Shown here: piece by piece, positions 1 to 64,000 of the stretch
How positions within the stretch are numbered: position 1 is the first letter of the stretch
How the letters are laid out: the number at the start of each line of letters is the position of its first letter
Origin: a virus
Virus record (IMG/VR): IMGVR_UViG_3300045988_176129
Coordinates: 24,700 to 88,699 of that record
DNA length: 64,000 bases
Reading direction: 5' to 3' (one strand)
Program-made: the position numbers and the translations under genes
The notes under the pieces: model-generated
What the model was told of the DNA's origin: nothing
Databases searched by the model: none
Seen by the model: the letters and a program-made list of their open reading frames with translations, nothing else

Positions 1-234
1 CATCTTCTAGTTCAAACAGCTTATCATTCATAGAGTCCAACTCGCCATCACTATCACAAGCCGCATTAAACAAATCTCCTAATCCAACTTTATAAGCTAA
101 CCTTATATTCTTTTTTAAATACTTAATATAGTATTTTATAAATGCGGCAGCTGCCTCTTTATTCTCACCCTTATCTAAATCACAAAATGCCATTTCTAAC
201 AAATCATCTATATCTCTTTTAACTGTTGTAATCA

Positions 235-525
235 TTAATATACCCCCACTTCCTTCGCTAAATCAAATATTCTACTATAAACTAAATTCCTATCACTTTT
301 ATTAGATACGCTATCATCTACTACTTTAAGCATATCTTTCATAGCTTTATAATAAAGCTCTTGTTCCTGATCGCTATATTCTCTTTTATAAGATATATCT
401 AAAGTCTTATTAAAAGGAATTCCATCACATAAATATTTTTTTATCTTACCTACTTGTGCAACAACTGCACTATCAGTAAGCTTTTCATCTTCAAGAGTTA
501 AATTTATTTTTACTTTATACTTCAT
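235..525 (-). CDS. hypothetical phage protein
   Basis: Intact ORF, part of a co-directional minus-strand gene block with short intergenic gaps. Confidence 0.5.
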   Translation of the reverse strand: MKYKVKINLTLEDEKLTDSAVVAQVGKIKKYLCDGIPFNKTLDISYKREYSDQEQELYYKAMKDMLKVVDDSVSNKSDRNLVYSRIFDLAKEVGVY

Positions 526-534
526 ATAGCCCTC

Positions 535-909
535 CTACTTATCTGTTCCTAACTTTGCATAATTCCATAGTGTCTTTGAATTAGCGGTAAAACTTGCTTT
601 TCCATAATCCCAAGCATAAATACTTCCATTTGAATATCCCGCAAAATATCTTGGTATCCATTCATCATCCTGATGCGCCTTAACATAAATAGGAGTATCA
701 ATCTTTACTTTTGACCAATCAACCACTGGTCGATATTCAGATTCTAGCCATGCTTTTTTAGTACCCTTTTTCCAACATTCAACATCATTAAAAATACAAT
801 CCTTACAATCAAAAGTTTCAGTAAGTTTACAATTAATAACTTCGCCAGTCTTTCTATTTACTCCTATCTCTTTCATAATCCCATCTATATAATAATCATA
901 ATTTGTCAT
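535..909 (-). CDS. hypothetical protein
   Basis: Intact ORF, abuts neighbouring genes. Confidence 0.5.
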   Translation of the reverse strand: MTNYDYYIDGIMKEIGVNRKTGEVINCKLTETFDCKDCIFNDVECWKKGTKKAWLESEYRPVVDWSKVKIDTPIYVKAHQDDEWIPRYFAGYSNGSIYAWDYGKASFTANSKTLWNYAKLGTDK

Positions 910-1378
910 GCTTTTTACCTCCTACACATACAAGAATTTCAATATCTTCATCCGCAAAAATTTCTTTAATCATCGCGGAGACCCTGTCCCACTGTAATCT
1001 ATCTAATCCGCATCCTATAAGTGGCATTGCAATCTTCTTAATCTTACTACGTCGGCATTTAATTCTCATTAATACCAAAGCATCACAAAGACTATTATAA
1101 GTAGGTTTTTCATAATATCTTCCTTTTGTTACAAGGTTTATTACTCTTCCTGTTACTATGCACGACATAATACAATGTAAATTAGAATAACGCATCCACT
1201 CTTCATAAAAATCAGAGTTCTCTTTTTTCAACTCTTCTCTTATATTAAATCTTCTATCTATCTCTTTAGTAATGCCTGCGCCCAAAGCAAAATCTGCACT
1301 TATGCAATGCGCAATATAATAACTATCGTCTACAGAAAATAAATTCCTTTTCTCTTCTTTATATATCATATATATCAC
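896..1378 (-). CDS. macro domain (ADP-ribose binding/processing) protein
   Basis: Motifs HCISADFALGAGI and IAMPLIGCGL-DRLQW resemble the macro domain Gly-rich loop and the IAFPxISTGxYG motif. Confidence 0.6.
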   Translation of the reverse strand: MIYMIYKEEKRNLFSVDDSYYIAHCISADFALGAGITKEIDRRFNIREELKKENSDFYEEWMRYSNLHCIMSCIVTGRVINLVTKGRYYEKPTYNSLCDALVLMRIKCRRSKIKKIAMPLIGCGLDRLQWDRVSAMIKEIFADEDIEILVCVGGKKHDKL

Positions 1379-1593
1379 CCCTTTATATTAAGTTCACAAT
1401 CTAATTTAACTACAAAAGTACCATCATCAATATGATTTAATATATTTTGAGTTAAATTAAAAACATTGTAATATTTATTGTATTCACCACTTACTGCCTT
1501 TATATAAATTATTTCTTTAAACTCAAATACATCACCTGGAACTAAATCTTTAAATTTCCATACATCTAATGGTCTTTCATCATTAATTGTCAT
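1375..1593 (-). CDS. hypothetical protein
   Basis: ORF with 4-nt overlap to the downstream gene. Confidence 0.5.
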   Translation of the reverse strand: MTINDERPLDVWKFKDLVPGDVFEFKEIIYIKAVSGEYNKYYNVFNLTQNILNHIDDGTFVVKLDCELNIKG

Positions 1594-1776
1594 ATCCTAT
1601 CTCTCCTTTCCAATAGCAACCCCATCGAATTTCTTTTTCTCTTATTTTATATAAATATTATATCATAAAAATAAAAAAGTATCAACTTATAGCGTCATTA
1701 AAACCGTCTTTTATTGCATTTTCCCGAGTTTTATTGACTTTTTAAAATCTTTATAAGTTGATACTTTTTAATAAAT

Positions 1777-2001
1777 CTAATCTTTTGTTTTTATACGTAA
1801 ATCCGCATTAATCTTATTTACCATATAAAAATCTTCAAAATCATATAATTTTCCATCTGACAAAGAAACAGCATTCTTTTTAAGCTTTTCTCCTTCTATC
1901 TTCATATAGTATATTCCATCATTATTATAAACAAAGACCTCTCCAAGGCTTAAATCTACAAAAGGATGTCTTCTATCTTTAATTTCTATTGATATTTTCA
2001 T
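1777..2001 (-). CDS. hypothetical protein
   Basis: ORF in co-directional block. Confidence 0.45.
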   Translation of the reverse strand: MKISIEIKDRRHPFVDLSLGEVFVYNNDGIYYMKIEGEKLKKNAVSLSDGKLYDFEDFYMVNKINADLRIKTKD

Positions 2002-2002
2002 T

Positions 2003-2302
2003 CTATCTCCTTTTAAAAACTTTTTTAAACTCTTCCTCTGTTAATTTTCTAAATAAAGTATAAGAATAGCGAGGCGGAGCTTCCTGGAATTTTCCATCTA
2101 CTAAATCAGCAAAGAAACCGTTTTTCCCGCTTATCTCAGCTTTCTTTGCTAATTCTAATAAAGTTCCTCCTCCAAGAGGATAATTTCTATAAAAGTTACA
2201 AAGAGCTTCATTATCTTTAGAATAAGCAGAATAAAAATTCTCTGGTGCTTTGATAAAAAACTTCTTTAAATCATTAATTGAATTAATCGACTTAGATTTC
2301 AT
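2003..2302 (-). CDS. hypothetical protein, paralog of the 2299-2607 gene
   Basis: Shares a C-terminal EAPPRYSY / EAEPRYVY motif with its neighbour. Confidence 0.5.
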   Translation of the reverse strand: MKSKSINSINDLKKFFIKAPENFYSAYSKDNEALCNFYRNYPLGGGTLLELAKKAEISGKNGFFADLVDGKFQEAPPRYSYTLFRKLTEEEFKKVFKRR

Positions 2303-2607
2303 TTAACAATACCTCCAAAAATTTCGTCATATTGCTCCTGTGTTAAACTACATTTAATATCATATACATAGCGCGGTTCAGCCTCCTCGATTCTCCCATT
2401 ATTAATGCCAATATAGTAATATTGTTCACCGCGAGCTTCCGCCTCATCTCTTATCTTGTCTATATCCCCCTCATATTGAGAAAGATAACCAAAAGACGAC
2501 TTAAATGCTCGCTTCCAACTTACCTTCTTTCCATTTATATAAATAGAAAGCCTATTTATACATCTTTTAGATATATACTTATCTCGAAATTCACTAAGAT
2601 TATCCAT
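2299..2607 (-). CDS. hypothetical protein, paralog of the 2003-2302 gene
   Basis: Tandem paralog with start/stop overlap. Confidence 0.5.
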   Translation of the reverse strand: MDNLSEFRDKYISKRCINRLSIYINGKKVSWKRAFKSSFGYLSQYEGDIDKIRDEAEARGEQYYYIGINNGRIEEAEPRYVYDIKCSLTQEQYDEIFGGIVK

Positions 2608-2618
2608 ATATGTTCTCC

Positions 2619-3251
2619 TTATCTACGAACAGAGCCGTCATTATAAAAACTTATAGCATTATCGCCCTTGTTAGAGTCTTTATCTAATTCCATATAAGCT
2701 TTCAATCTATCTATATCATACTGTACATCTACATAATCAAAAGATTCCTGTATCCTATCAATTGCCGCAATACCTTCTTTTACTAACTTCAATTGCTGTT
2801 GTTTAATTATTCTATCTCTTGCGGAAGTCAGCGTTTTTCGCATTTCTTTTGATGTAGCTGCTGCTATTGCATTATTAATTATATCTATATTAATTTCAAG
2901 ATTATTATTCTTTTTATCTTTAATATAGTGACTTCTATATATTAGAATTATAACACCTATGACTATTAAATCAATAATCCAACCATACATATAAATATTA
3001 ATAAATTTCATTATCCTTATCCCTATTACCGCGAAACAGATTTCTCCTCCTGCAATCATTATATCAGTCATAATCCATCCAATTGAGAAGCCTCCAATCT
3101 CTTTATCGTCAAAGAAATCAATTTGCATAATTTTACATATATCACGGCTATATTTAGATTCCAAAAATTTATTGTATATTATTGTAATAATACTTAAATA
3201 AATGGGAATAGCGTATATCCCGTGAAAAAATACAAGAGCTTTAGCAACCAT
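2619..3251 (-). CDS. membrane protein
   Basis: Several hydrophobic segments followed by a C-terminal coiled-coil-like region. Confidence 0.5.
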   Translation of the reverse strand: MVAKALVFFHGIYAIPIYLSIITIIYNKFLESKYSRDICKIMQIDFFDDKEIGGFSIGWIMTDIMIAGGEICFAVIGIRIMKFINIYMYGWIIDLIVIGVIILIYRSHYIKDKKNNNLEINIDIINNAIAAATSKEMRKTLTSARDRIIKQQQLKLVKEGIAAIDRIQESFDYVDVQYDIDRLKAYMELDKDSNKGDNAISFYNDGSVRR

Positions 3252-3266
3252 TCCTTAATATACCCC

Positions 3267-3767
3267 CTAACAATCAAGATAATATATAATATAATAATCT
3301 TCTATTGGATTATCCGTTATAATATTAGAAATAATATTTTTATCAGGATTATATATATTCTCATATACCATAAACGTATATAATTCTGGATGCTCAATAG
3401 CTTCTACATTGGTTATTACTTCATCCTCATCTGGAACATAACCCTTATTTTCAATTAGCCACTTATCGTACTCAGTAAAATATCCAGCTCTAATTTGAGG
3501 CTTATATTGAAGAAACCAATCAACATAATCTTTTAACTTCATATAATAAAAATTATAATAGCAATCTTTAATATGGGCATCTTCAATCTTCTTTGGTATC
3601 TTTATATCTTTTGGCAATCCATAGTGAGCTGGATAATGCTTATATTCAGGATCAGCGCCCTTTTCAGTTATATTATCAAACCAGTGATAATTTCTTTCAT
3701 CATAAAGATTGTCATTTATTATATTACCTTTATTATCAATAAGATACATATGTATATCTGCTCCCAT
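3267..3767 (-). CDS. hypothetical protein
   Basis: Intact ORF. Confidence 0.5.
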   Translation of the reverse strand: MGADIHMYLIDNKGNIINDNLYDERNYHWFDNITEKGADPEYKHYPAHYGLPKDIKIPKKIEDAHIKDCYYNFYYMKLKDYVDWFLQYKPQIRAGYFTEYDKWLIENKGYVPDEDEVITNVEAIEHPELYTFMVYENIYNPDKNIISNIITDNPIEDYYIIYYLDC

Positions 3768-3770
3768 GAT

Positions 3771-4193
3771 TTATGCCTCCTTTGTTTTTTTTGCAGTTAC
3801 AACCTTGGTTACCTTTGTACGATTATCGTCATACTTATGCGGATATAATTCTTCACAATTTATAGCGTCTGTAATTTCATACATCTGCATATCTCTATTT
3901 ACTAAAAAATTTCTATCAAATAAATTAGAATATTCATATTCCTCGTCATTTGAGTCAAGATAAAAATATGAATTATAAGCTATGTCATTATATAAAAGAA
4001 AACACTCCTTTTCATCCATTAATGTACGAATTGTCTTTAACTCCTCTAACCTTTCTTCTAAATCAGCAATCTTAGAATTTAATAAATCATCAAATTCTTC
4101 TCTAAGCTGTATTTTTATTTCTGGCTTTATATTTTTTGAACTTCTAAATGTCCCACTTGCTAAATCAAATTTTGTTAATGCACTCTTACTCAT
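3771..4193 (-). CDS. hypothetical coiled-coil protein
   Basis: Intact ORF. Confidence 0.5.
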   Translation of the reverse strand: MSKSALTKFDLASGTFRSSKNIKPEIKIQLREEFDDLLNSKIADLEERLEELKTIRTLMDEKECFLLYNDIAYNSYFYLDSNDEEYEYSNLFDRNFLVNRDMQMYEITDAINCEELYPHKYDDNRTKVTKVVTAKKTKEA

Positions 4194-4264
4194 AACTCAT
4201 ACCCTCTTTCTTCATTTTGTATATATATTATATTATAATTTTTATAAAATATCAATAGGGAGAG

Positions 4265-4642
4265 TTATTCCTCTCCCTTAATGTGCGCGATTGCAGCTTC
4301 TATGCTTCCATCATTCTTAGCTGTTATCGTCAGATAATCTCTAACATCAGATTCCGACCATCCACTTTCCGCGCTTAATGTAATACATTGCTTATCGCTT
4401 ATTCCAAAATCATGTGCTTCTTCTCTCAATCTTATATTTATCGAAAAAATTAACCAAGCAATAGCTATAAATACCATGGCTATTGTTTTTAAACAAGCAT
4501 TTCTATAGAAGGCTGCCTTTTTTTCATTCTTTGATTTTTCTGCTCTTGCAATGTCTATATATATAGAAAGAGGTACAATAGCAACAGCCAATGAAAAAAT
4601 AATATACATTATCCACATCCAAATCCCTGTAGCATTCCACAT
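4265..4642 (-). CDS. membrane protein
   Basis: Two N-terminal transmembrane-like segments. Confidence 0.5.
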   Translation of the reverse strand: MWNATGIWMWIMYIIFSLAVAIVPLSIYIDIARAEKSKNEKKAAFYRNACLKTIAMVFIAIAWLIFSINIRLREEAHDFGISDKQCITLSAESGWSESDVRDYLTITAKNDGSIEAAIAHIKGEE

Positions 4643-4643
4643 A

Positions 4644-4838
4644 TTATTCGTACCTCATTTCCCTTTTATTTATTTTATCCATCTTTCTGCGGCGGTTATC
4701 AGTTCTTGCAGGCTTTCCGCCAGGTAATTTACGGTAAGTTTTACAATGCTGGCAAGCCGCATAAAAAGTTCCTTCTTTACCAAGATCACAATTACCCTCT
4801 GCCTTATAATGCAAGCAAGCTATTTCTCTATTCTTCAT
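4644..4838 (-). CDS. small zinc-ribbon-like protein
   Basis: Cys pairs CLHYKAEGNC and CQHC. Confidence 0.45.
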   Translation of the reverse strand: MKNREIACLHYKAEGNCDLGKEGTFYAACQHCKTYRKLPGGKPARTDNRRRKMDKINKREMRYE

Positions 4839-5044
4839 TATTTTACCTCCCCATACGCCAACATATGCAATAAAACAGTACCAATCATTGTAAATAAAAG
4901 AAAAATAATAGTTAAATAACTATAAAATGTTGTAGAATCTACATGTTTTTCTTCTTCTACTTTTGATGAAATGTGTCCTAGAATTATAGTTATCGCCCAC
5001 ATTACAACTGATAAAACCCATATAGCATATACCCATATTTTCAT
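4838..5044 (-). CDS. small membrane protein
   Basis: Hydrophobic ORF. Confidence 0.4.
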   Translation of the reverse strand: MKIWVYAIWVLSVVMWAITIILGHISSKVEEEKHVDSTTFYSYLTIIFLLFTMIGTVLLHMLAYGEVK

Positions 5045-5047
5045 TAT

Positions 5048-5278
5048 CTAGTCACACCTCCTTTTATAAATACAAAGGCATGGAGATCCATCTTCTATTG
5101 TATCAAGAAAAATGCCTTCTCCAATATCATCTGTATCAACAATCCCCTCTGCCATCTCCCATGGGCAGTTATATACCTCGCCTTTCCAAAGAACTTCCCA
5201 ATCTTCAGGTCCAACGTATTCTAAAATCTTAATATAAGCATAGGTATCAAGATTCTTTAATAATTTTCTAATCTTCAT
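5048..5278 (-). CDS. hypothetical protein
   Basis: Intact ORF. Confidence 0.45.
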   Translation of the reverse strand: MKIRKLLKNLDTYAYIKILEYVGPEDWEVLWKGEVYNCPWEMAEGIVDTDDIGEGIFLDTIEDGSPCLCIYKRRCD

Positions 5279-6017
5279 AATCTTCCTCCCATCCCCACTG
5301 ATAGATAAAACCTGAATAATCTATCAAAACTGGCTTTCCTTTTATATAACCAATATTTGCCTCGTGTAAGTCATTGTTATAACTAGCATCTATTAAAAAA
5401 TCAAAAAACTTTATAGTTTCTTCAGTGCCAATCGCGCCAATTAAATCTGCTATCCATCTATCTGGAATACAATTAAAGTATTCATCAAAATTAAAAAAAC
5501 TTGAAGTTACATTTTTTACTAAGGCGATTTCTTCTTTTGTCCTTAAAGCGTCACCGTCAAAAGCGTCATAATAAATTATTGCTTTTTCCTGTATATAAAT
5601 AGGAATATTGTTGTCTATATTTCCATAATAATATTCTTTTGCTATTAAGTTCCCATAGCCTTTTTTACAAATATCATAACATCTATCTACTTCAATTGCA
5701 CAAAAATCATCATGTCCTTCCGGATCGAACCTTGAAAAAGATTCATAATCTTCATTTATCTTTTCATCATAATCATTATTGATAAAATGAGCATCATATA
5801 TTCCCAGAATAGGAATTTTATATACATAATTAGTATTTGTATTAATTGGAATAAGGGCTACCTTAGTTGCGCCTACCCCTATCTCAAAATTTGAAGTAAT
5901 TTCCTCATCCTTATAAAGCCAATCAAAATCGTCCACACAATCAATAGAAGGATTTTCTCTTTTAAAACATTTCTTTATTATAGATATATATTTTTTCTGC
6001 TCTTCATTAATATTCAT
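5268..6017 (-). CDS. hypothetical protein
   Basis: 249-aa ORF. Confidence 0.55.
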   Translation of the reverse strand: MNINEEQKKYISIIKKCFKRENPSIDCVDDFDWLYKDEEITSNFEIGVGATKVALIPINTNTNYVYKIPILGIYDAHFINNDYDEKINEDYESFSRFDPEGHDDFCAIEVDRCYDICKKGYGNLIAKEYYYGNIDNNIPIYIQEKAIIYYDAFDGDALRTKEEIALVKNVTSSFFNFDEYFNCIPDRWIADLIGAIGTEETIKFFDFLIDASYNNDLHEANIGYIKGKPVLIDYSGFIYQWGWEEDYED

Positions 6018-6087
6018 AAAACATCAATTCCTTTCATATCTTATAAATATATTATATAATATTTTAATAAAAATGTCAATAGAGAAA

Positions 6088-6654
6088 TTACTTCCTTTTA
6101 CCTCTGGTAATTATTGTTTGGCGGCGACCCTTATAAACATCATGCTTTTTTACTGTAAAAGCAAGAGTAAAGTCATTTACATCTTCATCAAGCCACACAT
6201 CCGTAAACCAAATTAACACATTCTCACCAAGAGTAAAAGTGTAAGCGACTTTATCCCCATAATAAGAAGTATAACAGCTGCGGTTTTCGAGGTGTAAGGT
6301 TTCCGTATATCTCTGCCCCACTTTTCCATAGAAATCACTGTTTTTATGGGGTAACTCTGGTATAATGATTCGTGATACCGTGTCTTCCGCATGCTCTTTA
6401 ACTTCAACAGTTCCAATCATAGGATTAAAAAGGTAAACATCATTAAAATCCATTTCCGCAGGTATTAAAGGGTTTTCTGCCCCAAGATTGATTGCTGTCG
6501 GAGAGTGCCACTTTAATAATTTATCAAACTTAGCTCCCGCCGCCTTAAGCTGTTCTTTATAAGGATAGGTGTTTCCAATATAAAGAAAAGTCTTTAAGTC
6601 TTTATTAAAGCCATGATCTAATGCCCATTCCATCCTAGATGAATATTTCTTCAT
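6088..6654 (-). CDS. hypothetical protein
   Basis: 188-aa ORF. Confidence 0.55.
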   Translation of the reverse strand: MKKYSSRMEWALDHGFNKDLKTFLYIGNTYPYKEQLKAAGAKFDKLLKWHSPTAINLGAENPLIPAEMDFNDVYLFNPMIGTVEVKEHAEDTVSRIIIPELPHKNSDFYGKVGQRYTETLHLENRSCYTSYYGDKVAYTFTLGENVLIWFTDVWLDEDVNDFTLAFTVKKHDVYKGRRQTIITRGKRK

Positions 6655-6664
6655 ATTAAAACCC

Positions 6665-6847
6665 CTACCAATATTTTACTATTGTACCTATATTATACAT
6701 TTCTCCTATAGCTTTTGGTTTAGTAATCTGCTCTCCGCATTTAGTACACTGAACTATATATTTATTCTTATCTTTTTCACAAGCAATTATTTTTACTGAT
6801 TTATGTTTACAAAAAGCCTTTATTAAACTCATAATTAAGCACCCCAC
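6665..6847 (-). CDS. small zinc-ribbon protein
   Basis: CxxC pairs (CEKD...CTKCGEQ). Confidence 0.4.
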   Translation of the reverse strand: MGCLIMSLIKAFCKHKSVKIIACEKDKNKYIVQCTKCGEQITKPKAIGEMYNIGTIVKYW

Positions 6848-7155
6848 TCCATAATATACTTAGCCATAGTATTCTCAAGTCCCCAAATAGGAGGCTCTCC
6901 ACCTTCAATATCACTATAAAGAATTTCTGGATAAATTCTTTCTACTGCATCTCTAAGAGTTGCAAAGCTTGGACGAAAATAATGCGTCTTATACTGAATA
7001 ACAAGAGCTGAAAGCTCATATGGAGTAATGTCATCAATTCCAGCAATTTCATACCATTCGCTTACCTCTATTGACACATCTGCTTCTGTACCATCCAAAT
7101 GCTTTTCATCTAAATAATCCATAACCAATTTTGTTGCTCTTGTAATAACTTTCAT
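6835..7155 (-). CDS. hypothetical protein
   Basis: Intact ORF. Confidence 0.5.
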   Translation of the reverse strand: MKVITRATKLVMDYLDEKHLDGTEADVSIEVSEWYEIAGIDDITPYELSALVIQYKTHYFRPSFATLRDAVERIYPEILYSDIEGGEPPIWGLENTMAKYIMEWGA

Positions 7156-7158
7156 ATA

Positions 7159-7353
7159 TTAATCCACCTTTCTAACAAGCTTTTCAAGCTTTACTAAATA
7201 AGTTTCAAAATCATCTGTTTCTTTAGGGCAAAGAGTTTTATCTTTTAAGCCCAAATCATAAGAACAATATCCTGGATGTTCTCGGTTGCCCCACATACAT
7301 TCATTACTCTTATCACATTTTTTCATCTTTTCTCCTCTCTTTATCTTACACAT
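7159..7353 (-). CDS. hypothetical Cys-containing small protein
   Basis: First gene of the minus block, preceded by a divergent promoter region. Confidence 0.45.
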   Translation of the reverse strand: MCKIKRGEKMKKCDKSNECMWGNREHPGYCSYDLGLKDKTLCPKETDDFETYLVKLEKLVRKVD

Positions 7354-7557
7354 ATATTATATAATAAAAATAGAAATTTTTCAAGTCATGCGGCATTGCA
7401 GCTTCCGCGAATTTTCCATCAACTGAAAAACTTCCTTTTATATATATTATGCGCGTATAATAATATAATTTTTTATTTTTGTCAACATAATATTCCTTTT
7501 ATTGACAGAAAAAATTTTTTATGATATAATTTTTATAAAGGTAAAGGAGATATAAAT

Positions 7558-7815
7558 ATGGACAAATTGGAAATTCTTGAAAAAAGAATAAAAAATTTAG
7601 AAAATATCGCTCTTCAACAAGGAGAGCAAATAAAAAATATTATAGAAGCATTACAAGCAGAAAATACTTTTATGAAAAATCAAACTAATGTTAATAAACA
7701 GATAACAGAAGCAATACATGAAGCTTTTGTCGAAATTAATGAATTATCTACAAAAGTATCTTCATTAAATAATAAAAAAGAAAAGAGGAGCATGTATGAA
7801 ACCAGGAACCATTAA
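7558..7815 (+). CDS. hypothetical coiled-coil protein
   Basis: RBS aaaggagat upstream. Confidence 0.55.
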   Translation: MDKLEILEKRIKNLENIALQQGEQIKNIIEALQAENTFMKNQTNVNKQITEAIHEAFVEINELSTKVSSLNNKKEKRSMYETRNH

Positions 7816-8014
7816 TATGTCGATAGATTATTTTCAATATTTAATAGACCCATATCCAAAATGGTTTTTTGAAAAATTTAAAGATGTTCGAGAGATTCTA
7901 ATAAATGGAGAAAAATATTTATCATTTCCGCACGGGGAATTATGCGGAAAGGGCGATTATGTTCTTTCTATTGGTTCTTATATGATTCCTTTACGGCAGG
8001 AGGATTGCAAATAA
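7796..8014 (+). CDS. hypothetical protein
   Basis: ORF with RBS. Confidence 0.5.
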   Translation: MKPGTINMSIDYFQYLIDPYPKWFFEKFKDVREILINGEKYLSFPHGELCGKGDYVLSIGSYMIPLRQEDCK

Positions 8015-8244
8015 TGGAGCCTATAAAATTTAACGGAATTATTACTGAACCTCATGTTACAGAAGATGATAAAATAATAGCGACTTGGACTCAGCTCAGA
8101 AAAGGGGAAATTACTTTAAATAATGCTTTTCTTAATTTAAATAATGCTTTCTTTAATTGGGATTTATTAAAAGAGTTAGCAGAATTGAATAAGAATACAA
8201 AAGATAGAGATAGATACAAGGGGATGTTTAAAAATGAAAACTAA
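8014..8244 (+). CDS. hypothetical protein
   Basis: ATG overlaps the upstream stop (TAATG) with RBS aggagg; the longer 7942 start lacks an RBS. Confidence 0.5.
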   Translation: MEPIKFNGIITEPHVTEDDKIIATWTQLRKGEITLNNAFLNLNNAFFNWDLLKELAELNKNTKDRDRYKGMFKNEN

Positions 8245-8557
8245 GCATTATTTATTATATTCAGGCAATAAAGGAAATATAGATGCTCTTTTTGGTGCAT
8301 TAAAGATAGAATTTAAAAATGATATAAAAAGAATAACAAATGAAAATTTTAAGAAAGAAATATATATTGAACAAAATGGGATAATGTATATTTATACTTG
8401 GTATAGGGATTTGCGAGGACGACATTTTGAGGTTGGAGAGTTTGAAGCGGTTTATGTAGATGAATGTTTCTATAATACTAAATATTATTTTAATTTAATC
8501 AATATGAATGATTGGGTTACTCCAGAATCAATTTGTTCAGATATAAGATTTTTTTAG
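8234..8557 (+). CDS. hypothetical protein
   Basis: Intact ORF. Confidence 0.5.
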   Translation: MKTKHYLLYSGNKGNIDALFGALKIEFKNDIKRITNENFKKEIYIEQNGIMYIYTWYRDLRGRHFEVGEFEAVYVDECFYNTKYYFNLINMNDWVTPESICSDIRFF

Positions 8558-8565
8558 GAGAGATT

Positions 8566-8979
8566 ATGTATAAACAAATAATAATAGCAAGGAAAGATTT
8601 GAATATGAGTCCGGGAAAGCTTGCCGCTCAAGTATCACATGGATCAATGGTATTTCTTAGCTGGTTTATTAGAAATAATGCTGATTTAGATGGACATATA
8701 GATGCTTGGTTTGATGAAGGAATTCTTCACAATTGGATTGAGGGTGAGTTTACAAAATGTGTTCTTCAAGCTAAAAATAAGAACCAGTTGCTAAAAGCTA
8801 AAACTATGGCGGAAGGATTAGGGATGACAGAAGGAAAAGATTTTTGGTTGATAAAAGATAATTGCCACACAGAATTAGAACCGGAAGAAGATGGTAGGAC
8901 TCTTACTTGCATAGGTTTCCGCCCAATGGATAGTGAGATAATAGATAAAATAGGTAAAAAATATCATTTATATGTATAA
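8566..8979 (+). CDS. peptidyl-tRNA hydrolase, PTH2 family
   Basis: KQIIIARKDLNMSPGKLAAQVSHGS matches the PTH2 core (VVRTDLxMGKGKIAAQCSHA); start chosen at MYKQ with RBS aggaga. Confidence 0.7.
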   Translation: MYKQIIIARKDLNMSPGKLAAQVSHGSMVFLSWFIRNNADLDGHIDAWFDEGILHNWIEGEFTKCVLQAKNKNQLLKAKTMAEGLGMTEGKDFWLIKDNCHTELEPEEDGRTLTCIGFRPMDSEIIDKIGKKYHLYV

Positions 8980-9385
8980 GAGGGTTTATATTATGAATAA
9001 AAATGTAGAAACTACATGTTATATAGCAAGAGCTATTGATAAAGGTGTTGCATATCTTGGATTAAAAGAAAATGAATATTATACCTTATTTCCTTGCGGC
9101 GATGATGCTTGGATGGTCTATAGACATGGAAAATATATAGGAACTGGCAAGACTTGTTATTTTGAAATTCTATCTTTTAGACTAATGAATAGACCAGTTT
9201 TTAATATTGGGGATGATGTCGCCGCAGAAATAATATTAGATGATTTATCTTTTAAATGGATTAAAGGAATTATTAAAGACATAGAAATATCCAATGTTTT
9301 TGATTCTTATTATTATACTATTGAAGATAAAGAAAATAATGAAATATATGATAATATATGGGAAGATAATATCAAGTTCACATAG
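8972..9385 (+). CDS. hypothetical protein
   Basis: Intact ORF. Confidence 0.5.
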   Translation: MYKRVYIMNKNVETTCYIARAIDKGVAYLGLKENEYYTLFPCGDDAWMVYRHGKYIGTGKTCYFEILSFRLMNRPVFNIGDDVAAEIILDDLSFKWIKGIIKDIEISNVFDSYYYTIEDKENNEIYDNIWEDNIKFT

Positions 9386-9414
9386 AATTACCTATTGACT
9401 TTTCTTTAAAAATT

Positions 9415-9696
9415 TTGTATAATATATACATAATAAAAAGAAAGGAAATGATGAATATGTTTGATGTAGGTAGCCCATATCATATGTATATGATGGAAAA
9501 GGAAGGTATGCTTGATACGCACGCTTCAAAAGTAAATAAACTTATTGAAACATTTAACAGATTGGTGGCATATGGACACGATATTAATGATTCAGAAGTT
9601 CAGGAATATGCTTTTCAGGAATGCGGCATTAGTTATGAAGAACTTTCTGACAGAGACCTTCATAGAATAAAGTCAGCAATTGAAAATTCTTATTAA
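9415..9696 (+). CDS. hypothetical protein
   Basis: Intact ORF; the start may be at the internal MMNMF. Confidence 0.45.
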   Translation: MYNIYIIKRKEMMNMFDVGSPYHMYMMEKEGMLDTHASKVNKLIETFNRLVAYGHDINDSEVQEYAFQECGISYEELSDRDLHRIKSAIENSY

Positions 9697-10086
9697 AAAG
9701 TTTGACTTTTGAAAAAATTTTTGTTATAATAATTATACAAAGTTAAGGAACACAAAGTTCTCTTAACAGGAAAACCAGACCCCGCGGGGAATAAACGGAG
9801 TGACCTGTGAGCGATCAGGGGATAATGACCAGAACATTAAAGATATTACTACTCATGCTTCACTTTTAAAAGAAGGTATACCGGGTGCGGTTTATGGAGA
9901 ACTATTAAAGTTGCAACTTATCCAAAAGAAAAAATCTCCTTTTGGCGAAATCCAAAAGAAAAACTAGCTAGGTTAAATGATAGTATAGAAAACCTAGCAA
10001 TTGTCAAGATATAAATAAATGCATTGACATTTTAAAAAAATTATAGTATAATAAATATATAAAAGAGAGAAAAGGAGAAATGCGCT

Positions 10087-10479
10087 ATGGAGAACACAGC
10101 AAAGATGACACAGATTGATATTTATGAGAAGATTAAGGAGATTGTTTCAGCATCAGAGGATGCAGATGTTGCTACAATTGTAGAGTTCTGTGATAAGAAG
10201 ATTGCTCAGGCAATTGATAAGAGAGAGAAGGCACAGGCTAAGGCTGCTGAGAAGAAGGCAGAGAGTGATGAAATGACAGATGCAATTGCTGAGATTCTTA
10301 CTGAGGATGGTAAGACAGCAGAGGATATTGCTCAGGCTCTTTCAGCGAGATTTGAGGATATTACAAAGGCTAAGGTTGTTTCAAGAATGGGCAAGCTTGT
10401 AGCAGCTGGTAGAGCTTCTAAGGTTAAGGAAGGCAAGAACCCTATGGTTTACATGCTTCCAACAGCAGTAGCTGAGTAA
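10087..10479 (+). CDS. acidic Ala/Glu-rich small protein, paralog family with 60376 and 62421
   Basis: RBS aaaggagaaatg upstream. Confidence 0.55.
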   Translation: MENTAKMTQIDIYEKIKEIVSASEDADVATIVEFCDKKIAQAIDKREKAQAKAAEKKAESDEMTDAIAEILTEDGKTAEDIAQALSARFEDITKAKVVSRMGKLVAAGRASKVKEGKNPMVYMLPTAVAE

Positions 10480-10548
10480 TTATATATTTAGATTATAAAG
10501 TGTTAGGGTAGGAAGGTAACTTTCTACCCTATTTTAATAGGAGGAATT

Positions 10549-11415
10549 ATGTCTTATTTTAATTTAGAATATACAGAAAAATTTAAGTATAAAAATGCGA
10601 ATAATGTTAGTTACTGGATTCTTTATAATGGACATGATGAAGGAGTTAAAGATTTTCTTATAAGAAATAAAGAAAAGCATATAACTATTTGTTTTGCTGA
10701 TAAAATTTTAGAAAATATGGAACTTTATTCAAGCGGAGATAAGTTAATTGATTTTATCATTAATGGAAAAGAAAAATTCTATATAAATTTAGTAAAAGAA
10801 GGAATAAATAATTTTGTTTTACAAATTCCTTATCATGTAGAGGGGGCCAGAGAACTGGCAATCACGCTTAAAGAGAATGGAGTGCCTTTTTATTTTATGG
10901 ATGCGGTTACATCATGGGAACAGTTAAATAGTTTTATTGAAGATGGAGTATCAGATGTTCTCGTGTCTAGCTCTTTTGCTTTTAATATTAGAGACATCGC
11001 AGAAAAATGTCACAAAGAGGGTGTTCAAGTTAGAGTGATTCCGAACATCTATCAATCCGCAGAATATAATGATGGATCAATGGGCTTCTTCATAAGACCA
11101 GAGGCTATTGGTTTATATTCAAAATATATAGATATATTTGAATTAAGATGCTCAAAAGATGTTTGTAACACAATATATGAGATTTTTGCTATTGATAAAG
11201 AATGGTATGGAGACATAAGTGAGATTATAGCGGGTGCCCCAAAAGGAATAACCAATAGGAATATAGTAGAATTATTTGATATAGCAAGAACCAATTGTGG
11301 CAAAAAGTGCGTAAAACCTATGAATGGTTGTAATATATGTGATACTGCTATAAGATTAAGTAAAACTTTTACCGATTATAATATTGAATATAAAAACAAT
11401 AAATTGAAAAAGTAA
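10549..11415 (+). CDS. hypothetical protein with C-terminal Cys cluster
   Basis: RBS aggagg; contains CGKKC...NGCNIC. Confidence 0.55.
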   Translation: MSYFNLEYTEKFKYKNANNVSYWILYNGHDEGVKDFLIRNKEKHITICFADKILENMELYSSGDKLIDFIINGKEKFYINLVKEGINNFVLQIPYHVEGARELAITLKENGVPFYFMDAVTSWEQLNSFIEDGVSDVLVSSSFAFNIRDIAEKCHKEGVQVRVIPNIYQSAEYNDGSMGFFIRPEAIGLYSKYIDIFELRCSKDVCNTIYEIFAIDKEWYGDISEIIAGAPKGITNRNIVELFDIARTNCGKKCVKPMNGCNICDTAIRLSKTFTDYNIEYKNNKLKK

Positions 11416-11464
11416 TAAAAATATATTATAATATATATAGAAGATAAAGAAAGGAAGGGTTCTT

Positions 11465-11743
11465 ATGGCGGCAAGAGGAACAGAAGTAAAAGAAAAATTA
11501 ACTCAGGTATTAACAAAATTATTTCCAGAAAGCTTTATGGATGGCAAGACTCTTAGAATCCCAATGAAAGAGAATGGAGAAATAGTTGAAATAAAGGTGA
11601 CACTGACAGCGGCTAAGGATGTTTTAGGTGGTGCAAATACAGAAGCTTTTACATCAAATAGCTTTATTCCAGTATGTGATATGCCAACAGAGGAAGAAAT
11701 AGAAGAAGTTAAAAAGTATTTAAGTTCAATGGGGATGATATAA
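11465..11743 (+). CDS. hypothetical protein
   Basis: Promoter and RBS upstream. Confidence 0.5.
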   Translation: MAARGTEVKEKLTQVLTKLFPESFMDGKTLRIPMKENGEIVEIKVTLTAAKDVLGGANTEAFTSNSFIPVCDMPTEEEIEEVKKYLSSMGMI

Positions 11744-12030
11744 TGATAAAATATGATGAATGGCAGGATGGCGCAGGTATGTGGCATTGTGGAAATACAT
11801 CTGATCTTACACATGGAAGTAATGATTGGTGGCTTCCTGCTAGATATTTAGGCATTGCCCCATATGAATTTGCTAAACTTTTGGTTGAAAAATTTCATGT
11901 AGATAGAATAAAATACCTTATAAATGGCAATAATATTGGAGTATTAACATATTCTTGGAAAAAGCAATCGGATATGCGAGTTTTTAAAAATTGGTTAAAT
12001 AAAGAGATAAGGACTAGGAAAATATCATAA
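11743..12030 (+). CDS. hypothetical protein
   Basis: Start/stop overlap with the upstream gene. Confidence 0.5.
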   Translation: MIKYDEWQDGAGMWHCGNTSDLTHGSNDWWLPARYLGIAPYEFAKLLVEKFHVDRIKYLINGNNIGVLTYSWKKQSDMRVFKNWLNKEIRTRKIS

Positions 12031-12082
12031 AGATATTTTCCTATTGTTTTATAATAAAATTTTATTATTCTGAGGTGATAAA

Positions 12083-12412
12083 ATGAGTAGAAGTTATAAA
12101 AAACATCCATTTTGCAAAGATGGAAATAGAAGTTCTAAAAAAGATAAAAGAATCGCTAATGGAGTGATAAGAGCAAAAAATAAAAGGATTATTAATGGCG
12201 CAGAAAAGGAAGATATTTCAATAAGATCAAGAGGTGCATATAAGAAAGCCTATAATTCTTATAATATAAATGATTATATTATAAGAAAAACAGAAGAAGA
12301 AAACAGAAGATGGTGGGATGAGCACTCTGTTTTATATGACTCATCATTTGGTGGCTGCCATACTTTTAAAGATTATAAACAAAAGTGGGAAAAAATATAT
12401 AAAAGAAAGTAA
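12083..12412 (+). CDS. basic (Lys/Arg-rich) hypothetical protein
   Basis: RBS gaggtg. Confidence 0.5.
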   Translation: MSRSYKKHPFCKDGNRSSKKDKRIANGVIRAKNKRIINGAEKEDISIRSRGAYKKAYNSYNINDYIIRKTEEENRRWWDEHSVLYDSSFGGCHTFKDYKQKWEKIYKRK

Positions 12413-12556
12413 TTTGGACAAAATATTTTAGTTGACTTCATAAAAATTTTATGTTATAATATGATTATAAGTTTCTTAAGTTAATAAAACTGCTATTGAA
12501 CAGACAAATTTTTTTAACAATTAGGCTACGTACTATAATAAAGATAAGGAGATTTT

Positions 12557-13198
12557 ATGAAGCTACGAAAAATATTTATAGTTGGAGCAACTTTAGTTGT
12601 TCTAATTGCCACTACTAAAACAGGAAAAGTTCAATCAACTGAACGTGTATATGATTTATCTTCTTCTAAAGTAGAGGTTAAGGAATTAACAACAAAAAAA
12701 GTATCAACAGAACAAGAAATAAAAATTGAAACTGGTGGTTTTATGATTCCTACAACAACAGAAGAAATGACTACTGAGGAAGAATATACTACAGAAGCTA
12801 TAACAGAAGAATATTTTGAGTCAGAAACAACAGAGGCGGCAACTGAAGATTATAGTCTTCCTGAACCTATCATAGAAGACACTGAAGAAGAAAGCGCAGA
12901 GGTTTCCGAAGACCCCGCAGCCGCATATTCTTTTGATGAACTCATGTGGATGGGAGTTATTTATTGGGGAGATTATAGATGGACATATTATTCTGAATCT
13001 GTTTTGCCGGGAGAGGGACTTAATATTCCAGGAAGATATACAGATGAAACAGGATTTGTATGTGATGAAAATGGATATATTTGTTTAGCATCAAGTGATT
13101 TAAGTTATGGCACTATTGTTTCTACTCCTTTTGGGCGAATGGGTTGTGTTTATGATTCGGGCTGCCCGAGCGGAACTTTAGATGTATACGTAAGATAA
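12557..13198 (+). CDS. secreted protein with C-terminal 3D (MltA-like) domain
   Basis: Signal peptide, Thr/Glu-rich linker, C-terminal block ending in DSGCPSGTLDVYV that resembles the 3D domain. Confidence 0.55.
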   Translation: MKLRKIFIVGATLVVLIATTKTGKVQSTERVYDLSSSKVEVKELTTKKVSTEQEIKIETGGFMIPTTTEEMTTEEEYTTEAITEEYFESETTEAATEDYSLPEPIIEDTEEESAEVSEDPAAAYSFDELMWMGVIYWGDYRWTYYSESVLPGEGLNIPGRYTDETGFVCDENGYICLASSDLSYGTIVSTPFGRMGCVYDSGCPSGTLDVYVR

Positions 13199-13292
13199 AA
13201 TAAATGTCCAAGTTAATTCTTGGGCATTTTTATTTGATAATTTTTAAATTTTTTTGTATAATATATACAGAAATTAAGAAAGGAATAAAACG

Positions 13293-13505
13293 ATGAAAAA
13301 TAAATATGCAATTGCAGTATGTAATCTTTTGACTCTTCATACTGAGATTTATTTTCTTAATGGATCAAGTAAGTTAGAAGCATTGCAGCATTGGGCAACA
13401 TGGTATTTACATAAAGATTTTGCTTCTTTTGATAATTTTGAAACCTTTAAAACTTTTTTAAGTGATGATGAAGATTTAATAACTCAAGTTAGAAGAGTCG
13501 CTTAA
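13293..13505 (+). CDS. hypothetical protein
   Basis: Promoter and RBS upstream. Confidence 0.45.
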   Translation: MKNKYAIAVCNLLTLHTEIYFLNGSSKLEALQHWATWYLHKDFASFDNFETFKTFLSDDEDLITQVRRVA

Positions 13506-13638
13506 TTGAAAAAATAAAAAAATTATATTATAATATATATACAAAGTTAAGAAAGGGATATAAAAAATAAATAAAAATTTTCTTGACAAAAATGTTAAAA
13601 TATGTTATAATAAAAAAGAAATAAGATACAAAACATTT

Positions 13639-13713
13639 TGGGATGTGGTCTAGTTTGGCTAAGACGCAGGATTTGGGTTCCTGAAATCGAGAGTTCGAGT
13701 CTCTCCATTCCAA
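13639..13713 (+). tRNA. tRNA-Pro(TGG)
   Basis: Hand-folded cloverleaf: 7-bp acceptor, D-stem gtct/agac, anticodon loop tttgggt, T-arm gagag-ttcgagt-ctctc. Confidence 0.8.
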
Positions 13714-13843
13714 TTTTCATAAATTAAATATAATAATTGATATTATAAAAAATTTATGATATAATAATTATATAAGATGAAGGAATGTGAAACATTCCCA
13801 TGTAAGTTCCCTTTGCGGTTTTCTTCTTTATCTTATATATTAT

Positions 13844-13981
13844 TCCCTAGTAGCTCAGTTGGTAGAGTGTCTGACTGTGCGGAAATAGTATAAGCAGTAC
13901 GTCTGTAGCCCAGAAGATTTGAGTTCAAATCTCAATTTCCGATTAATCAGAATGTCGTAGGTTCGAGTCCTACCTGGGGAG
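13844..13981 (+). tRNA. tRNA-like gene with GTG-type anticodon loop interrupted by a ~65-72-nt insertion
   Basis: Canonical acceptor, D-arm and T-arm; the anticodon-stem halves (tctga / tcaga) are separated by 72 nt. Confidence 0.4.
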
Positions 13982-14120
13982 CTAGGTTAAGTTATTCATA
14001 GACTCGCCGATTGCAGAAAGTAGGAATGTTGTTATTTAAAATGGTAACACAGTCGCCGAAAGGACTGTCTGTCAGACTCCTTGACGGAGAATAGGAGTAG
14101 AGTTATAAGTGAAGATGATT

Positions 14121-14145
14121 GGAGGTTCGAATCCTTCCCCGCCGA
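14121..14145 (+). other. orphan canonical T-arm plus 3' acceptor-like element (unresolved tRNA or tRNA-like RNA end)
   Basis: ggagg-ttcgaat-ccttc followed by cccgccg; no 5' partner found within 100 nt. Confidence 0.3.
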
Positions 14146-14312
14146 AAAGTGGTGGGCGCGAAAGGAGTGCTAATCGAAGAACTTATTTTAGTTGAAGTAC
14201 AAAGTGTGTTGCAGCATATGGAGTAAATACTAAAGTAACTCGACAAGATTTACTGCAATAAGTCTTGATAGCTTAGTCATCTAATTGGAAGGATGCCACG
14301 GTATGTGGTCAC

Positions 14313-14337
14313 AGAGGTTCGATTCCTCTCTAAGATT
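14313..14337 (+). other. orphan canonical T-arm element (unresolved tRNA-like)
   Basis: agagg-ttcgatt-cctct followed by ctaagat; a possible 5' partner attttag lies 145 nt upstream. Confidence 0.3.
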
Positions 14338-14548
14338 TAGGCTCGGACTTTAACCCCGAGGGTAATAATTAGGGTTATTGCGTACAGAGAGATTGCCGAA
14401 CATTACGTATCCTCACTCTACCTTAACGAGATAAGGTGTAAAGATGTCTATGAAATGTCGTTTGAAAGAGATTTAGAGAGTTCACGAAGTAGCTCACCTT
14501 GTATCTTCAAGTTATGCTTCTTGGGGATATAGACAAAAAGCATTTTAA

Positions 14549-14620
14549 TCCGATTTAGTACAATGGCTAGTACCCTGGCTTTGTAACCCAGTGATAAGTG
14601 TTCGATTCACTTAATCGGAA
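14549..14620 (+). tRNA. tRNA-Thr(TGT)
   Basis: Acceptor tccgatt/aatcgga, D gtac/gtac, anticodon loop tttgtaa, T aagtg-ttcgatt-cactt. Confidence 0.75.
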
Positions 14621-14744
14621 CTTAAAAATCATGCCATAGCGTAAGCAAAAGGTAGTTAGCTCAAAAGTAATAGATATAGGTCAGCCTTTTTACCTGTCTA
14701 TAGGATAGAGTGTTAGTTTTCTAGGTATGTTCTAACGAATAAAT

Positions 14745-14816
14745 GCCGATGTAGTATAATGGTTAGTACACCTGTCTTCCAAACAGGATATGCGAGTTCG
14801 ATTCTCGTCATCGGCT
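14745..14816 (+). tRNA. tRNA-Gly(TCC)
   Basis: Acceptor gccgatg/catcggc, anticodon loop cttccaa, T gcgag-ttcgatt-ctcgt. Confidence 0.8.
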
Positions 14817-14828
14817 TTAAAATAATTT

Positions 14829-14900
14829 GGGGTTATAACTCAATGGAAGAGTAATTGCTTTGCAAGCAATAGGTTGAGAGTTCGAGTCTCTCTGGCTCCA
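14829..14900 (+). tRNA. tRNA-Ala(TGC)
   Basis: Anticodon loop tttgcaa, T gagag-ttcgagt-ctctc, acceptor with G-U pairs. Confidence 0.75.
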
Positions 14901-14903
14901 CCT

Positions 14904-14976
14904 GCGAAAATAGTTCAGTTGGTAGAGCACACGTCTGATACGCGTGAAGTCGATGGTTCAAATCCATCTTTTCGCA
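14904..14976 (+). tRNA. tRNA-Ile(GAT)
   Basis: D-loop agttggtagagc, anticodon loop ctgatac, T gatgg-ttcaaat-ccatc. Confidence 0.8.
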
Positions 14977-14982
14977 TTATAT

Positions 14983-15055
14983 ACTGGTTTAGTTTAATGG
15001 ATAAAATATTTAGCTACGAACTAAAAGAGTATAGGTTCAATTCCTATAACCAGTA
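14983..15055 (+). tRNA. tRNA-Arg(ACG)
   Basis: Acceptor actggtt/aaccagt, anticodon loop ctacgaa, T atagg-ttcaatt-cctat. Confidence 0.75.
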
Positions 15056-15135
15056 TTAAATGTATTTATAATGGTAACTGGCAAACTTATTTGACTTAGA
15101 ATCAAATATTTGAGAGTTTAAATTTTTTAGACGCA

Positions 15136-15164
15136 TTGACAAAAATAAAAATTTTTGTTATAAT
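15136..15164 (+). promoter_or_regulatory. sigma70-type promoter (TTGACA-17-TGnTATAAT) driving a non-coding region
   Basis: ttgaca ... tgttataat. Confidence 0.6.
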
Positions 15165-15300
15165 ATTATTAAGGAAGTTGCGGAAAGAAAACTGTTTAAC
15201 CTTATCAAAAATAAACAAAACTGCTGACCTTATTTCAGTGGAGAATAGGGTATAAAGGAAAATATAAGAGAGAACCCGTGCAGCAACCGGTACGTAAAAT
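15165..15300 (+). ncRNA. candidate small non-coding RNA (no ORF; flanked by promoters)
   Basis: Lies between two promoters; locally GC-richer; contains paired segments gcaaccggtacg...ggttgcccc. Confidence 0.25.
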
Positions 15301-15439
15301 AATGGTTGCCCCTTTAATTTGATATTTTTAAAAATTTTTGATATAATATATATATCAAATAAAAAAGAAAAATACTGAGTTGTCATTCTTCTAAGTATTT
15401 GGATAGTAATAACAAAAGAATGTTCGCTGGATTGGTTAG

Positions 15440-15490
15440 TTGGACTTGAGAATTTTCTCAATTGTGGTTCGATTCCACTTTGACCACTTA
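15440..15490 (+). other. degenerate tRNA-like element (acceptor + anticodon-like arm + T-arm, no D-arm)
   Basis: tggttag ... ttgag-aattttc-ctcaa ... gtgg-ttcgatt-ccac-tttgacca. Confidence 0.25.
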
Positions 15491-15504
15491 TCATAAAACA
15501 ATAT

Positions 15505-15533
15505 TTGACAAAAATAAAATTTTATGATATAAT
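15505..15533 (+). promoter_or_regulatory. sigma70-type promoter upstream of the large non-coding element
   Basis: ttgaca-17-tgatataat. Confidence 0.6.
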
Positions 15534-15634
15534 AATTATATAAGAAATCTTGTCAATGGATTAATTAATAGCATAAGCGCAGAGATGGGTTAGTTATAAT
15601 AGTGAAGAAAGCTAATCAGTTCGCACTTTGATAA

Positions 15635-16291
15635 TTGAATACTTTAGTCAAAATATAATGTAATAACTCAGTGCAGAATGGTGAATTCAGCCATGCTGAG
15701 AAATCTTGAGAAACTCCAGTAACAACCGAAGCAAGGATACTTGCGGATATTGCTGTTTTCTTAATTGTGAAATTAAGAAAAGAAAGGATAGGCTCCAACG
15801 AGTAGAGAGATTGTGCTGTGGGGATTACGGTTTATAGCGTAGGACGTGTCTCGGTGATGGAATAGAGGCGAAGGTTAATAGCTTTCGCTGAATCAAAGTG
15901 AGGGTTTAGCTGGTGACTGTATCAAACCTTTGAAATGCCAATAAATCATTTTGTCGTGATGTTTTAGAAATAGAACTATAAGAGATGCAGATGACCTGAA
16001 AGTAGCCTAAGACAAAATTAAAGAAGAACAATTTTAATTCAAGTTGTATGTAAATGGAAATTACATAAAAGATTGAAAATATTGCTGAAAGTAATGGTGA
16101 AATCTAGGGGTAGTCATTCCCCTCTAAGTTAAGTGAGTTTCGACTCATGGGGTAAAGAAGTACAGACTAGCTATCTGGTTGCTATTTATAGCATTTAACT
16201 CAGCCTTTATCTCCTTAGTTGCGTAATAATAAACAAGTAATACATAGTAAGAGGAAGCTCTATTATAATATATTTTGACTAAAGTATTCAA
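15635..16291 (+). ncRNA. ~650-nt non-coding element bounded by perfect 23-bp inverted repeats (candidate large structured RNA, or MITE-like insertion)
   Basis: ttgaatactttagtcaaaatata at 15635-15657 is the exact reverse complement of 16269-16291; no ORF over 60 aa inside; higher GC than flanks; sits between a promoter and tRNA-Glu. Confidence 0.45.
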
Positions 16292-16300
16292 GATGGCGAT

Positions 16301-16372
16301 GGCGGTATCGTCTAGTGGTTAGGACAGCGGCTTTTCACGCCGCAAACCCGAGTTCAAATCTCGGTACCGTCA
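16301..16372 (+). tRNA. tRNA-Glu(TTC)
   Basis: Acceptor ggcggta/taccgtc, anticodon stem gcggc/gccgc, loop ttttcac, T ccgag-ttcaaat-ctcgg. Confidence 0.8.
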
Positions 16373-16562
16373 CTTTTAAGACTCATCATCTTAAAATGGG
16401 AAGAAATTGCTCCCAATGTAAAGTAATTTGACTTGATATTTCAAGAGGTAAATATCCCTGTATACTAGGAGACGGTATAACAGTTATTTGATGGTTTCTC
16501 TGTTAAAAGAAAAGAATTATTAGGGTTGCAACCTGGTGATGACAAATAGCTATAGTTAATAT

Positions 16563-16635
16563 CGCGAATTGGACAGTATCGGTAGCTGCGTAGCCTCATA
16601 AGCTAATCAGAGGGGTTCGACTCCCCTATTCGCAA
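16563..16635 (+). tRNA. tRNA-Met(CAT), initiator-like (C1-A72 mismatch)
   Basis: Acceptor cgcgaat / attcgca with a C:A mismatch at the top; anticodon loop ctcataa; T agggg-ttcgact-cccct; irregular D-arm. Confidence 0.6.
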
Positions 16636-17035
16636 GCAAAAGTACAATGATTTCATTTTTCCTTTCAGATATGTGTTTGTTGTATTGTACTTTTATATTT
16701 GGTGGTTGGTTTTTTCCAAGAGTTTACCAACTAAAAAACAAAACTTGTTCATATATAGTTCTTTTCATAATAGGCGGAGGAGCCTTTCTTCCGCCTTTAA
16801 TTCTGACTATTATTGAATTTACATATAAATTTCAAAGAAGGAGATTGATATTATGAAAGATAGAGAGTGGGGCAATTAAGTAGGCTAGGAAAAGTAAAAC
16901 ATCAGGTGGGTTTATAATTCCATAGACCTACTTGCCGCAAGTTTAATATTCATTAAGAGATATGAAATATTACTTGAAAAAATAAAAAAATTATAATATA
17001 ATATATGTATAAGATAAAGAAAGGAAATAAGAATT

Positions 17036-17158
17036 ATGACAAATGAAATCAAACTTGCAACATTAAAGAACAGATTGGCTACTATTGAAGCAAAGGGAAA
17101 GAGTACTCCTGGAGTTTTAAGAAAGTTAAGAAGACAGATTCGCTCTCTTGAGCGTTAA
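17036..17158 (+). CDS. 40-aa basic peptide (MTNEIKLATLKNRLATIEAKGKST...)
   Basis: Promoter and RBS aaaggaaat upstream; not in the supplied track because under 60 aa. Confidence 0.4.
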   Translation: MTNEIKLATLKNRLATIEAKGKSTPGVLRKLRRQIRSLER

Positions 17159-17169
17159 TCTGTAAAAAA

Positions 17170-17243
17170 GGGAAATTAGCTTAGTTGGTTAAAGCAGGCG
17201 GCTCATAACCGCAAGAGCCTAGGTTCGAATCCTAGATTTCCCA
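17170..17243 (+). tRNA. tRNA-Met(CAT) (elongator or Ile-lysidine type)
   Basis: Acceptor gggaaat/atttccc, anticodon loop ctcataa, T ctagg-ttcgaat-cctag. Confidence 0.75.
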
Positions 17244-17247
17244 CTAA

Positions 17248-17320
17248 GGATCGTAAGCTAACTTAGTAGAAGCACAAGACTGAAAATCTTGGGGACTTGG
17301 AGCGTAACCAAGACGATCCA
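17248..17320 (+). tRNA. tRNA-Phe(GAA)-like with non-canonical T-loop
   Basis: Perfect acceptor ggatcgt/acgatcc; anticodon stem caaga/tcttg, loop ctgaaaa; T-arm cttgg-agcgtaa-ccaag lacks the TTC. Confidence 0.45.
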
Positions 17321-17486
17321 CTTGGCGGGTAATGCATTTGCCCCACCACCTAGTGCCTAAGCTGGGGAACTTTGGGAAAGATTCTCAATAGTAAAGGATT
17401 AAGACTTTGCAAATTATTAGATGAAATGGGCGATAATCATAAACAGGAACAATTACTTCGCCTCCTGTGGTAATCAAATATTATAT

Positions 17487-17570
17487 GGATGGGTATGTCT
17501 AGTGGCGATGACAGCGGTCTGTAAAACCGTGACGTAAGATACACCGTAGGTTCGACTCCTACCCCATCCA
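17487..17570 (+). tRNA. tRNA-Tyr(GTA), long variable arm
   Basis: Acceptor ggatggg/cccatcc, anticodon loop ctgtaaa, variable arm about 14 nt, T gtagg-ttcgact-cctac. Confidence 0.75.
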
Positions 17571-17768
17571 CTTAGATAAGATAAAAACAGGCGGGAGACG
17601 CGGCTCGCTAGTGAAAAGTCTTTAAGAATGACAAATAAACAAAACATTCAAGCTATATTTCTCTTTGAGACAAGGTACCTCTGAGTTCGCGCTATTGAGG
17701 TTTAAAGCACCGTGCGGTTCCGGAAAAACATAGCAACCTTGGGAGAAATATATCATCTTATCTATTAA

Positions 17769-17850
17769 GTCGAGATGGCGAAATTGGTATACGCGGTAGA
17801 CTCAAACTCTACTCTAGAAATAGTTGTGGGTTCAACTCTCACTCTCGACA
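17769..17850 (+). tRNA. tRNA-Leu(CAA)
   Basis: Acceptor gtcgaga/tctcgac, 3-bp D-stem, anticodon loop ctcaaac, long variable arm, T gtggg-ttcaact-ctcac. Confidence 0.7.
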
Positions 17851-17856
17851 TTATAT

Positions 17857-17939
17857 GCGCCCGTGGTGAAATTGGTAAACACATGAGATTTAAGCTCTCA
17901 CGACTTCGGGTCTTGCGGGTTCGAGTCCCGCTGGGCGCA
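17857..17939 (+). tRNA. tRNA-Leu(TAA)
   Basis: Acceptor gcgcccg/tgggcgc, anticodon loop tttaagc, long variable arm, T gcggg-ttcgagt-cccgc. Confidence 0.75.
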
Positions 17940-18169
17940 CTAAAATTGAGTAGAAAGTTTGGAATCTTTCTAATAAATCTCAACCTGGGTGCTCAATTTT
18001 ATATATAATCTTATGCGCAAAAAGATTAAAGAACAATGGTAAGTTTCCATTACAGAGTATTGCTTTTATATAGAATAATGGATTGGATAAAAGCAATAGA
18101 TGAAATTACAAGAGGTTGATTCTAAACCTTATGGAGCTTGAAATACAGGTACACATAAAAAGAATCATC

Positions 18170-18240
18170 GCGGGTGTAGCTTAATGGGTAGAGCACTTCA
18201 ATGTTAATGGAGGGATGAGGTTCGAATCCTCCGCCCGATC
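18170..18240 (+). tRNA. tRNA-Asn(GTT)-like with irregular acceptor stem
   Basis: D gctt-aatgggta-gagc, anticodon stem cttca/tggag, loop atgttaa, T (t)gagg-ttcgaat-cctcc; the acceptor pairs only with a bulge. Confidence 0.45.
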
Positions 18241-18315
18241 TCTTTATTGATTTTTTATGAATTTTATATTATAATATATATATAAGATATAAGATATAAA
18301 AAGGAGATAAAATAT

Positions 18316-18633
18316 ATGTTTTTTAACATTTGGATAGATGATATGCGGCAACCGCCCCATAAAGATAACTTAGTAGTATTCCGAAATGCAGAATCTGCAA
18401 TAGAATGGTTTGAAAATGAAGAAGAGATAACCTCTAATGACTGCTTTTGTTTATATTTAGACCATGATTTAGGAGAAGGAATGTCTGGATACGACTTCTG
18501 TAAATGGTTTATAGAATGGAACTATAACAAATGTTATGATGCTACTTTTGTATTATTGACAGCTAATCCTGTTGGTAGAAATAATATGCGGCAGCTAATG
18601 ACTCATTATGGCTATGAAGAAAAATATCATTAA
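18316..18633 (+). CDS. receiver (REC)-like domain protein, hypothetical
   Basis: Promoter and RBS aaaaaggagat; DD pair (IWIDDMR), LYLDHDLGEG and T...K positions fit a CheY-like fold. Confidence 0.5.
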   Translation: MFFNIWIDDMRQPPHKDNLVVFRNAESAIEWFENEEEITSNDCFCLYLDHDLGEGMSGYDFCKWFIEWNYNKCYDATFVLLTANPVGRNNMRQLMTHYGYEEKYH

Positions 18634-18772
18634 TGACATTTATTAAAAAATATTATATAATATATATAGACTCACATAGTTTAAGTTAGGAAAACAACCG
18701 AATCCCAGGTAAAAGACCAATATTAAGTTATTGAAGATTTTCAAGCGCAAATCTTGATGTGGGTTCTACTTA

Positions 18773-18857
18773 GCGCGTGTCGCCTAGTGGCTAGGGCAAC
18801 GGACTTTTAATCCGTCGATGTTCAGCATCATCGCAGGTTCAAATCCTGTCACGCGCA
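18773..18857 (+). tRNA. tRNA-Lys(TTT) with an unusual 17-nt variable arm
   Basis: Acceptor gcgcgtg/cacgcgc, D gcct/gggc, anticodon stem acgga/tccgt, loop cttttaa; extra hairpin gatg-ttcagca-catc before T-arm gcagg-ttcaaat-cctgt. Confidence 0.6.
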
Positions 18858-18928
18858 TTGACATATTATAAAAAATATGTTAAAATATTTATATAATGAT
18901 AAGAAAGAAGAAGTCATTATAAAATTTT

Positions 18929-19002
18929 GGCTCTGAGGTGTAACTGGTTTGCATAATACCCTGTCACGGTATAGGTAACGGGTTCAAGTCCCGTCTGAGT
19001 CG
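18929..19002 (+). tRNA. tRNA-Asp(GTC)
   Basis: Anticodon stem atacc/ggtat, loop ctgtcac, T acggg-ttcaagt-cccgt; one U:U in the acceptor. Confidence 0.7.
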
Positions 19003-19115
19003 CTTCACTTAGTAGATTGAAGTCGCGAATATAATATCTACTGAAGAAGATAATAAGTCTATCCGCGGAGATTGTGATAGAAACTGTTATTTTGGCAGAT
19101 AAGTGGACTGCCGTT

Positions 19116-19188
19116 TGTCCTAGGGGTCAGGTTGGTTCTGATGCAGGTCTGCAAAACCTGAGAAGTGAGTTCAAATCTCACCAAGGAC
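19116..19188 (+). tRNA. tRNA-Cys(GCA)
   Basis: Anticodon stem caggt/acctg, loop ctgcaaa, T gtgag-ttcaaat-ctcac, discriminator U. Confidence 0.65.
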
Positions 19189-19451
19189 TTAACAATAGTT
19201 CATTTGTATTGTTGAGGAGTAACGACCCTTGACCTAGCTGTGGTAGCTAGAGGAACGAAAAAATAACCATATTAATATTTTATAAGTAAATTTAATAATA
19301 AGCGAAAAACCCGGTGACATGATTTCCTGCTTCTGTAAGCTGAAGGGAAACAAAAAGATGTGAATTACAGATATGCTTATTATAAAAATGCAGTTTGTGT
19401 TCTAATTACGTTCTAATTATAGGGTTATTGAAAGTAAAATATTAATATTAT

Positions 19452-19539
19452 GCCGTCTTACTCAAGTTTGGTTGAAGAGGTCGCATTGCTAACGCGATAG
19501 GCTGTAACAGGTGCGGAGGTTCAAATCCTCCAGACGGCG
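19452..19539 (+). tRNA. tRNA-Ser(GCT)
   Basis: Perfect acceptor gccgtct/agacggc, 3-bp D-stem, loop ttgctaa, long variable arm, T ggagg-ttcaaat-cctcc, discriminator G. Confidence 0.7.
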
Positions 19540-19578
19540 CTTATACTTATAAGAAATTGTTTGTAATTTCATAATAAT

Positions 19579-19652
19579 ATCTCGGTAAAGATAATTGGAA
19601 ATCGCTTGGTCTCCAAAACCATAGTACCTGGGTTCGATTCCTAGCTGAGATG
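19579..19652 (+). tRNA. tRNA-Trp(CCA)
   Basis: Acceptor atctcgg/ctgagat, anticodon loop ctccaaa, T ctggg-ttcgatt-cctag; weak D-stem. Confidence 0.55.
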
Positions 19653-19917
19653 TTTTCTTCCTTTGTAATTCATAGAGAAGATATGATGATCGCCTAACTG
19701 GATAAAGGTTATAATACCAGTACATAAAGGGTAATCCAAGTAACCGAAAATGGGAGATAACCTGTGTGACGTTTATTGTTTACGTCTTAAAATAATATGA
19801 CGAGTTTTATAGTCTTTTAGCGATGACAAGCAAAGAGTGCGGCAGCTGACTTTTATAGCAGTTAGCCTAGAGTGGTGCGTTGGCGGCTTGAGCCAATAGT
19901 CAAAATCAAGCATATAT

Positions 19918-19989
19918 TGGGTTATCGCCAAATGGTAAGGCAGCGGGTTTTGATCCCGCGATTTGCAGGTTCGAGTCCTGCTAGCCCAG
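19918..19989 (+). tRNA. tRNA-Gln(TTG)
   Basis: Acceptor tgggtta/tagccca, anticodon stem gcggg/cccgc, loop ttttgat, T gcagg-ttcgagt-cctgc. Confidence 0.75.
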
Positions 19990-20000
19990 TTTATAAATAT

Positions 20001-20085
20001 GCCGAGGTACCTTAGTGGGGAGGAGGCGTTGTCTTGAAAACAATCGTCCTTCACGGGACTGGGAGTTCGAATCTCTCCCTCGGCG
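20001..20085 (+). tRNA. tRNA-Ser(TGA)
   Basis: Acceptor gccgagg/cctcggc, loop cttgaaa, long variable arm, T gggag-ttcgaat-ctctc. Confidence 0.75.
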
Positions 20086-20087
20086 CT

Positions 20088-20160
20088 GTGACATTAGTTC
20101 AGTTGGTAGAACATTGGATTGTGGTTCCAAATGTCGTGAGTTCAAGTCTCACATGTCACC
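20088..20160 (+). tRNA. tRNA-His(GTG) without an encoded G-1
   Basis: Acceptor gtgacat/atgtcac, D gttc-agttggta-gaac, loop ttgtggt, T gtgag-ttcaagt-ctcac, discriminator C; base -1 is T. Confidence 0.75.
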
Positions 20161-20272
20161 TTTTTATCACATATATTAGCTAAGGACGTAAAAATAAAAA
20201 GCAAAAAGTTAAAGAATAGATGAAGAAATATAATGCTGATGTAGAGTTTAATGGAACAGGAGAAATTATAAA

Positions 20273-21238
20273 ATGAGAAAAATAACAGAAACACATACAG
20301 GAAAGATTGTAACTGATACAGATTTAACTCTTGAATATTTATATGTTGGTGATTATGGAAAAGAGAATAATATTAAGGCATCATTTCTTGGATATGATAA
20401 AAGAATTGATAAGGTAGAGCATAAACCTGTAGATATTACTGATAAGCTTGTAGTGACTGTATCTTCACAAAAAGGTTGTCCTATGAATTGCAATTTCTGT
20501 GACTGTCCTAAACTTGGATTTAAAGGTAATGCAACTTTGCCAGAGTTGATTACGGAAATTATGTCAGGTGTTGCTTTATCTGGAATTAAGCATGGACAAA
20601 GATTGAATGTACATTATGCAAGAATGGGTGAACCAACATTTAATCCAAATGTTATTACATCGGCAAAGTTTATTGCGCAAATGTTAATGAGTGAAAATTC
20701 AGATGTAACTTTTGATACATACCATCCTGTAGTGTCTACTATGATGCCAAAATCAAATAAAAACCTTAAAGAGTTTTTACATAAATGGATAACAACTGGA
20801 TTTGTATATGGCGGAGAGGATGGTTTTGGATTACAGTTTTCTATAAATACTCTTAATGAGAATGATAGAAATGAAATGTTCAGAAACAGGTCTTTATCAT
20901 TGCAGGAAATTAGTAATATTATCAAAGAACTTCCTTATCCGAAGAAGAGAAAATATACATTAAATTTTGCGGTTACTTCCAAGAGTAATCTTAATGTAGA
21001 CCTTATGAACAAATATTTTGATAAGAAGAAATGCATTGTTAAAATGACGCCAATTCATGAGACTGTTGAAGCTGTTGATGAAGGATATGAAATTGTGCAT
21101 GATTTTGATGTATATGAGCAGTTTGAGCAGCCACTTGTAAATGATGGATGGGATGTAATTGTCTTTGTTCCCTCAAAAGAGGAAGATGAGGACAGAATTA
21201 CATGTGGAAATTCGTTAATTGCATTAGGAAACAAGTAA
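20273..21238 (+). CDS. radical SAM enzyme, RlmN/Cfr-like (candidate rRNA/tRNA adenosine C2 methyltransferase)
   Basis: VSSQKGCPMNCNFCDC has the CxxxCxxC cluster inside a vSSQxGC...C.FC context typical of RlmN; a C-terminal ITCGNS may hold the second catalytic Cys. Confidence 0.55.
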   Translation: MRKITETHTGKIVTDTDLTLEYLYVGDYGKENNIKASFLGYDKRIDKVEHKPVDITDKLVVTVSSQKGCPMNCNFCDCPKLGFKGNATLPELITEIMSGVALSGIKHGQRLNVHYARMGEPTFNPNVITSAKFIAQMLMSENSDVTFDTYHPVVSTMMPKSNKNLKEFLHKWITTGFVYGGEDGFGLQFSINTLNENDRNEMFRNRSLSLQEISNIIKELPYPKKRKYTLNFAVTSKSNLNVDLMNKYFDKKKCIVKMTPIHETVEAVDEGYEIVHDFDVYEQFEQPLVNDGWDVIVFVPSKEEDEDRITCGNSLIALGNK

Positions 21239-21276
21239 CAAGAATCGCTCATTTCTTATGAAATTTTGGAGGTAAT

Positions 21277-21681
21277 ATGAAGAAAAGAATTAAGGAAATA
21301 TGTGAAAAATTAGATGGAGATATTTATGGGAAGGGTTGTAATTTCTTAGAAAACGAAGATGATGATGAAATACCTACATTTTACAGTAGAGATGATTGTC
21401 ATTCTATATCTTTTAGAGAACTATTATTATGGTACTTGCCAAGGTTGGGAAGTTGGCAAGATGGGCCAGATTGTAATGATTGTGATTGTAAGGATTGTGA
21501 TGATTTTAGGCATATAAAAAACTGTAGAAAGATGGTTTTGGATGAGCAGATTAAGAAAAGACACTATGAGTTATTTCTTGAACTTGTTGACATTTATGCT
21601 TATTACACGCAGCAAGATCATATAAAGTATAGACAATTAAAAGAAAAGTGTAAAAGTGTTTTAAGAGAAATTATGGAGTAA
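21277..21681 (+). CDS. Cys-rich hypothetical protein
   Basis: GPDCNDCDCKDCDD cluster; RBS ggaggt. Confidence 0.5.
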   Translation: MKKRIKEICEKLDGDIYGKGCNFLENEDDDEIPTFYSRDDCHSISFRELLLWYLPRLGSWQDGPDCNDCDCKDCDDFRHIKNCRKMVLDEQIKKRHYELFLELVDIYAYYTQQDHIKYRQLKEKCKSVLREIME

Positions 21682-21684
21682 AAT

Positions 21685-22263
21685 ATGTCAAATTTATATG
21701 TATATCTAATGTGCTCTCGTAACAAGGATAATAAAGATATTCCAAATTTTAAGGAACGAGCCAAGACAATTCTTGAGTATAAAGAGAATGAAGATAAAGT
21801 AGTCGAAGCTTTTAAAAGTTTTGCAGCTGAAGGAATTCCTAGCGAACAGACAAGGTTATACAGGTCAGTTAATTCAAGAAATGAAGAAAAAATCAGAGAA
21901 GAATTTATTATTCGTCTGTTAAAAGATAAGCCAAGTATGACACAGCTTAATCGCACATTAGCTTCAGTTGCACAACAGGTACAAAATCGTGATGAAAGTA
22001 AATGGCTGTTTGATTTTGATGTGGATGATGATAAATTGACAGAAGATTTCAAAAAAGACATTAAAAAATTCGCATATGATAACAGTGGTATATTCTTTTG
22101 CGATTATGAAATAGAAGTTCACAAGACTCCTCATGGCTATGCGATTGTAGTACCGCATGGTTTCGGCATAAGAGAATTGGTGGAAAAGTGGAAAGATTAT
22201 GATGTTACATTGAAAAGAGATGGGTTGTTGTTTTTGGATATGATAACGAATGAGCGAGGTTAA
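21685..22263 (+). CDS. hypothetical protein
   Basis: 192-aa ORF tightly packed with neighbours. Confidence 0.55.
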   Translation: MSNLYVYLMCSRNKDNKDIPNFKERAKTILEYKENEDKVVEAFKSFAAEGIPSEQTRLYRSVNSRNEEKIREEFIIRLLKDKPSMTQLNRTLASVAQQVQNRDESKWLFDFDVDDDKLTEDFKKDIKKFAYDNSGIFFCDYEIEVHKTPHGYAIVVPHGFGIRELVEKWKDYDVTLKRDGLLFLDMITNERG

Positions 22264-22267
22264 ATGA

Positions 22268-22597
22268 ATGAATAAAAAGTATATTCCACAAATAGGAGAT
22301 GTTGTTTTTGATAATAATATCCCTATGGTTGTAGTAACTATGAAAAGCTATGAGGATGCTGGAAGTTGCAGTTATGATAGGAAATATTTTTTGTGTGAAG
22401 AGGAATATTTTCATAAGTTAAGTGAATGTATGACAACAATGGATGCAATGGGTGAACATGGTAGATGGGTTCAAGTTAAGGGAACAGAATTTCCTAATAT
22501 TAAACAGGTTATGGATATTGCACCATATGAAATTATTCCAATTCAAGGATTTCGTATAAGACAAAAAAAGGCAAAAATGATAACAATTTATGAGTAA
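22268..22597 (+). CDS. hypothetical protein
   Basis: Intact ORF. Confidence 0.5.
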   Translation: MNKKYIPQIGDVVFDNNIPMVVVTMKSYEDAGSCSYDRKYFLCEEEYFHKLSECMTTMDAMGEHGRWVQVKGTEFPNIKQVMDIAPYEIIPIQGFRIRQKKAKMITIYE

Positions 22598-22615
22598 ATA
22601 ATTATAACTTATTAT

Positions 22616-22912
22616 TTGTTAAAAAGAAAGGAATTAGATATGAAAAAGAAAATAGCAGCGATTGCCGCACTTTTAGTATTAAGCTTTTGTCTAAGTGGTT
22701 GTCAAGAAATTACTAGGAATTATGGTGGAACAACAGAAATAGACCTTGAACCAGGACTAAAACTTGAAGAAATAACTTGGAAAGACGATGATCTTTGGTA
22801 TCTTACAAGACCAATGACAGATGAAGATATTGCGGAAACACATACTTTTGAAGAAAGTTCTCTTTGGGGCATTTGTGAAGGAACGGTTATTATAAGAGAG
22901 CATAAGAAGTAA
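22616..22912 (+). CDS. lipoprotein
   Basis: Signal peptide with lipobox LSGC. Confidence 0.6.
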   Translation: MLKRKELDMKKKIAAIAALLVLSFCLSGCQEITRNYGGTTEIDLEPGLKLEEITWKDDDLWYLTRPMTDEDIAETHTFEESSLWGICEGTVIIREHKK

Positions 22913-22916
22913 TTAC

Positions 22917-22957
22917 AAGCGAGTGATATAAAAAATCACTCGCTTTTTTGTGCATTT
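22917..22957 (+). terminator. Rho-independent terminator
   Basis: gcgagtgat-loop-atcactcgc followed by tttttt. Confidence 0.7.
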
Positions 22958-23086
22958 AAGAGATTGGGCTGAAGACTAGCGTAATTGCAAATTAAAAATA
23001 GACTTTGGAAATTTTGTTTTTACTTTTGGTCATATTAAATTAATTTGATATATTTAAACTAGATATTTATAAAAAGGAGGTTCTTT

Positions 23087-23458
23087 ATGGCTTTATATAT
23101 AAATAATAAACAAACTGGAGAAATTTCTCAAATTGCAGGAATTCAAGCAGTAGATGAATTATTAAATGAAGAATCCATTAATCCAGTTCAAAATAAAACT
23201 ATTACAGCTAAATTAAAAGATATAAATAAAATTATTGATGAAGTAAAAAAATCTGTCAGTGATGGCAAATCTAAGGTTGCCTTGGCTATCACTGAGAAAG
23301 GCGTAAACACAGAGGCAACAGATATATTTGACACGATGGCGAAGAATATTGGGAAAATACAAACAGGTACATCGAATACACCGATATTAAGCACAACAAT
23401 GACATCCGATATTGTACAATGCCGAGTGACACACGAAATAGATAATACATTGGATTAA
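23087..23458 (+). CDS. tail-associated protein with conserved N-terminal module (paralog 1 of 3)
   Basis: RBS aaaggaggt; N-terminus KSKVALAITEKGVNTEATDIFDTMAKNIGKIQTG is shared with 23981 and 28979. Confidence 0.6.
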   Translation: MALYINNKQTGEISQIAGIQAVDELLNEESINPVQNKTITAKLKDINKIIDEVKKSVSDGKSKVALAITEKGVNTEATDIFDTMAKNIGKIQTGTSNTPILSTTMTSDIVQCRVTHEIDNTLD

Positions 23459-23472
23459 AGGAGGAAGTATGT

Positions 23473-23964
23473 ATGTTAACAAATAATTTCGCTGGTCTTG
23501 TCAGCCTAAACTGTCAACTGGGTTCAGGCAATTATACTGTGTGTAAAACCACAGAAAATAAAACAGCTAGTGCAAGTTACTCTTGGTTTAGACAGCTGCT
23601 TGGTGCATCGTTGCTTTTAAAAAATGTGTCTAGCTCAGCCACAACCGGAGTTTATATAGTGTTAGGAACAGGCACAACACCAGCAACAGCGGCAGATATA
23701 AAGCTTGAAAATGTGACAGAGGACTATGAAATCCTCACGCAAACTAAAGATATACCGCAAACATTTTCAAGTTCCATCATAACTATTACCAGAGTCATAC
23801 GAAATACAGGCAATGCGCCACTAACCATATCAGAAGTAGGGTTATATGCTAGCTATACAGGCGCCTTCACAGGAGCAATAATGTTAGCACGTGAGGTCAT
23901 TGAGCCGGTAACATTACAACCCGGCGAGAAGCACTCGTTCACAATGGATTTGTGTGTAGAATAG
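23473..23964 (+). CDS. hypothetical structural protein
   Basis: RBS aaggagg. Confidence 0.55.
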   Translation: MLTNNFAGLVSLNCQLGSGNYTVCKTTENKTASASYSWFRQLLGASLLLKNVSSSATTGVYIVLGTGTTPATAADIKLENVTEDYEILTQTKDIPQTFSSSIITITRVIRNTGNAPLTISEVGLYASYTGAFTGAIMLAREVIEPVTLQPGEKHSFTMDLCVE

Positions 23965-23980
23965 AAAAGGGCTGATAAAT

Positions 23981-24370
23981 ATGGCATTATATAAAAATGA
24001 TTTACTAACAGGAAAATTAAATCTTTTAGCTGGCACTTCCGCAATAGATAAGGTCTTTAATGAAAATAGTAATAATCCTATTGAAAATAAAGTTATTACT
24101 ATAAAAATAAAAGAAATAGAGCAAAGCTTTGAAGAAACAAAACAAACAGTTCAAGAAGGAAAAGAAAAAATTGCAAATTCCATTACTAATAAAGGGATAG
24201 AGACAAATTCTTCAGACACCTTTGACACAATGTCTCAAAATATAAATAAAATAACTGGTAGTATAAAAAACTATGGAATCAGCATAAATACATCTCTATA
24301 TGTAAACCCTCTTGGATATGTAACAAGCATATATGGAATACTACCAATAGAAAGTGAGGAGATAAGCTGA
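23981..24370 (+). CDS. tail-associated protein with conserved N-terminal module (paralog 2)
   Basis: KEKIANSITNKGIETNSSDTFDTMSQNINKITG. Confidence 0.6.
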   Translation: MALYKNDLLTGKLNLLAGTSAIDKVFNENSNNPIENKVITIKIKEIEQSFEETKQTVQEGKEKIANSITNKGIETNSSDTFDTMSQNINKITGSIKNYGISINTSLYVNPLGYVTSIYGILPIESEEIS

Positions 24371-25119
24371 TGGGATATAATATACAAAGAATAAGGCTGG
24401 GGAAAAAAGAAGCTGACTCTACGTATTACAATGCGGATATAAATGACACAAAAATGCAGGAGATTGCGTCAACCCTTGGCATGAAACTAAATATTGTAGA
24501 GTCTAATACTACGTGGATATTATACATGGGAGATGATGAACACAATACAACAGGTTATAGATTTCGTTTCGCTTCACCTAGATTATATATGGAGACTGTA
24601 ATTCAGGGGGTGACCCCTTCTACATCTGGATATTTTTTTTCATATAGTGTGGATTTAACAAGATCAGCCACGTCTAATGCGGCTAATGCATTTTTACATT
24701 TTATATCATGTAAAGAAGGAGTAGTATTCGGAATTGGAAACATTAGCGAGGGAGCTAACATTACTGATTTATTACATATCGTATTGCCTGCAAAAAATCT
24801 AAAAACAAATGAAGACAGAATAGCTTATATGTCATTCACTTCTGCTAGATACATCATTTATTCTGATGTAGATGAGACATCTTATTATGCTCAATCTTGG
24901 AGCCAGGAAAGCAGCATACATGACGTGGTAAGTCTTGCTCAATATGTATATCCTGCAGAATATCTCGTTATTCCATCAGCATATTATGTAATGGCTGGAC
25001 CGAATGTTGCGTCAGGTGCTTCTGGTGAAAGTTTTATTATAAATGACCAAGAGTATTTCATTCCAGGCAATACAAGCTCAATTTGGAGAATAGCAATAGA
25101 ACTGCCAAAAGCAGAATAA
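24370..25119 (+). CDS. hypothetical structural protein
   Basis: Start/stop overlap with the upstream gene. Confidence 0.55.
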   Translation: MGYNIQRIRLGKKEADSTYYNADINDTKMQEIASTLGMKLNIVESNTTWILYMGDDEHNTTGYRFRFASPRLYMETVIQGVTPSTSGYFFSYSVDLTRSATSNAANAFLHFISCKEGVVFGIGNISEGANITDLLHIVLPAKNLKTNEDRIAYMSFTSARYIIYSDVDETSYYAQSWSQESSIHDVVSLAQYVYPAEYLVIPSAYYVMAGPNVASGASGESFIINDQEYFIPGNTSSIWRIAIELPKAE

Positions 25120-25178
25120 ATAAATATTGATTTTTAATAAAATTTTTGTTATAATATAATAAAGAAAGGAGATATATT

Positions 25179-25397
25179 ATGACAAAAAAAGAAAAATTAA
25201 AGATAGAAGAAAGAGCGAAAAAATATAAATGTGATGGTATTTGTTACTGGACAACTGGCATGTGTCCTCTAGTAGAAACTTGCCCTGAAACAAGAGATAA
25301 AGAATGGAGAGCAACTTTATACACATTATTAACTATAGGACTTGTCCCGATTGGAATAGTTATAGGAATTATTTTAGCGTTTTTTAATCTCATTTGA
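25179..25397 (+). CDS. small membrane protein
   Basis: Own promoter; C-terminal transmembrane segment. Confidence 0.5.
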   Translation: MTKKEKLKIEERAKKYKCDGICYWTTGMCPLVETCPETRDKEWRATLYTLLTIGLVPIGIVIGIILAFFNLI

Positions 25398-25486
25398 CTT
25401 TTAAAAAAATTTTTGTTATAATATATATAGAAAGTTGAGAAAGGAATCAACTTAAAAAATTTTTTCATAAAAAGGAGTATGAAATT

Positions 25487-25822
25487 ATGAAGTTTTATAG
25501 TGAAGTAACAAAGAAGCTCTATGATACTGAGGCAGATCTTAATGATGCAGAAAATGCTATTAAGAAGGCTGAGTGTGAAAAGAAGGCAAGAGAGACCAAG
25601 TTAAAGAACGAACGTGCGGCAAGAGCTAAGGTAGTAGATGCAGCATTTGAAGATTATCGGAAAGCTAAGGAAATAGCTAAGAAGAAGTATTCTGATGCTA
25701 ATGCTTTACTCGATGCTTTTGTGAAAGATTATGGTACTTATCATGTATCTATTTCAGAGAAGAATAAGCGTGCTGATGATTTCGATGAATTGTTCTCTGA
25801 GTTGATAAATTCTTTATTCTAA
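25487..25822 (+). CDS. Lys/Ala-rich coiled-coil protein
   Basis: Promoter and RBS aaaaggagt. Confidence 0.5.
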   Translation: MKFYSEVTKKLYDTEADLNDAENAIKKAECEKKARETKLKNERAARAKVVDAAFEDYRKAKEIAKKKYSDANALLDAFVKDYGTYHVSISEKNKRADDFDELFSELINSLF

Positions 25823-25896
25823 TTTATATAAAAAATTATTTAGACACTTTTAAATTCATTATTATTTAAAAATGTCAATATAATTTTTTATTAATA

Positions 25897-25933
25897 AAGT
25901 GCAAACATTTAAAAGTGTTTGCACTTTTTTTTA
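25897..25933 (+). terminator. Rho-independent terminator
   Basis: aagtgcaaacac-loop-gtgtttgcactt followed by tttttttt. Confidence 0.7.
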
Positions 25934-25982
25934 ATTTAATATATTTTACTTTCTAATATTAATATATAAGGAGGGAAATAAA

Positions 25983-26162
25983 ATGATAAACATATTAAAA
26001 AATGGCAACAATCCTAGCAAATATGTTATGGAATATATAGCTGATACAGAAGATGATATTAAAAGTCTTACTACAAATGTAACTCCAGGAAGTATATGTC
26101 TAGTAATAGAAACCGCAGAAGTTTATATGATAAATGGAAACCATGAATGGAAAAAGCTTTAA
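25983..26162 (+). CDS. 59-aa hypothetical protein
   Basis: RBS taaggaggg; not in the supplied track. Confidence 0.45.
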   Translation: MINILKNGNNPSKYVMEYIADTEDDIKSLTTNVTPGSICLVIETAEVYMINGNHEWKKL

Positions 26163-26174
26163 GGAGGGATATAG

Positions 26175-27179
26175 ATGGATATAACGACTTATGTCTTACT
26201 TAAAAAGAAAATTGATTCATTGGGAATTAGCGACAAAAAAATTCAAGAAGTAATTGAATCTTTCCTGTTAGCACATCCTGAATATATTGGGGCAACAGCA
26301 GAGCAAGATGCTTTAATTAAGGCAAATGCCGCAGCCATTTTAGAGCTTCAAGCGGATGATATTGAGATTCTTACTCTTGATGAGTACAATGCTTTACCAG
26401 AAGAAGATAAAACAAAGAAAAATTATTTAATTTGGGATAGTGATAGTAGTTCTATAACTATTGATTCTGAATTAAATATTAATAGTTCTAACCCTATATC
26501 TAATAAAATTGTAACAAAAGAAATAGAAAGTATAAAATCTCATATTTTATTAGAAGAAGATAGCAACATTATTAATATGTATACCTTAGATGAAAATAAT
26601 ACTCAAATAAAAAATGAGAATCCTTTCTTATCTTTAGTAGGTGGAACTTACGAACGTTTAGAGTTATATGGAGATAGGTTAGTAGGAAAGCAAGCCGCTA
26701 GTACAGCTACTTTTAATGGCAATGGAATTTCTATTATTAGCCGAACAGGCAATGCGGAATATGGCAGTTCAAAAATTCAATTAAATACTAGTGGAAAAAT
26801 TATAAAGCTAGAGAATGGAGCAATCTCAACAACAGACACTATAACTTCTCAAACTGATTTTGTAATATCCAATGCTACAAAAAATATCTCTCTTTCAGGT
26901 TTAAGCGATGACTTAAATAATAAAATGAATACAACAGATATTCAATATGGAACGATAGAATTGGAATATATTTCAGAGGATATTTTATATGGAGAAAAAA
27001 TATTAGACAAAGATATTCATGGGGCAACTGTTTCTTTAATTTCAAAATCAGATACCAAACATCTTAATGTAACTAATTTAAGTATGAATTGTATAAGTAA
27101 GACATTAAAAATTACTGCAACTGGTTCAAGTTTTGTTAGTGGAGATACTGTTGCGGTTTCATATATAGCTATTATATAG
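26175..27179 (+). CDS. tail fibre-like protein
   Basis: RBS aaggaggg; Ser/Thr/Asn-rich beta-rich sequence. Confidence 0.55.
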   Translation: MDITTYVLLKKKIDSLGISDKKIQEVIESFLLAHPEYIGATAEQDALIKANAAAILELQADDIEILTLDEYNALPEEDKTKKNYLIWDSDSSSITIDSELNINSSNPISNKIVTKEIESIKSHILLEEDSNIINMYTLDENNTQIKNENPFLSLVGGTYERLELYGDRLVGKQAASTATFNGNGISIISRTGNAEYGSSKIQLNTSGKIIKLENGAISTTDTITSQTDFVISNATKNISLSGLSDDLNNKMNTTDIQYGTIELEYISEDILYGEKILDKDIHGATVSLISKSDTKHLNVTNLSMNCISKTLKITATGSSFVSGDTVAVSYIAII

Positions 27180-27258
27180 GGATGATTTATTTCATCCCTA
27201 TTTTTTATTTGACTTTTTTTATTTTTTATGATATAATTAAAACAAGGAGGAATAATAT

Positions 27259-28518
27259 ATGGTGGATGAAGAAAAGAAGATTCCTGACCCAATAGATATT
27301 GATGGAATCCAAATTGGAGAAGATAGATTTAGAATTAAATCTAATTTAGACTTAAATAGAAGAGAAAATAGTATAATAGGATTAAATAGTGTAGCAAGAT
27401 CACCAGAAAAGGAAGTTATTGCTGCTGATGGACAAGATCCCCAAGATGCAACTGCAATAGCTTCCGGAATTGGCTCTTATGCATTAGGGCCTGGCGCAAT
27501 CGCCCAAGGACATTATTCATTCGCAATTGGGTCTGGCGCTAATGCAGTTGGGAATGATAGCTTTTGTCATGCTGCTTTTGGGGTATATGGAAATAACCCA
27601 ACGGCTAGTTTAATAAATCATTATCCATATGGAAGGGCTCTTGGAGAAGGATCTGTTTCTTTTAATAGAGGCGGGGCACTCGCAGATTATTCATTTGCGG
27701 AGGGTGTTGCTCGAGCTGGGACTGCTGGTTCAGCAACAACTGATGGTGGCCTGTATTCTCATGCAGAGGGCGCTTCTCAAACTAGAGGAGACTATTCTCA
27801 TGCAGAAGGATCAGGAATTGCAGAAGGAATGTATTCTCATGCAGAAGGTGCTGGCAGAGCTGGGGGAGATTATTCTCATGCAGAAGGATCGGGAGTAGGA
27901 GTTCTTATAGATGCCCCATATGCAAAAGGAAATTCTTGTCATGCTGAAGGAATAGGAACTTTTGCTAATGGATATGCCTCTCATGCAGAAGGATATGGCT
28001 CAATAGCAAACGGATATTATTGTCATGCGCAAGGACAGTTTTCTCAAGCAGGGGGAGAAAAAGAAGATACTAATTTTTTAAAAAATGTTAACTGTACTGC
28101 TATCGGACAACAAGTTATAGCAAAAGGTAAAAATACTACTGTATTTGGAGATCACACGGCTGCAGTAGAAGATAATCAATTTGTAATAGGTAAATGGAAT
28201 ATTCCTAAAACGAATACAGCTTTTATTGTCGGTGGAGGAACCAGCGAAACTGACGAGAAAAAAAATATTTTAGAATTTGATTGGAATGGAAATTTATGGA
28301 TTAATGGTAGTTTTAGCTATGGGGAGGATAATAAACCTATAGATTTTAATAATTATTATACAAAAACAGAAAGCGATGAAAAATTTTCAACAAAAGAAGA
28401 AGTTAAAAACAAATTATTGCCTTCTGTATCTACTTCAGATAACGGAAAGATTCTTATGGTTGAAAATGGAGCCTGGACAGCGACTGTTATCGTTAATTCA
28501 GAGGAGGTAGCTTATTAA
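27259..28518 (+). CDS. tail fibre protein with tandem G-x-YSHAEG repeats
   Basis: At least six YSHAEG/CHAEG/SHAEG repeats spaced about 10-20 aa apart; Gly-rich. Confidence 0.6.
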   Translation: MVDEEKKIPDPIDIDGIQIGEDRFRIKSNLDLNRRENSIIGLNSVARSPEKEVIAADGQDPQDATAIASGIGSYALGPGAIAQGHYSFAIGSGANAVGNDSFCHAAFGVYGNNPTASLINHYPYGRALGEGSVSFNRGGALADYSFAEGVARAGTAGSATTDGGLYSHAEGASQTRGDYSHAEGSGIAEGMYSHAEGAGRAGGDYSHAEGSGVGVLIDAPYAKGNSCHAEGIGTFANGYASHAEGYGSIANGYYCHAQGQFSQAGGEKEDTNFLKNVNCTAIGQQVIAKGKNTTVFGDHTAAVEDNQFVIGKWNIPKTNTAFIVGGGTSETDEKKNILEFDWNGNLWINGSFSYGEDNKPIDFNNYYTKTESDEKFSTKEEVKNKLLPSVSTSDNGKILMVENGAWTATVIVNSEEVAY

Positions 28519-28979
28519 TGGGAAAGGCTTTTATACAAGAAGAAACTTTAACCAATATAGCAAATGCCATAAGACAAAAAAATTTAAGTGATATTAAATA
28601 TAAGCCTGTGGAAATGCCTGCTGCAATTCTTGCATTAACTAGCTTTTCAGATGAACAAAAACAATCTATAATAGATGCTCTTGCTGTCAAGGGAGTTAAT
28701 GTTTTAATAAATGAATTAACATTAGATAACATTGCAACCTATATTTTACAAATAAAGATAGACTCTAATAGAGAGCAATTTTTTGCTCTTAGAAAAGATT
28801 ATAATGAATTAATAGAATACGCTCAAAATCAATTAAATATTTTTAATAACACTCAATTATTAGCTAATTTTTATCCAGATTTAGATGATTCTAAAGATGT
28901 AAATACACAGTTAACTGAATTAACTGAAAAATTAAATGAATTAAAAACATATTTAATTGATGAATTAGGAGGAATTTAA
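28518..28979 (+). CDS. hypothetical tail assembly/chaperone-like protein
   Basis: ATG overlaps the upstream stop. Confidence 0.5.
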   Translation: MGKAFIQEETLTNIANAIRQKNLSDIKYKPVEMPAAILALTSFSDEQKQSIIDALAVKGVNVLINELTLDNIATYILQIKIDSNREQFFALRKDYNELIEYAQNQLNIFNNTQLLANFYPDLDDSKDVNTQLTELTEKLNELKTYLIDELGGI

Positions 28980-30310
28980 TGATAGATCAAAATATTCAAG
29001 ACGGTTTCACAAAAATTCATAATGATAAAGAGAAAATTGCTATCGCAATTACTAATAAAGGAATAAAAACAAATGCGTCAGATACACTGGAAACAATGGC
29101 AACAAATATAAATAAAATAGAACAAACTGGAAGTATAGACGCATCTTCTCAAGAAATATTAGAAGGCACTAGTGAAATATTAGAAAATAACAAAGCGATA
29201 AAAATTCAAAAATATTTATTTTATCAAAATTTAAACTTAAGAGAATTAAATCTTTCTAATGTAACAGAAATTGAGTTAAGAGGATTTTATGGATGTGCTA
29301 ATTTAAAAAAGATTAACTTGCCAAAATTAGTTACTTTAGGAAGCTATGCTATAAATGCTTTTTCTGGAGAAAATATTGTTTTAGAAAATTTAGTAACTGC
29401 TAACGGAAATAATTTTTCTACTAAAAATATAAATTTAGTATCTTTTAATTTTCCAAAGTTAAGTAAAATTACAGGAAATAACTTTATGGCTTTACAAGAT
29501 GGATATTCAATACCAGAAACAATTGATTTTTTACCAGAATTGATTTCAACAAGCACTAATGCTTTTTATGGAACGGCAAGTACATTTAAGAATAATTGTA
29601 AAAACATTATTTTTCCAAAATTACAGTATGCTTACAATACTTTTTTTGGAGGTACTTCTACTAAATGGGACTTATTAGAAACTGTAAATTGTCCAAAATT
29701 ACAATGGTGGGCGCCAATAGTTCCCGCTTGGATTTCTTCGTCTTCTATAAAAACATTAATTTTTTCAGCTTGGTATGCATGCACACCTACCAATTGGTCA
29801 AATATTATAAAACTAACAAATTTAACTACTCTAAACTTAAAAAATTTGACCACTTTTGCAACTGGAACAGGAAGTAATATGACAACAGGATATGAACTAA
29901 CTGCAGAGCAAGCCTCACTTAAAAATACAAAAATAGAAACTCTATATTTAGGAACAACAAGCCCTGATACAAATAATAAAGATGATAGTAACATATATAA
30001 AGATTGTAATACATTAAAATATTTAATTTTTCAAAATTCTCAGAATCCATGCGAAATTCCTAATATCCCTCAATCTGATGTGCTAGTTGCAATTATATAT
30101 TTATCAGATTATACTTCTGCTGTTTCATTATTACATGAAAATAGATTGACAGAAAATGTTTATATTTATGTTACAGATAACACTTATAATACAATACAAA
30201 AAACGAATATTTCTATTTTAAATAAATTCAGAAAAATTAATGAATATAAAGACCTTTTAGAAAATAGTTATGGAATAGATTTATCTTTGGCGGAAAGCGA
30301 CAATAGTTGA
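28979..30310 (+). CDS. receptor-binding protein candidate: conserved N-terminal module (paralog 3) + BspA-type leucine-rich repeats
   Basis: N-terminus KEKIAIAITNKGIKTNASDTLETMATNINKIEQTG; repeats NLxxLxLPKLxxIxxxAF. Confidence 0.55.
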   Translation: MIDQNIQDGFTKIHNDKEKIAIAITNKGIKTNASDTLETMATNINKIEQTGSIDASSQEILEGTSEILENNKAIKIQKYLFYQNLNLRELNLSNVTEIELRGFYGCANLKKINLPKLVTLGSYAINAFSGENIVLENLVTANGNNFSTKNINLVSFNFPKLSKITGNNFMALQDGYSIPETIDFLPELISTSTNAFYGTASTFKNNCKNIIFPKLQYAYNTFFGGTSTKWDLLETVNCPKLQWWAPIVPAWISSSSIKTLIFSAWYACTPTNWSNIIKLTNLTTLNLKNLTTFATGTGSNMTTGYELTAEQASLKNTKIETLYLGTTSPDTNNKDDSNIYKDCNTLKYLIFQNSQNPCEIPNIPQSDVLVAIIYLSDYTSAVSLLHENRLTENVYIYVTDNTYNTIQKTNISILNKFRKINEYKDLLENSYGIDLSLAESDNS

Positions 30311-30383
30311 TTTTTTAAAAATTTTTATTATAATATATATAGAAAAAGAAAAGAAATAATAATTTTTAAAGGAGATAATAAGT

Positions 30384-30608
30384 ATGAATAAGTGGAAGAG
30401 TGTTTTTAATAATTCAATAGGAACCCCAAAGGATATGTCAATAGAAGCAAAGAGAATCGCTAAGAATGTGAGAATATTATCTCTACATGAGCTTAAAGAG
30501 CAGAATGAAAAGGCGTATGCGGAAAAGCTTGCTCGAAAGGAGTATTTAGATAGTTTAAAGACTCCTAAGAAAAGCGGCTGCCGCACAGTAAAAAGGAGTA
30601 ATAATTAA
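30384..30608 (+). CDS. hypothetical protein
   Basis: Promoter and RBS aaaggagat. Confidence 0.45.
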   Translation: MNKWKSVFNNSIGTPKDMSIEAKRIAKNVRILSLHELKEQNEKAYAEKLARKEYLDSLKTPKKSGCRTVKRSNN

Positions 30609-30851
30609 ATGAATGATGATTATATAATTGAACAAACAAAGAGTATTTTAATAGATAGCTTGAATAAAAGCAGACTCCCATCAGGAGTGCTAATCTATAT
30701 TTTAAGAGATATTTTAAAACAGCTTGAAGGGCTTTACGACTATAATGTAAAGCGAGGGGTTGAAGAGGGAAAAACCTCAGATAATGAAGCCTTCCTTTCA
30801 GAATCTTCAAATGAGGATTCTAATAATATAAATGAAAACGGTGAAGAATAA
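30609..30851 (+). CDS. acidic hypothetical protein
   Basis: Intact ORF. Confidence 0.45.
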   Translation: MNDDYIIEQTKSILIDSLNKSRLPSGVLIYILRDILKQLEGLYDYNVKRGVEEGKTSDNEAFLSESSNEDSNNINENGEE

Positions 30852-30872
30852 AATCTTCACCGTTTTTTTATT
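30838..30872. terminator. bidirectional Rho-independent terminator between convergent genes
   Basis: ggtgaagat-loop-atcttcacc flanked by T-runs on both strands. Confidence 0.65.
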
Positions 30873-32340
30873 GTGTCCAAATAGAATTTTGCTTGATATA
30901 AGGTCTACCTTTTTGCCAAGCCCCATCAATTTTTACATATAATTCTCCGACTTTCCACCCTCCGCCATCTTTTATATAAACAAAATCTGGTTTCCAGACT
31001 GCATATAACGTAACAGTTGGCCATAATTCTTCAAAAATGCTATCAGTGACAGTCTGTTTAACTTCATATTGTGCTGTTGTAGCATCTCTACTTTTATTCC
31101 ATCCTAATAATTTATATCCTAAATTATCCCAAGCACCAAATTGACCGCCAGTAAAAGATGTATTTCCAAAAAAATCTTCTTTTCCTTTTATAAAAGTCTC
31201 AATGTATGTCTCTGTATCGTTTAAATTTTGATTTCTATAAAAAGTCACTGTTAATTTTTTTACCCAAACTGCATAAAGAGTTAAATTAGCAGTAATTTCT
31301 TCTGAAAAACTTTGCCCCGGTTGATATTGAGCAGATGTAGCGGTATTTGATTTAGCCCAACCTAAGAAATTATAATTATCTCTTGTTGGTTTCGTAGAAG
31401 ATAATGTAACAGAAGAACCATAAGTTTTTGTAGTCGCGGGAGGAGCTCCGCTTCCTCCATTGGCATTATAAGATATTGTAAATGTTTTTTTCTGCCAAAC
31501 CGCGTATAAATTTAACCCTCCGCTATATCCTGTAATAAAGCTATTGCTGACTGACGCAAAAGTATCCCAATATTTAGTAGTAGCATTAGCCTCTTTTGCC
31601 CATCCTAAAAGGTTATATCCAGTTCTTGACCAAGTGCCGAAATCTCCTGTATTTGAGGTTAAATTCATACCAAATCTTTGATTGCTAACATCATAAGTAT
31701 ATGTCTCTGAATAAGTATTAGAAGTAGTAGAGCCATCGTTTTTATGAAAAGTTACTTTTGCGGTTAGTGGATGAGCATATGCTCCAAAAGAGGTATCTCC
31801 AACTATATTTGTAAAAGTATATGTATGACTACTTTTTCCTTTACACTCTGTTACAGTGGTTGTAGTAGATCCTCTCGATCTAACATAATGGTCAAGTCTA
31901 TATCCAGTTTTTGCAGTTGCAGTAACTTTCGCGTTAGCATGTAAATTTACAGTTGTAGGGCCAGTAAAGGAGTCTACTCCTGTATGGACGTTATATTTTA
32001 ACGTACATTTTGTAGCGGTTACCTTTAATATGAATTTTGAATTCTTAATAGATGCAGTACTAGAATTAAAAGTAAAGGTTGCAGTATATGTTGATAATAC
32101 TTTTGATCCAGTCCACCATGATTTCCAAGCACTATGTGCAGGAAAATCTGCTCCTTTAGTAAGAGAAGAGCCATTCAAAAGTACAGTACAGTCATTATCA
32201 TAAGTTCTAGTTGAATCGGTTCTACAACCTTCCACTTTTGTAATTGTAATTCCCGAACCATTTTCAGTATAAGTAATTCTCATTTTCATAGGATAAGTAG
32301 TTGTACCAGAATTACTTACTATAGTCGTTGCCATATTCAA
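30868..32340 (-). CDS. tail/host-adhesion protein with Listeria-Bacteroides (Flg_new) repeats
   Basis: Three repeats YN(L/F)LGWAK...T..YQ/YW with T/S-rich beta segments. Confidence 0.65.
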   Translation of the reverse strand: MNMATTIVSNSGTTTYPMKMRITYTENGSGITITKVEGCRTDSTRTYDNDCTVLLNGSSLTKGADFPAHSAWKSWWTGSKVLSTYTATFTFNSSTASIKNSKFILKVTATKCTLKYNVHTGVDSFTGPTTVNLHANAKVTATAKTGYRLDHYVRSRGSTTTTVTECKGKSSHTYTFTNIVGDTSFGAYAHPLTAKVTFHKNDGSTTSNTYSETYTYDVSNQRFGMNLTSNTGDFGTWSRTGYNLLGWAKEANATTKYWDTFASVSNSFITGYSGGLNLYAVWQKKTFTISYNANGGSGAPPATTKTYGSSVTLSSTKPTRDNYNFLGWAKSNTATSAQYQPGQSFSEEITANLTLYAVWVKKLTVTFYRNQNLNDTETYIETFIKGKEDFFGNTSFTGGQFGAWDNLGYKLLGWNKSRDATTAQYEVKQTVTDSIFEELWPTVTLYAVWKPDFVYIKDGGGWKVGELYVKIDGAWQKGRPYIKQNSIWTQ

Positions 32341-32344
32341 CCTC

Positions 32345-32644
32345 CTATATTAATTTAATATATATGTCTCCATCTTTACCCAAGGTTGAGCTTGGAGTAT
32401 CACTTCCACTATAAACCATAGGAGTTGTTAAGCTAATTGTTGTATCTGAGGTTTGATTTAAAGTAAAAGAGCCAAGTGAAGCTCCGTTTTGATTTATTGT
32501 AACCTTTCCATTTCCAACAGTTTGCGTATTTGCTTGAACAGATATATTTTTATCTACGTATTTTTTAGCAGTATTGAACGTAGCGGTTTCTCCTGGATTT
32601 ATATTAACAACCCAAGCTCCATTTTTTACTGTCGTTGTTGCCAT
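32345..32644 (-). CDS. small fibre-associated protein (MATTTV N-terminus)
   Basis: Start trimmed to the Met with RBS aaaaggaggaat; shares the MATT.V / KYVD.NI motif with adjacent fibre genes. Confidence 0.5.
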   Translation of the reverse strand: MATTTVKNGAWVVNINPGETATFNTAKKYVDKNISVQANTQTVGNGKVTINQNGASLGSFTLNQTSDTTISLTTPMVYSGSDTPSSTLGKDGDIYIKLI

Positions 32645-32723
32645 TTTTATTCCTCCTTTTTCAATAAAAAAATGGTAGAATACCCTTAATGATATTCTAC
32701 CATAATTTTTATTATTTGTCAAT

Positions 32724-34559
32724 TTAACCAAGAGTATAGGTTCCTGTATAAACTTCAAGATATTTAGTTGCGGCATGTGCTGTACCATTATAAACATTTC
32801 CAGCTGTCATGCTACCATTACCGTTTAAAGTCACATATGCAGAAAGTCCTGTTGTGGCAGTCGCAAGGGTTGGAGCCGTATAGCCATCAGTAATAGAACC
32901 AATAGTAAGGCTACCTGTAATTGCTTGTTTTGTAAGAGAGCTCGCACTATCCGCAGCGGTATAGTATTTATCTGTTGGATAATAACCAGCTCCTATTTTT
33001 ACTTGCCTGCCTGCAGGAATTGTACCACTTGAGGTTCCTCCAGATGTATTGTTAGTAACAACACCATCTTTAATATATATAGCAGAGCTTGCATTTTTTG
33101 AAGCCCCATTTACGGTAGCTTTGACAGAAGTTGCATTTGTATAACCAGCTGTCAAACTTTTTGTAGCTGATATATTTTCAACAGATGAACTTGCAGATGC
33201 ATTTACTTTATATGTATACCCTTCTGTTTCAGTGGTTTTATACATTGAACTATCAATAGTAGTTGTGACTGAAGCGCTAGCATTTGCTGTAGCAGTTGCA
33301 TCTGAGCCTGAAACAGTTGATGCTGTTACTGGATAATACTTTGTTGCTGTATGTGAAGTTGTAGAGCTGGCTGTAATGTAACCCGTACCCGTTGAAACAG
33401 TACCATTGCCAGTAGTTGTAATAAAGAATCCTGATGTTGGTTCTGTTGTTGTTGCCGTGCCGAGAGCAACATTATCACTTGTAGCATTTACATTTCCAGC
33501 ACCCGCAGTTCTTGAGGTATTTGGCATCGTACCGGTTAATTTTTTACCATCAACATCATAAGCTATCTTGCCACTTCTAATATCAGGTGCAGAAGTACCG
33601 GCTGTATCAGCCTTACCATCAAGCATTTGGTCAAGAGTAATCTTAATAGCAGGAGTATATCCTTCTTCAATATATAATGCGCCTTCTGAAGGAATTATAA
33701 CGCTCGTATTCTCAGAATAAGTAATTCCCTCTTTTGCACTGTTACCAAGAGTAGAAGATGTAATAGGAATATAATATTGACTTCCTGCTCCACCAGCTAC
33801 AGAACCACTTGTTGATATTTCTGCGACATCACCTAAATAACCCTTTGTGGTTAATTTCTTTGTCTGTGTAATTGCTGTACTTGCGGCAGTTGATGGCGTT
33901 GCAGATATATAATAGCCTGATTCCGGTTCAGTTGTCGTAGCAGCAGATGCAATCTTTGCAGTTCCATTTGCCGCAGATAATGCATTTGGTTTTACTGTTG
34001 CTGATCCTGCTACCGAAGCGGCAGCTGCACTTAAAGATCCACTTAAATGAGCTGTACCAGAAATAGATCCACTAGCCTTAGTAACTCCTCTAGCTGCCCA
34101 TCCGCTTGTAGTTGTAGAAGCATTAGCTGTACCTGAAATGCTTGCACTTCCTGTTAAAGGATATTTGCCACTAACTTTTGCACCAACTGCTATTGTTCCT
34201 ACTGTGGCACTTGCGCCAGATGCGGTTACAGTTAATCCTGCTTCGTCAACTGTAGAGCTTACTGTTGCTGTACCTGATATATTACTACTAGCACCTGGAG
34301 CAATCCATCCCGCAGTACCTGAAGTAGAAGCCTTACCAGAAATAGTTCCAGAACCTGACACTGGGAAGTTTCCATCACTATTTTTTGTATCAGAGACAGA
34401 AATAGTTCCTATAGTTGCTGATGCTCCTGTGGCACTTACATTTAAAGCGCCTTGCTTTACACTGACTTCAATATTTCTATCTACATATTTACCACCAGTA
34501 GTTAAAGTATGCTTTTTATTTTCAGAAATAACAATACTAAAATTTGTTGTTTCAGCCAT
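32724..34559 (-). CDS. tail fibre protein, Ser/Thr/Gly/Ala-rich
   Basis: 611 aa of low-complexity beta-rich repeats (TGTMP, SGSISGTA). Confidence 0.65.
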   Translation of the reverse strand: MAETTNFSIVISENKKHTLTTGGKYVDRNIEVSVKQGALNVSATGASATIGTISVSDTKNSDGNFPVSGSGTISGKASTSGTAGWIAPGASSNISGTATVSSTVDEAGLTVTASGASATVGTIAVGAKVSGKYPLTGSASISGTANASTTTSGWAARGVTKASGSISGTAHLSGSLSAAAASVAGSATVKPNALSAANGTAKIASAATTTEPESGYYISATPSTAASTAITQTKKLTTKGYLGDVAEISTSGSVAGGAGSQYYIPITSSTLGNSAKEGITYSENTSVIIPSEGALYIEEGYTPAIKITLDQMLDGKADTAGTSAPDIRSGKIAYDVDGKKLTGTMPNTSRTAGAGNVNATSDNVALGTATTTEPTSGFFITTTGNGTVSTGTGYITASSTTSHTATKYYPVTASTVSGSDATATANASASVTTTIDSSMYKTTETEGYTYKVNASASSSVENISATKSLTAGYTNATSVKATVNGASKNASSAIYIKDGVVTNNTSGGTSSGTIPAGRQVKIGAGYYPTDKYYTAADSASSLTKQAITGSLTIGSITDGYTAPTLATATTGLSAYVTLNGNGSMTAGNVYNGTAHAATKYLEVYTGTYTLG

Positions 34560-34577
34560 TTAATATTTCACCTCTCC

Positions 34578-35138
34578 TTAATTCATTTTTAAATTACAGT
34601 AAGATATTTCTTTTTCTTTATGCGTAGAAGGAATTAATACACTATCATTAGTAGTATTTCCTTTTATTTGCATTGTATATTCTTTATTTTTACTTTTTAA
34701 TTTGTTGCCTTGATTTTCCATTTGATATACTGGCGGCTCTGCTATAGCCTGTCTATCTAATTGTAATTCTGATACCAATTCAATAATTTCTTGATCTGAA
34801 ATAACTTCTCCATTATATGTTTCAATAGTAACATCCGCAGAACCATCATAAACTTTATCACCTATTGTCAATTTACCTTTTAACTTTTCAGCTGATAAAG
34901 CAATAGAAATAAGATTCTTCCCATCATATATTTTTAAAGTATTCTCTTTTAAATTAATATATAAAGTATTTAGCTCTGGAGAATCAGGATCTTCAGAAAT
35001 TATAGCAAATTTACCACCATATAAATGATTTCCAATATATATACTTCCATCATCTAACCAATATATTGCAGTTTTATTTTTTTCTTGAAGATTTTGATAC
35101 TCAGATGGGCTAATTTTTATTAAACTTAATTTGCTCAT
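34578..35138 (-). CDS. hypothetical structural protein
   Basis: Co-directional with fibre genes. Confidence 0.5.
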   Translation of the reverse strand: MSKLSLIKISPSEYQNLQEKNKTAIYWLDDGSIYIGNHLYGGKFAIISEDPDSPELNTLYINLKENTLKIYDGKNLISIALSAEKLKGKLTIGDKVYDGSADVTIETYNGEVISDQEIIELVSELQLDRQAIAEPPVYQMENQGNKLKSKNKEYTMQIKGNTTNDSVLIPSTHKEKEISYCNLKMN

Positions 35139-35147
35139 ATTAGCCCC

Positions 35148-35756
35148 CTATTCCCAATTAGACCATGTAATTTCATCATCTAATTTAATAGGATTCCCTA
35201 TTGGCTCTCCATTACTATAAAATAAAATAGTATTATTCTCTTCATTGTAATCAAATTTTTTATCTATTTTATTTTTCTTTATATCTTCAACTTCATTTTG
35301 CAAATTAGTAAGAATATTATCAAAATCATTATCTTCTAATTCACTAGAACCAGTAGAGCTAGATGGTTTTATATTAATAGTAACAGGACTAGTTTTTAAT
35401 AATTTTATTTTTTCTGTATTTGTCATATCAAATATTAATAACCAAAGAGCTACATCTCCAGCTGCTTCTGTCAGTGTAGTGGTTATAGGAAGTAAAGTTC
35501 TATATCTATTTTTATATAAGTCTTCTTCTAAATCCATATATCTCATCTTGTTGGTTGTGGGAGAATTATGTTCTTTATCTTCAATTGGAAGAATAGCTTG
35601 CAGTATTATTTTGTAATTTTTTTGAATGTCTTCTCCTAATAATTTAGAATCAATTAAAAACTGAATTTCATCAATTCTACTTTCTTTCTGATATATAGTT
35701 CTAAAAGAAGTTTTTTCTAATGTTTTATCTAAATTTACTAATATTGTATTTAGCAT
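35148..35756 (-). CDS. hypothetical protein
   Basis: First gene of the minus block. Confidence 0.5.
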   Translation of the reverse strand: MLNTILVNLDKTLEKTSFRTIYQKESRIDEIQFLIDSKLLGEDIQKNYKIILQAILPIEDKEHNSPTTNKMRYMDLEEDLYKNRYRTLLPITTTLTEAAGDVALWLLIFDMTNTEKIKLLKTSPVTINIKPSSSTGSSELEDNDFDNILTNLQNEVEDIKKNKIDKKFDYNEENNTILFYSNGEPIGNPIKLDDEITWSNWE

Positions 35757-35872
35757 AATATAAACCCTCCTTTTAGTATTATCAAAATAAAATTATTATA
35801 TTTAACTAAATTTGCCCATTGACAAAATATAGAAATTTTGATATAATTATATAGAAAGGAAGGGATAGAAAA

Positions 35873-36811
35873 TTGAATAAAATTACCGATGATAAAATTA
35901 ACTTTTTATTACAAAAGAAAAAGCAGTCTTTATTAAAATGTATAGATAAAGATGGATTGCTTGCTATTTTTGTTATAGGAAAAGCAAATTATGGCTTTGC
36001 AGAAAATGAAGATGATTTAAAGTATCTTGCATTTTATTTACCTACTTTTGAAGAATTATGTTGTGCACCTCCTTACTCAGAGCCAATAGATGGAGTTATT
36101 GTAAAAGATGTGCGAACGGTTTATCTGGCGGCAACCACTTCAAGGGAATATTTTTTAGAAGTTTTATTTACTCCATACTATTATATGAATCCAAAATATG
36201 TTCATATATTTAAAGAATATTTTTTAAATAATAGAGAAGAAATAGGCAGGTGTAATCCTAAAGCAAGAATAACTCAAGCAAAAGAAAGAGCGCAAGAATC
36301 TTTTAATAATAAAGATTATTTTGAAGTGGCACGGCTTTATACTGCCGCAAAATGTTATACAGCTGGCTATCCTATTGATTATTGTTTTCATATGACAGAG
36401 CAAAGGCATATTGATAAAATAGCTAATGCTAATAATTATATTAAAAGTTCTTCTTGGAATGATTATCTTAATGGAGATTTTAAAGATATGATTATTGCTA
36501 CAGAAAGAGAAGATATTGTAGATCCTACCTCTGTTAAGAAGGGAGTTATTGCATTTATGGGGGAAAGGCTTAGAGACCGAGTGTCTTATGATAATTTCTA
36601 TGAAACACTAACTGCCGCAGAAAAGAAGGCTTTGACTGAAATAAAGAATAAAACAGAGAATGGAATAGCTCAAATTTCAATTAGTAAAATAGTTGAAGAA
36701 ACAGGAATATCAAGACCTGTATATAAAAATTTACTTAATAAATTAGAAAAAAATAATATTGGTAAAATAACTTCACAAGGAGTCAAAGGTACTTTAATAG
36801 AATTTTTATAG
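35873..36811 (+). CDS. putative regulator: nucleotidyltransferase-like N-terminus + CodY-like winged-HTH C-terminus
   Basis: C-terminus ISKIVEETGISRPVYKNLLNKLEKNNIGKITSQGVKGTLIEFL resembles the CodY DNA-binding domain; N-terminus has GxxxxG...EDD. Confidence 0.5.
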   Translation: MNKITDDKINFLLQKKKQSLLKCIDKDGLLAIFVIGKANYGFAENEDDLKYLAFYLPTFEELCCAPPYSEPIDGVIVKDVRTVYLAATTSREYFLEVLFTPYYYMNPKYVHIFKEYFLNNREEIGRCNPKARITQAKERAQESFNNKDYFEVARLYTAAKCYTAGYPIDYCFHMTEQRHIDKIANANNYIKSSSWNDYLNGDFKDMIIATEREDIVDPTSVKKGVIAFMGERLRDRVSYDNFYETLTAAEKKALTEIKNKTENGIAQISISKIVEETGISRPVYKNLLNKLEKNNIGKITSQGVKGTLIEFL

Positions 36812-36820
36812 GAGAGAAAA

Positions 36821-37168
36821 ATGACAGAAAAACAAAAATATGATATTTCTAAATATATTAATTCGCAAAAGGGGCAAAAATATCCATGCGGCAATCAAGT
36901 TGTATGTTGTGGATATTTTTCTTCTGAAGAAAATTGGCAAAAATTTTGTGAGAAAAATAAAAATTTAATACTTTACAAAGCAAAAGACAGAATTAAATTA
37001 AAAAATGAAGAAATATGGAGATTCTTTAATTTTATTTCTTTTTCAGAGAGTCTAAGAGGATTTAGATTTTATAAGATAAAAGTAGATGAAAATATACCCT
37101 CTTTATTATTTTTTAAATATATCATGCCTTGTTGTTATCTTTACTGCAAAGAAATTGTATGGATATAG
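36821..37168 (+). CDS. hypothetical protein
   Basis: RBS ggagag. Confidence 0.45.
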   Translation: MTEKQKYDISKYINSQKGQKYPCGNQVVCCGYFSSEENWQKFCEKNKNLILYKAKDRIKLKNEEIWRFFNFISFSESLRGFRFYKIKVDENIPSLLFFKYIMPCCYLYCKEIVWI

Positions 37169-37396
37169 GAGAATAGCACTATGCAACAAATTTTTTTAAT
37201 TCCTATTGGAAAAGTAGATATTGATATGCTTGAACAAACAATACCTCCAATAAATAAGTTTTTAAGCGATAATGTAAATGCGCATATATCTAAAATACTT
37301 CCTTTTTCAGCAGATTTTAATATAGCAGTTATTGAATTTTAATAAAAATTTTGTTATAATATATTTATAAATAATAAAAGAAGAGAGAGGAGAAAT

Positions 37397-37714
37397 ATGA
37401 TATTAAATGCTAATAAAATTTATTTAAGAACTAAAGCAGTTGAAGAATATAAAAATAAAAAATTTCTAAAAGAAACAGAAAAAAATAGAAAAAAGAATAG
37501 AAAACATGTTTATCGTGATATTAATAATGAAATATTACATTCTTCCAAGATGGGCAAAACAAGTGCAAAAATACTACTTCAAAAAGAGGATTTTTCTTTA
37601 GTAGAAGTAAAAGAAATATTTAATAAATATATTCATAAAGGTTTTGTTTGTAATATAGAAGATAAATATTGTGGTATATATTATATACATATCAGTTGGG
37701 AGGAAGCAGAATGA
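37397..37714 (+). CDS. hypothetical protein
   Basis: Promoter and RBS gagaggag. Confidence 0.5.
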   Translation: MILNANKIYLRTKAVEEYKNKKFLKETEKNRKKNRKHVYRDINNEILHSSKMGKTSAKILLQKEDFSLVEVKEIFNKYIHKGFVCNIEDKYCGIYYIHISWEEAE

Positions 37715-47527: not shown

Positions 47528-48303
47528 TGTCAATATTTATTACTGGGGATACCCATGGTGATTTCCGCAGATTCTCAAGTCAGTATTTCTCAGAAGGAAA
47601 AAATCTAAATAGAAATGATTATGTTATTATATGTGGAGATTTTGGCGGAATTTGGGATATAGATAAACACAATCTTTCTGAAAAATATTGGCTTGATTGG
47701 TTAAATGCAAAACCTTGGACTACTCTTTTTGTAGATGGAAACCATGAAAATTTTACTCGTTTAAATAGTTTCCCGCAAGTAGAATTTTGCGGAGGTCTTA
47801 CTCATCAGATACGTCCGCATATTTATCATTTAATGCGAGGAGAAATTTTTGAAATAGATAATTGTACTATTCTTGCTTTTGGCGGTGCGCCATCACATGA
47901 CATCCAGGATGGTATAATTGATCCTTCAATAGATAAGGATTGGAAGGATACAGCTAGGTTATGGAGAAAGCAACATAAACTCTTTAGAATTAAAGGTATC
48001 TCTTGGTGGGAAGAAGAGGTGCCTACTGCCGCAGATTTTGACAATGCAAAGAAAAATTTAGCTTTATATAATAATAAAGTTGATTTTATTGTTACACACG
48101 AAGCACCCGCTTCTGCTTTTTATGAAATGGCTTTATGGGGGAAAGTGCCACCATCACAATATTTGCCAAGCGAAACGTCAAAACAAATTCAAGATTTAAT
48201 ATCTAATGTGGAATATAAACAGCATTATTTTGGTCATCATCATCTTGATAAAAGATTTAATTTTTCTGAATGTTTATATACATCAATTCAGCAAATACAT
48301 TAA
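47527..48303 (+). CDS. calcineurin-like metallophosphoesterase
   Basis: GDTHGD ... GDFGG ... GNHE ... H motifs. Confidence 0.7.
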   Translation: MSIFITGDTHGDFRRFSSQYFSEGKNLNRNDYVIICGDFGGIWDIDKHNLSEKYWLDWLNAKPWTTLFVDGNHENFTRLNSFPQVEFCGGLTHQIRPHIYHLMRGEIFEIDNCTILAFGGAPSHDIQDGIIDPSIDKDWKDTARLWRKQHKLFRIKGISWWEEEVPTAADFDNAKKNLALYNNKVDFIVTHEAPASAFYEMALWGKVPPSQYLPSETSKQIQDLISNVEYKQHYFGHHHLDKRFNFSECLYTSIQQIH

Positions 48304-48307
48304 TTAA

Positions 48308-48340
48308 AAGAGGATTTAATAATCCTCTTTTTGTTTTTTA
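48308..48340 (+). terminator. Rho-independent terminator
   Basis: agaggatt-taat-aatcctct followed by ttttgtttttt. Confidence 0.6.
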
Positions 48341-48392
48341 TAAAAAAATATGATATAATATTTATAGAAAGTTATGAAAGAGGTGTATAAAA

Positions 48393-48695
48393 ATGAGTAT
48401 AAGCATTAGTGAGATGTACTGCACTGAATGTGGGAAAAGAGGAATAGATATTCCTAGAAAAGTAGGAAAAGAACGAGAAGCTGGACACTTAAAATCATTA
48501 TATTGTATAAACTGTAAAAAAATAACTAATCATGCAGAGGTTCGTCCTTTTGGAAAGTATAATAAAGAGGATTTTTTAATTGAATTTGAAAACGGAAATT
48601 TTAAAAACGGAGAAAGAATTGTAAAGTCATATAAACAATTTATATCTTCAATTGTAAATAACACTGAGAAAATAGAAAAGCAAAAGGAGGAATAA
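48393..48695 (+). CDS. zinc-ribbon protein
   Basis: CTECGK ... CINCKK. Confidence 0.5.
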   Translation: MSISISEMYCTECGKRGIDIPRKVGKEREAGHLKSLYCINCKKITNHAEVRPFGKYNKEDFLIEFENGNFKNGERIVKSYKQFISSIVNNTEKIEKQKEE

Positions 48696-48698
48696 AAA

Positions 48699-49193
48699 AT
48701 GGCAAATATTATTATGATGTGCGGTATTCCTGGAAGTGGAAAGTCTACTTATGTAGAAAAACATAGAGGAGAACATGACCTTTATATATCAAGAGATTTA
48801 ATAAGATTTTCAATGCTTGAAGAAGGACAGGAATATTTTGGAAAAGAAAAGCTTGTTTTTGATACTTTTGTTAAGACAATAAATCAGGCTTTAAAAGTTA
48901 ATAGTATAGAAAATATATGGGTAGATGCAACTCATATCAATCCGCCATCAAGATATAAGATTCTTAGAAGAATATCCAAGCAGTATAAGTTCCTTAAAAT
49001 TATAGTTATGGATATTCCTCTCTCAGTATGTATAGATAGAAATAATTATAGAGAGGGGCGGGCAAGGGTTCCTGAGTCCGCAATTAATGGCATGTATAAA
49101 AATTTTAGAATGCCTACTTTTGAAGAAGGTTATAATGAAATCATAACAGTAGATATGTATGGTAATGAAATAAGGAGGAATAGAAATGTCTAA
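48699..49193 (+). CDS. polynucleotide 5'-kinase (T4 Pnk kinase-domain-like, P-loop)
   Basis: MMCGIPGSGKST Walker A; RD..R, DATHINPPSR and R..RVPE.AINGMYK parallel the T4 PNK kinase domain. Confidence 0.7.
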   Translation: MANIIMMCGIPGSGKSTYVEKHRGEHDLYISRDLIRFSMLEEGQEYFGKEKLVFDTFVKTINQALKVNSIENIWVDATHINPPSRYKILRRISKQYKFLKIIVMDIPLSVCIDRNNYREGRARVPESAINGMYKNFRMPTFEEGYNEIITVDMYGNEIRRNRNV

Positions 49194-49749
49194 TATTTGG
49201 ATAACTAGCGATACTCATCTGGGGCATGATCGAGATTTTATCTGGAAGCCTCGAGGTTTTAATTCAGTTGATGAAATGAATAATGAAATAGTTAAGAGAT
49301 GGAATGAAAAGGTTCAGCCAGAAGATATAGTATATCATTTGGGGGATGTTATGCTTGGAGATAATGAAGTTGGAGAAAATCTTCTTAAGCAGCTTAATGG
49401 AAATATAAGGTTTATAATTGGTAATCATGATACCAATAGTAGACTAAGAATATATGAAAAGTATGGTGAAATTCTTGGCTATGCAACAGTAATAAAGTAT
49501 AAAAAGAAAATGTTATATCTTAGTCATTATCCAACTTTAACAGGAAATTTTGATGATGTAATAAAAGGCGGAACTCTAAACTTAAACTTATGCGGTCATT
49601 TACATACTTTTAATAAATTTTTAGATATGGATAAAGGAGCTATTTATCATTGTGAAATGGATGCACATAACTGTTATCCCATTTTACTTGATGATGTAAT
49701 AACAGATATAAAAAATTATTGTATAAATGAAAGAGGTAATAAAGAATGA
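49186..49749 (+). CDS. metallophosphoesterase (candidate 2',3'-phosphatase of the RNA-repair module)
   Basis: SDTHLGHD ... LGDV ... GNHD ... GHLH. Confidence 0.7.
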   Translation: MSNIWITSDTHLGHDRDFIWKPRGFNSVDEMNNEIVKRWNEKVQPEDIVYHLGDVMLGDNEVGENLLKQLNGNIRFIIGNHDTNSRLRIYEKYGEILGYATVIKYKKKMLYLSHYPTLTGNFDDVIKGGTLNLNLCGHLHTFNKFLDMDKGAIYHCEMDAHNCYPILLDDVITDIKNYCINERGNKE

Positions 49750-50318
49750 TAATGAAAAAATATCATATTGCAAAAGCAGAATATAATGGGGATACGGGAT
49801 TTTCTCTAATTGAAATATCCACTCCTATTGGAAGCTTTTTTGGGTATGCCTGTTTAAACCCAGAGGATAGAGAGGCTGGTTATGATTCTCGTTTTTTTGG
49901 TTGTCAGCTTGCAGAACTTAGAGCAGTAATAAAATATTATAAGGCACTAGTTAGAATAGAGAAGGAAGTTTATAAAAGAGAGATTAATTTTTTAAACACT
50001 CTTCGTCAGGCAAAAGAGTATGACAATGATGCTTTTTATGCTAAAAGGCTAAAAAAGAAGTGTCGAATTACAGAAAATGAAAAAAATAATCTTATTAGAG
50101 ATTTAAAAGCACTTCAAGAGAAAGAGAAAATAATGCCATATACACGAATTGAGTCAATAAAAGAATCTCAGGCGGCATTACAGAAGCGCAGAGATAGAGA
50201 AGATAAAATGAATAAACTTAGAGAAGGCATTAGGAAAAATTTAGAGAACCAAGCTGCTAAAAAGAAGAAGAGTCGCATTGCCGCAACTTTAAGTGATACA
50301 ATGGACAAGAATAATTAA
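49746..50318 (+). CDS. hypothetical coiled-coil protein
   Basis: ATGA overlap with the upstream gene. Confidence 0.5.
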   Translation: MIMKKYHIAKAEYNGDTGFSLIEISTPIGSFFGYACLNPEDREAGYDSRFFGCQLAELRAVIKYYKALVRIEKEVYKREINFLNTLRQAKEYDNDAFYAKRLKKKCRITENEKNNLIRDLKALQEKEKIMPYTRIESIKESQAALQKRRDREDKMNKLREGIRKNLENQAAKKKKSRIAATLSDTMDKNN

Positions 50319-50343
50319 AATAATGTATAATTTTTTAATATAT

Positions 50344-50385
50344 GAGAAAGTAGAAATAGTTCTACTTTCTCATTTTTTTATTTTA
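50344..50385 (+). terminator. Rho-independent terminator
   Basis: gagaaagtagaa-atag-ttctactttctc followed by attttttt. Confidence 0.65.
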
Positions 50386-50399
50386 AGGAGGAAAAGGAT

Positions 50400-50750
50400 A
50401 TGCAAGATAAATTAACATTAATAATAATTATTTTATTTGGAATCTTTATTCTTTTTGAAATTGGAGTTTCTATTGTTAAATTTTTTAAAAAACCAAAAGA
50501 CCAACAGATAAAAGACTTAAAAGAATGGCTTTTATATGCTGTTATTAAAGCTGAGAAATATCTTGGTAGTGGAACTGGTGAATTAAAGCTTAGATATGTA
50601 TATGATTTAGCAATTAGTAAATTTCCTTTTGTTTCAGTTTTCATTCCTTTTGAAACATTCAGTAAATATGTAGATGAAGCTCTCGATCAAATGAAGGATA
50701 TGTTAGATAAGAATGAGAATATAAAAGAATATATAGAAAAAGATGAATAA
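50400..50750 (+). CDS. holin-like small membrane protein
   Basis: RBS aaggaggaaaagg; N-terminal transmembrane segment and charged C-terminus; immediately upstream of the endolysin. Confidence 0.5.
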   Translation: MQDKLTLIIIILFGIFILFEIGVSIVKFFKKPKDQQIKDLKEWLLYAVIKAEKYLGSGTGELKLRYVYDLAISKFPFVSVFIPFETFSKYVDEALDQMKDMLDKNENIKEYIEKDE

Positions 50751-50762
50751 GAGGTAATTAAA

Positions 50763-51836
50763 ATGGGTTTTACAAATAGTAAATTAGTGAATTATAAACA
50801 GATAAGCCCTAATAAAGACACTAATAGGAATCATATTATAGATACTATTTCTATTCATTGCATGGCAGGAGATTTATCTGTTGAAACATGTGGTAATTTA
50901 TTCTCAAGAACATCAACTGATGCAAGCTCTAATTATGGAATTGGCTCTGATGGTAGAATAGGATTATATGTTGAAGAAAAAGATAGGAGCTGGTGTACTT
51001 CTAGTGCATCTAACGATAATAGGGCAGTTACTATTGAGGTAGCAAATGATGGCCCGGGACCTGAGTGGCATGTAAGCTCAGCCGCAATGAAATCTTTAAT
51101 TAATCTTTGCGCAGATATATGTAAACGTAATGGTATTAAAGAGTTAAAATGGAGAGCTGATAAATCTCTTATAGGTCAAGTTGATAAACAAAATATGACA
51201 GTTCACCGTTGGTTCGCAGCAAAATCATGTCCGGGAGAATACCTTTATAATAAGCACACCTATATTGCCCTTGAGGTAAATAAAAAGCTTAAAAAGACTA
51301 AATCAAAAGTTCCAGATATTGCAAAGCCTTATCTTGGGAAAGGCTATGAGGGAATTGAAGTAGCTTATCTTCAACAAGATTTAAACTATCTTGGATTTAA
51401 AGATGCAAAAGGCAATAAGCTTGATACAGATGGTATTTTTGGAGCTGGTACAGAGTATGCTCTTAAAGCTTTTCAAAAGAAATACAAGCTTACTATTGAT
51501 GGAGAATATGGTAATAGTTCATACAATAAGATGAAACGAGTTTTTGCAATATCAAAAATCAAAAAACCTACAACAACCGTTGTAAAAAAGAAAGCTCCTG
51601 CAATAGCAAAGCCTTATCTTGAACAGGGCTATTCAAATACTCAAGTCAAATATCTTCAGCAAGACTTAAATTATCTTGGATTTAAAGATAATAGTAATAA
51701 AGCGCTTGTGGTTGATGGAATCTTTGGAGTGGCAACCGCGCAAGCTTTAAAGAAATTTCAAAGGAAATATAAACTTGCAGTTGATGCAGAATATGGCAAC
51801 GCTTCTTATGCAAAAATGAAAAAAGTTTGCAAATAA
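50763..51836 (+). CDS. endolysin: N-acetylmuramoyl-L-alanine amidase (Amidase_2) + 2x PG_binding_1
   Basis: IHCMAGD...KSCPGEY amidase core; two YLQQDLNYLGFKD...DGIFG...ALK.FQ.KY repeats. Confidence 0.8.
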   Translation: MGFTNSKLVNYKQISPNKDTNRNHIIDTISIHCMAGDLSVETCGNLFSRTSTDASSNYGIGSDGRIGLYVEEKDRSWCTSSASNDNRAVTIEVANDGPGPEWHVSSAAMKSLINLCADICKRNGIKELKWRADKSLIGQVDKQNMTVHRWFAAKSCPGEYLYNKHTYIALEVNKKLKKTKSKVPDIAKPYLGKGYEGIEVAYLQQDLNYLGFKDAKGNKLDTDGIFGAGTEYALKAFQKKYKLTIDGEYGNSSYNKMKRVFAISKIKKPTTTVVKKKAPAIAKPYLEQGYSNTQVKYLQQDLNYLGFKDNSNKALVVDGIFGVATAQALKKFQRKYKLAVDAEYGNASYAKMKKVCK

Positions 51837-51847
51837 AATTATAATAA

Positions 51848-51885
51848 AGCAGATATGAAAAATATCTGCTTTATTTTTTTGCTCT
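51848..51885 (+). terminator. Rho-independent terminator
   Basis: aagcagatat-gaaaa-atatctgctt followed by tattttttt. Confidence 0.7.
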
Positions 51886-51983
51886 TTTTTAGAGTAAAAT
51901 AGTTGACAGAATATCAAAAATATGATATAATAATTATATAATAAAAAAGAAGTTAGCACTGTATAAATAAAAAAGGAGACACT

Positions 51984-52376
51984 ATGGAAAGATTTAATAA
52001 TTTTGCTATTGGAGAACATATATGGTTTAATCAGGTATGGGTTGGACCCTCTGGAGGAACTATTTTAGGTTTTAATTCAACAATTGATCCAGATGGGAAA
52101 CCTGCTACTAATGTTACAATTCATCTTGATGATGGGGGCGTGTCGGCATCTTTATTAAAAAATATTTATCATACAAAAGAAGAGCTTCTTGAAATTAATA
52201 AAAAAGAAGAATCTATTCTTATTGCTAATTATAAATCTGAAATATTAGATATTGAAAGTCTTGTTCGTTTTATGTTTAATAATACAATTTCTACAGGTTC
52301 ATGTGAATATACTGATTGGGAAGCGCGTCAAGCTGCCAAAGAACGAGCAAAAGAACTTCTTAATATTGATTTATAA
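51984..52376 (+). CDS. hypothetical protein
   Basis: Promoter and RBS aaaaggagac. Confidence 0.5.
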   Translation: MERFNNFAIGEHIWFNQVWVGPSGGTILGFNSTIDPDGKPATNVTIHLDDGGVSASLLKNIYHTKEELLEINKKEESILIANYKSEILDIESLVRFMFNNTISTGSCEYTDWEARQAAKERAKELLNIDL

Positions 52377-52391
52377 AAAGGAGGGGTAAAT

Positions 52392-52949
52392 ATGTTAAGA
52401 ATATATACTGATGGAGCATGTAGTGGAAATCCTGGATCAGGTGGATATAGTGTTATTGGACTTATACAAATATATGACCATATTTTTTTTACTTTTTTCA
52501 ATAGCGAAAGATGTGAAAATACCACTAACAATAGAGAAGAATTAAAAGCAATAATTTCTGCTATTGATATAGTTCAAACATTACCTTTTACATATAATAT
52601 ATATTCTGATTCAGCTTATTGCGTTAATATAATTAAAGATTGGATGTGGTCTTGGGCGAAATCTAATTGGCGCAATAGTAAAAATGAGGAGGTTAAAAAT
52701 CTTGATTTAGTAAAAAATCTTTATTACTTATATGATAACAAAAAAACTTCAATTTGTCAAATCCATAAGGTTAGAGGACATCTAGGTTTTGATGTAAAAG
52801 GAGACATAGACGCAATAGGAAATGAATTAGCGGATGCTTTTGCTACGAATAATCTTAAAAAAATAATTAATATTATAAATAGACATAAAATTATATGTAC
52901 TTCTAAAGTGAAAGAAGATTTAAAATTACTCTTAAAATCTAATAATTGA
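52392..52949 (+). CDS. rnhA: ribonuclease H (RNase HI)
   Basis: YTDGACSGNPGSGGYSV, NNREELKAI, IYSDSAY, RGH...NELADAFA catalytic D-E-D-(H)-D pattern. Confidence 0.8.
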   Translation: MLRIYTDGACSGNPGSGGYSVIGLIQIYDHIFFTFFNSERCENTTNNREELKAIISAIDIVQTLPFTYNIYSDSAYCVNIIKDWMWSWAKSNWRNSKNEEVKNLDLVKNLYYLYDNKKTSICQIHKVRGHLGFDVKGDIDAIGNELADAFATNNLKKIINIINRHKIICTSKVKEDLKLLLKSNN

Positions 52950-53030
52950 CAAAAAATAAAATTTTTAATATAATATTTATTGAGGTTAAAAATAATAAAT
53001 AAAATTTTAATAAAGAAAGGAGTTATACAG

Positions 53031-54908
53031 ATGAGTAATAATTTGTATAATGAGGAAAGTATTAAATCACTAAGCCCATTGGAATTTACCCGTCTTCGTC
53101 CTGGTGTCTATTGTGGATCTACGGAGTATGCAACTCAACCATTAATAGAGATAGTATCTAATGCTATTGATGAATATAAGGCTGGACATGGAGATACAAT
53201 AGATGTAACTATAAATAAAGATAATTCTTGCTGTGTAAGAGACTATGCACAGGGATTTTTAATTAATAGTAAAAGGGATGATGGTAAGACTATTCTTCAG
53301 GCAGCATTTGATACACTTAATACTTCAGGAAAATTTACAGACGATGGAGTGTATGAAGGTACTGCTTTAGGTCTTAATGGTATAGGAAGCAAGCTTACAA
53401 ACTTCTTGTCACATTGGTTGATAGTTACTTCTTTTAGAGACGGAAAATTTGAAGAGGTATCCTTTAAAGAAGGAGTTTTTTCAGATCGTATAACAGGAGA
53501 CAGTAATGAGCATGGAACTGAAGTAGAGTGGCTTCCTAGTGAAGAATTTTTTACTTCAAATAAAGTTGAAATAAATAGAGTAAAAGAATTATTTGATGTT
53601 CTTGTTTGTCTATGTCCTGGATTGACAATAAATCTTACAACTTCAGATGAAAAGGTTTCATTTTTCTCAAAAAATGGTTTAAATGATTTAGTTGATAAAA
53701 AGGTTAAAGACAATGAACTTATTAACAATAGAATGAATATGTCTTTTGAGAATGGTAGAAATAAAATGGATATGGTTATTACATATACTTCTAATTATTC
53801 TTTAAATATGATTTCTTATGTTAATACAGGTGAAACTGATGCAGGCCCACATATCACGCAGATAAAAACTATTTTAACCAGAGAGTTTAATAAATTCTTT
53901 AAAGAGAAAAAATGGTTAAAAGATAAAGATACTAATTTTTCAGGTGATGATATACAGGAAGGATTATTAATTGCTTTTAATATTACTGCTCCAGGAGTTT
54001 CATATGATGCTCAGACCAAGAGTAGAATTGTAAAGTTAGACATGACACCTTTTACATCTGCTATTGTTGAAAACTTACAATATTGGTTTAATAATAATGA
54101 AAAAGAAATTAAACTAATATTTGATAAGGCGGCAAGTGCTAGAAAAGCTAGAGAAGCAGCTAAGAAAGCAAGGGAAGCTGCAAGAAAGCCAAAAGAAAAA
54201 GGTTTAAAAGCTAAAATGAAACTTAGCAATAAGTTTATTGATTGTGCAAATAAAAATCCTTCAGAAAGAAATCTTCTGTTGGTAGAGGGCCTTTCAGCTG
54301 GGAGCGCCGCAGTTGAAGCAAGAAATGCAAAAACAGATTGTATATATATGTTAAGAGGAAAGATTATTTCTCCTTTAAAGACATCTATTGATAAAATTTT
54401 AGCTAATCAGGAAATGTCTGATATAGTTAGAGTCATAGGGGCAGGATTTGGTGACACTTTTGATGTGTCAAAAATGAATTTTGATAAGATTGTAATAACA
54501 ACAGATATGGATTCTGATGGAGCAGATATTGAACTTCTTTTGATTACATTTTTCTTTACATATATGCGTCCTTTAATAGAAGCGGGAAAGCTTTATCGAG
54601 CAGTAACTCCTCTTTATATAGTAAAGCTTGGAAAAGAAGAATTGTATTTCTATACAGAAGAAGAAATGGATAAATTCAAAACAACTCATAAAAACAATTA
54701 TGAAGTATTGAGAGCAAAGGGTCTTGGAGAACTTGATGCAGCTGATCTTCATAAGGTTTGCTTTGAAAAGCAGAGATTTAAGAGAATTACTATATCTGAC
54801 TTGCAGAAAACAAAAGTATTATTAGATACATTGCAGGGACAAGCGGTTACTCCAAGAAAACAATTTATTTATGATAATGCAAAGACTCTTGGATTTGAAT
54901 TTGATTAA
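53031..54908 (+). CDS. type II DNA topoisomerase, ATPase/TOPRIM subunit (GyrB/gp39-like)
   Basis: GHKL ATPase N-terminus and TOPRIM LLLVEGLSAGSA; start set at MSNNLY with RBS aaaggagt. Confidence 0.8.
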   Translation: MSNNLYNEESIKSLSPLEFTRLRPGVYCGSTEYATQPLIEIVSNAIDEYKAGHGDTIDVTINKDNSCCVRDYAQGFLINSKRDDGKTILQAAFDTLNTSGKFTDDGVYEGTALGLNGIGSKLTNFLSHWLIVTSFRDGKFEEVSFKEGVFSDRITGDSNEHGTEVEWLPSEEFFTSNKVEINRVKELFDVLVCLCPGLTINLTTSDEKVSFFSKNGLNDLVDKKVKDNELINNRMNMSFENGRNKMDMVITYTSNYSLNMISYVNTGETDAGPHITQIKTILTREFNKFFKEKKWLKDKDTNFSGDDIQEGLLIAFNITAPGVSYDAQTKSRIVKLDMTPFTSAIVENLQYWFNNNEKEIKLIFDKAASARKAREAAKKAREAARKPKEKGLKAKMKLSNKFIDCANKNPSERNLLLVEGLSAGSAAVEARNAKTDCIYMLRGKIISPLKTSIDKILANQEMSDIVRVIGAGFGDTFDVSKMNFDKIVITTDMDSDGADIELLLITFFFTYMRPLIEAGKLYRAVTPLYIVKLGKEELYFYTEEEMDKFKTTHKNNYEVLRAKGLGELDAADLHKVCFEKQRFKRITISDLQKTKVLLDTLQGQAVTPRKQFIYDNAKTLGFEFD

Positions 54909-54952
54909 AAAATATGATATAATAAATTATAAAATAAAGAAAGGACATAAAT

Positions 54953-57325
54953 ATGGAAGATTTTATTACTGAAGTAGATATATATGATGAAAGTAAAGAG
55001 TCTTTCCTTACCTATGCTTCAGAAGTTTTAACTGATAGAGCAATTCCATCCGCAGAGGATGGACTTCTCTCTGCTCAGAGAAAGATTCTTTGGACAATGG
55101 AAGATTTCTTAAAAATGTCTAATAAAGGTAAGACAAAGAAATGTAATGCGATAGTCGGAAGCACATTAGCCACTAGCTATTTTCATGGAGATCAAGCTTG
55201 TTATGGAGTTTTGTGTAAAATGTCTCAGCCTTATTTAATGAGATACCCTCTTATACAAGGACAGGGTTCTTTGGGAACTCAGGAAAATAATGATATGGTA
55301 GCTAGTTCAAGATATACAGAAGCTAAGCCATCTAAATTTGCAGACTTAATGATGGAAAATTTTAAGAAGAATGCAGTTCCTCTGAAAGAGACCTATAATG
55401 GAGAATTTTATGAGCCAGTTATTCTTCCAGGAATGTTTCCTAATGCGATGTGTAATGGTAGACAGGCTATTGGTATTAGTATGTCTCATTCATCTATGCC
55501 ACATAATCTATCTGAGGTATGTGACGGAATTATAGCTTATATTCGCAATAAAAATATAACAATAGATGAATTGATGGAATATATTAAAGGCCCAGACTTC
55601 CCACTCGAGAATGTTGTTATAAATAGCAAAGATATAAGAACAGCTTTTGCAACAGGACATTCAGCAACATCTTTAAAGGTAAGAGGAAAATATAATGTAA
55701 AAGGACAGGTTATTACATTTTATACTATTCCATATAGAACATATAGAAACAAAATAAAAGAGCAGTTAGAAAAAAATATTGATATTTTTGATGATTTGTT
55801 AGAAGACTTTAATGATGAATCTTCTCTTGGCGAGAACAAGCTAGTGTTTACAGTTAAAAAAGGAGTTAATCCTGAATCAGTAGTAAATAAACTTTTTGCT
55901 TTAACTGATTTACAGACTACGCTTTCATATAATATGAATTATATTGTAAATGGAACTCCTAAAATGTGTTCTATGCTAGATTTGGTAAAAGCTTATGTAA
56001 CTCATCAGATTAATGTGTTACTTAATGTAACTAATTTTGATAGAGATAAAGCTGTAGCACGTAAGCATATTTTGGATGGACTCTTAATAATAATTAAGAG
56101 TATAGATAGAGCCATTGAAATTATTAGAGGTTCAATTGATTCTAAAGAAGCAAAAGATAAGCTTCAGAAAGAATTTGGATTAGATGAAATTCAGGCTAAA
56201 GCTGTTCTTGACTTAAAATTAGCTAGATTGACAAAGCTTGATAGCAATGATTTAATAAAAGAACTTGAAGAAAAAATCGCTATTATAGCAGAATGTGATA
56301 GAATTATTAATGAAGAGGATTACAGAAATACAAAACTTATTGAGTTAATAAATAAGCTGAAAGAAAAGTATGGAGATGCTCGTAGAACAGAACTTCTTAA
56401 TATTGAAGTTCCAAAAGAAGAAAAAGAAATTGCAGAAGTAATTCCAGAAGATGTAGTTGTAGTTCTTACAAAGACTGGTTTAATAAAGCGAGTTCCCGCA
56501 AAATCATTTAAGGTTCAAAAGAGAAATGGAGTAGGAATAAAAAATGCGGATTCCGCAATCCTCAGTTCTATCTCAACTAATACTGTTGATATACTTATGG
56601 CTTTTTCATCAAAAGGAAAAATGTATAGATTGGTTGTTGACAACGTACCAGCTGGAACTAATGTATCAAAAGGTTCTTCAATTAGAGATTTAATTCCTAT
56701 TGAACCAGATGAAGAAATTATTGCAATTACTTCTTTGTATAGAAAGAGTGAAGCTAAGTATGTAGTATTTATTACTAAGAATGGTTTACTTAAAAAGACT
56801 GAGCTTGATGAATATAAATCTGCAAAAAGAAATTGTGGTATTGCGGCAATTAAATTAAAAGAAGGAGACAGTCTTGCGAATGTAACTTTCTTAAATGATG
56901 AACAAATAATGATTATCACAAAGAAAGGTATGTCTATCCGTTTTGAAACAAAAGATATTGGAGCTGTTGGTAGAATAGCTATGGGAGTAAAATCTATTAA
57001 ATTAGATGAAGGAGACAGCATATTATGCGGACTTCCAGTTCATAAGAATACAGATAGTTTAGCAATATTTACTGAAAAGGGATTAGGCAAAAAGATGGAG
57101 CTGTCTGAATTTCCAGTTCAAGGTAGAGGTGGAAAGGGACTCCAGTTATATAAAGGAGATAACATTGTCGGCGCAGAAATGATTAGTGATAATGATTCTA
57201 TCCTTATTGTAGGTAACAGGTCTACGATATGTATTTCTGCAAAAGATATTCCAAACTTTGGAAGAACTGCCGCAGGCAATATAATGATAAAAAATTCTAC
57301 AATATTAAATGTAGTAAAAATATAA
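54953..57325 (+). CDS. type II DNA topoisomerase, DNA breakage-reunion subunit (GyrA/gp52-like)
   Basis: AEDGLLSAQRKILW and the active-site SSRYTEAK block. Confidence 0.8.
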   Translation: MEDFITEVDIYDESKESFLTYASEVLTDRAIPSAEDGLLSAQRKILWTMEDFLKMSNKGKTKKCNAIVGSTLATSYFHGDQACYGVLCKMSQPYLMRYPLIQGQGSLGTQENNDMVASSRYTEAKPSKFADLMMENFKKNAVPLKETYNGEFYEPVILPGMFPNAMCNGRQAIGISMSHSSMPHNLSEVCDGIIAYIRNKNITIDELMEYIKGPDFPLENVVINSKDIRTAFATGHSATSLKVRGKYNVKGQVITFYTIPYRTYRNKIKEQLEKNIDIFDDLLEDFNDESSLGENKLVFTVKKGVNPESVVNKLFALTDLQTTLSYNMNYIVNGTPKMCSMLDLVKAYVTHQINVLLNVTNFDRDKAVARKHILDGLLIIIKSIDRAIEIIRGSIDSKEAKDKLQKEFGLDEIQAKAVLDLKLARLTKLDSNDLIKELEEKIAIIAECDRIINEEDYRNTKLIELINKLKEKYGDARRTELLNIEVPKEEKEIAEVIPEDVVVVLTKTGLIKRVPAKSFKVQKRNGVGIKNADSAILSSISTNTVDILMAFSSKGKMYRLVVDNVPAGTNVSKGSSIRDLIPIEPDEEIIAITSLYRKSEAKYVVFITKNGLLKKTELDEYKSAKRNCGIAAIKLKEGDSLANVTFLNDEQIMIITKKGMSIRFETKDIGAVGRIAMGVKSIKLDEGDSILCGLPVHKNTDSLAIFTEKGLGKKMELSEFPVQGRGGKGLQLYKGDNIVGAEMISDNDSILIVGNRSTICISAKDIPNFGRTAAGNIMIKNSTILNVVKI

Positions 57326-57392
57326 GGGGGCTTGTGCTCCCTTATTTGATTTTTAATAAAAAATATATTATAATATATATAGAAGTTAAGAG

Positions 57393-64000: not shown

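What the first reader, a model, noticed from the sequence alone, without database searches (positions are those of the whole stretch)
896..1378. Macro-domain protein in the early-gene block (candidate anti-ADP-ribosylation or anti-defence factor)
The Gly-rich loop FALGAGI and the IAMPLIGCGL motif are macro-domain hallmarks. Phage macro domains can reverse DarT-type DNA ADP-ribosylation or degrade ADPR-derived immune signals. The gene sits among small early genes, typical of anti-defence loci.
Basis: partly seen in the sequence, partly recalled or inferred. Interest (0 to 1): 0.5.

Follow-up and report, generated by a model that had tools for sequence, protein, structure and literature searches.

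The report
Phage TARG1-type ADP-ribose hydrolase gene
This is a real, intact gene for a small enzyme of the human-TARG1 type that removes ADP-ribose tags. A large, uncultured phage probably makes it early in infection to undo ADP-ribosylation by the host, a plausible counter-defence that belongs to a kind already known.

Summary
Window 896-1378 (minus strand) is a real gene, most likely starting at the ATG at 1369 (157 aa). The Pfam Macro hit is just under threshold (21.1 vs 22 bits). Stronger evidence settles it: the protein matches human TARG1/OARD1 over its full length (E 1.5e-22, 42% identity), the AlphaFold model (pLDDT 90.7) superposes on TARG1 (TM 0.88), and the catalytic Lys/Asp dyad (K82, D123) and the published TARG1 signature are intact.

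It is not a DarG antitoxin: it has no DarT-binding domain and no toxin neighbour. It is only remotely related to AdfM, the one proven phage macrodomain anti-DarT factor.

Four related phages keep the gene at the same place (dN/dS 0.16-0.34). A conserved near-consensus host-type promoter lies upstream, within a block of small unknown genes, so early expression is likely.

Relatives occur in about 300 mostly large viral contigs and as stand-alone genes in Clostridia and Paenibacillus. No conserved partner gene was found.

The best reading is an early ADP-ribosylhydrolase that reverses host ADP-ribosylation of phage DNA, RNA or protein, with DarT2-type thymidine-ADPr the leading candidate. The substrate is inferred, not shown.

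This is a new member of a known kind, of modest interest.

The parts
896..1369 (-). Coding sequence of the 157-aa TARG1-type macrodomain protein (ATG 1369-1367, stop 898-896). Catalytic K82 and D123; Gly-rich loop G30-A31-G32; loop 3 is P116-L-I-G-C-G-L-D123.
   Evidence: ORF list. PDB phmmer gives TARG1 at E 1.5e-22. Residue mapping. AF2 pLDDT 90.7. Foldseek gives TARG1 at TM 0.88. dN/dS is 0.16-0.34 against relatives.
1375..1384 (-). Shine-Dalgarno-like AAAGGGGTGA, 6 nt before the ATG. It contains the GTG that the mechanical ORF list took as the start, and the TGA stop of the upstream gene.
   Evidence: Sequence. The same AAAGG(G/A)GTGAT is conserved before the ATG in L001, L173 and L174.
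1375..1593 (-). 72-aa gene of unknown function immediately upstream, probably co-transcribed with the macro gene. It is variable among relatives: absent in L001 and 46-50% identical in L173 and L174.
   Evidence: only PHROG families of unknown function; no Pfam hit.
1657..1685 (-). Near-consensus sigma-70/sigma-A-type promoter with extended -10 (TTGATA-17-TG-TATAAT), in the 183-bp gap upstream of the 72-aa gene and macro unit.
   Evidence: Promoter scan, 11/12 with TG. The same promoter type lies upstream of the macro unit in L173 (-323), L174 (-265) and L001 (-56, directly before macro). Enrichment test.
535..909 (-). 124-aa gene of unknown function (PHROG 21026). It overlaps the end of the macro gene by 14 nt and is adjacent to macro in all four relatives. 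The overlap itself is specific to this phage and L172.
   Evidence: gene tables.
4227..4255 (-). Further near-consensus promoter of the leftward small-gene block (11/12), given as context for the 'early block' claim.
6051..6079 (-). Further consensus promoter of the leftward block (12/12).
7356..7384 (-). Near-consensus promoter at the head of the leftward block, in the divergent region that faces the rightward PTH2 block.

Best explanation
The gene encodes a stand-alone, catalytically competent TARG1-type macrodomain ADP-ribosylhydrolase. By analogy with TARG1, Lys82 attacks C1'' of the distal ribose of an ADP-ribose adduct and Asp123 helps resolve the intermediate, releasing free ADP-ribose and the unmodified target.

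The phage is a roughly 140-kb, 31% GC, tRNA-rich virus, judging from the 143-kb related contig. Its host is probably a gut Clostridia-like bacterium. The gene is transcribed by unmodified host RNA polymerase from a conserved strong promoter, so the enzyme should be present from the start of infection.

Its most likely job is to strip ADP-ribose that host ADP-ribosyltransferase-based immunity attaches to phage macromolecules. The leading candidate is thymidine-linked ADP-ribose on single-stranded phage DNA, written by DarT2-type toxins. That would make it an 'orphan antitoxin-like' counter-defence enzyme.

Shown here: the fold, the subtype, the intact active site, purifying selection, conservation in the phage lineage, the promoter context and the absence of any fixed partner gene. 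Inferred: enzymatic activity, early timing, and above all the physiological substrate.
For: Identity: PDB phmmer gives E 1.5e-22 to human TARG1, with 55 of 131 aligned residues identical. K84 maps to K82 and D125 to D123, and both are invariant in a 47-sequence family alignment. The published TARG1 pattern TKx(30,35)Px[IL]GxGxD (PMC6397177) is met here and in 119 of 120 database homologues. AF2 pLDDT is 90.7. Foldseek ranks TARG1 first (TM 0.88), then DarG macrodomains. The PADLOC DarG model matches the macro part at 3.5e-12.

Function precedent: TARG1 removes DarT thymidine-ADPr and rescues E. coli from DarT in a K84-dependent way (PMC8501950). Phage macrodomain AdfM counters DarTG2 (PMC13309987).

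Expression: a TTGATA-17-TG-TATAAT promoter lies at 1685-1657 and is conserved in relatives. Six sites score >=11/12 against 0.74 expected, and all are intergenic.

Selection and conservation: the gene is present at the same position in L001, L172, L173 and L174, while the adjacent small genes vary. dN/dS is 0.16-0.34.

Stand-alone enzyme: no conserved neighbour across 25 mostly viral clades or 48 bacterial clades.

Phage prevalence: 296 IMG/VR contigs, mostly 80-290 kb. In other phages it lies among replication and repair genes: PolIII alpha, DNA ligase, DnaB, Gam, Holliday-junction resolvase.
Against: No assay has been done, so the substrate is unknown. TARG1-type enzymes are promiscuous: they act on Asp/Glu-ADPr, PAR chains, O-acetyl-ADP-ribose and phosphate-end ADPr on RNA and DNA (PMC6397177; PMC11833690).

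The protein is not of the DarG/AdfM type. BLASTP to PhiKZ gp104 finds nothing and hhalign gives only 21% identity. The DarG/AdfM catalytic Asn position is Ser here.

One clade of large phages carries both a TARG1-type and a DarG/AdfM-type macro 5-8 kb apart. This suggests the two types do different jobs.

Homologues about 55% identical sit in ordinary chromosomal contexts in Clostridia, between rplT and a SASP gene, so a housekeeping role exists for the family.

The host is unknown, so I could not check whether it carries DarT2 or another ADP-ribosyltransferase. The neighbouring genes carry no recognisable anti-defence function.
Confidence: 0.45

Rival explanations
1. NAD-metabolite housekeeping. 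The enzyme mainly deacylates O-acetyl-ADP-ribose (the sirtuin product) or otherwise recycles ADP-ribose derivatives. This would support NAD+ economy during infection rather than reverse a macromolecular modification.
For: The only characterised bacterial TARG1 (FmTARG1) is highly efficient on O-acyl-ADP-ribose (PMC6397177). In other phages the homologue lies near SIR2 (L007), near NadR-like, PnuC and NAD-dependent ligase genes (L009), and near an isochorismatase/nicotinamidase-like gene. Chromosomal homologues have housekeeping neighbours. This phage encodes an NAD-dependent DNA ligase.
Against: No SIR2, NAMPT, NadR or other NAD-salvage family appeared among 75 ORFs of the window scanned against Pfam. 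These neighbour associations occur in only a few clades. An early strong promoter in a block of small variable genes fits host takeover or counter-defence better than metabolism.
Confidence: 0.2
2. Nucleic-acid end healing. The enzyme removes ADP-ribose from 5'- or 3'-phosphate ends of RNA or DNA (written by Tpt1/KptA-like or other transferases), so that the phage's ligases can reseal broken tRNA or DNA.
For: Human TARG1 removes phosphate-end ADPr from RNA and DNA (PMC11833690). The window encodes an RNA ligase, a Thg1-like enzyme, AAA_33/KTI12 kinase-like proteins, Metallophos_2 proteins, a cREC_REC domain, PTH2, an NAD-dependent DNA ligase and 21 tRNAs. In other phages an ATP-dependent DNA ligase lies next to the macro gene (5 of 25 clades) and a PNK-like AAA_33+HD protein lies nearby.
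Against: In this window the repair genes are 45-57 kb away, on the other strand block. No Tpt1/KptA was detected. The ligase association covers only about 20% of clades and could simply reflect placement in replication modules.
Confidence: 0.15
3. Eraser for the phage's own ADP-ribosyltransferase. The macrodomain limits or times modifications written by a phage Alt/Mod-like enzyme.
For: Phage ADP-ribosyltransferases exist, for example T4 Alt, ModA and ModB, and AcrIF11 (PMC8120803). Only 64 kb of a genome of about 140 kb was available, so such an enzyme could lie outside the window.
Against: No ADP-ribosyltransferase family was found among 75 scanned ORFs. No conserved partner appears in any clade. 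The largest unknown protein of the block looks kinase-like, not ART-like.
Confidence: 0.07
4. Destruction or sequestration of ADPR-derived immune signals (Thoeris gcADPR or His-ADPR), as the first reader also suggested.
For: Macro domains can bind such signals: the Thoeris II ThsA macro domain binds His-ADPR (bioRxiv 10.64898/2026.06.04.730250). There is a weak PADLOC ThsA macro hit (E 0.039).
Against: The ThsA hit is insignificant. The intact K/D hydrolase dyad points to TARG1-type chemistry on C1''-linked adducts. I found no report of a TARG1-type enzyme acting on these signals.
Confidence: 0.03

Closest known systems
Human TARG1 / OARD1 / C6orf130 (PDB 4J5R, 4J5S, 2L8R)
   Same: Full-length homology (E 1.5e-22, about 42% identity over 131 residues). 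Same compact macrodomain of about 150 aa (TM 0.88). Same catalytic Lys/Asp dyad and the same ligand loops.
   Different: A phage gene with an 8-10-residue insertion in the helical region (residues about 55-65). It has a short disordered C-terminal tail (152-157, pLDDT about 40) that closer phage relatives lack. Its activity is untested.
FmTARG1 (Fusobacterium mortiferum FMAG_01619), the characterised bacterial TARG1
   Same: Same TARG1 signature TKx(30,35)Px[IL]GxGxD. The family is concentrated in Firmicutes and Fusobacteria (PMC6397177).
   Different: FmTARG1 sits in an operon with an immunity-protein-51 gene. The window gene and its relatives have no conserved partner. I did not have the FmTARG1 sequence, so no direct comparison was made.
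DarG antitoxin of DarTG2 (PDB 5M31, 5M3E, 5M3I, 7OMU)
   Same: Same macrodomain branch (ALC1/TARG1/DarG). The catalytic Lys is at the equivalent position. It is the second-best structural match (Foldseek E about 2e-7), and the PADLOC DarG model matches the macro part.
   Different: 16-18% identity. There is no C-terminal DarT-binding domain (157 aa against about 340; NCBIfam DarG 41 bits against a cut-off of 250). There is no adjacent toxin. It has TARG1-type Ser and Asp instead of the DarG-type Asn.
AdfM (PhiKZ gp104 and chimallivirus homologues), the phage macrodomain anti-DarT2 factor (PMC13309987)
   Same: A stand-alone phage macrodomain of about 160 aa with the catalytic Lys conserved. 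It shows that phages use orphan macrodomains against DarTG2.
   Different: Only remote homology: BLASTP finds nothing and hhalign gives 95% probability at 21% identity. AdfM is DarG2-like and is imported into the phage nucleus. The window protein is TARG1-like, and some phages carry both types.
PHROG 335 ('phosphatase') and annotated phage homologues (Fusobacterium phage Fnu1 gp106, Lactobacillus phages LP65 orf36 and LpeD gp068, Bacillus phage G gp437)
   Same: Same protein family (PHROG 335 E 2e-25; tblastn 34-42% identity over more than 90% of the length).
   Different: None of these has been studied functionally. The 'phosphatase' label is an inherited Appr-1''-p annotation, not a tested activity.

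Membership tests
Macrodomain superfamily | Three-layer alpha/beta/alpha fold with a central mixed beta-sheet | tested here: met
   The AF2 model (pLDDT 90.7, pTM 0.87) has alternating strands and helices. 105 PDB matches at E<=1e-3 are led by macrodomains.
Macrodomain superfamily | Match to the Pfam Macro model PF01661 above the gathering score | tested here: not met
   21.1 bits against a cut-off of 22, and only residues 79-136 match. This is a borderline miss. Several close homologues do carry a precomputed PF01661 hit.
Macrodomain superfamily | ADP-ribose-binding loops (Gly-rich loop 1; P-x-[IL]-G-x-G loop 3) | tested here: met
   G30-A31-G32 and P116-L-I-G-C-G121 align with TARG1 G41-A42-G43 and P118-R-I-G-C-G123. 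They are invariant or nearly invariant in the family.
TARG1/OARD1-type macrodomain | Full-length sequence homology to TARG1 | tested here: met
   E 1.5e-22, query residues 10-150 against chain residues 12-143. 55 of 131 aligned residues are identical.
TARG1/OARD1-type macrodomain | Catalytic dyad Lys84 / Asp125 | tested here: met
   K82 and D123 align to them. Both are invariant in 47 sequences.
TARG1/OARD1-type macrodomain | Published signature TKx(30,35)Px[IL]GxGxD (PMC6397177) | tested here: met
   T81-K82, then 33 residues, then P116-L-I118-G-C-G-L-D123. Also met in 119 of 120 database homologues and in 91 of 102 cluster members at the viral and related loci, where 10 of the 11 exceptions are the second, DarG-type macro.
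TARG1/OARD1-type macrodomain | ADP-ribosyl (Asp/Glu, OAADPr, nucleic-acid) hydrolase activity | not testable with these tools
   Needs a biochemical assay.
DarG antitoxin (DarTG2) | Two-domain protein: N-terminal macrodomain plus C-terminal DarT-binding domain (about 340 aa) | tested here: not met
   The protein is 157 aa. The NCBIfam DarG equivalog scores 41.4 bits against a cut-off of 250 and matches profile positions 71-145 only. The PADLOC DarG model matches positions 65-142 of 329.
DarG antitoxin (DarTG2) | Adjacent darT toxin gene | tested here: not met
   Ten neighbouring ORFs have no Pfam hit at E<=0.01. No conserved adjacent gene appears in 48 bacterial or 25 mostly viral clades.
AdfM (phage anti-DarT factor, macro) | Recognisable homology to PhiKZ gp104 / DarG2-type active site (Asn + Lys) | tested here: not met
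   BLASTP gives E 5.3. hhalign gives 95% probability at 21% identity. The Lys is conserved, but the Asn position is Ser and AdfM lacks the Asp.
AdfM (phage anti-DarT factor, macro) | Removes DarT2 ADP-ribose from DNA and protects the phage from DarTG2 | not testable with these tools
   Needs biochemical and phage-plating experiments. The precedent for TARG1-type enzymes is PMC8501950.

The most novel reading that the evidence does not exclude
TARG1-type macrodomains of large phages are a counter-defence class distinct from the DarG-like AdfM. They would be aimed at an ADP-ribosylating host immunity other than DarT2, for example ADP-ribose on nucleic-acid phosphate ends, or Asp/Glu-linked modification of phage proteins by bacterial PARP-like enzymes of Clostridia. 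This would explain why some phages carry both a TARG1-type and a DarG-type macrodomain and why the family is so common in large gut phages.
Probability: 0.2. Interest if true: 0.6.

Novelty: new member of a known kind. Interest (0 to 1): 0.3.

Why it matters
ADP-ribosylation of phage DNA and RNA (DarTG, CmdTAC and related systems) is a recently recognised arm of bacterial immunity. Phage 'orphan antitoxin' hydrolases are only now being described: the NADAR-type enzyme of T4-like phages and the macrodomain AdfM.

This gene adds a third enzyme type, TARG1-like with the Lys/Asp dyad. The family is widespread in large uncultured gut phages and has never been tested. The literature describes bacterial TARG1 sequences as scarce, around thirty.

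It is a cheap, well-defined candidate for biochemical testing. By itself it does not change the picture.

Tried and rejected
- **Pfam Macro as the sole test:** it is sub-threshold, so I used PDB sequence and fold evidence instead.
- **DarG membership:** rejected. There is no second domain and no toxin neighbour.
- **AdfM membership:** rejected. Homology is only remote.
- **A functional partner among neighbours:** PHROG and Pfam scans of the ten closest ORFs gave nothing informative. PDB sequence searches of five block proteins gave nothing.
- **A conserved partner by neighbourhood clustering:** none in 92 mostly viral loci (best 7 of 25 clades, PolIII alpha) and none in 82 bacterial loci (best adjacent 2 of 48).
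- **A phage ADP-ribosyltransferase, SIR2, Tpt1 or NAD-salvage gene in the window:** none among 75 ORFs. The list for the second half showed 25 of 28 families; given the table's ordering, the three hidden ones should be weaker than E 6e-4.
- **A second macro gene in the window:** none.
- **Near-identical cultured phage:** none by megablast. The topoisomerase has only about 34% identity to anything in the phage collection, so the phage could not be classified and the host not named.
- **DarT distribution in Clostridia from the literature:** the review I consulted gave no usable statement.

Full report
**1. The observation**

The mechanical ORF list shows a 160-codon ORF at 896..1378 on the minus strand.

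The minus-strand sequence around the start reads ...AATATAAAGGGGTGATATATATGATATATAAAGAAGAG.... The GTG at 1378 lies inside a Shine-Dalgarno-like AAAGGGGTGA and overlaps the TGA stop of the upstream 72-aa gene. An ATG follows 6 nt later, at 1369.

The ATG start gives a 157-aa protein. This matches the length of P0001, a 99%-identical database protein, and closer relatives are 147-150 aa. The same SD-ATG arrangement is conserved in three related phage contigs. I therefore place the gene at 896..1369 (-).

**2. What the protein is**

The Pfam Macro model only just misses its gathering score (21.1 bits against 22, C-terminal half only). Other evidence is unambiguous:
- phmmer against all PDB chains gives human TARG1/OARD1/C6orf130 at E 1.5e-22 over essentially the whole protein.
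- A pairwise alignment has 55 of 131 aligned residues identical.
- PHROG 335 matches at 2e-25.
- An AlphaFold2 model built on 47 homologues has mean pLDDT 90.7 and pTM 0.87.
- Foldseek against the PDB ranks eight TARG1 entries first (TM up to 0.88, rmsd about 2.1-2.8 A, 33-35% identity). DarG macrodomains follow at E about 2e-7.

The TARG1 catalytic dyad Lys84/Asp125 corresponds to K82 and D123. Both are invariant in the family alignment.

The signature that Garcia-Saura et al. designed for TARG1-type macrodomains is TKx(30,35)Px[IL]GxGxD (PMC6397177). It is satisfied here: T81-K82, then 33 residues, then P116-L-I-G-C-G-L-D123. It is also satisfied in 119 of 120 retrieved homologues.

The protein is therefore a TARG1-type macrodomain with an intact active site.

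**3. What it is not**

It is not a DarG antitoxin:
- The NCBIfam DarG equivalog scores 41 bits against a cut-off of 250 and matches only the macro part.
- The PADLOC DarG model likewise matches only profile positions 65-142 of 329.
- There is no room for a DarT-binding domain in 157 aa.
- None of ten neighbouring ORFs has any Pfam hit.

It is also not a close relative of AdfM, the chimallivirus macrodomain shown in 2026 to remove DarT2 modifications (PMC13309987). BLASTP against PhiKZ gp104 finds nothing. A profile comparison gives 95% probability at 21% identity. It aligns the catalytic Lys but puts Ser at the AdfM/DarG Asn position, and AdfM has no Asp equivalent.

**4. Genomic setting**

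The window is 29-36% GC and has 21 tRNA genes at 13.6-20.2 kb. It has no megablast match among 50,697 phage records.

It encodes typical large-phage functions:
- two-subunit topoisomerase II
- RNA ligase
- NAD-dependent DNA ligase
- endolysin
- ThyX
- RNase H
- a Thg1-like enzyme
- PTH2

The macro gene lies in a leftward block (about 7.4 kb down to the window edge) of small genes. Almost none has a family assignment. The block diverges from a rightward block that starts with PTH2.

In 1-9000 there are six promoter-like sites matching at least 11 of 12 consensus positions. A first-order Markov resampling expects 0.74, and 0 of 300 resamplings reached six. All six lie in the 13% of sequence that is intergenic, on the correct strand for the adjacent genes. 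One caveat: three of them lie in the divergent region, where I treated an 82-codon plus-strand ORF as spurious.

One site, TTGATA-17-TG-TATAAT at 1685-1657, heads the unit formed by the 72-aa gene and macro. The same promoter type lies upstream of the macro unit in three related contigs. In L001 it sits directly before macro (-56), because the small gene is missing there.

This is good indirect evidence that the gene is read by unmodified host RNA polymerase, that is, early in infection.

**5. Conservation**

Four related phage contigs keep the macro gene at the same position: L172 (99%), L173 (85%), L174 (78%) and L001 (77%, from a 143-kb contig). The three or four small genes just upstream come and go. 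Pairwise dN/dS is 0.16-0.34, so the gene is under purifying selection.

**6. The wider family**

The large protein database holds 3769 clusters at E<=1e-5. In IMG/VR, 296 contigs encode a relative, most of them 80-290 kb. In 185,579 species-representative genomes there are 174 hits, mostly Oscillospiraceae, Lachnospiraceae, other Clostridia and Paenibacillus. Some hits are probably phage contigs binned into MAGs.

Copies about 55% identical are found in three kinds of setting:
- ordinary chromosomal surroundings in spore-forming Clostridia: infC-rpmI-rplT, then macro, then a SASP gene and the rnf genes
- apparent mobile elements
- other large phages

Neighbourhood clustering found no conserved partner:
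- In 25 identity clades of the first set of loci (mostly viral), the best-represented neighbour families were PolIII alpha (7 clades) and an ATP-dependent DNA ligase (5). Four clades or fewer each had an isochorismatase-like protein, a PNK-like AAA_33+HD protein, YopX or DnaB.
- In 48 bacterial clades, no adjacent same-strand gene recurs in more than two.

Cultured phages already carry annotated members: Fusobacterium phage Fnu1 gp106 ('phosphatase / O-acetyl-ADP-ribose deacetylase 1-like'), Lactobacillus phages LP65 and LpeD, and Bacillus phage G gp437.

The family is thus a mobile, stand-alone enzyme that is common in large phages.

**7. Mechanism and role**

The chemistry can be inferred with good confidence from TARG1. 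Lys attacks C1'' of the distal ribose, Asp assists, and ADP-ribose is released (PMC6397177, PMC8120803).

The physiological substrate cannot be read from sequence. TARG1-type enzymes are known to act on:
- Asp/Glu-linked mono-ADP-ribose and whole PAR chains, and O-acyl-ADP-ribose (FmTARG1, PMC6397177)
- DarT-made thymidine-ADP-ribose on ssDNA, with K84-dependent rescue of E. coli from DarT (PMC8501950)
- ADP-ribose on 5' and 3' phosphate ends of RNA and DNA; human hydrolases other than PARG, like all macrodomain- and ARH-type enzymes tested, were inactive on 2'-OH-linked and guanine-linked RNA ADP-ribose (PMC11833690)

Several points favour a counter-defence role against host ADP-ribosylation: early expression from a strong host-type promoter, placement in a variable block of small genes, prevalence in phages, frequent placement near replication and repair genes elsewhere, and the AdfM precedent. 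DarT2-type DNA modification is the leading single candidate. I put this at about 0.45.

**8. Evidence that tempers this**

- The protein is TARG1-like, not DarG/AdfM-like.
- One clade of large IMG/VR phages (10 loci) carries both a TARG1-type macro and, 5-8 kb downstream, a second macro of DarG/AdfM type. That second macro matches BT1257 at 2e-6, the M. tuberculosis DarG macro at 1.3e-5, and PhiKZ AdfM by BLASTP at 6e-7. This suggests a division of labour, so the TARG1-type enzyme may serve another target.
- Some phage homologues lie near SIR2, NadR/PnuC or nicotinamidase-like genes. This keeps an NAD-metabolite role alive.
- The window's RNA-repair toolkit (RNA ligase, Thg1-like, kinase-like and phosphoesterase proteins) keeps an end-healing role alive, although those genes are 45 kb or more from the macro gene.
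- No ADP-ribosyltransferase, sirtuin or Tpt1 was detected in the 64-kb window.

**9. Novelty and verdict**

Its interpretation is partly supported: the domain call is right and can be sharpened to the TARG1 type. The 'early gene' context is supported by promoters. The anti-defence role is reasonable but unproven. The 'signal degradation' idea has no support.

Members of this family are already annotated in cultured phages and in PHROGs. Phage macrodomain counter-defence against DarTG2 has been published. I therefore rate this as a new member of a known kind, interest about 0.3.

The most novel reading still open is that TARG1-type phage macrodomains form a separate counter-defence class with a target other than DarT2. 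I give it a probability of about 0.2.

Noticed in passing
L040:16738-17199 (also L032, L033, L035, L042, L053, L060, L068, L071, L076): One clade of large IMG/VR phages carries a second macrodomain, of DarG/AdfM type (153 aa, 'AHQVNCKG...'), 5-8 kb downstream of its TARG1-type macro. It matches BT1257 at 2e-6, the M. tuberculosis DarG macro at 1.3e-5, and PhiKZ AdfM by BLASTP at 6e-7. Two macro types in one phage suggests they are not redundant.
   Followed up: partly
window 5268-6017 (-): A 249-aa protein in the same early block. Its family has 45 database proteins, with invariant G49, K52, K67, E109, D216, N221 and D233. The AF2 model has pLDDT 89.6. All top Foldseek PDB hits are protein-kinase-like folds (APH(2''), Rio2, AceK, Lpg2603), but they are weak (E>=1e-3, TM about 0.3). 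It is a candidate divergent kinase-fold early protein.
   Followed up: partly
window 13638-20160 (+): An array of 21 tRNA genes covering 18 amino acids, with two tRNA-Met, two tRNA-Leu and two tRNA-Ser.
   Followed up: no
window 45984-47219 (+) and other ORFs in 35-64 kb; one ORF in 1-35 kb not located: An RNA/tRNA-repair-like toolkit: RNA ligase (PHROG 968), a Thg1-like tRNA-His guanylyltransferase with Thg1C, an AAA_33/KTI12 kinase-like protein and two Metallophos_2 proteins. PTH2 lies at 8512-8979.
   Followed up: partly
window 52980-58502 (+): Two-subunit topoisomerase II (642 and 790 aa) followed by a 369-aa NAD-dependent DNA ligase-like protein. The topoisomerase has at most about 36% identity to anything in the phage collection, so the phage is far from cultured phages.
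   Followed up: partly
window 1-35 kb, ORF(s) not pinned down (candidates 27259-28518, 28979-30310, 30868-32340, 32724-34559): Pfam hits to Listeria-Bacteroides repeat (Flg_new), BspA-type LRR_5, LRR_8 and YadA_head repeats. These are probably receptor-binding or surface-adhesin-like proteins.
   Followed up: no
window 20273-21238 (+): A 321-aa protein with a weak, sub-threshold radical SAM hit (23.6 bits against a cut-off of 29.5), immediately after the tRNA array.
   Followed up: no
L009:1-1568 and 9009-10997; L007:4867-5616: In other large phages the TARG1-type macro lies near NAD-related genes. These are a NadR-like CTP_transf_like+AAA_28 protein, a PnuC-type NMN transporter and a full-length NAD-dependent LigA (L009), and a SIR2 protein about 2 kb upstream (L007).
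   Followed up: no
L018 and L044 (same contig, IMGVR_UViG_3300013845_000001): One 128.6-kb viral contig holds two TARG1-type macro copies about 16 kb apart.
   Followed up: no
L010/L011:8001-8444: A 59%-identical homologue (P0046) sits in what looks like a mobile element, alongside DUF932, a RecD2-like helicase, an N6-methyltransferase with a specificity domain, and a faint PemK hit. This may be a conjugative-element leading region or anti-restriction region.
   Followed up: no

Follow-up and report, generated by a model that had tools for sequence, protein, structure and literature searches.

The cleavage of peptidyl-tRNA (EC 3.1.1.29) is catalyzed by two types of enzymes, Pth1 (PF01195) and Pth2 (PTH2, PF01981), which carry out the same reaction and are unrelated in fold and sequence. 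Bacteria normally use the former, a point made in the original prediction for this locus and established in the literature. Pth2 is a homodimeric enzyme (PMC11994314) and its fold is described as a four-stranded sheet with four helices (PMC11202043). The archaeal proteins available for comparison are those of Thermoplasma acidophilum (Ta0108, 1RLK), Pyrococcus horikoshii (PH1539, 1WN2 and 2D3K), S. solfataricus (1XTY), A. fulgidus (AF2095, 3ERJ) and M. jannaschii (MJ0051, 2ZV3), while the human counterpart is PTRH2, also named Bit1 (1Q7S).

Genes for Pth2 have been reported in phages and giant viruses since at least 2008-2013, and the functional idea has likewise been published. Earlier examples are ORF188 of Klebsiella phage RaK2, gp36 of mycobacteriophage Myrna and gp70 of mycobacteriophage Baka, and the genes of Xanthomonas phages XacN1 and Xoo-sp13, the Sinorhizobium phiM12 group, Agrobacterium phage Atu_ph07, Salicola SCTP-2, Klosneuvirus, Pithovirus and fowlpox virus; the GenBank records of Myrna, Baka, XacN1, Xoo-sp13, the phiM12 group, Atu_ph07 and SCTP-2 are already annotated as peptidyl-tRNA hydrolase. 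The RaK2 authors noted in 2013 a type 2 peptidyl-tRNA hydrolase in their phage, Pth2 being the archaeal/eukaryotic form (PMC3622015). Morgado and Vicente (2018) found a PTH2-like gene in about 96% of the tRNA arrays of cluster C mycobacteriophages and suggested that extra rescue factors go with the extra tRNAs (PMC5966550). Iyer et al. (2021) described PTH2 across jumbo phages, stressing that it is not the type of the host, and proposed that it hydrolyses peptidyl-tRNA linkages in ribosome rescue after tRNA cleavage (PMC7824862). No experimental study of any phage Pth2, nor any link of such a protein to defence, was found in the literature searched.

The window, i.e. the whole stretch of 64,000 nucleotides that was analysed, has about 30% G+C and shows a strand switch near 7.4 kb. 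Its gene for a PTH2-family peptidyl-tRNA hydrolase lies on the plus strand at 8566-8979; the ORF runs from an ATG at 8566 to a TAA at 8977-8979 and comprises 137 codons before the stop. A Shine-Dalgarno-like AGGAG at 8556-8560 (+), read directly from the sequence, stands 5 nt before the ATG. A longer variant beginning with TTG at 8512 is also in the mechanical ORF list; the ATG at 8566 is preferred as the start, since a ribosome binding site precedes it, the upstream gene has already ended at 8557 and independent assemblies call the same start.

The nearest strong promoter upstream of PTH2 is a sigma-70-type match at 7502-7530 (+), TTGACA-17-TATAAT with an upstream TG, which agrees with the consensus at 12 of 12 bases and would head a putative PTH2 operon. 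Behind it the plus-strand ORFs are tightly packed or overlapping: four small ones spanning 7558-8557 (7558-7815, 7796-8014, 8014-8244 and 8234-8557; 85, 72, 76 and 107 aa) are followed by PTH2 as the fifth gene, and the same four precede PTH2 in three related loci (L149, L151 and L152). The downstream ORF (8993-9385, +; 130 aa) starts 14 nt after the PTH2 stop and is conserved beside PTH2 only in the window's own lineage. For the immediate neighbours of PTH2, Pfam and PHROG scans returned no known family and nothing informative. Near-consensus sigma-70 matches on the plus strand (at least 11 of 12 bases) number 29 in the window, 17 of which, including several at 12/12, fall within the 11.5 kb between 7.5 and 19 kb, an unusual density; judged from these promoter sequences, this part of the window looks like an early region read by the host polymerase, and PTH2 would be expressed early from its consensus promoter.

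The original prediction had assigned the protein to the PTH2-type, that is archaeal/eukaryotic, hydrolases and placed it in a phage-like genome, proposing a Pfam search as a check; the assignment has been borne out by HMM searches, PDB sequence searches, fold and aligned catalytic positions. In Pfam, PF01981 matches with 75.2 bits against a gathering cut-off of 23 (E 6.2e-21), over the full domain (profile positions 1-115 of 115, residues 2-136), and is the sole family matching at E<=1; at the same threshold, the search of the window protein gave no match to Pth1 (PF01195). Residues 3-27, the peptide quoted in support of the prediction (KQIIIARKDLNMSPGKLAAQVSHGS), align with YKQVIVARADLKLSKGKLAAQVAHGA of P. 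horikoshii Pth2. The NCBIfam Pth2 models NF003314 and TIGR00283 also match over their full length, with scores below the equivalog cut-offs (78.2 vs 126 and 58.9 vs 82 bits, respectively), while a PHROGs search assigns the protein to phrog_1866, which bears no functional label. By its sequence, the window protein is thus best described as a divergent member of the Pth2 family, which is not an equivalog by NCBI's rule nor a near-copy of the archaeal enzyme. It represents a further example of a kind already described and publicly annotated, also within its own clade.

Searches of the PDB with the window protein sequence retrieved Pth2 chains only. With a profile of close homologues, T. acidophilum Ta0108 was the best match (E 7e-16) and Pth2 chains continued to 4e-07; further matches were those of P. 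horikoshii, a 2026 entry named peptidyl-tRNA hydrolase, A. fulgidus, S. solfataricus, human Bit1/PTRH2 and M. jannaschii. An AF2 monomer model built on an alignment of 120 homologues reached a pLDDT of 94.3 and a pTM of 0.88. Its elements (E2-9, H16-38, H51-58, E63-69, H72-84, E93-98, E112-118, H123-130 and a short C-terminal bridge at 134-135) give four main strands and four helices, which is the Pth2 fold as published. A first AlphaFold model, based on 12 near-identical sequences, was discarded for its pLDDT of 47. When the model was compared with the PDB by Foldseek, the top 14 matches (E<=0.001) were all Pth2 structures, with probability 1.0 and, for the crystal chains, a target-normalised TM of 0.74-0.82, after which E jumps from 4e-05 to 0.7. 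The top matches in a viral structure library are already named peptidyl-tRNA hydrolase; the viral structures retrieved come from phages Atu_ph07, RaK2, Myrna, phiN3, CcrBL9 and VH7D, as well as from giant viruses and fowlpox virus.

Like the archaeal enzymes, the window protein is a single domain that can be aligned with them end to end, at 22-31% identity in structural alignments and with a target-normalised TM of about 0.8; the N-terminal R.DL.(M/L)..GK.AAQV.H motif and the D..T.(L/V)EP segment, holding the positions of K18, D86 and T90, are common to both. Differently from them, it has 137 amino acids instead of 115-121, scores below the NCBIfam equivalog cut-offs and comes from a phage that infects bacteria, in which Pth1 is the enzyme used. 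Fold and family are also shared with human PTRH2/Bit1 (profile E 6.8e-09, TM 0.80-0.82); conversely, the phage protein has no mitochondrial anchor, and the human one has a second role related to apoptosis. The viral proteins described earlier likewise belong to the same family and fold, are annotated as peptidyl-tRNA hydrolase and derive from large viruses whose genomes also carry tRNAs or genes related to translation; identity of the window protein with those of cultured phages is only 30-38%.

Mutagenesis, in work by Fromant and colleagues dated 2005, reportedly identified residues that matter in S. solfataricus Pth2; we take these to be K18, D86 and T90, and assume their roles accordingly. 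In the HMMER alignment, K18, D98 and T102 of the window protein stand opposite K18, D86 and T90 of the S. solfataricus enzyme, and structure 1XTY has K, D and T at these places. Conservation of the three positions among 121 homologues is 98-99% (K18 in 119, D98 in 118 and T102 in 120). A histidine replaces the putative catalytic Asp98 in the closest sister protein, P0001, which is 93% identical and was found in two samples (loci L151 and L152), and in two other homologues residue 98 is Asn or Tyr.

Compared with archaeal Pth2, the window protein carries about 20 extra residues, distributed over three loops: the one that joins helix 1 to strand 2 holds about 12 of them, 4 more precede strand 3, and another 4 stand directly after the T-E-L-E-P segment, which adjoins the putative active site. 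The insertion sites vary further in length inside the clade, with up to 9 residues after T-E-L-E-P in some variants. Since there are three such insertions, one of them beside the putative active site, the substrate preference could differ from that of the archaeal enzymes.

Homologues are abundant, 3,486 being found at E<=1e-5, many of them on viral contigs of 130-350 kb. The best 120 of these 3,486 are 77-93% identical to the window protein and form a large, tight clade on metagenomic contigs of about 130-350 kb; one homologue is named 'PTH2 family peptidyl-tRNA hydrolase' by JGI and another 'aminoacyl-tRNA hydrolase' by NCBI, and one of the publicly named ones is 82% identical. At least 80 PTH2 loci were found in IMG/VR, many on contigs of 145-165 kb. 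Among species-representative genomes there are seven loci with 57-75% identity, mostly in Lachnospiraceae MAGs, in a Lachnospiraceae-like isolate and in Lacrimispora amygdalina, which points weakly to this host group. No close cultured relative was found, and a megablast of the region against GenBank phages gave no match. The assignment of the window to a phage follows from its gene content and from the presence of its relatives on IMG/VR viral contigs; no capsid or terminase gene was found among the ORFs scanned within the window. The source is probably a large phage of gut Clostridia, at least about 137 kb long, with low G+C and many tRNA genes. Its genome appears to measure about 137-165 kb, below the 200-kb 'jumbo' threshold; as a large phage genome with RNA-repair and translation-related genes, it fits the accessory setting in which PTH2 was described by Iyer et al. 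(2021).

An independent metagenomic contig of 136.7 kb (ENA ERZ28565401 scaffold_163) encodes an identical PTH2 protein with an unchanged gene order; it is collinear with the window, with 98% identity across the PTH2 region (window 2309-14043). Two further samples show this gene order for the 93% identical sister as well, and thus the arrangement is stable in the window's own lineage. Outside it the surroundings differ: for none of 14 neighbour ORFs of the window was a homologue found within 8 kb of PTH2 in 90 other loci, and DNA similarity to other lineages, at 81-82%, ends at the borders of the PTH2 gene. The protein itself is 86-89% identical on about 80 viral contigs, while the best GyrA matches in the viral collection reach 51-71% and lie on other contigs. 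A recent horizontal transfer of PTH2 was considered and rejected, given a saturated dS of about 1.6 and a dN/dS of 0.056. These values, the median dN/dS and the dS obtained by the pairwise Nei-Gojobori method on 23 distinct relatives, indicate strong purifying selection over an old divergence, in genomes that are mosaic, and show the PTH2 ORF to be a genuine gene.

In 33 of 90 related loci a gene for RNA repair lies within 6 kb of PTH2, mostly upstream and on the same strand, against roughly 10% expected if a gene were placed at random in a genome of 150 kb that has a single module of this kind; as the 90 loci are not independent, this linkage is suggestive and no more. The genes involved are kinases (24 loci), RNA ligases (20), Thg1 (6), RlaP (5) and phosphoesterases (7), the kinases being of the polynucleotide-kinase-like AAA_33 type, some with a C-terminal extension. 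The linkage is absent in about two thirds of the loci. In the three loci L001-L003, whose PTH2 is 82% identical, the 7 kb upstream of PTH2 encode a PARP-domain protein adjoining a Macro-domain protein, together with Thg1 and an RlaP nucleotidyltransferase; in two of them, L002 and L003, an IS605 OrfB/TnpB-like gene lies at the edge of the locus. A separate 308-aa Band_7 protein is encoded near PTH2 in relatives.

The original prediction also counted other tRNA-centred functions in this genome, and the window indeed contains 21 tRNA genes, a ROOL RNA and a module with Thg1, RNA ligase, kinase and phosphoesterases. The tRNA array (13638-20160, +), defined by ARAGORN and Rfam tRNA matches, covers 18 amino acids, Val and Trp being absent, and starts 4.7 kb downstream of PTH2 on the same strand. 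In Enterococcus phage VRE9_4 a tRNA array is likewise found about 4 kb downstream of the PTH2 homologue, and PTH2 is near tRNA arrays in cluster C mycobacteriophages as well (PMC5966550). A position next to a tRNA array was rejected as a general rule, since tRNA genes are missing from the 8 kb around PTH2 in most relatives.

Inside the array, between tRNA-Arg (14982-15056) and tRNA-Glu (16301-16373), lies a full-length ROOL RNA (15643-16280, +; Rfam RF03087, 255.9 bits vs a gathering cut-off of 99.1, E 7e-58, model positions 1-574 of 574). The minus-strand ORF 15102-15494 of the mechanical list, just upstream of ROOL, is probably spurious. At 13844-13981 (+) the Rfam tRNA model matches end to end over 138 nt with 54 bits, and the element, which is not called by ARAGORN, may represent a tRNA carrying some 65 inserted nt. 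Another Rfam tRNA match, at 19580-19651 (+), is borderline (29.9 bits vs 29). In L149, the locus of a collinear relative (98% identical across window 2309-14043), an insertion of 855 bp (17633-18487, corresponding to window position 16334/16335) with an HNH_3 endonuclease ORF splits tRNA-Glu(UUC) between nucleotides 34 and 35, the classic position for group I introns of tRNAs; the tRNA is intact in the window, and ARAGORN calls no tRNA-Glu in L149. A search of the insertion for a group I intron gave no Rfam match even at E<=10. Directly 3' of the last tRNA gene, a 321-aa ORF (20273-21238, +) has a sub-threshold radical SAM match (23.6 vs 29.5 bits) and, from this similarity, may code for an enzyme of tRNA or nucleoside modification.

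The RNA/tRNA repair module occupies 44117-49749 on the plus strand, 35 kb from PTH2, and looks complete by Pfam. A Thg1-family 3'-5' polymerase (44117-44977) is followed in it by an RNA ligase (45984-47219) that has a PHA02142 OB domain; then come two metallophosphoesterases (47527-48303 and 49186-49749), between which lies a P-loop AAA_33 kinase (48699-49193), and all five are on the plus strand. Some related phage contigs have homologues of these genes at a distance of 1-3 kb from PTH2. The window also encodes gyrase B and A, a NAD-dependent DNA ligase, a GIY-YIG homing endonuclease and an endolysin-type amidase with a peptidoglycan-binding domain. In an 817-aa protein (38802-41255, +), a weak SPFH/Band 7 match overlaps a major-vault-protein 'shoulder' domain (59.5 bits). 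Repeat proteins of cell-surface type are also present, with a YadA head repeat at 27259-28518, a BspA-type leucine-rich repeat at 28979-30310 and, on the minus strand, a Listeria-Bacteroides repeat protein at 30868-32340.

With a probability of roughly 0.7, we interpret the gene as encoding an active PTH2-type peptidyl-tRNA hydrolase (EC 3.1.1.29) that forms part of a tRNA-maintenance kit of the phage. Family, fold, aligned catalytic positions, purifying selection and the recurrent linkage to RNA-repair genes in relatives support this. Its expected reaction, by analogy with archaeal Pth2 and human PTRH2, is hydrolysis of the ester linkage that joins the 3'-terminal adenosine of a tRNA to a nascent peptide or to an N-blocked amino acid; the substrates of the enzyme would be peptidyl-tRNAs dropped off or released from stalled ribosomes, and free tRNA would return to the pool. 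In the infected cell it would supplement the unrelated Pth1 of the host. Together with the near-complete tRNA set, Thg1, the RNA ligase, an end-healing kinase and the phosphoesterases, PTH2 would allow protein synthesis to continue even if tRNAs become depleted, damaged or trapped. Against this interpretation weigh the sub-equivalog scores, the three loops, the D98H sister, the distance of 35 kb from the repair module and the rarity of tRNA genes beside PTH2 in relatives.

Other explanations have been considered in the light of the same data. That the ORF is non-functional, either by chance or as a decaying relic, has a negligible probability, as nothing in its favour was found and it is excluded by thousands of full-length homologues, the low dN/dS and the confident fold model; the ribosome binding site and the operon setting also speak against it. 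A neofunctionalised PTH2 fold, acting on another ester substrate or as a binding protein rather than as a peptidyl-tRNA hydrolase, would agree with the non-enzymatic second role of human PTRH2/Bit1, with the failure to reach either NCBIfam cut-off, with three clade-specific and internally variable loop insertions and with the histidine at position 98 in two samples of the sister lineage. However, the aligned catalytic positions and the GK..AAQV.H and D..T.(L/V)EP segments are nearly invariant, and the domain can be aligned over its entire length with enzymes whose activity is proven, no extra domain being present, which makes such a change of function improbable.

A dedicated counter-defence enzyme, undoing an attack of the host on charged tRNA, is a reading to which we give slightly less than one chance in five. 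Its targets would be N-acetyl-aminoacyl-tRNAs made by GNAT toxins (TacT/AtaT/ItaT), or peptidyl-tRNA fragments left by anticodon nucleases, which would have to be cleared, on or off ribosomes, before ligase, kinase and Thg1 repair the tRNA. Indeed, Pth reverses the acetylation of glycyl-tRNA by TacT (PMC9241777), PTH2 lies directly downstream of RNA-repair genes in about one third of the related loci, its region is dense in promoter matches and small ORFs and early-looking, and its conservation (86-89%) exceeds that of GyrA (51-71%). In the extended form of this proposal, which is equally unlikely, PTH2 might be a counter-defence factor under unusually strong selection in gut phages and not a housekeeping supplement; it would act with the RNA-repair genes on the products of host systems that disable charged tRNA (tRNA-acetylating GNAT toxins, anticodon nucleases or other ribosome-stalling abortive-infection effectors), with the loops beside the active site adapted to such damaged or modified substrates. 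On the other side, the present data identify no specific host system, and the linkage to RNA repair is partial and absent in the window. Moreover, general recycling uses the same chemistry, and thus counter-defence would be a special case of the tRNA-maintenance function and not a different enzyme. Both peptidyl-tRNA recycling under stress and the countering of ribosome-stalling defences are plausible as putative roles of PTH2, and both are ideas already published for jumbo phages (PMC7824862).

As an annotation, the PTH2 gene of the window is a minor result, since its kind was already known; what the present analysis adds is the divergence of the protein, its setting with promoter, tRNA array and ROOL, and the linkage to repair genes in 33 of 90 loci. 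PHROG 1866, which contains the phage PTH2 family, is labelled 'unknown function', and consequently PHROG-based annotation calls phage PTH2 hypothetical. This is the case of the homologue in Enterococcus phage VRE9_4 (PP680570.1, 96757-97158; 4986-5387 in locus L153), recorded as 'hypothetical protein', yet identified as PTH2 by Pfam; relabelling PHROG 1866 would be an easy annotation fix. More generally, phage PTH2, with its 3,486 homologues and a dN/dS of about 0.06, is a common gene under strong constraint, and its function as a hydrolase is a long-standing assumption. The recurrent adjacency to polynucleotide kinase, RNA ligase, Thg1 and RlaP gives modest genomic support to a participation of Pth2 in the response of phages to tRNA damage.

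What the first reader, a model, noticed from the sequence alone, without database searches (positions are those of the whole stretch)
13844..13981. tRNA gene with a ~70-nt insertion in the anticodon loop (intron-like)
The acceptor (tccctag/ctgggga), the D-arm (gctc-agttggta-gagt) and the T-arm (gtagg-ttcgagt-cctac) are canonical and correctly spaced. The two halves of the anticodon stem (tctga ... tcaga) are 72 nt apart. The 5' half carries cTGTGc (anticodon GTG). The insert contains a T-arm-like hairpin (ttgag-ttcaaat-ctcaa) but does not fold as a complete nested tRNA. Group I introns are much longer, so this may be a non-canonical short intervening sequence, a permuted or split arrangement, or a decayed duplicate of tRNA-His.
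Basis: seen in the sequence. Interest (0 to 1): 0.55.

Follow-up and report, generated by a model that had tools for sequence, protein, structure and literature searches.

The report
tRNA-shaped intron inside phage tRNA-Asn
A phage tRNA-Asn gene is interrupted in the middle of its anticodon by a 65-nt insert that is itself a miniature tRNA, and its borders suggest it is cut out by the cell's ordinary tRNA end-trimming enzymes and the halves re-joined by an RNA ligase, a splicing route not yet described.

Summary
Window 13844-13981 (+) is a full tRNA (Rfam 54 bits) with an insert in the anticodon loop.

The host is tRNA-Asn(GUU), not tRNA-His. Removing 13879-13943 joins CUGU+UAA into a 73-nt tRNA-Asn that is 69/73 identical to an uninterrupted phage tRNA-Asn.

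The 65-nt insert is a nested mini-tRNA. Alone it scores 37.6 bits on the Rfam tRNA model, from G1 to U73.

Eight intron-bearing tRNA-Asn genes from other phage contigs keep both structures by compensatory changes. The exons pair at 100% of positions, so this is not a pseudogene.

A wider scan gave 22 distinct genes whose nested elements sit in tRNA Asn, Lys, Gln, Pro, Ile or Thr. In nearly all, removing exactly "nested +1..73, plus CCA when encoded" restores a canonical 7-nt loop. The nested element carries CCA only in phages whose ordinary tRNA genes encode CCA.

Best model, inferred and not shown: RNase P cuts 5' of the nested tRNA and RNase Z cuts 3' of it. That leaves 3'-OH/5'-P ends, which an ATP RNA ligase seals. 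The window encodes an Rnl5-type ligase within an RNA-repair cluster.

The closest precedent is the "enigmatic" tRNA introns of Lak megaphages (2019), for which no mechanism was proposed.

The parts
13737..13765 (+). sigma-70-like promoter candidate (TTGATA-17-TATAAT with TG extension), about 79 nt upstream of the gene
   Evidence: Consensus scan, 11 of 12 matches. This is only a consensus match; 9 such sites were found against 6.4 expected in the region.
13844..13878 (+). Exon 1 of tRNA-Asn(GUU): acceptor 5' strand, D arm, anticodon-stem 5' strand and loop positions 32-35 (CUGU)
   Evidence: Rfam tRNA 54 bits; ARAGORN -i; spliced product folds as a cloverleaf; exon covariation among 8 homologues.
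13879..13943 (+). 65-nt intron, a nested mini-tRNA. Acceptor-like stem 13879-13885 / 13936-13942 (G1·A72 mismatch plus 6 bp); U8 A9; D-like hairpin 13888-13900; short anticodon-like hairpin 13902-13914 (4 bp, 5-nt loop); T arm 13919-13935 (TTGAG-TTCAAAT-CTCAA); 'discriminator' U 13943; no CCA.
   Evidence: Rfam tRNA model on the intron alone: 37.6 bits, E 3e-7, model positions 1-71. Covariation in 6 homologous introns found through their exons only: 87.5% of cells paired, 12 of 20 pairs changed on both sides, 0 of 500 shuffles as high. CM R1 scores it 78 bits.
13944..13981 (+). Exon 2 of tRNA-Asn(GUU): loop positions 36-38 (UAA), anticodon-stem 3' strand, variable loop ATGTC, T arm, acceptor 3' strand, discriminator G73 (13981); no encoded CCA
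   Evidence: blastn of this part hits annotated tRNA-Asn genes of Bacillus phage G and Lactococcus phages at 87-92% identity.
45984..47219 (+). ATP-dependent RNA ligase, Rnl5 type (N-terminal OB fold plus nucleotidyltransferase domain). Candidate enzyme for sealing the 3'-OH/5'-P exon ends. The link to the intron is inferred.
   Evidence: Pfam PF21189 + PF09414; PHROG 968 'RNA ligase' 5.8e-54; best solved relative is Naegleria gruberi RNA ligase 5cot, 5.5e-29.
47527..49749 (+). Possible end-healing genes beside the ligase: metallophosphoesterase 47527-48303, P-loop kinase 48699-49193 (weakly like the Pnkp kinase domain), Metallophos_2 49186-49749. They would be needed only if the intron is removed by a nuclease that leaves 2',3'-cyclic-P/5'-OH ends.

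Best explanation
Window 13844-13981 is a functional phage tRNA-Asn(GUU) gene. Its anticodon is split between U35 and U36 by a 65-nt intron (13879-13943) that has the shape of a small tRNA. The intron keeps a 7-position acceptor-like stem stacked on a 5-bp T stem with a canonical T loop, plus U8 and one discriminator-like U. Its D and anticodon arms are degenerate.

The intron borders are exactly the mature ends of that nested tRNA. I therefore propose that the host's own tRNA end-maturation enzymes remove it. RNase P cuts 5' of nested G1, leaving ...CUGU-3'OH on exon 1. RNase Z cuts just after nested U73 (the element is CCA-less and followed by UAA), leaving 5'-P-UAA... on exon 2.

The two exons stay held together by the outer tRNA's acceptor and anticodon stems. 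An ATP-dependent 3'-OH/5'-P RNA ligase then seals the nick in the anticodon loop. The obvious candidate is the Rnl5-type ligase encoded at 45984-47219. The product is a 73-nt tRNA-Asn.

The same intron family sits in the anticodons of Asn, Lys, Gln, Pro, Ile and Thr tRNAs of other uncultured phages, so it probably behaves as a mobile, selfish 'tRNA-shaped intron'.

Shown here: the gene, the nested cloverleaf, its conservation by covariation, selection on the exons, the border rule and the CCA correlation. Inferred: which enzymes cut and seal, and the mobility.
For: 1. Rfam tRNA matches both the whole gene (54 bits) and the intron alone (37.6 bits, exactly 13879-13943).
2. Removing exactly that span gives a canonical loop CUGUUAA and a 73-nt tRNA-Asn whose minimum-energy fold is a cloverleaf. 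It is 69/73 identical to an uninterrupted phage tRNA-Asn, L363.
3. Six homologous introns found through exon sequence alone keep the cloverleaf by covariation: 12 of 20 pairs changed on both sides, 0 of 500 shuffles as high.
4. The exons of 8 intron-bearing Asn genes pair at 168 of 168 cells, with 13 of 21 pairs compensatory. U1-A72, G73, U33, GUU and A37 are invariant. The tRNA is therefore used, and the intron must come out.
5. 22 distinct nested-intron genes in six tRNA types were parsed. Removing nested +1..73 (plus CCA when encoded) restores a canonical 7-nt loop in 18, and in 2 more once the anticodon stem is re-registered by hand. The base at -1 is U in 20 of 22, and U8 is present in 20 of 22.
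6. The nested element is followed by CCA only where the phage's ordinary tRNA genes encode CCA (for example 21/23, 16/16, 15/15, 7/7). It is CCA-less where they do not (window 0/21; others 0/8, 1/18, 0/8, 0/5). The intron's 3' border thus follows the genome's normal tRNA 3'-end style.
7. Only the parts that RNase P and RNase Z need are kept. Some relatives have lost the anticodon-like arm altogether (53-54-nt elements in L200, L243, L182, L283).
8. RNase Z cuts directly 3' of the discriminator and leaves a 3'-OH, and cytidines at 74-75 inhibit the B. subtilis enzyme (PMC7479834). Here position 74 onward is UAA.
9. The window encodes an ATP RNA ligase of the 3'-OH/5'-P type.
Against: - There is no transcript or biochemical evidence for any step.
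- Two CCA-less cases, L164 tRNA-Lys and the L091 group, need the 3' cut one nucleotide further downstream, or else give an 8-nt loop.
- In the CCA-encoding subtype the 3' cut must fall right after CCA. B. subtilis-type RNase Z does not do this, although T. maritima RNase Z does.
- Lak-phage introns carry an extra hairpin-plus-linker of about 25 nt 5' of their tRNA-like module. RNase P alone would not remove it.
- The window's ligase is of the Rnl5 type. From my own knowledge, not from a tool result, the characterised members of that type seal nicks in duplex RNA rather than anticodon-loop nicks.
- Co-occurrence of nested introns with RNA ligases could not be tested.
- The window holds a second, poorer tRNA(GUU) at 18170-18240, so the phage may not depend on this gene.
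Confidence: 0.55

Rival explanations
1. This is a true intron in a functional tRNA-Asn, but a dedicated, still unknown endonuclease (phage or host) excises it by recognising the tRNA-like fold or the junction. That enzyme leaves 2',3'-cyclic-P/5'-OH ends. The kinase and phosphoesterases heal them and the Rnl seals them, or RtcB joins them directly.
For: The window has a kinase and two metallophosphoesterases next to the ligase, which the RNase P/Z route would not need. L164 and L091 are off by one nucleotide. Lak-type introns have a 5' module that RNase P/Z cannot explain. The CCA subtype needs a cut after CCA.
Against: The borders coincide with the tRNA +1 and 73/76 positions in about 20 genes. 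The presence or absence of CCA tracks the genome's ordinary tRNA genes. Both are expected if the normal tRNA end-processing enzymes do the cutting, and neither is explained by a dedicated nuclease. No candidate nuclease appeared among about 50 window ORFs scanned. The repair cluster is adequately explained as defence against host anticodon nucleases (an inference from my own knowledge of phage RNA-repair systems).
Confidence: 0.25
2. The RNA is processed but never re-joined. The gene is a vehicle for making the mini tRNA-like RNA and/or tRNA-Asn halves, for instance as decoys for host tRNA-targeting defences.
For: A free-standing mini tRNA-like gene of similar build lies 290 nt downstream at 14270-14337. 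The nested fold is conserved by covariation.
Against: The split anticodon loop is invariant and reconstitutes CUGUUAA exactly. All Asn identity positions and every helix of the outer tRNA are maintained by compensatory change. That is unnecessary if the halves are never joined.
Confidence: 0.08
3. This is a dead gene: a tRNA-derived element inserted into tRNA-Asn and inactivated it (pseudogene or chimera).
For: There is no direct evidence of splicing. A second tRNA(GUU) exists at 18170-18240.
Against: The exons of 8 diverged intron-bearing genes pair at 100% of positions, with 13 compensatory pairs. L087 and L092 each carry two such genes. The same precise border rule holds in six tRNA types.
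Confidence: 0.07
4. This is a self-splicing or self-cleaving ribozyme intron (group I-like, hammerhead and so on).
For: Bacterial tRNA introns known so far are group I introns in the anticodon loop (established knowledge).
Against: The intron is 65 nt. The intron's last base is U (or A in the other register), not the terminal G that group I introns carry at their 3' end. No ribozyme or group I family appears in Rfam even at E <= 10. The only Rfam family matching the intron is tRNA.
Confidence: 0.02

Closest known systems
'Enigmatic' tRNA introns of Lak megaphages (Devoto et al. 2019, Nat Microbiol, PMC6784885)
   Same: Both are short introns in the anticodon loop of phage tRNA genes. The authors noted that one (tRNA-Thr UGU) 'itself may encode a tRNA'. 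Intron-less alleles exist. No Rfam class other than tRNA matches. Reading their Table S6, all four listed introns end in an acceptor-plus-T-arm module (my reading).
   Different: Lak introns are 79-114 nt. They lie about one base 3' of the anticodon and carry an extra 5' hairpin plus A-rich linker before the tRNA-like part, with 1-3 nt after its discriminator. The window's intron is the bare nested tRNA, sits inside the anticodon (35/36), and its borders equal the nested tRNA's ends. No mechanism, border rule, CCA correlation or family-wide distribution was reported there.
Group I introns in bacterial and cyanobacterial tRNA anticodon loops
   Same: A bacterial-type tRNA gene is interrupted within the anticodon loop, and the exon ends in U at the 5' splice site.
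   Different: Group I introns are at least about 200 nt, self-splice, and have a conserved catalytic core and a terminal G. None of these features is present.
Archaeal/eukaryal tRNA introns cut at a bulge-helix-bulge motif by the splicing endonuclease and joined by RtcB or Trl1
   Same: These are short protein-spliced tRNA introns. Non-canonical positions occur in Archaea (PMC4090602, abstract only).
   Different: There is no bulge-helix-bulge. The two splice sites face each other across a 2x2 internal loop (U35 G1 / A72 U73) between the anticodon stem and the nested acceptor stem. The context is bacterial phage. The predicted ends are 3'-OH/5'-P rather than 2',3'-cyclic-P/5'-OH.
tRNA-like elements excised from larger transcripts by RNase P and RNase Z (mitochondrial tRNA punctuation, MALAT1 mascRNA, synthetic tRNA-gRNA arrays)
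   Same: A tRNA-shaped module defines both cleavage sites by its own ends. That is how this intron is proposed to work.
   Different: In those cases the flanking RNAs are not re-ligated. Here the flanks are the two halves of another tRNA and must be joined.
Phage T4 Pnkp/Rnl1 repair of tRNA-Lys cleaved in the anticodon loop by PrrC
   Same: A phage RNA ligase seals a break in a tRNA anticodon loop while the halves are held by the tRNA fold. The window has a ligase, a kinase and phosphoesterases.
   Different: T4 repairs damage inflicted by a host nuclease. Here the break would be programmed by an intron. The window's ligase is Rnl5-type, not Rnl1.

Membership tests
tRNA (Rfam RF00005), isoacceptor Asn(GUU): the outer gene | Full cloverleaf scoring above the family's gathering score | tested here: met
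   54.0 bits against a gathering score of 29, model positions 1-71, despite the insertion.
tRNA (Rfam RF00005), isoacceptor Asn(GUU): the outer gene | After intron removal: a 7-nt loop with U33, anticodon GUU and a purine at 37, plus the Asn-type U1-A72 and G73 | tested here: met
   The loop is CUGUUAA and ARAGORN calls tRNA-Asn(gtt), 73 nt. Bona fide Aeromonas tRNA-Asn genes show the same U1-A72, G73, GACTGTTAATC and ATGTC. These positions are invariant in 8 homologues.
   A GUG reading would require a different 65-nt excision (CUGUG|AA). The discriminator is G, not C, and position -1 is T. A normal tRNA-His with C73 exists at 20088-20160.
tRNA-like fold: the intron itself | Acceptor stem contiguous with T stem (12 positions), T loop UUCRANY, U8, discriminator | tested here: met
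   Rfam tRNA 37.6 bits on 13879-13943 alone; covariation.
Decoding tRNA: the intron itself | 5-bp anticodon stem with a 7-nt loop; D loop with G18 G19 | tested here: not met
   The stem is 4 bp with a 5-nt loop (UAGCC). The D loop is 5 nt without GG. This arm is 3-6 bp or absent in relatives.
RNase P / RNase Z substrate | Sequence determinants: acceptor/T stack, T loop, U at -1, no C at 74-75 for CCA-less precursors | tested here: met
   -1 is U and positions 74-76 are UAA. U at -1 in 20 of 22 family members. The determinant rules come from PMC7479834 and from established knowledge of RNase P.
RNase P / RNase Z substrate | Actual cleavage at +1 and after position 73 | not testable with these tools
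   This needs enzyme assays or end mapping.
Group I intron | At least about 200 nt with a P3-P9 core; G at the intron's 3' end | tested here: not met
   65 nt; the last base is U; no Rfam group I match at E <= 10.
Bulge-helix-bulge (archaeal-type) intron | Two 3-nt bulges separated by a 4-bp helix that carry the splice sites | tested here: not met
   The predicted fold puts both splice sites in one symmetric 2x2 internal loop. No splicing endonuclease was found among the scanned ORFs, but only part of the genome was seen.
Lak-megaphage tRNA introns | Phage tRNA gene; intron in the anticodon loop with an embedded tRNA-like module | tested here: met
Lak-megaphage tRNA introns | 5' hairpin plus A-rich linker module; position about 37/38 | tested here: not met
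   Exon 1 abuts nested G1 directly and the intron lies between positions 35 and 36. Lak sequences are in Table S6.
Permuted or split tRNA gene | 3' half encoded upstream of the 5' half, or the halves at separate loci | tested here: not met
   The exons are colinear and 65 nt apart.

The most novel reading that the evidence does not exclude
tRNA-shaped introns define a third route of tRNA splicing, used by bacteriophages. The intron mimics a tRNA, so RNase P and RNase Z excise it. These enzymes leave 3'-OH/5'-P ends, so a phage Rnl-type ligase can join the exons without healing. The intron is also a mobile element that hops between the anticodons of different tRNAs (Asn, Lys, Gln, Pro, Ile, Thr), possibly by the reverse reaction, in which the ligase joins a mini-tRNA into a cleaved anticodon loop. 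Functional phage tRNAs would then depend on the phage's own RNA-repair ligase.
Probability: 0.45. Interest if true: 0.9.

Novelty: new variant of a known kind. Interest (0 to 1): 0.8.

Why it matters
1. It offers a concrete, testable mechanism for phage tRNA introns that were published as 'enigmatic' in 2019 and, as far as the searchable literature shows, never followed up.

2. If correct, it is a new kind of RNA splicing, assembled entirely from housekeeping tRNA-processing enzymes plus a repair ligase. It is also a new kind of mobile intron whose only 'catalytic' feature is its tRNA shape.

3. It gives phage RNA ligases a constitutive role beyond countering anticodon nucleases.

4. It has a practical consequence. 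Bacterial-mode tRNA finders miss these genes. Here the phage's best tRNA-Asn was invisible to default ARAGORN, so phage tRNA repertoires and codon-usage analyses are incomplete.

Tried and rejected
- **Over-specific exon pattern.** An exact pattern spanning the exons found nothing in IMG/VR.
- **Mistyped pattern.** One scan was wasted on a typing error (checked).
- **Relatives via the neighbouring radical-SAM gene (L001-L080).** They share only that gene, not the tRNA array. The 'intron' tRNAs ARAGORN called there are AT-rich replacements of the anticodon arm, unrelated to this family. CM R1 finds nothing in them.
- **Genome and metagenome scans.** Most hits were tandem tRNA-Asn genes of Aeromonas, i.e. 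false positives.
- **Cultured phages (INPHARED).** No record holds this or two related nested-intron genes. Only exon-sized tRNA hits appeared.
- **Ligase co-occurrence.** Relatives of the window's Rnl lie on other contigs than the nested-intron genes. The held flanks of nested-intron loci contain no homologue of the window's repair proteins. The test is uninformative because only 3-20 kb per contig is held.
- **Splint RNA.** A search for an RNA complementary to the exon junction found matches at chance level.
- **Region 13982-14269.** Its fold is not significant, z -1.5.
- **Ribozymes.** Group I and small self-cleaving ribozyme families give no Rfam hit, a hammerhead core was ruled out by eye, and no bulge-helix-bulge motif is present.
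- **Origin of the nested element.** Derivation from tRNA-Gly or from the second tRNA(GUU) is only a weak resemblance.
- **Literature.** Searches for 'nested tRNA', 'tRNA-like intron' and phage tRNA intron + RNase P/Z found nothing relevant except the Lak paper.

Full report
**Observation**

The window is an AT-rich (about 30% GC) phage-like contig with a + strand tRNA array at 13.6-20.2 kb. The two halves of the anticodon stem (13870-13874 and 13947-13951) are 72 nt apart.

The Rfam tRNA model matches the whole span at 54.0 bits (gathering score 29), with a 68-nt insertion in the anticodon loop. ARAGORN finds the gene only when introns are allowed, and then reports a 65-nt intron. The 138-nt RNA folds with the outer acceptor, D, T and anticodon stems intact and the insert as a separate branched domain (-40.5 kcal/mol, z -2.6).

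**What the outer gene is**

A 65-nt deletion can be placed in four registers. Only CUGU|UAA (or the equivalent CUG|UUAA) gives GUU.

The body is Asn-type: U1-A72, G73, GACUGUUAAUC and variable loop AUGUC, as in the bona fide Aeromonas tRNA-Asn genes picked up by chance. The predicted spliced RNA is a 73-nt tRNA-Asn(GUU) whose minimum-energy fold is the cloverleaf. The 3' exon hits annotated tRNA-Asn genes of Bacillus phage G and Lactococcus phages. An uninterrupted tRNA-Asn on a 578-kb IMG/VR contig (L363) is 69/73 identical to the predicted product, colinear across the junction.

A normal tRNA-His lies at 20088-20160.

**What the insert is**

Scanned on its own, 13879-13943 matches the Rfam tRNA model end to end (37.6 bits, E 3e-7). 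G13879 is position 1 and U13943 is the discriminator. Its parts are:
- acceptor-like stem GCGGAAA/UUUCCGA (G1·A72 mismatch plus 6 bp)
- U8 A9
- a 4-bp D-like hairpin with a 5-nt loop
- a 4-bp 'anticodon' hairpin with a 5-nt loop
- T arm UUGAG-UUCAAAU-CUCAA, directly abutting the acceptor 3' strand
- a single U, and no CCA.

It cannot decode. It does keep exactly the acceptor/T-arm half of a tRNA.

**Relatives found through the exons only**

A degenerate pattern that specified only tRNA-Asn exon positions and left the intron as N{50,80} was scanned. It recovered intron-bearing tRNA-Asn genes in five loci (four IMG/VR contigs, L081-L084, and one metagenome contig, L089) that all carry an identical sequence. 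It also recovered them on metagenome contigs L087 and L092, each with two such genes.

Their introns differ greatly in sequence but have the same architecture at the same site. On the six-sequence alignment, 87.5% of cells pair and 12 of 20 pairs change on both sides. No shuffle of 500 reaches this, and sliding the partners collapses it.

The exons of eight intron-bearing genes pair at 168 of 168 cells, with 13 of 21 pairs compensatory. U1-A72, G73, U33, GUU, A37 and A38 are invariant. The outer tRNA is therefore under selection as a working tRNA-Asn. That excludes a pseudogene and requires that the intron be removed.

**A wider family**

I parsed the hits for three helices: nested acceptor, outer anticodon stem and outer acceptor.

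This gave 22 distinct genes. By the loop left after excision, the outer tRNAs are Asn, Lys(UUU), Gln(UUG), Pro(UGG), Ile(UAU) and Thr(UGU). There are up to three such genes per contig.

L164 is a relative of the window found through the ORF upstream of the tRNA array. It carries a nested intron in tRNA-Lys.

In 18 of the 22, deleting 'nested +1 to 73, plus CCA when CCA follows' leaves a canonical 7-nt loop (CUGUUAA, CUUUUAA, CUUUGAC, UUUGGGA, CUUAUAA, UUUGUAA). Two more (L178, L203) do so once the anticodon stem is re-registered by hand. The parser did not use loop length.

The insertion point varies (34/35, 35/36, 36/37) but always lies inside the anticodon. The base before the intron is U in 20 of 22, and U8 is kept in 20 of 22.

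A covariance model trained only on the Asn-hosted introns ranks the nested elements of Gln, Lys and Pro tRNAs (40-52 bits) above all but a handful of the ordinary tRNAs in the same 150 kb. Those ordinary tRNAs score at most 34 bits. In the window itself, ordinary tRNAs score at most 41 bits. The window's element is 73-78% identical to elements sitting in Gln, Lys and Pro tRNAs, against at most 68% to ordinary tRNAs of the window. This suggests one family that has moved between tRNA genes. The evidence for movement is moderate, because the bait pattern biases the sample.

**The CCA correlation**

The nested element is followed by CCA only in loci whose ordinary tRNA genes also encode CCA:

| Locus | Nested element | Ordinary tRNA genes encoding CCA |
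|---|---|---|
| L173 | CCA | 21/23 |
| L217 | CCA | 16/16 |
| L256 | CCA | 15/15 |
| L240 | CCA | 16/17 |
| L267 | CCA | 7/7 |
| L252 | CCA | 7/7 |
| window | no CCA | 0/21 |
| L200 | no CCA | 0/8 |
| L234 | no CCA | 1/18 |
| L243 | no CCA | 0/8 |
| L164 | no CCA | 0/5 |
| L092 | no CCA | 1/8 |

The 3' border of the intron therefore follows whatever 3'-end style the genome's real tRNAs use. That is what is expected if the same 3'-end machinery defines it.

**Mechanism (inferred)**

RNase P cleaves 5' of a tRNA's +1, leaving a 3'-OH on the leader. RNase Z cleaves directly after the discriminator of CCA-less precursors, leaving a 3'-OH on the tRNA and hence a 5'-phosphate on the trailer. It is inhibited by C74 C75 in B. 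subtilis, whereas the T. maritima enzyme cuts just after CCA (PMC7479834; the RNase P chemistry is established knowledge).

Applied here, the cuts fall at 13878/13879 and 13943/13944. The products are exon 1 ending in CUGU-OH, a free mini-tRNA, and exon 2 starting with pUAA. The exons remain paired through the outer acceptor and anticodon stems. These are the ends that ATP-dependent Rnl ligases join without healing, and RtcB does not join them.

The window encodes such a ligase at 45984-47219: PF09414 plus an N-terminal OB fold, PHROG 'RNA ligase', nearest solved relative Naegleria Rnl5. It sits in a cluster with a Thg1-like protein, a P-loop kinase and two metallophosphoesterases. A sigma-70-like promoter candidate lies 79 nt upstream of the gene.

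**Caveats**

- No step is demonstrated.
- L164 and the 50-nt L091-type intron need the 3' cut one base further on, or else give 8-nt loops.
- The CCA subtype needs an enzyme that cuts after CCA.
- From my own knowledge, not a tool result, the characterised Rnl5 enzymes seal duplex nicks rather than anticodon-loop nicks.
- The healing enzymes next to the ligase would be superfluous for this route, although they are explained by anti-anticodon-nuclease repair.
- Co-occurrence with ligases could not be tested.

I put about 0.85 on 'a spliced intron in a functional tRNA-Asn whose borders are set by its tRNA shape'. I put about 0.55 on the specific RNase P + RNase Z + Rnl route.

**Comparison with what is known**

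The only precedent I found is Devoto et al. 2019 (PMC6784885). [quoted passage not shown] They found that one tRNA-Thr intron 'itself may encode a tRNA', and that intron-less alleles exist. The abstract calls the introns 'enigmatic'.

Their Table S6 marks three of four introns 'no hit in rfam'. As I read the sequences, all four end in an acceptor-plus-T-arm module preceded by a hairpin and A-rich linker of about 25 nt. The window's intron lacks that 5' module and sits inside the anticodon.

I found no follow-up work, and no paper on nested or tRNA-like introns.

Group I, bulge-helix-bulge and permuted or split arrangements each fail a defining feature (see the membership table).

Functionally, the nearest analogues are tRNA-like modules excised by RNase P/Z (mitochondrial punctuation, mascRNA) combined with T4-style sealing of the anticodon loop.

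**Verdict**

The feature is real and is a new variant of a barely characterised kind of phage tRNA intron. It belongs to a family that is widespread in uncultured phages. Its border rule and CCA correlation point to a splicing pathway that has not been described.

Noticed in passing
window 15643-16280 (+): A full-length ROOL RNA (Rfam RF03087, 255.9 bits, E 4e-58) sits inside the tRNA array.
   Followed up: no
window 14270-14337 (+): A free-standing mini tRNA-like gene (Rfam tRNA 30.9 bits) with a 4-bp anticodon stem and a 5-nt loop, the same truncated build as the nested intron, lies 290 nt downstream of it. CM R1 scores it only 18 bits.
   Followed up: partly
window 18773-18857 (+): tRNA-Lys(UUU) has a long, class-II-like variable arm (85 nt, Rfam 63 bits), which is unusual for tRNA-Lys.
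   Followed up: no
window 18170-18240 (+): A second tRNA with anticodon GUU has a G1·A72 mismatch, a 4-bp T stem and U73 instead of G73. Its quality and identity as tRNA-Asn are doubtful.
   Followed up: partly
window 19580-19651 (+) and 15062-15135 (+): Weak tRNA matches missed by ARAGORN. The first reads as tRNA-Trp(CCA) (29.9 bits). The second scores 23 bits, below the family's gathering score.
   Followed up: partly
window 44117-44977 (+) and 20087-20160 (+): The window has a Thg1-like tRNA-His guanylyltransferase gene. The phage tRNA-His has T, not G, at position -1 and has C73. G-1 is therefore probably added after transcription.
   Followed up: partly
window 20273-21238 (+): An RlmN/Cfr-like radical-SAM gene follows the tRNA array directly. 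It is 94% identical at the DNA level in L001 and L003, but their flanks are unrelated, so it looks like a mobile cassette.
   Followed up: partly
window 8512-8979 (+): A PTH2-type peptidyl-tRNA hydrolase gene (PF01981, 1e-20) adds another translation-related function to this phage.
   Followed up: no
window 13982-14269 and 14338-14548 (+): About 500 nt with no ORF and higher GC than the surroundings. It includes a T-arm-like GGAGGTTCGAATCCTTC (14123-14139) followed by a CCCGCC/GGTGGG hairpin. There is no Rfam match and the fold is not significant.
   Followed up: partly
window 19694-19820 (+); L164 13532-13656: A conserved non-coding stretch (87% identity over 127 nt) is shared with relative L164, where it directly follows the intron-bearing tRNA-Lys.
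   Followed up: no
L017-L030 (~13720-13860) and L032-L039, L064 (~11900-12050): tRNA-like genes have intact acceptor, D and T arms, but the anticodon region is replaced by 53-68 nt of AT-rich sequence containing TACCTCC (GGAGGTA on the other strand). They are unrelated to the nested-tRNA family.
   Followed up: partly
L092 c1151-1226; L091 1730-1800; L109 c4491-4561; L110; L111: ARAGORN reports tRNAs with 8-nt anticodon loops (four-base 'anticodons' tttg and aatg) next to intron-bearing tRNA-Asn genes.
   Followed up: no
L109 c7009-7174 and c7217-7381: tRNA-Pro (88-nt) and tRNA-Leu (68-nt) introns in a GC-richer contig consist of GC-rich hairpins sharing a CCUAAAGG loop motif. This may be a different intron class.
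   Followed up: no
L215, L171, L233, L259 (around the pattern matches): A tRNA-Pro-like gene is followed about 5 nt later by a conserved ...AATAAGGTTCGAATCCTTGTACTCCGA T-arm-plus-acceptor piece. It may be a tRNA 3'-half duplicate (an att site) or part of a larger tRNA-like RNA.
   Followed up: no

What the first reader, a model, noticed from the sequence alone, without database searches (positions are those of the whole stretch)
15505..16300. ~650-nt non-coding element with perfect 23-bp terminal inverted repeats inside the tRNA array
ttgaatactttagtcaaaatata (15635-15657) is the exact reverse complement of 16269-16291. The enclosed ~610 nt has no ORF over 60 aa and is GC-richer than the genome, with many local helices. 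A strong promoter sits directly upstream and tRNA-Glu starts 10 nt after the 3' repeat. Two readings fit. First, a large ornate structured RNA whose ends pair; GOLLD and ROOL RNAs are found in Firmicutes phages next to tRNA genes. Second, a MITE-like non-autonomous insertion with terminal inverted repeats.
Basis: seen in the sequence. Interest (0 to 1): 0.8.

Follow-up and report, generated by a model that had tools for sequence, protein, structure and literature searches.

The report
Phage ROOL RNA gene, not transposon
The element is a new but typical copy of ROOL, a known large phage RNA that self-assembles into hollow RNA-only cages, and its "terminal inverted repeats" are simply the helix that pairs the RNA's two ends.

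Summary
An exact 23-nt inverted repeat lies at 15635-15657 / 16269-16291, where shuffles predict none. It extends to a 30-bp helix. A consensus promoter sits upstream and tRNA-Glu starts 10 nt downstream.

The element is a full-length ROOL RNA (Rfam RF03087, 255.9 bits against a cut-off of 99.1, model 1-574). The repeat is ROOL helix P1, which pairs the 5' and 3' ends.

I collected 15 other ROOLs, all inside tRNA arrays. 11 of 14 have a 24-37-bp P1 at the same position. The arm sequences are unrelated between lineages (33-40% identity) yet stay complementary, and G·U wobbles outnumber A·C 24:6. That marks a selected RNA helix, not transposase-binding ends. There is no target-site duplication and no second copy.

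The pairings that glue ROOL monomers into cages in the cryo-EM structures can be mapped and are present: L8 with J6/8, and the L18 self-kiss.

Biological function remains unknown, as for the whole family.

Verdict: a new member of a known kind. Interest is low to moderate.

A side observation may be more unusual: tRNA genes here and in related phages carry ~68-nt inserts in the anticodon loop that fold as cloverleaves.

The parts
15505..15533 (+). Sigma-70-type promoter: -35 TTGACA (15505-15510), 17-nt spacer, extended -10 TGnTATAAT (TG at 15525-15526, TATAAT at 15528-15533). Predicted transcription start about 15540.
   Evidence: 12 of 12 consensus matches, TG present. It is the third of three similar promoter repeats spaced about 185 nt apart (family D1). 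Function is inferred, not shown.
15540..15634 (+). Leader of about 95 nt between the predicted start and P1. It is presumably removed during maturation.
   Evidence: No significant fold of its own (z = +0.47) and no Rfam hit. It is 96% conserved in the close relative L436 from 15558 onward. In L. salivarius the ROOL promoter also lies far upstream (225-450 nt) of the mature 5' end (PMC5643018).
15635..15664 (+). P1 5' arm, 30 nt.
   Evidence: Rfam model positions 7-22 fall here. The helix runs 8 nt beyond the 5' end of the Rfam match.
15643..16280 (+). ROOL RNA as delimited by Rfam RF03087 (model 1-574 of 574).
   Evidence: 255.9 bits against a gathering score of 99.1, E = 3.2e-57. 127 of 154 consensus pairs are canonical in this sequence.
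15868..15888 (+). P7 hairpin: 7-bp stem GCGAAGG/CUUUCGC with a 7-nt loop. This is the apical element that forms the inner ring in env-120. Its counterpart, called P10 in the other numbering, is ultrashort in the hexamer-forming L. salivarius ROOL.
   Evidence: Sequence read directly; Rfam alignment; PMC12286853 section 6; PMC12990946. Any consequence for stoichiometry is inference.
15912..15915 (+). L8 loop nucleotides GGUG, corresponding to env-120 G307-A310. One side of intermolecular kissing bridge B4.
   Evidence: Mapped by motif to env-120. They pair with UGCC at 15936-15939 as G-C, G-C, U·G, G·U.
15936..15939 (+). J6/8 nucleotides UGCC, corresponding to env-120 U332-C335. Partner of L8 in bridge B4.
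   Evidence: The third pair covaries across my set: C-G in most, U·G in the window, L436 and L223, and U-A in L441 and env-120.
15842..15996 (+). Long-range helix 15842-15852 / 15982-15996 enclosing the P6-P9 domain. In the Rfam structure line it is drawn with square brackets.
   Evidence: 10 of 12 model pairs are canonical. RNAalifold recovered it independently on a MAFFT alignment, with compensatory changes at every pair (columns 238-248 / 386-397).
16011..16092 (+). Variable linker, the region that is disordered inside the cage in env-120.
   Evidence: It aligns to the unstructured loop of the Rfam model with a 27-nt insertion. Most of the differences from L436 cluster here. PMC12286853 section 6.
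16163..16177 (+). P18/L18 hairpin CAGA-CUAGCUA-UCUG. The loop holds the palindrome UAGCUA (16168-16173), with a central G16170-C16171 corresponding to env-120 G565/C566, the symmetric inter-shell kissing bridge B6.
   Evidence: Most relatives have UCGCU and env-120 has UUGCUA. The window's A makes a 4-bp AGCU self-complement. Efa ROOL is reported to have a 4-bp kissing loop at this site (PMC12990946).
16180..16197 (+). Lineage-specific 18-nt insertion forming a small hairpin (UGCUA-UUUA-UAGCA).
   Evidence: It appears as an insert relative to the Rfam model. It is present only in the window and L436 among 14 ROOLs. L436 has a G-to-A change that breaks one pair, so it is probably not under strong constraint.
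16262..16291 (+). P1 3' arm, 30 nt.
16301..16373 (+). tRNA-Glu (UUC), 9 nt after P1. RNase P cleavage at its 5' end would set the 3' end of ROOL.
   Evidence: 66.3 bits. In L436 only 2-3 nt separate P1 from this tRNA. Other ROOLs are packed equally tightly against tRNAs. The RNase P step follows from established tRNA biology and was not tested here.

Best explanation
This is a phage-encoded ROOL RNA gene: rumen-originating, ornate, large; Rfam RF03087.

Identity and fold (shown here). The mature RNA is about 657 nt (15635-16291). The 23-bp perfect inverted repeat is the outer part of helix P1, 30 bp here, which pairs the 5' and 3' ends and closes a multi-domain fold.

Likely expression and maturation (inferred):
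1. Transcription starts at the consensus sigma-70 promoter at 15505-15533.
2. It runs through a ~95-nt leader, ROOL and tRNA-Glu, and probably through tRNA-Met to the terminator-like hairpin at 16772-16796.
3. RNase P cleavage at the 5' end of tRNA-Glu frees the ROOL 3' end.
4. An unidentified nuclease removes the leader. The long P1 duplex is a plausible RNase III-type processing stem or a protective clamp.

Likely assembly (inferred from solved homologues). Monomers associate without protein into a hollow homo-oligomeric cage, an octamer in env-120 and E. faecalis ROOL. The contacts are intermolecular base pairs. The two that can be mapped here are L8 GGUG (15912-15915) with J6/8 UGCC (15936-15939) of a neighbour, and the self-complementary L18 loop UAGCUA (16168-16173) between half-shells.

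Role. What the cage does for the phage is unknown for the whole family. The constant linkage to tRNA arrays suggests a role tied to phage tRNA supply or translation during infection.
For: Rfam ROOL match: full length, 255.9 bits (gathering 99.1), E = 3e-57, with no competing family. 127 of 154 consensus pairs are canonical in this sequence.

Thermodynamics: MFE z = -5.7, with P1 closing the structure.

Relatives: 15 further ROOLs were collected, scoring 147-399 bits full length, all embedded in tRNA arrays.

P1 across the family: 24-37 bp in 11 of 14 at the same anchored position. Arm identity to the window is only 0.33-0.40, while 88-97% of positions stay paired. G·U outnumbers A·C 24 to 6 under a strand-symmetric rule, p about 7e-4. 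This indicates selection on the transcribed + strand.

Model-independent structure: RNAalifold on a plain MAFFT alignment predicts 36 pairs, 28 of them with compensatory changes, including long-range helices and the L8:J6/8 pairing.

Close relative L436: 96.4% identical over the leader and ROOL. Its differences fall in the linker and loops, or convert G-C or A-U pairs to G·U (15779, 15923); the one exception breaks a pair in the lineage-specific hairpin (16181).

Distant relative L441: same layout of homologous upstream gene, then tRNAs, then ROOL (318 bits).

Cage-forming contacts: B4 and B6 map onto the sequence. B4 and P1 carry significant covariation in the published family alignment (PMC12286853 supplement 3).

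Literature: ROOL forms RNA-only cages, lies near tRNA islands in phages and prophages, and has unknown function (PMC12286853; PMC12990946). A tRNA precursor fused to the 3' end does not disturb the cage (commentary on Ling et al., PMC12515178). In L. salivarius the mature ROOL is shorter than its primary transcript (PMC5643018).
Against: Nothing contradicts the ROOL assignment. The weak points concern the inferred steps.

- One helix (15820-15840 / 16222-16245) satisfies only about 5 of 16 model pairs as aligned by Infernal. By eye an offset pairing exists (AUUAC/GUAAU and UUUAU/AUAAA), but I did not test it formally.
- Expression, end processing, oligomeric state and function are all untested. 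The host is unknown and no transcript data exist.
- Bridge B1 and the A-minor contacts could not be mapped reliably, because env-120 differs in that region.
- L440, a relative with a homologous upstream gene and a tRNA array, lacks ROOL. The RNA is therefore dispensable for this kind of phage.
- My 14-16 sequences are few and partly related, so the statistics are indicative only.
Confidence: 0.93

Rival explanations
1. It is a MITE-like non-autonomous transposable element. The 23-bp terminal inverted repeats would be transposase binding sites, and the element would have inserted into the tRNA array.
For: Perfect 23-bp terminal inverted repeats are present and there is no long ORF. ROOL is present in some related phages and absent in others: L441 has it and L440 does not.
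Against: - The interior, not the termini, is what is conserved across 16 homologous elements. The arms differ completely between lineages but stay complementary.
- G·U outnumbers A·C 24:6 in the arms, a strand-specific RNA signature that is meaningless for DNA ends.
- No target-site duplication.
- No second copy in 64 kb, and blastn of the element finds only tRNA-Glu matches in 2.3 Gb of phage records.
- The full-length ROOL covariance-model hit explains every part of the element.
Confidence: 0.02
2. It is a decaying ROOL remnant that is no longer functional and is carried along in the tRNA array.
For: The score (256 bits) is lower than for several relatives (318-399 bits). One helix fits the model poorly. 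There is a lineage-specific 18-nt insertion, and a relative (L440) lacks ROOL.
Against: - The match covers model positions 1-574 with no truncation.
- 82% of consensus pairs are canonical.
- P1 is nearly perfect at 29 of 30 pairs.
- The conserved sequence blocks and both mappable intermolecular contacts are intact.
- The 96%-identical relative L436 differs mainly in the linker and loops or by pair-preserving changes, as expected under purifying selection.
- A perfect consensus promoter is retained.
Confidence: 0.04
3. It is a different class of large structured RNA, such as GOLLD, a group I or II intron, or another ribozyme, and only resembles ROOL superficially.
For: GOLLD shares the genomic context next to phage tRNAs, and both families form cages (PMC12286853).
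Against: A scan of all 4227 Rfam families, at gathering threshold and at E <= 1, gives only ROOL over this interval. The family-specific sequence blocks (AACUCAGUG, GGAUAC, AAUAGA, GCCAAUAA, CUAUAA, AAGUAGCC, GGUGAAA, GCUCAG) are all present.
Confidence: 0.01

Closest known systems
ROOL RNA env-120 (cow rumen metagenome; cryo-EM homo-octamer, PDB 9MDS; Kretsch et al. 2025, PMC12286853)
   Same: Same Rfam family and similar length (659 nt against about 657 nt). Both have a terminal P1 pairing nucleotide 1 with the last nucleotide. Both have a P7 stem, a U-turn GG in the L8 loop pairing with a CC in J6/8 (bridge B4), a central GC in L18 (bridge B6), and a variable internal linker.
   Different: Primary sequence is highly diverged. 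The third and fourth B4 pairs are U-A and A-U in env-120 but U·G and G·U here. L18 is UUGCUA there and UAGCUA here, which allows 4 self-pairs here against the single G565-C566 type (two symmetric pairs) recorded for env-120. env-120 has an extra 5' hairpin and an insertion after the linker that carry bridge B1, which I could not map here. The window has an 18-nt extra hairpin at 16180-16197.
Enterococcus faecalis and Firmicutes CAG:227 ROOL (octamers) and Ligilactobacillus salivarius ROOL (hexamer, PDB 9J6Y) (Ling et al. and Wang et al., summarised in PMC12515178 and PMC12990946)
   Same: Same family and the same set of interfaces. These include a reported 4-bp self-kissing loop between half-shells, which the window's AGCU matches. 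The L. salivarius RNA is processed from a longer transcript (PMC5643018), as is inferred here.
   Different: Those copies are chromosomal, prophage or megaplasmid copies in cultured Firmicutes. This one sits in a large, apparently novel phage genome of unknown host, with more than 21 tRNA genes. The window has a 7-bp stem at the apical element where L. salivarius has an ultrashort one, so it resembles the octamer formers, but stoichiometry was not tested.
GOLLD RNA (Rfam RF01998)
   Same: It is also a large ornate RNA found in phage and prophage tRNA arrays. It also forms RNA-only cages, and its function is also unknown.
   Different: Its sequence and secondary structure are unrelated. There is no Rfam GOLLD hit here.
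Precursor rRNA processing stems (the long terminal helices flanking 16S and 23S rRNA that RNase III cuts)
   Same: In both cases a 25-35-bp duplex forms between the 5' and 3' flanks of a large structured RNA inside a polycistronic transcript that also contains tRNAs.
   Different: This is an analogy only. In ROOL, P1 is retained in the solved structures, and no RNase III cleavage has been reported or tested.

Membership tests
ROOL RNA (Rfam RF03087) | A match to the family covariance model above the curated gathering score, over the full model | tested here: met
   255.9 bits against 99.1; model 1-574 of 574; E = 3.2e-57; not truncated.
ROOL RNA (Rfam RF03087) | Terminal helix P1 pairing the 5' and 3' ends | tested here: met
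   30 bp (28 Watson-Crick, 1 G·U, 1 mismatch) at 15635-15664 / 16262-16291. The same helix, 24-37 bp long, occurs in 11 of 14 relatives with unrelated arm sequences. P1 covaries significantly in the published alignment.
ROOL RNA (Rfam RF03087) | Multi-domain consensus secondary structure, including the long-range helix that encloses P6-P9 | tested here: met
   127 of 154 consensus pairs are canonical. The long-range helix has 10 of 12. One helix (15820-15840 / 16222-16245) fits poorly as aligned. RNAalifold gives independent support, with 28 of 36 pairs showing compensatory change.
ROOL RNA (Rfam RF03087) | Conserved sequence blocks in junctions and loops (AAC-CAGUG, GGAUAC, AAUAGA, GCCAAUAA, CUAUAA, AAGUAGCC, GGUGAAA, GCUCAG, GAAG tetraloop hairpin before the P1 3' arm) | tested here: met
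   All are present in the Infernal alignment. Many are invariant across the 14-sequence alignment.
ROOL RNA (Rfam RF03087) | Variable, poorly conserved internal linker | tested here: met
   The linker at 16011-16092 aligns to the unstructured model loop with a 27-nt insertion. It is the most divergent region compared with L436.
ROOL RNA (Rfam RF03087) | Complementarity between L8 and J6/8 (intermolecular bridge B4) and a self-complementary core in L18 (bridge B6) | tested here: met
   GGUG 15912-15915 pairs with UGCC 15936-15939 (4 pairs, 2 of them wobble). The third pair covaries C-G / U·G / U-A across the set. The L18 loop is CUAGCUA with a central GC.
ROOL RNA (Rfam RF03087) | Genomic context: a phage or prophage, next to or inside a tRNA island | tested here: met
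   The element lies inside an array of 21 or more tRNA genes. The window encodes phage topoisomerase II subunits and an RNA ligase. All 15 relatives lie in tRNA arrays.
ROOL RNA (Rfam RF03087) | Protein-free assembly into a homo-oligomeric cage, and high cellular abundance | not testable with these tools
   This needs in-vitro transcription with mass photometry or cryo-EM, and RNA-seq of infected cells.
MITE / non-autonomous TIR transposon | Terminal inverted repeats | tested here: met
   23 bp perfect. This feature is equally explained by P1.
MITE / non-autonomous TIR transposon | Target-site duplication flanking the repeats | tested here: not met
   The flanks are ...CACTTTGATAA | element | GATGGCGATGG..., with no direct repeat abutting the arms.
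MITE / non-autonomous TIR transposon | Several dispersed copies sharing the same terminal sequence | tested here: not met
   The arm sequence occurs only at these two positions in 64 kb. blastn of the element finds only tRNA-Glu matches in 50,697 phage records. The only near-identical copy (L436) is at the orthologous locus.
MITE / non-autonomous TIR transposon | Termini conserved within the family while the interior is free to vary | tested here: not met
   The reverse holds. The interior blocks are invariant, and the arms share only 33-40% identity between lineages.
GOLLD RNA | A match to the GOLLD covariance model | tested here: not met
   No GOLLD hit at gathering threshold or at E <= 1.

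The most novel reading that the evidence does not exclude
ROOL maturation may be mechanically coupled to tRNA processing. The RNA would be cut out of a tRNA-array transcript by RNase P at the abutting tRNA-Glu, and by a duplex-specific nuclease at the unusually long P1. Cages could form while precursor tRNAs are still attached at their 3' ends. The cage would then act as a scaffold, store or decoy for phage tRNAs, for example shielding them from host anticodon nucleases, alongside the phage RNA ligase. The evidence here does not exclude this. ROOLs are packed within 3-28 nt of tRNAs in almost every locus, P1 is 24-37 bp long, and 3'-fused pre-tRNA is tolerated by the cage in vitro (PMC12515178). 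Nothing here tests it.
Probability: 0.12. Interest if true: 0.8.

Novelty: new member of a known kind. Interest (0 to 1): 0.27.

Why it matters
ROOL is one of very few natural RNAs known to build large protein-free cages, and its biological role is still unknown. This copy adds nothing new in kind. It does offer a clean, compact test case: its own consensus promoter, a 30-bp closing helix, intact cage-forming contacts, a tRNA starting 10 nt downstream, and a 96%-identical natural variant for comparison. The survey also makes two family-level points explicit. The long terminal helix is general and evolves by compensatory change. ROOLs are packed tightly between tRNAs, which makes the idea of tRNA-enzyme-dependent maturation directly testable. 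For genome scanning, the practical lesson is that [quoted passage not shown] should be read as ROOL or GOLLD, not as a transposon.

Tried and rejected
1. I used the first ORF after the tRNA array (20273-21238) to fetch syntenic relatives. It returned 80 loci, but only the gene itself is shared (94% DNA identity over the gene, nothing else), and none has a homologous ROOL. They were no use for covariation, and the gene is a mosaic module.

2. Two early DNA patterns were poorly tuned. One was too strict and gave 1 real ROOL in 9 hits. The other was too loose, and its 120 hits were almost all chance matches. A three-block pattern worked better but still returned mostly chance hits in the genome and metagenome collections. 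Real ROOLs were then picked out by iterative nhmmer and confirmed with Rfam.

3. I searched for close relatives in GenBank phages by megablast and blastn. Only tRNA matches came back. A protein search with the topoisomerase subunit gave at most 36% identity. The phage is not closely related to any deposited one, and its host stays unknown.

4. I tested the leader (15540-15634) as a structured or tRNA-like element. It has no significant fold and no Rfam hit.

5. My first G·U versus A·C count used a helix rule that favoured G·U. I discarded it and repeated the count with a strand-symmetric rule.

6. I tried mapping env-120 contacts by absolute numbering. The machine-read supplement sequence is 650 nt instead of 659 nt, so the indices drift. 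I mapped by local motif instead. B1, B2, B3 and B5 could not be placed with confidence and are not claimed.

7. A regex for the L8 loop picked a stem GGUG in L150 and L184. The alignment shows that their loop is GUGGCAG, so I count them in the C-G class.
Full report
OBSERVATION

TTGAATACTTTAGTCAAAATATA lies at 15635-15657, and its exact reverse complement lies at 16269-16291. These are the only two matches in the 64-kb window even when 3 mismatches are allowed, and 100 dinucleotide-preserving shuffles gave none. The repeat finder extends the arms to 31 nt at 94% complementarity.

No ORF longer than 60 aa overlaps the element. Its GC content is 0.349 (core 0.369), against 0.317 for the window.

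A perfect extended -10 promoter is present: TTGACA, 17 nt, TGnTATAAT, at 15505-15533. tRNA-Glu occupies 16301-16373. One refinement is needed. About 95 nt separate the predicted transcription start from the left arm.

IDENTITY

A scan of the whole window against all 4227 Rfam families gives one non-tRNA hit. It is ROOL (RF03087) at 15643-16280 on the + strand, scoring 255.9 bits against a gathering score of 99.1, E = 3.2e-57. It covers model positions 1-574 of 574 with no truncation. GOLLD does not match.

In the Infernal alignment the inverted repeat is the outermost helix of the model, P1 (model positions 7-22 paired with 555-571). In this sequence the helix continues 8-11 nt beyond the ends of the Rfam match.

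I parsed that alignment. 127 of the 154 consensus base pairs for which both residues are present are canonical here, 17 of them G·U. One helix (15820-15840 / 16222-16245) fits poorly as aligned. An offset pairing (AUUAC/GUAAU and UUUAU/AUAAA) is visible by eye, but I did not test it formally.

The element alone folds to -179 kcal/mol, z = -5.7 against shuffles, with P1 closing the structure.

INDEPENDENT COMPARATIVE EVIDENCE

Deposited phage genomes hold no relative; only tRNA matches came back. I therefore searched contig collections with conserved ROOL motifs. I separated real ROOLs from chance matches by iterative nhmmer and confirmed them with Rfam. This gave 15 further ROOLs, scoring 147-399 bits, all full length and all inside tRNA arrays.

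Two of them are informative about this particular phage.
- L436 is a 2.8-kb metagenome contig. It is 96.4% identical over the leader and ROOL, and 92.5% identical over the downstream tRNA array.
- L441 is a distant relative whose homologue of the gene at 12557-13198 is 56% identical. It has the same order of gene, tRNA array and ROOL, with ROOL scoring 318 bits.

L440 is a third relative, with 68% identity in that gene. It has the tRNA array but no ROOL. The RNA is therefore not indispensable.

THE 'TERMINAL INVERTED REPEAT' IS AN RNA HELIX

I anchored every ROOL on the conserved AAC-CAGUG block, just inside the 5' arm, and on the GNRA-type hairpin, just inside the 3' arm. P1 is 30 bp in the window (28 Watson-Crick, 1 G·U, 1 A·A). 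It is 24-37 bp in 11 of 14 sequences. The remaining three have a shorter inner helix followed by an internal loop and further pairing.

The arm sequences of different lineages share only 33-40% identity with the window's arm, which is what unrelated AT-rich sequence gives. Yet 88-97% of positions remain paired.

My first G·U versus A·C count was biased by the helix rule, so I repeated it with a rule that treats G·U and A·C identically. G·U then outnumbers A·C by 24 to 6, p about 7e-4, with the caveat that the sequences are not fully independent. G·U is tolerated only in RNA and only on the transcribed strand, so this is a strand-specific RNA signature.

RNAalifold was run on a plain MAFFT alignment of 14 ROOLs, with no input from the Rfam model. 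It predicts 36 pairs, 28 of them with at least one double compensatory change. They include the long-range helix that encloses the P6-P9 domain.

The window and L436 differ at 17 aligned positions and 3 gaps over the ~780-nt leader-to-tRNA-Glu match. Within ROOL, most differences lie in the linker or in loops. The two that hit modelled pairs (15779 and 15923) convert A-U or G-C to G·U. One further change (16181) breaks a pair in the lineage-specific extra hairpin.

THE TRANSPOSON READING FAILS

There is no target-site duplication; the flanks are ...TTTGATAA | GATGGCGA.... There is no second copy. The only near-identical copy is at the orthologous position. Within the family the interior is conserved and the ends are free to vary, the opposite of a TIR element.

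HOW IT MOST LIKELY WORKS

What is established for the family comes from the literature.
- ROOL RNAs are found in phages and prophages, often near tRNA islands.
- They can be as abundant as rRNA, and no function is known (PMC12286853; PMC5643018).
- Cryo-EM shows that env-120 and E. faecalis ROOL form protein-free D4 octameric cages about 28 nm across. L. salivarius ROOL forms a hexamer. The variable linker lies disordered inside the cage (PMC12286853; PMC12990946; PMC12515178).

The supplement of PMC12286853 lists the intermolecular contacts residue by residue. Two of them can be mapped here without ambiguity.

Bridge B4 is the conserved kissing interaction within a half-shell. In env-120 it pairs L8 G307-A310 with J6/8 U332-C335. 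The window has GGUG (15912-15915) opposite UGCC (15936-15939), giving G-C, G-C, U·G and G·U. Across my set the third pair is C-G in most sequences, U·G in the window, L436 and L223, and U-A in L441 and env-120. The same pair has the strongest B4 covariation in the published table.

Bridge B6 is the symmetric kiss between half-shells. In env-120 it is G565 with C566 of the partner chain, in the L18 loop UUGCUA. The window's loop is CUAGCUA (16167-16173). The central GC is kept, and the neighbouring A creates a 4-bp AGCU self-complement, as reported for the E. faecalis RNA.

The apical P7 hairpin is a full 7-bp stem (15868-15888), like the octamer formers and unlike the ultrashort element of the hexamer former. 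I treat stoichiometry as untested.

Bridges B1, B2, B3 and B5 could not be placed reliably. One reason is that env-120 differs in those regions. The other is that the machine-read supplement sequence has lost 9 nt.

The expression and maturation model is inference, and runs as follows.
1. The promoter at 15505-15533 fires.
2. The transcript runs through the leader, ROOL and tRNA-Glu, and probably on through tRNA-Met (16562-16637). The first + strand terminator-like hairpin downstream is at 16772-16796.
3. RNase P cleavage at 16300/16301 releases the ROOL 3' end with a 9-nt tail. In L436 the spacer is only 2-3 nt.
4. The leader has no structure of its own (z = +0.47) and must be removed by another nuclease. 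A 30-bp duplex is a plausible RNase III-type substrate or a protective clamp. I have no evidence for either role.

Three published results fit this picture. The L. salivarius promoter maps 225-450 nt upstream of the mature 5' end. ROOLs in the other loci sit 3-28 nt from a tRNA on one or both sides. A precursor tRNA fused to the ROOL 3' end does not prevent cage formation in vitro.

COMPARISON AND NOVELTY

Every defining feature of ROOL that can be tested by sequence is met. Cage formation and abundance cannot be tested with these tools.

Compared with the solved members, this copy differs in:
- two wobble pairs in B4;
- a more extended L18 palindrome;
- an 18-nt extra hairpin (16180-16197), shared only with L436 and probably not constrained;
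- its setting, a large and apparently novel phage with topoisomerase II subunits, an RNA ligase and more than 21 tRNAs.

It is a new member of a known kind. A specialist would not be surprised, because a phage tRNA array is the canonical home of ROOL.

SIDE OBSERVATIONS

The tRNA at 13844-13981 carries a ~68-nt insert in its anticodon loop. ARAGORN misses it in default mode, while Rfam finds it at 54 bits. The insert itself folds as a cloverleaf, with a 7-bp closing stem and a canonical T-arm.

L441 has a homologous tRNA whose insert keeps the fold, but its closing stem has a different sequence that still pairs.

In L436 the tRNA-Glu next to ROOL carries a different 68-nt cloverleaf-like insert. 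The window's otherwise near-identical tRNA-Glu lacks it.

ARAGORN with intron detection finds tRNA genes of about 139-152 nt with 53-69-nt inserts in 22 of the 80 otherwise unrelated large-phage loci (L026-L032, L034-L039, L041-L048 and L073). Their inserts are not alignable with the window's.

One literature search found no description of such inserts in phage tRNAs. An acceptor/T-arm minihelix inside the insert would be a substrate for RNase P and RNase Z. The ends those enzymes leave (3'-OH and 5'-phosphate) are what an ATP-dependent RNA ligase joins, and the window encodes one (45984-47219). This is an untested idea, recorded because it may be more unusual than the assigned finding.

Noticed in passing
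window 13844-13981; L441 13370-13509; L436 741-880 (compare window 16301-16373); L026-L048 and L073: Some tRNA genes carry a ~68-nt insert in the anticodon loop that folds as a small cloverleaf. In the window and L441 the inserts are homologous: a 6-7-bp closing stem whose sequence differs but stays paired (CGGAAAU/AUUUCCG against GCUAGA/UCUAGC), three hairpins, and a canonical T-loop (GAGUUCAAAUCU) in the third. L436's tRNA-Glu has a different cloverleaf-like 68-nt insert that the window's near-identical tRNA-Glu lacks, so presence varies between close relatives. ARAGORN with introns enabled finds tRNAs of 139-152 nt with 53-69-nt inserts in 22 of 80 unrelated large-phage loci. One literature search found no description. 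Untested idea: excision by RNase P and RNase Z, then sealing by the phage RNA ligase.
   Followed up: partly
window 20273-21238 (+): The first ORF after the tRNA array (321 aa, phrog_24834, unknown function) has 268 relatives in IMG/VR. The closest are 94% identical in DNA over exactly the gene, while nothing else of window 10000-22000 matches those contigs. It is a horizontally exchanged single-gene module among large phages.
   Followed up: partly
window 15134-15541: Three copies of a ~39-nt consensus promoter (at 15134, 15317 and 15503) lie about 185 nt apart. The third drives ROOL. Unit 2 ends in a degenerate tRNA-like sequence (anticodon-arm-like UUGAG-AAUUUUC-CUCAA and T-arm GUGGUUCGAUUCCAC, about 15436-15492) that neither ARAGORN nor Rfam calls. 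Unit 1 ends in a GCAACC...GGTTGC hairpin followed by a T-run (about 15286-15320) and may encode a small RNA.
   Followed up: partly
window 13982-14548, 14270-14337, 15062-15135, 19580-19651: A GC-rich (~0.43) non-coding stretch lies between the insert-bearing tRNA and tRNA-Thr. It contains a weak tRNA (14270-14337, 30.9 bits) and a further T-arm-like motif (about 14118-14140), and is otherwise unexplained. Two more marginal tRNA matches that ARAGORN missed are at 15062-15135 (23.3 bits) and 19580-19651 (29.9 bits).
   Followed up: partly
window 16292-16303: A 6-nt tandem duplication, GATGGC GATGGC, spans the junction between ROOL P1 and the 5' end of tRNA-Glu. L436 has a single copy, so there the tRNA starts 2-3 nt after P1 instead of 9 nt.
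   Followed up: yes
L226 602-1013, L150 4172-4576, L223 9894-10298: Phage contigs that carry ROOL in their tRNA arrays also encode a full-length tmRNA (88-94 bits) in the same array. The window has no tmRNA hit.
   Followed up: no
window 45984-47219 (+) and 52980-57325 (+): An RNA ligase (phrog_968, E = 6e-54) and both subunits of a type II topoisomerase are encoded. The nearest deposited phage homologues of the topoisomerase are at most 36% identical. The phage is large and only distantly related to anything in GenBank, and its host is unknown.
   Followed up: partly
window 16180-16197: An 18-nt hairpin is inserted in the ROOL P17/P18 region. Only the window and L436 have it among 14 ROOLs, and L436 carries a pair-breaking G-to-A change at 16181, so it is probably a neutral expansion.
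   Followed up: yes

What the first reader, a model, noticed from the sequence alone, without database searches (positions are those of the whole stretch)
18773..18857. tRNA with Lys anticodon UUU but a type-II-like 17-nt variable arm
All four arms are well paired (acceptor gcgcgtg/cacgcgc, anticodon stem acgga/tccgt, loop cuUUUaa). Between the anticodon and T arms sits an extra hairpin, gatg-ttcagca-catc, which looks like a duplicated T-arm. Long variable arms are normally restricted to Leu, Ser and Tyr (and Sec). A Lys-anticodon tRNA with one could be a recoding or suppressor-like species, or a tRNA altered to evade an anticodon nuclease while keeping decoding.
Basis: seen in the sequence. 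Interest (0 to 1): 0.5.

Follow-up and report, generated by a model that had tools for sequence, protein, structure and literature searches.

The report
Phage lysine tRNA with extra arm
A gut phage encodes a lysine tRNA that carries an extra, evolutionarily conserved hairpin normally seen only in leucine, serine and tyrosine tRNAs. The same design recurs in dozens of unrelated phage tRNA clusters, which makes it a real and apparently undescribed tRNA variant whose purpose (possibly escaping host tRNA-cutting defences) is still only inferred.

Summary
Window 18773-18857 (+) is a canonical 7/5 cloverleaf tRNA with anticodon UUU, discriminator A73 and a 17-nt variable region: C, a 4-5 bp hairpin, then AUC. 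ARAGORN, the Rfam tRNA model (63 bits) and the MFE fold all agree, and no alternative fold gives a short variable loop.

It sits in a tRNA array of at least 23 genes in a ~140-kb human-gut phage and is the only tRNA-Lys in the window.

The extra arm is not a quirk of this genome.
- All 11 distinct relatives sharing its D and anticodon arms have a hairpin of different sequence at the same place, with compensatory changes in 3 of 4 pairs, always followed by AUC.
- A generic pattern scan found 47 viral and 23 MAG loci with long-arm tRNA-Lys(UUU).
- Cultured Serratia and Erwinia jumbo phages carry one too, annotated plainly as "tRNA-Lys".

The arm geometry resembles bacterial tRNA-Tyr, not Ser or Leu. 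AAA still means lysine here: the catalytic lysine of the phage DNA ligase is an AAA codon.

"Duplicated T-arm" and "suppressor/recoding" are not supported. Evasion of a tRNA-targeting nuclease is plausible but untested. I found no paper describing this class. Verdict: new variant of a known kind, with moderately high interest.

The parts
18773..18857 (+). tRNA-Lys(UUU), 85 nt, 7/5 cloverleaf, discriminator A73, no encoded CCA
   Evidence: ARAGORN; Rfam tRNA 63.1 bits; MFE cloverleaf. An identical copy occurs in independent assemblies L158, L249 and L250.
18816..18832 (+). Variable region, 17 nt: C44, hairpin GAUGU-UCA-GCAUC (4 Watson-Crick pairs plus one U.G), then unpaired AUC ending in C48
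   Evidence: ARAGORN bracket string s((((vvvvv))))sss. Compensatory changes in 3 of 4 aligned pairs across 11 relatives, 97.4% of cells paired. The trailing AUC is invariant in the subfamily.
18805..18811 (+). Anticodon loop CUUUUAA (anticodon UUU at 18807-18809), identical to canonical bacterial tRNA-Lys(UUU) loops
   Evidence: Sequence; ARAGORN places the anticodon at position 34.
18633..18661 (+). Sigma-70-like promoter match ATGACA-17-TATAAT (11/12), about 110 nt upstream of the tRNA. A second match, TTGACA-17-TAAAAT, lies at 18858-18886 just downstream, ahead of tRNA-Asp.
   Evidence: Consensus scan: 10 sites found against 4.4 +/- 2.5 expected. This is a consensus match only, not evidence of function.
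13638..20160 (+). The phage tRNA array that holds the gene: 21 ARAGORN tRNAs, a weak tRNA-Trp(CCA) at 19580-19651, an interrupted tRNA-Asn at 13844-13981, and a ROOL RNA at 15643-16280. The long-arm tRNA is the only tRNA-Lys in it.

Best explanation
This is a working phage-encoded tRNA-Lys(UUU) built on a class-II-like scaffold. It keeps what lysyl-tRNA synthetase mainly reads (anticodon U34-U35-U36 and discriminator A73) and all the tertiary invariants, so it is most likely charged with lysine. It would then decode AAA/AAG, the phage's commonest lysine codons.

Between the anticodon and T arms it carries a selected hairpin: 1 unpaired nt, 3-5 bp, a small loop, then 3 unpaired nt (AUC). That is the geometry of bacterial tRNA-Tyr, not of Ser or Leu.

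The inferred purpose is to change the shape of the tRNA body next to the anticodon stem. Host defence enzymes that recognise and cut or disable cellular tRNA-Lys (PrrC, RloC, PARIS-AriB, Schlafen-type nucleases) would then fail on the phage copy, and the phage could keep translating.

**Shown:** the tRNA and its arm; conservation of the arm with covariation; wide recurrence in phage tRNA arrays; standard meaning of AAA.

**Inferred:** lysylation, expression, and the anti-defence role of the arm.
For: **The arm is real and selected**
- Three independent methods give the cloverleaf plus arm.
- All 11 distinct subfamily members found by a pattern that did not constrain the variable region have the arm. 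None has a short loop. Stems differ in sequence, with 3 of 4 pairs changed on both sides.
- Among 69 distinct long-arm Lys(UUU) tRNAs, hairpin potential is 3.46 against 2.27 +/- 0.10 in shuffles, with 47 different stem sequences.

**It recurs widely**
- 47 viral loci, all tRNA arrays, and 23 MAG loci match the generic pattern.
- Cultured Serratia phage BF and six Erwinia jumbo phages carry an 87-nt version.

**It looks like a Lys acceptor on a class II body**
- The discriminator follows the anticodon's isotype: A in 44 of 56 long Lys, G in 42 of 46 long Asn.
- The core co-varies towards class II: position 9 is C or G, and 3-bp D stems with 11-12-nt loops are common.
- Geometry is 1 + stem + 3-4 nt, as in Tyr. 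Ser has 1 trailing nt and Leu has 2.
- In arrays carrying both forms, the long Lys is closest to the short Lys in 4 of the 7 arrays compared (L001, L004, L007, L013).

**AAA is read as lysine**
- AAA makes up 5.9% of codons across ten ORFs, and the ligase catalytic K102 is an AAA codon.

**Arms-race context in the window**
- The window encodes a Thg1-like enzyme, an RNA ligase, a polynucleotide kinase and two phosphoesterases.

**Precedent from the literature**
- The longer variable loop of phage SP15 tRNA-Tyr is required to neutralise Retron-Eco7 PtuAB (PMC12673091).
- AriB cuts tRNA-Lys at C40|A41, 3-4 nt from the variable region, and also reads the D loop (PMC12409363).
- About 10 of 47 arrays carry a normal and a long Lys(UUU) side by side.
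Against: - There is no expression, aminoacylation or cleavage data for any member.
- The anticodon loop is unchanged, so nucleases that read only the loop (PrrC-like) might still cut it. The phage also carries a tRNA-repair set that could deal with such cuts by itself.
- With the anticodon and arm masked, the body does not score as Lys-like. Only 8 of 69 long Lys tRNAs were classed as Lys, against 60% for short Lys. Lys identity therefore rests on the anticodon and A73 alone.
- Class IIb synthetases approach tRNA from the variable-loop side (my knowledge), so tolerance of a long arm by LysRS is assumed, not shown.
- Six actinobacterial MAG contigs carry a solitary long-arm Lys(UUU) among housekeeping genes, so the design is not strictly a phage device.
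- The host is unknown, so no cognate nuclease can be named.
- T5's own PARIS-resistant tRNA-Lys is a normal short-loop tRNA, so escape does not require an arm.
Confidence: 0.55

Rival explanations
1. The arm has no anti-defence role. It is a tolerated or mildly useful structural feature of a normal phage tRNA-Lys, for example stabilising an AT-poor core, helping processing from the array, or docking a modification enzyme. It persists in lineages by descent.
For: - Phage arrays show general plasticity of the variable arm. Many type-I (short) tRNA-Leu occur, along with occasional long-arm Trp, Cys, Met, Thr, Ile, Glu, Asp and Gly.
- Solitary chromosomal-looking copies occur in actinobacterial MAGs.
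- The anticodon loop is unchanged.
Against: - The arm recurs in very different acceptor and D-arm backgrounds with the same geometry and the same trailing CAUC/AUC motif.
- About 10 of 47 arrays keep a normal copy beside the long one.
- Both observations suggest a distinct selected function rather than drift.
Confidence: 0.2
2. It is a decoy or inhibitor rather than a decoder. The tRNA-like molecule binds and titrates a host tRNA-Lys-directed nuclease or another host factor, and the arm prevents productive cleavage.
For: - Belukhina et al. raise the possibility that over-expressed viral tRNAs act as competitive inhibitors of AriB (PMC12409363).
- The SP15 tRNA-Tyr variable loop is needed for Retron-Eco7 inhibition.
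Against: - All decoding and tertiary invariants, and A73, are kept.
- It is the only Lys tRNA in a set that is otherwise nearly complete.
- AAA and AAG together make up 9.6% of codons.
Confidence: 0.12
3. It is a missense or recoding tRNA. The Tyr-like arm, A73, G1-C72 and U35 let TyrRS (or the arm lets SerRS or LeuRS) charge it, so AAA would be partly read as another amino acid.
For: - The arm geometry matches tRNA-Tyr.
- With the anticodon masked, Tyr is among the top-scoring body models (16 of 69).
- Class II tRNAs with non-cognate anticodons that are mischarged do exist: nev-tRNAs (PMC3333845) and allo-tRNAs (PMC5389517).
Against: - The catalytic Lys of LigA is AAA. At AAA positions the T. 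filiformis homologue has K, R or E in 16 of 31 cases and Y or S in none.
- AAA is the second most used codon, so misreading would damage every phage protein.
- A separate tRNA-Tyr(GUA) is present at 17487-17571.
- There is no G73, and 3 trailing nt argue against SerRS.
- 0 of 69 long Lys tRNAs score as Leu-like.
Confidence: 0.08
4. It is a degenerate gene or a prediction artefact, for example a tRNA inactivated by a 12-13-nt insertion.
For: - Taken alone, the hairpin in this one sequence is only marginally beyond chance (p about 0.04).
- The same array holds other disrupted or weak tRNAs: the Asn with a 65-nt insert and a weak Trp.
Against: - The score is among the better ones in the array (63 bits).
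- The sequence is identical in independent assemblies.
- The arm is conserved with covariation across many lineages.
Confidence: 0.05

Closest known systems
Canonical bacterial and phage tRNA-Lys(UUU), type I (e.g. phage T5 tRNA-Lys, E. coli lysT)
   Same: Anticodon loop CUUUUAA, anticodon UUU, discriminator A73, 7/5 acceptor/T branch and all tertiary invariants. It has the same position in a phage tRNA array.
   Different: - It has a 17-nt variable region with a hairpin instead of 5 nt.
- Position 9 is C rather than A.
- The D arm is of the GCCUAGUGGCUAGGGC type rather than AGCUCAGUUGGUAGAGC.
- With the anticodon masked, the body does not score as Lys.
Bacterial class II tRNA-Tyr
   Same: Long variable arm with 0-1 unpaired nt 5' of it, a short 3-5-bp stem and about 3 unpaired nt 3' of it. 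A73, G1-C72, U35, and a D loop of the AGUGGC type.
   Different: The anticodon is UUU, not GUA. The trailing motif is AUC or CAUC rather than UUC. A separate bona fide tRNA-Tyr is present in the same array.
Phage SP15/T5-type tRNA-Tyr with an enlarged variable loop that neutralises Retron-Eco7 PtuAB (PMC12673091; PMC11555353)
   Same: A phage-encoded tRNA whose remodelled variable arm is the feature that defeats a tRNA-cleaving defence. This is the only experimental precedent for the mechanism proposed here.
   Different: There the tRNA is already class II and the arm is lengthened by 5 nt. Here a normally type-I isoacceptor has acquired an arm. No experiment exists for Lys.
Phage T5 tRNA-Lys(UUU) variant resistant to PARIS AriB (PMC11464382; PMC12409363)
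   Same: A phage tRNA-Lys that keeps decoding while escaping a tRNA-Lys nuclease. Like T5 'Mut2', the window tRNA has C41 rather than A41 (UAAUCC).
   Different: T5 escapes by point changes (U39A, A41C, U16C) in a normal 78-nt tRNA with a short loop. The window tRNA keeps U39 and adds an arm.
Long-arm tRNA-Asn(GUU) of T5-like phages (83 nt, hairpin GUCGAAAGAC)
   Same: A type-I isotype with an inserted variable hairpin and an isotype-appropriate discriminator (G73). It is present in about 290 cultured phage records, annotated simply as tRNA-Asn.
   Different: A different amino acid and a different phage lineage. Long Asn and long Lys rarely occur in the same array.
allo-tRNAs and nematode nev-tRNAs (class II tRNAs with non-Ser/Leu anticodons)
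   Same: A long variable arm combined with an anticodon for another amino acid.
   Different: - allo-tRNAs have 8/4 or 9/3 acceptor/T branches and G73 or U73, and are serylated (PMC5389517). This tRNA is 7/5 with A73.
- nev-tRNAs are eukaryotic and are leucylated (PMC3333845).

Membership tests
tRNA (Rfam RF00005) | Covariance-model score above the gathering threshold, with a full-length cloverleaf | tested here: met
   63.1 bits against 29, model positions 1-71 of 71; ARAGORN call.
Class II (type II) tRNA architecture | Variable region of 10 nt or more that forms a stem-loop | tested here: met
   17 nt with a 4-5-bp hairpin. The hairpin is conserved with compensatory changes.
Class II (type II) tRNA architecture | Class-II-type core: non-A at position 9, and a 3-bp D stem or weak 13:22 pair with an enlarged D loop | tested here: inconclusive
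   The window tRNA has C9 and a 4th D pair that is U13.G22. Across the family, position 9 is C or G in 40 of 56 and the D stem is 3 bp in 33 of 56. No 3D data.
tRNA-Lys (bacterial identity set) | Anticodon U34 U35 U36 and discriminator A73 (E. coli LysRS identity set; my knowledge, and reviewed in PMC9976931) | tested here: met
   Sequence. A73 in 44 of 56 family members.
tRNA-Lys (bacterial identity set) | Body resembles tRNA-Lys when the anticodon is masked (isotype-specific model) | tested here: inconclusive
   Ad hoc isotype HMMs: for the window tRNA the top models are Gln 40.8, Arg 39.4, Asn 34.0 and Tyr 33.7 bits, and Lys is not in the top six. The classifier is only 66% accurate (60% for short Lys) in cross-validation. 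tRNAscan-SE isotype models were not available.
tRNA-Lys (bacterial identity set) | Aminoacylated with lysine by LysRS | not testable with these tools
   Indirect only. AAA encodes the catalytic Lys of LigA, and AAA is 5.9% of codons.
tRNA-Ser | G73, at most 1 unpaired nt between the variable stem and the T stem, and an NGA or GCU anticodon | tested here: not met
   A73, 3 unpaired nt, UUU anticodon. The window's own tRNA-Ser(UGA) has the 1+5bp+1 layout. The family-wide modal geometry for Ser is (1,1).
tRNA-Leu | A73 plus a Leu-type D arm and tertiary core; 2 unpaired nt 3' of the arm; NAG or YAA anticodon | tested here: not met
   A73 is present, but the anticodon is UUU and there are 3 trailing nt. 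0 of 69 long Lys tRNAs score best with the Leu model, which is 95% accurate with a median margin of 17.8 bits.
tRNA-Tyr (bacterial) | Anticodon GUA (G34, U35, A36), A73, and a long arm with about 3 trailing nt | tested here: not met
   Geometry, A73 and U35 are met, but G34 and A36 are not (UUU). A separate tRNA-Tyr(GUA) lies at 17487-17571.
allo-tRNA / tRNA-Sec | 8/4, 9/3 or 8/5 acceptor/T branch; a long D stem with a tetraloop | tested here: not met
   7-bp acceptor stem and 5-bp T stem; 4-bp D stem with an 8-nt loop.
Suppressor tRNA | Anticodon CUA, UUA or UCA | tested here: not met
   The anticodon is UUU.
Nuclease-evading phage tRNA (sensu van den Berg 2023; Burman 2024; Azam 2024) | Resists a defence nuclease that cleaves the host isoacceptor, and rescues infection | not testable with these tools
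   Precedents only. The window tRNA has an unchanged anticodon loop, C41 instead of A41, and the added arm.

The most novel reading that the evidence does not exclude
Phages have repeatedly converted normally type-I tRNAs into class-II-shaped molecules as a general 'shape-camouflage' counter-defence. Lys(UUU) and Asn(GUU) are the main cases, with some Lys(CUU), Thr(UGU), Met/Ile(CAU) and Ile(UAU). The added Tyr-geometry arm leaves the cognate synthetase, EF-Tu and the ribosome satisfied, but it blocks host tRNA-directed nucleases or toxins that dock on the anticodon-stem, variable-loop and D-arm face. The window's tRNA-Lys would be one member of this unrecognised class of anti-defence tRNAs. 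The actinobacterial chromosomal copies would be captures of the same device.
Probability: 0.35. Interest if true: 0.8.

Novelty: new variant of a known kind. Interest (0 to 1): 0.62.

Why it matters
Textbooks and recent reviews restrict long variable arms in bacteria to tRNA-Leu, -Ser, -Tyr and -Sec. A widespread phage tRNA-Lys built on that architecture, with a parallel tRNA-Asn, breaks the rule while keeping the isotype's own identity nucleotides.

- **tRNA biology.** It implies that class IIb synthetases (LysRS, AsnRS), EF-Tu and the ribosome accept an extra arm on these isoacceptors. That gives natural scaffolds for orthogonal or tagged tRNAs.
- **Phage-host biology.** tRNA-Lys is the most frequently reported target of anti-phage tRNases (PrrC, RloC, PARIS, Schlafen). 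If the arm is what protects the phage copy, it would be a new and easily recognised genomic signature of counter-defence. It would also point to nucleases that read the tRNA body rather than the anticodon loop.
- **Annotation.** These genes are currently labelled plain 'tRNA-Lys' or 'tRNA-Asn', so the class is invisible in databases.

Tried and rejected
1. **Alternative fold with a short variable loop.** None exists. The covariance model, ARAGORN and the MFE fold all place the 13 extra nt in the variable region.
2. **'Duplicated T-arm'.** Rejected from the relatives.
3. **Close cultured relatives.**
   - blastn of the tRNA and of 18400-19300 found nothing beyond a generic tRNA-Asp match.
   - megablast of 41 other long-arm Lys tRNAs against cultured phages found nothing.
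4. **Anchoring on neighbouring proteins to fetch syntenic arrays.**
   - The rSAM-like gene at 20273-21238 turned out to be a mosaic module. It is 94% identical in DNA within otherwise unrelated contigs that have no array.
   - The ORF at 12557-13198 gave only 3 distant loci without a tRNA-Lys.
5. **Origin from tRNA-Tyr or tRNA-Ser by anticodon switching.** Not supported. In 4 of the 7 two-form arrays compared, the long Lys is nearest to the short Lys. For the window subfamily no clear donor emerges.
6. **Isotype models with the anticodon masked.** Inconclusive and low-powered.
7. **Cross-isotype pattern scans**, meant to show enrichment for A-starting codons. All 22 hits of the N[AG][CT] scan end in U36. 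However, the fixed frame GGACU...AAUCC is itself Lys-biased in short tRNAs, so I do not use these counts as evidence of enrichment.
8. **Using T5's experimentally tested tRNA-Lys and tRNA-Asn as direct support.** Rejected, because T5's own copies have short loops. The 83-nt Asn belongs to other T5-like phages.
9. **Literature.** Seven full-text searches and eleven papers read found no description of long-arm phage tRNA-Lys or tRNA-Asn. The library is partial, so this is absence of evidence only.

Full report
**1. The observation**

Window 18773-18857 (+) is called tRNA-Lys(ttt), 85 nt, by ARAGORN. It scores 63.1 bits on the Rfam tRNA model against a gathering score of 29, and the model places 13 extra nucleotides in the variable region at high posterior probability. 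The minimum-free-energy fold is a cloverleaf plus one extra hairpin (-32.8 kcal/mol, z = -3.7).

Read directly from the sequence:
- Acceptor GCGCGUG/CACGCGC; U8 C9; D arm GCCU-AGUGGCUA-GGGC.
- Anticodon arm ACGGA-CUUUUAA-UCCGU.
- Variable region C-GAUGU-UCA-GCAUC-AUC, 17 nt.
- T arm GCAGG-UUCAAAU-CCUGU; discriminator A; no encoded CCA.

All standard invariants are present. No alternative fold with a short variable loop exists. Alone, the hairpin is only about 4% unlikely by shuffling, so the case for it rests on comparison.

**2. Context**

The window comes from a phage. It encodes topoisomerase II subunits, an NAD-dependent DNA ligase, an endolysin and an RNA ligase. The same genome appears as 137- and 140-kb contigs in ENA assemblies whose record names suggest human-gut cohorts.

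The tRNA lies in an array at 13.6-20.2 kb. The array holds 21 ARAGORN tRNAs, a weak tRNA-Trp, an interrupted tRNA-Asn and a ROOL RNA. It supplies roughly one tRNA per amino acid, and the long-arm gene is the only tRNA-Lys in the window. Sigma-70-like promoter matches flank it.

The window also encodes a tRNA repair and processing set: a Thg1-like enzyme, an RNA ligase, a polynucleotide kinase and two phosphoesterases.

**3. The arm is conserved**

A pattern covering only the D and anticodon arms (CCTAGNGGCYAKGGYAACGGACTTTTAATCCGT) was scanned over viral and metagenome collections. It recovered 11 distinct sequences.
- Every one has C + hairpin + AUC.
- None has a short loop.
- The stems differ: GAUG/CAUC, GAGA/UCUC, AAGC/GCUU, AAUUC/GAAUU, CAAGU/ACUUG, AAGA/UCUU. 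The loops are unrelated to one another.

On their alignment, 3 of the 4 aligned arm pairs change on both sides and 97.4% of cells pair. The whole cloverleaf pairs in 99.3% of cells, against 87.9% in shuffles and at most 46% when the partners are slid. This rules out a 'duplicated T-arm' and a degenerate gene.

**4. The design is widespread**

A generic pattern (GGACTTTTAATCC-N16-30-GGTTCRAATCC) found 47 viral loci, all tRNA arrays. It also found 23 contigs in the one-genome-per-species collection, all of them MAGs.
- Most MAG hits are arrays.
- Six actinobacterial MAGs instead have a solitary copy beside housekeeping genes: Ada/AlkA, GH3, DsbA and PPK2.

Across 69 distinct long-arm Lys(UUU) tRNAs, hairpin potential exceeds shuffles by more than 12 SD, with 47 different stems.

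The typical layout is 1 nt + 3-4 bp + tetraloop + CAUC or AUC. That is the layout of bacterial tRNA-Tyr (0-1 nt 5', 3 nt 3'). tRNA-Ser has 1 and 1, and tRNA-Leu has 0 and 2. The window's own Ser, Leu and Lys genes show the same contrast.

Other family features:
- The discriminator follows the anticodon's isotype: A for long Lys, G for long Asn.
- Position 9 shifts from A to C or G.
- 3-bp D stems become common.

About 10 of the 47 arrays hold a normal and a long Lys(UUU) together.

In cultured phages, an 87-nt version occurs in Serratia phage BF and six Erwinia jumbo phages, annotated 'tRNA-Lys'. An 83-nt long-arm tRNA-Asn occurs in about 290 T5-like phages. T5 itself has short-loop Lys and Asn.

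**5. What it decodes**

AAA is 5.9% of codons across ten ORFs. The adenylation lysine of the phage NAD-dependent ligase (K102 in KMDG, aligned to KVDG of PDB 1v9p) is an AAA codon. At AAA positions the Thermus homologue has K, R or E in 16 of 31 cases and never Y or S. So AAA means lysine.

Several points together make lysylation the most likely fate, although it is not shown:
- the UUU anticodon and A73;
- the absence of Ser features (G73, at most 1 trailing nt) and of a Leu-like body (0 of 69 score best as Leu);
- a separate tRNA-Tyr in the array.

Isotype models with the anticodon masked are inconclusive.

**6. Mechanism**

Shown: a conserved, structurally selected arm on an otherwise canonical Lys-identity tRNA, recurrent in phage arrays.

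Inferred: the arm alters the tRNA body so that tRNA-Lys-directed defence enzymes fail on it. The supporting context is as follows.
- tRNA-Lys(UUU) is targeted by PrrC, PARIS-AriB and bacterial Schlafens.
- AriB cuts C40|A41, next to the variable region, and reads the D loop.
- The enlarged variable loop of phage SP15 tRNA-Tyr is required to neutralise Retron-Eco7, and Septu cuts the tRNA-Tyr variable loop.
- The window phage invests in tRNA repair.

Against this reading:
- the anticodon loop is unchanged;
- T5 escapes PARIS without an arm;
- some copies look chromosomal;
- nothing has been tested.

Cross-isotype pattern counts (Asn at least 64, Lys(CUU) at least 11, Gln 7; all 22 hits of a second scan end in U36) are confounded by the Lys-biased frame of the pattern. 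I do not use them as evidence.

**7. Known or new**

Seven literature searches and eleven papers yielded no description of long-arm phage tRNA-Lys or tRNA-Asn. The papers included the PARIS, retron, OLD and Schlafen studies, the 2023 tRNA identity review and the 2020 review of non-canonical tRNAs, which has no mention of phage.

It is not an allo-tRNA, because it is 7/5 with A73. It is not tRNA-Sec, not a suppressor, and not a nev-tRNA.

I rate it a new variant of a known kind, with interest 0.62. The caveat is that the literature library is partial.

Noticed in passing
window 13844-13981 (+); also L249 856-993: A tRNA-Asn(GUU)-like gene (Rfam 54 bits; acceptor UCCCUAG/CUGGGGA; G73) is interrupted in its anticodon loop (CUGU|...|UAA) by a ~65-nt insert. 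The insert folds into a 7-bp closing stem plus three small hairpins, one of them T-arm-like (UUGAG-UUCAAAU-CUCAA), so it resembles a mini-cloverleaf nested inside a tRNA. It is conserved in an independent assembly, where the only change is U5C, which improves the U5.G68 acceptor pair. ARAGORN does not call it. A normal tRNA-Asn lies at 18170-18240. An exact-pattern scan of viral contigs found no other copy.
   Followed up: partly
L249 3176-4110 (same phage, another sample), corresponding to window 16301-16373: In the sister genome, tRNA-Glu(UUC) is split at its anticodon by an 855-bp insertion carrying a 246-aa HNH endonuclease ORF. The window has the uninterrupted gene. No Rfam group I intron match was found, and only about 114 nt of the insert are non-coding. 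It is either an intron-like or homing element, or a disrupted gene.
   Followed up: partly
window 44117-49749 (+): A tRNA repair and processing cluster: Thg1-like 3'-5' polymerase (44117-44977), RNA ligase with a PHA02142 OB domain (45984-47219), metallophosphoesterase (47527-48303), polynucleotide kinase (48699-49193) and phosphoesterase (49186-49749).
   Followed up: partly
window 15643-16280 (+): A full-length ROOL RNA (Rfam RF03087, 255.9 bits) embedded in the tRNA array, between tRNA-Arg and tRNA-Glu.
   Followed up: no
window 19580-19651 and 15062-15135 (+): Two weak tRNA-like hits. The first (29.9 bits) reads as a degenerate tRNA-Trp(CCA) with several mismatched pairs. The second (23.3 bits) is below the gathering score in the window, but L249 has an ARAGORN tRNA-Leu(tag) at the corresponding place.
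   Followed up: partly
window 20273-21238 (+); L166, L168, L169: A radical-SAM-like ORF (phrog_24834) directly after the array is 86-94% identical in DNA to genes in viral contigs whose flanks share no similarity with the window. This makes it a mobile mosaic module, with 268 relatives in IMG/VR.
   Followed up: partly
L052, L053, L054, L056, L057, L062 (actinobacterial MAG contigs): A solitary 85-87-nt long-arm tRNA-Lys(UUU) (GCCCCUGUCGUCUAGCGGCCGAUGAC...) lies next to housekeeping genes (Ada/AlkA, GH3 glycosidase, DsbA-like, PPK2). This suggests a chromosomal class-II-like tRNA-Lys in some uncultured Frankiales and Mycobacteriales.
   Followed up: partly
L001-L153 (phage tRNA arrays): The arrays contain many type-I (short variable loop) tRNA-Leu genes: 12 CAA, 18 UAG and 15 UAA. 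They also contain occasional long-arm versions of Trp (8 of 40), Thr(UGU) (8 of 49), Met (7 of 91), Cys (6 of 34) and Ile(UAU) (5 of 15). The class I / class II boundary is generally loose in phage tRNAs.
   Followed up: no
window 38802-41255 (+): An 817-aa protein with a major-vault-protein shoulder domain and a weak SPFH/Band 7 match, and no PHROG family.
   Followed up: no
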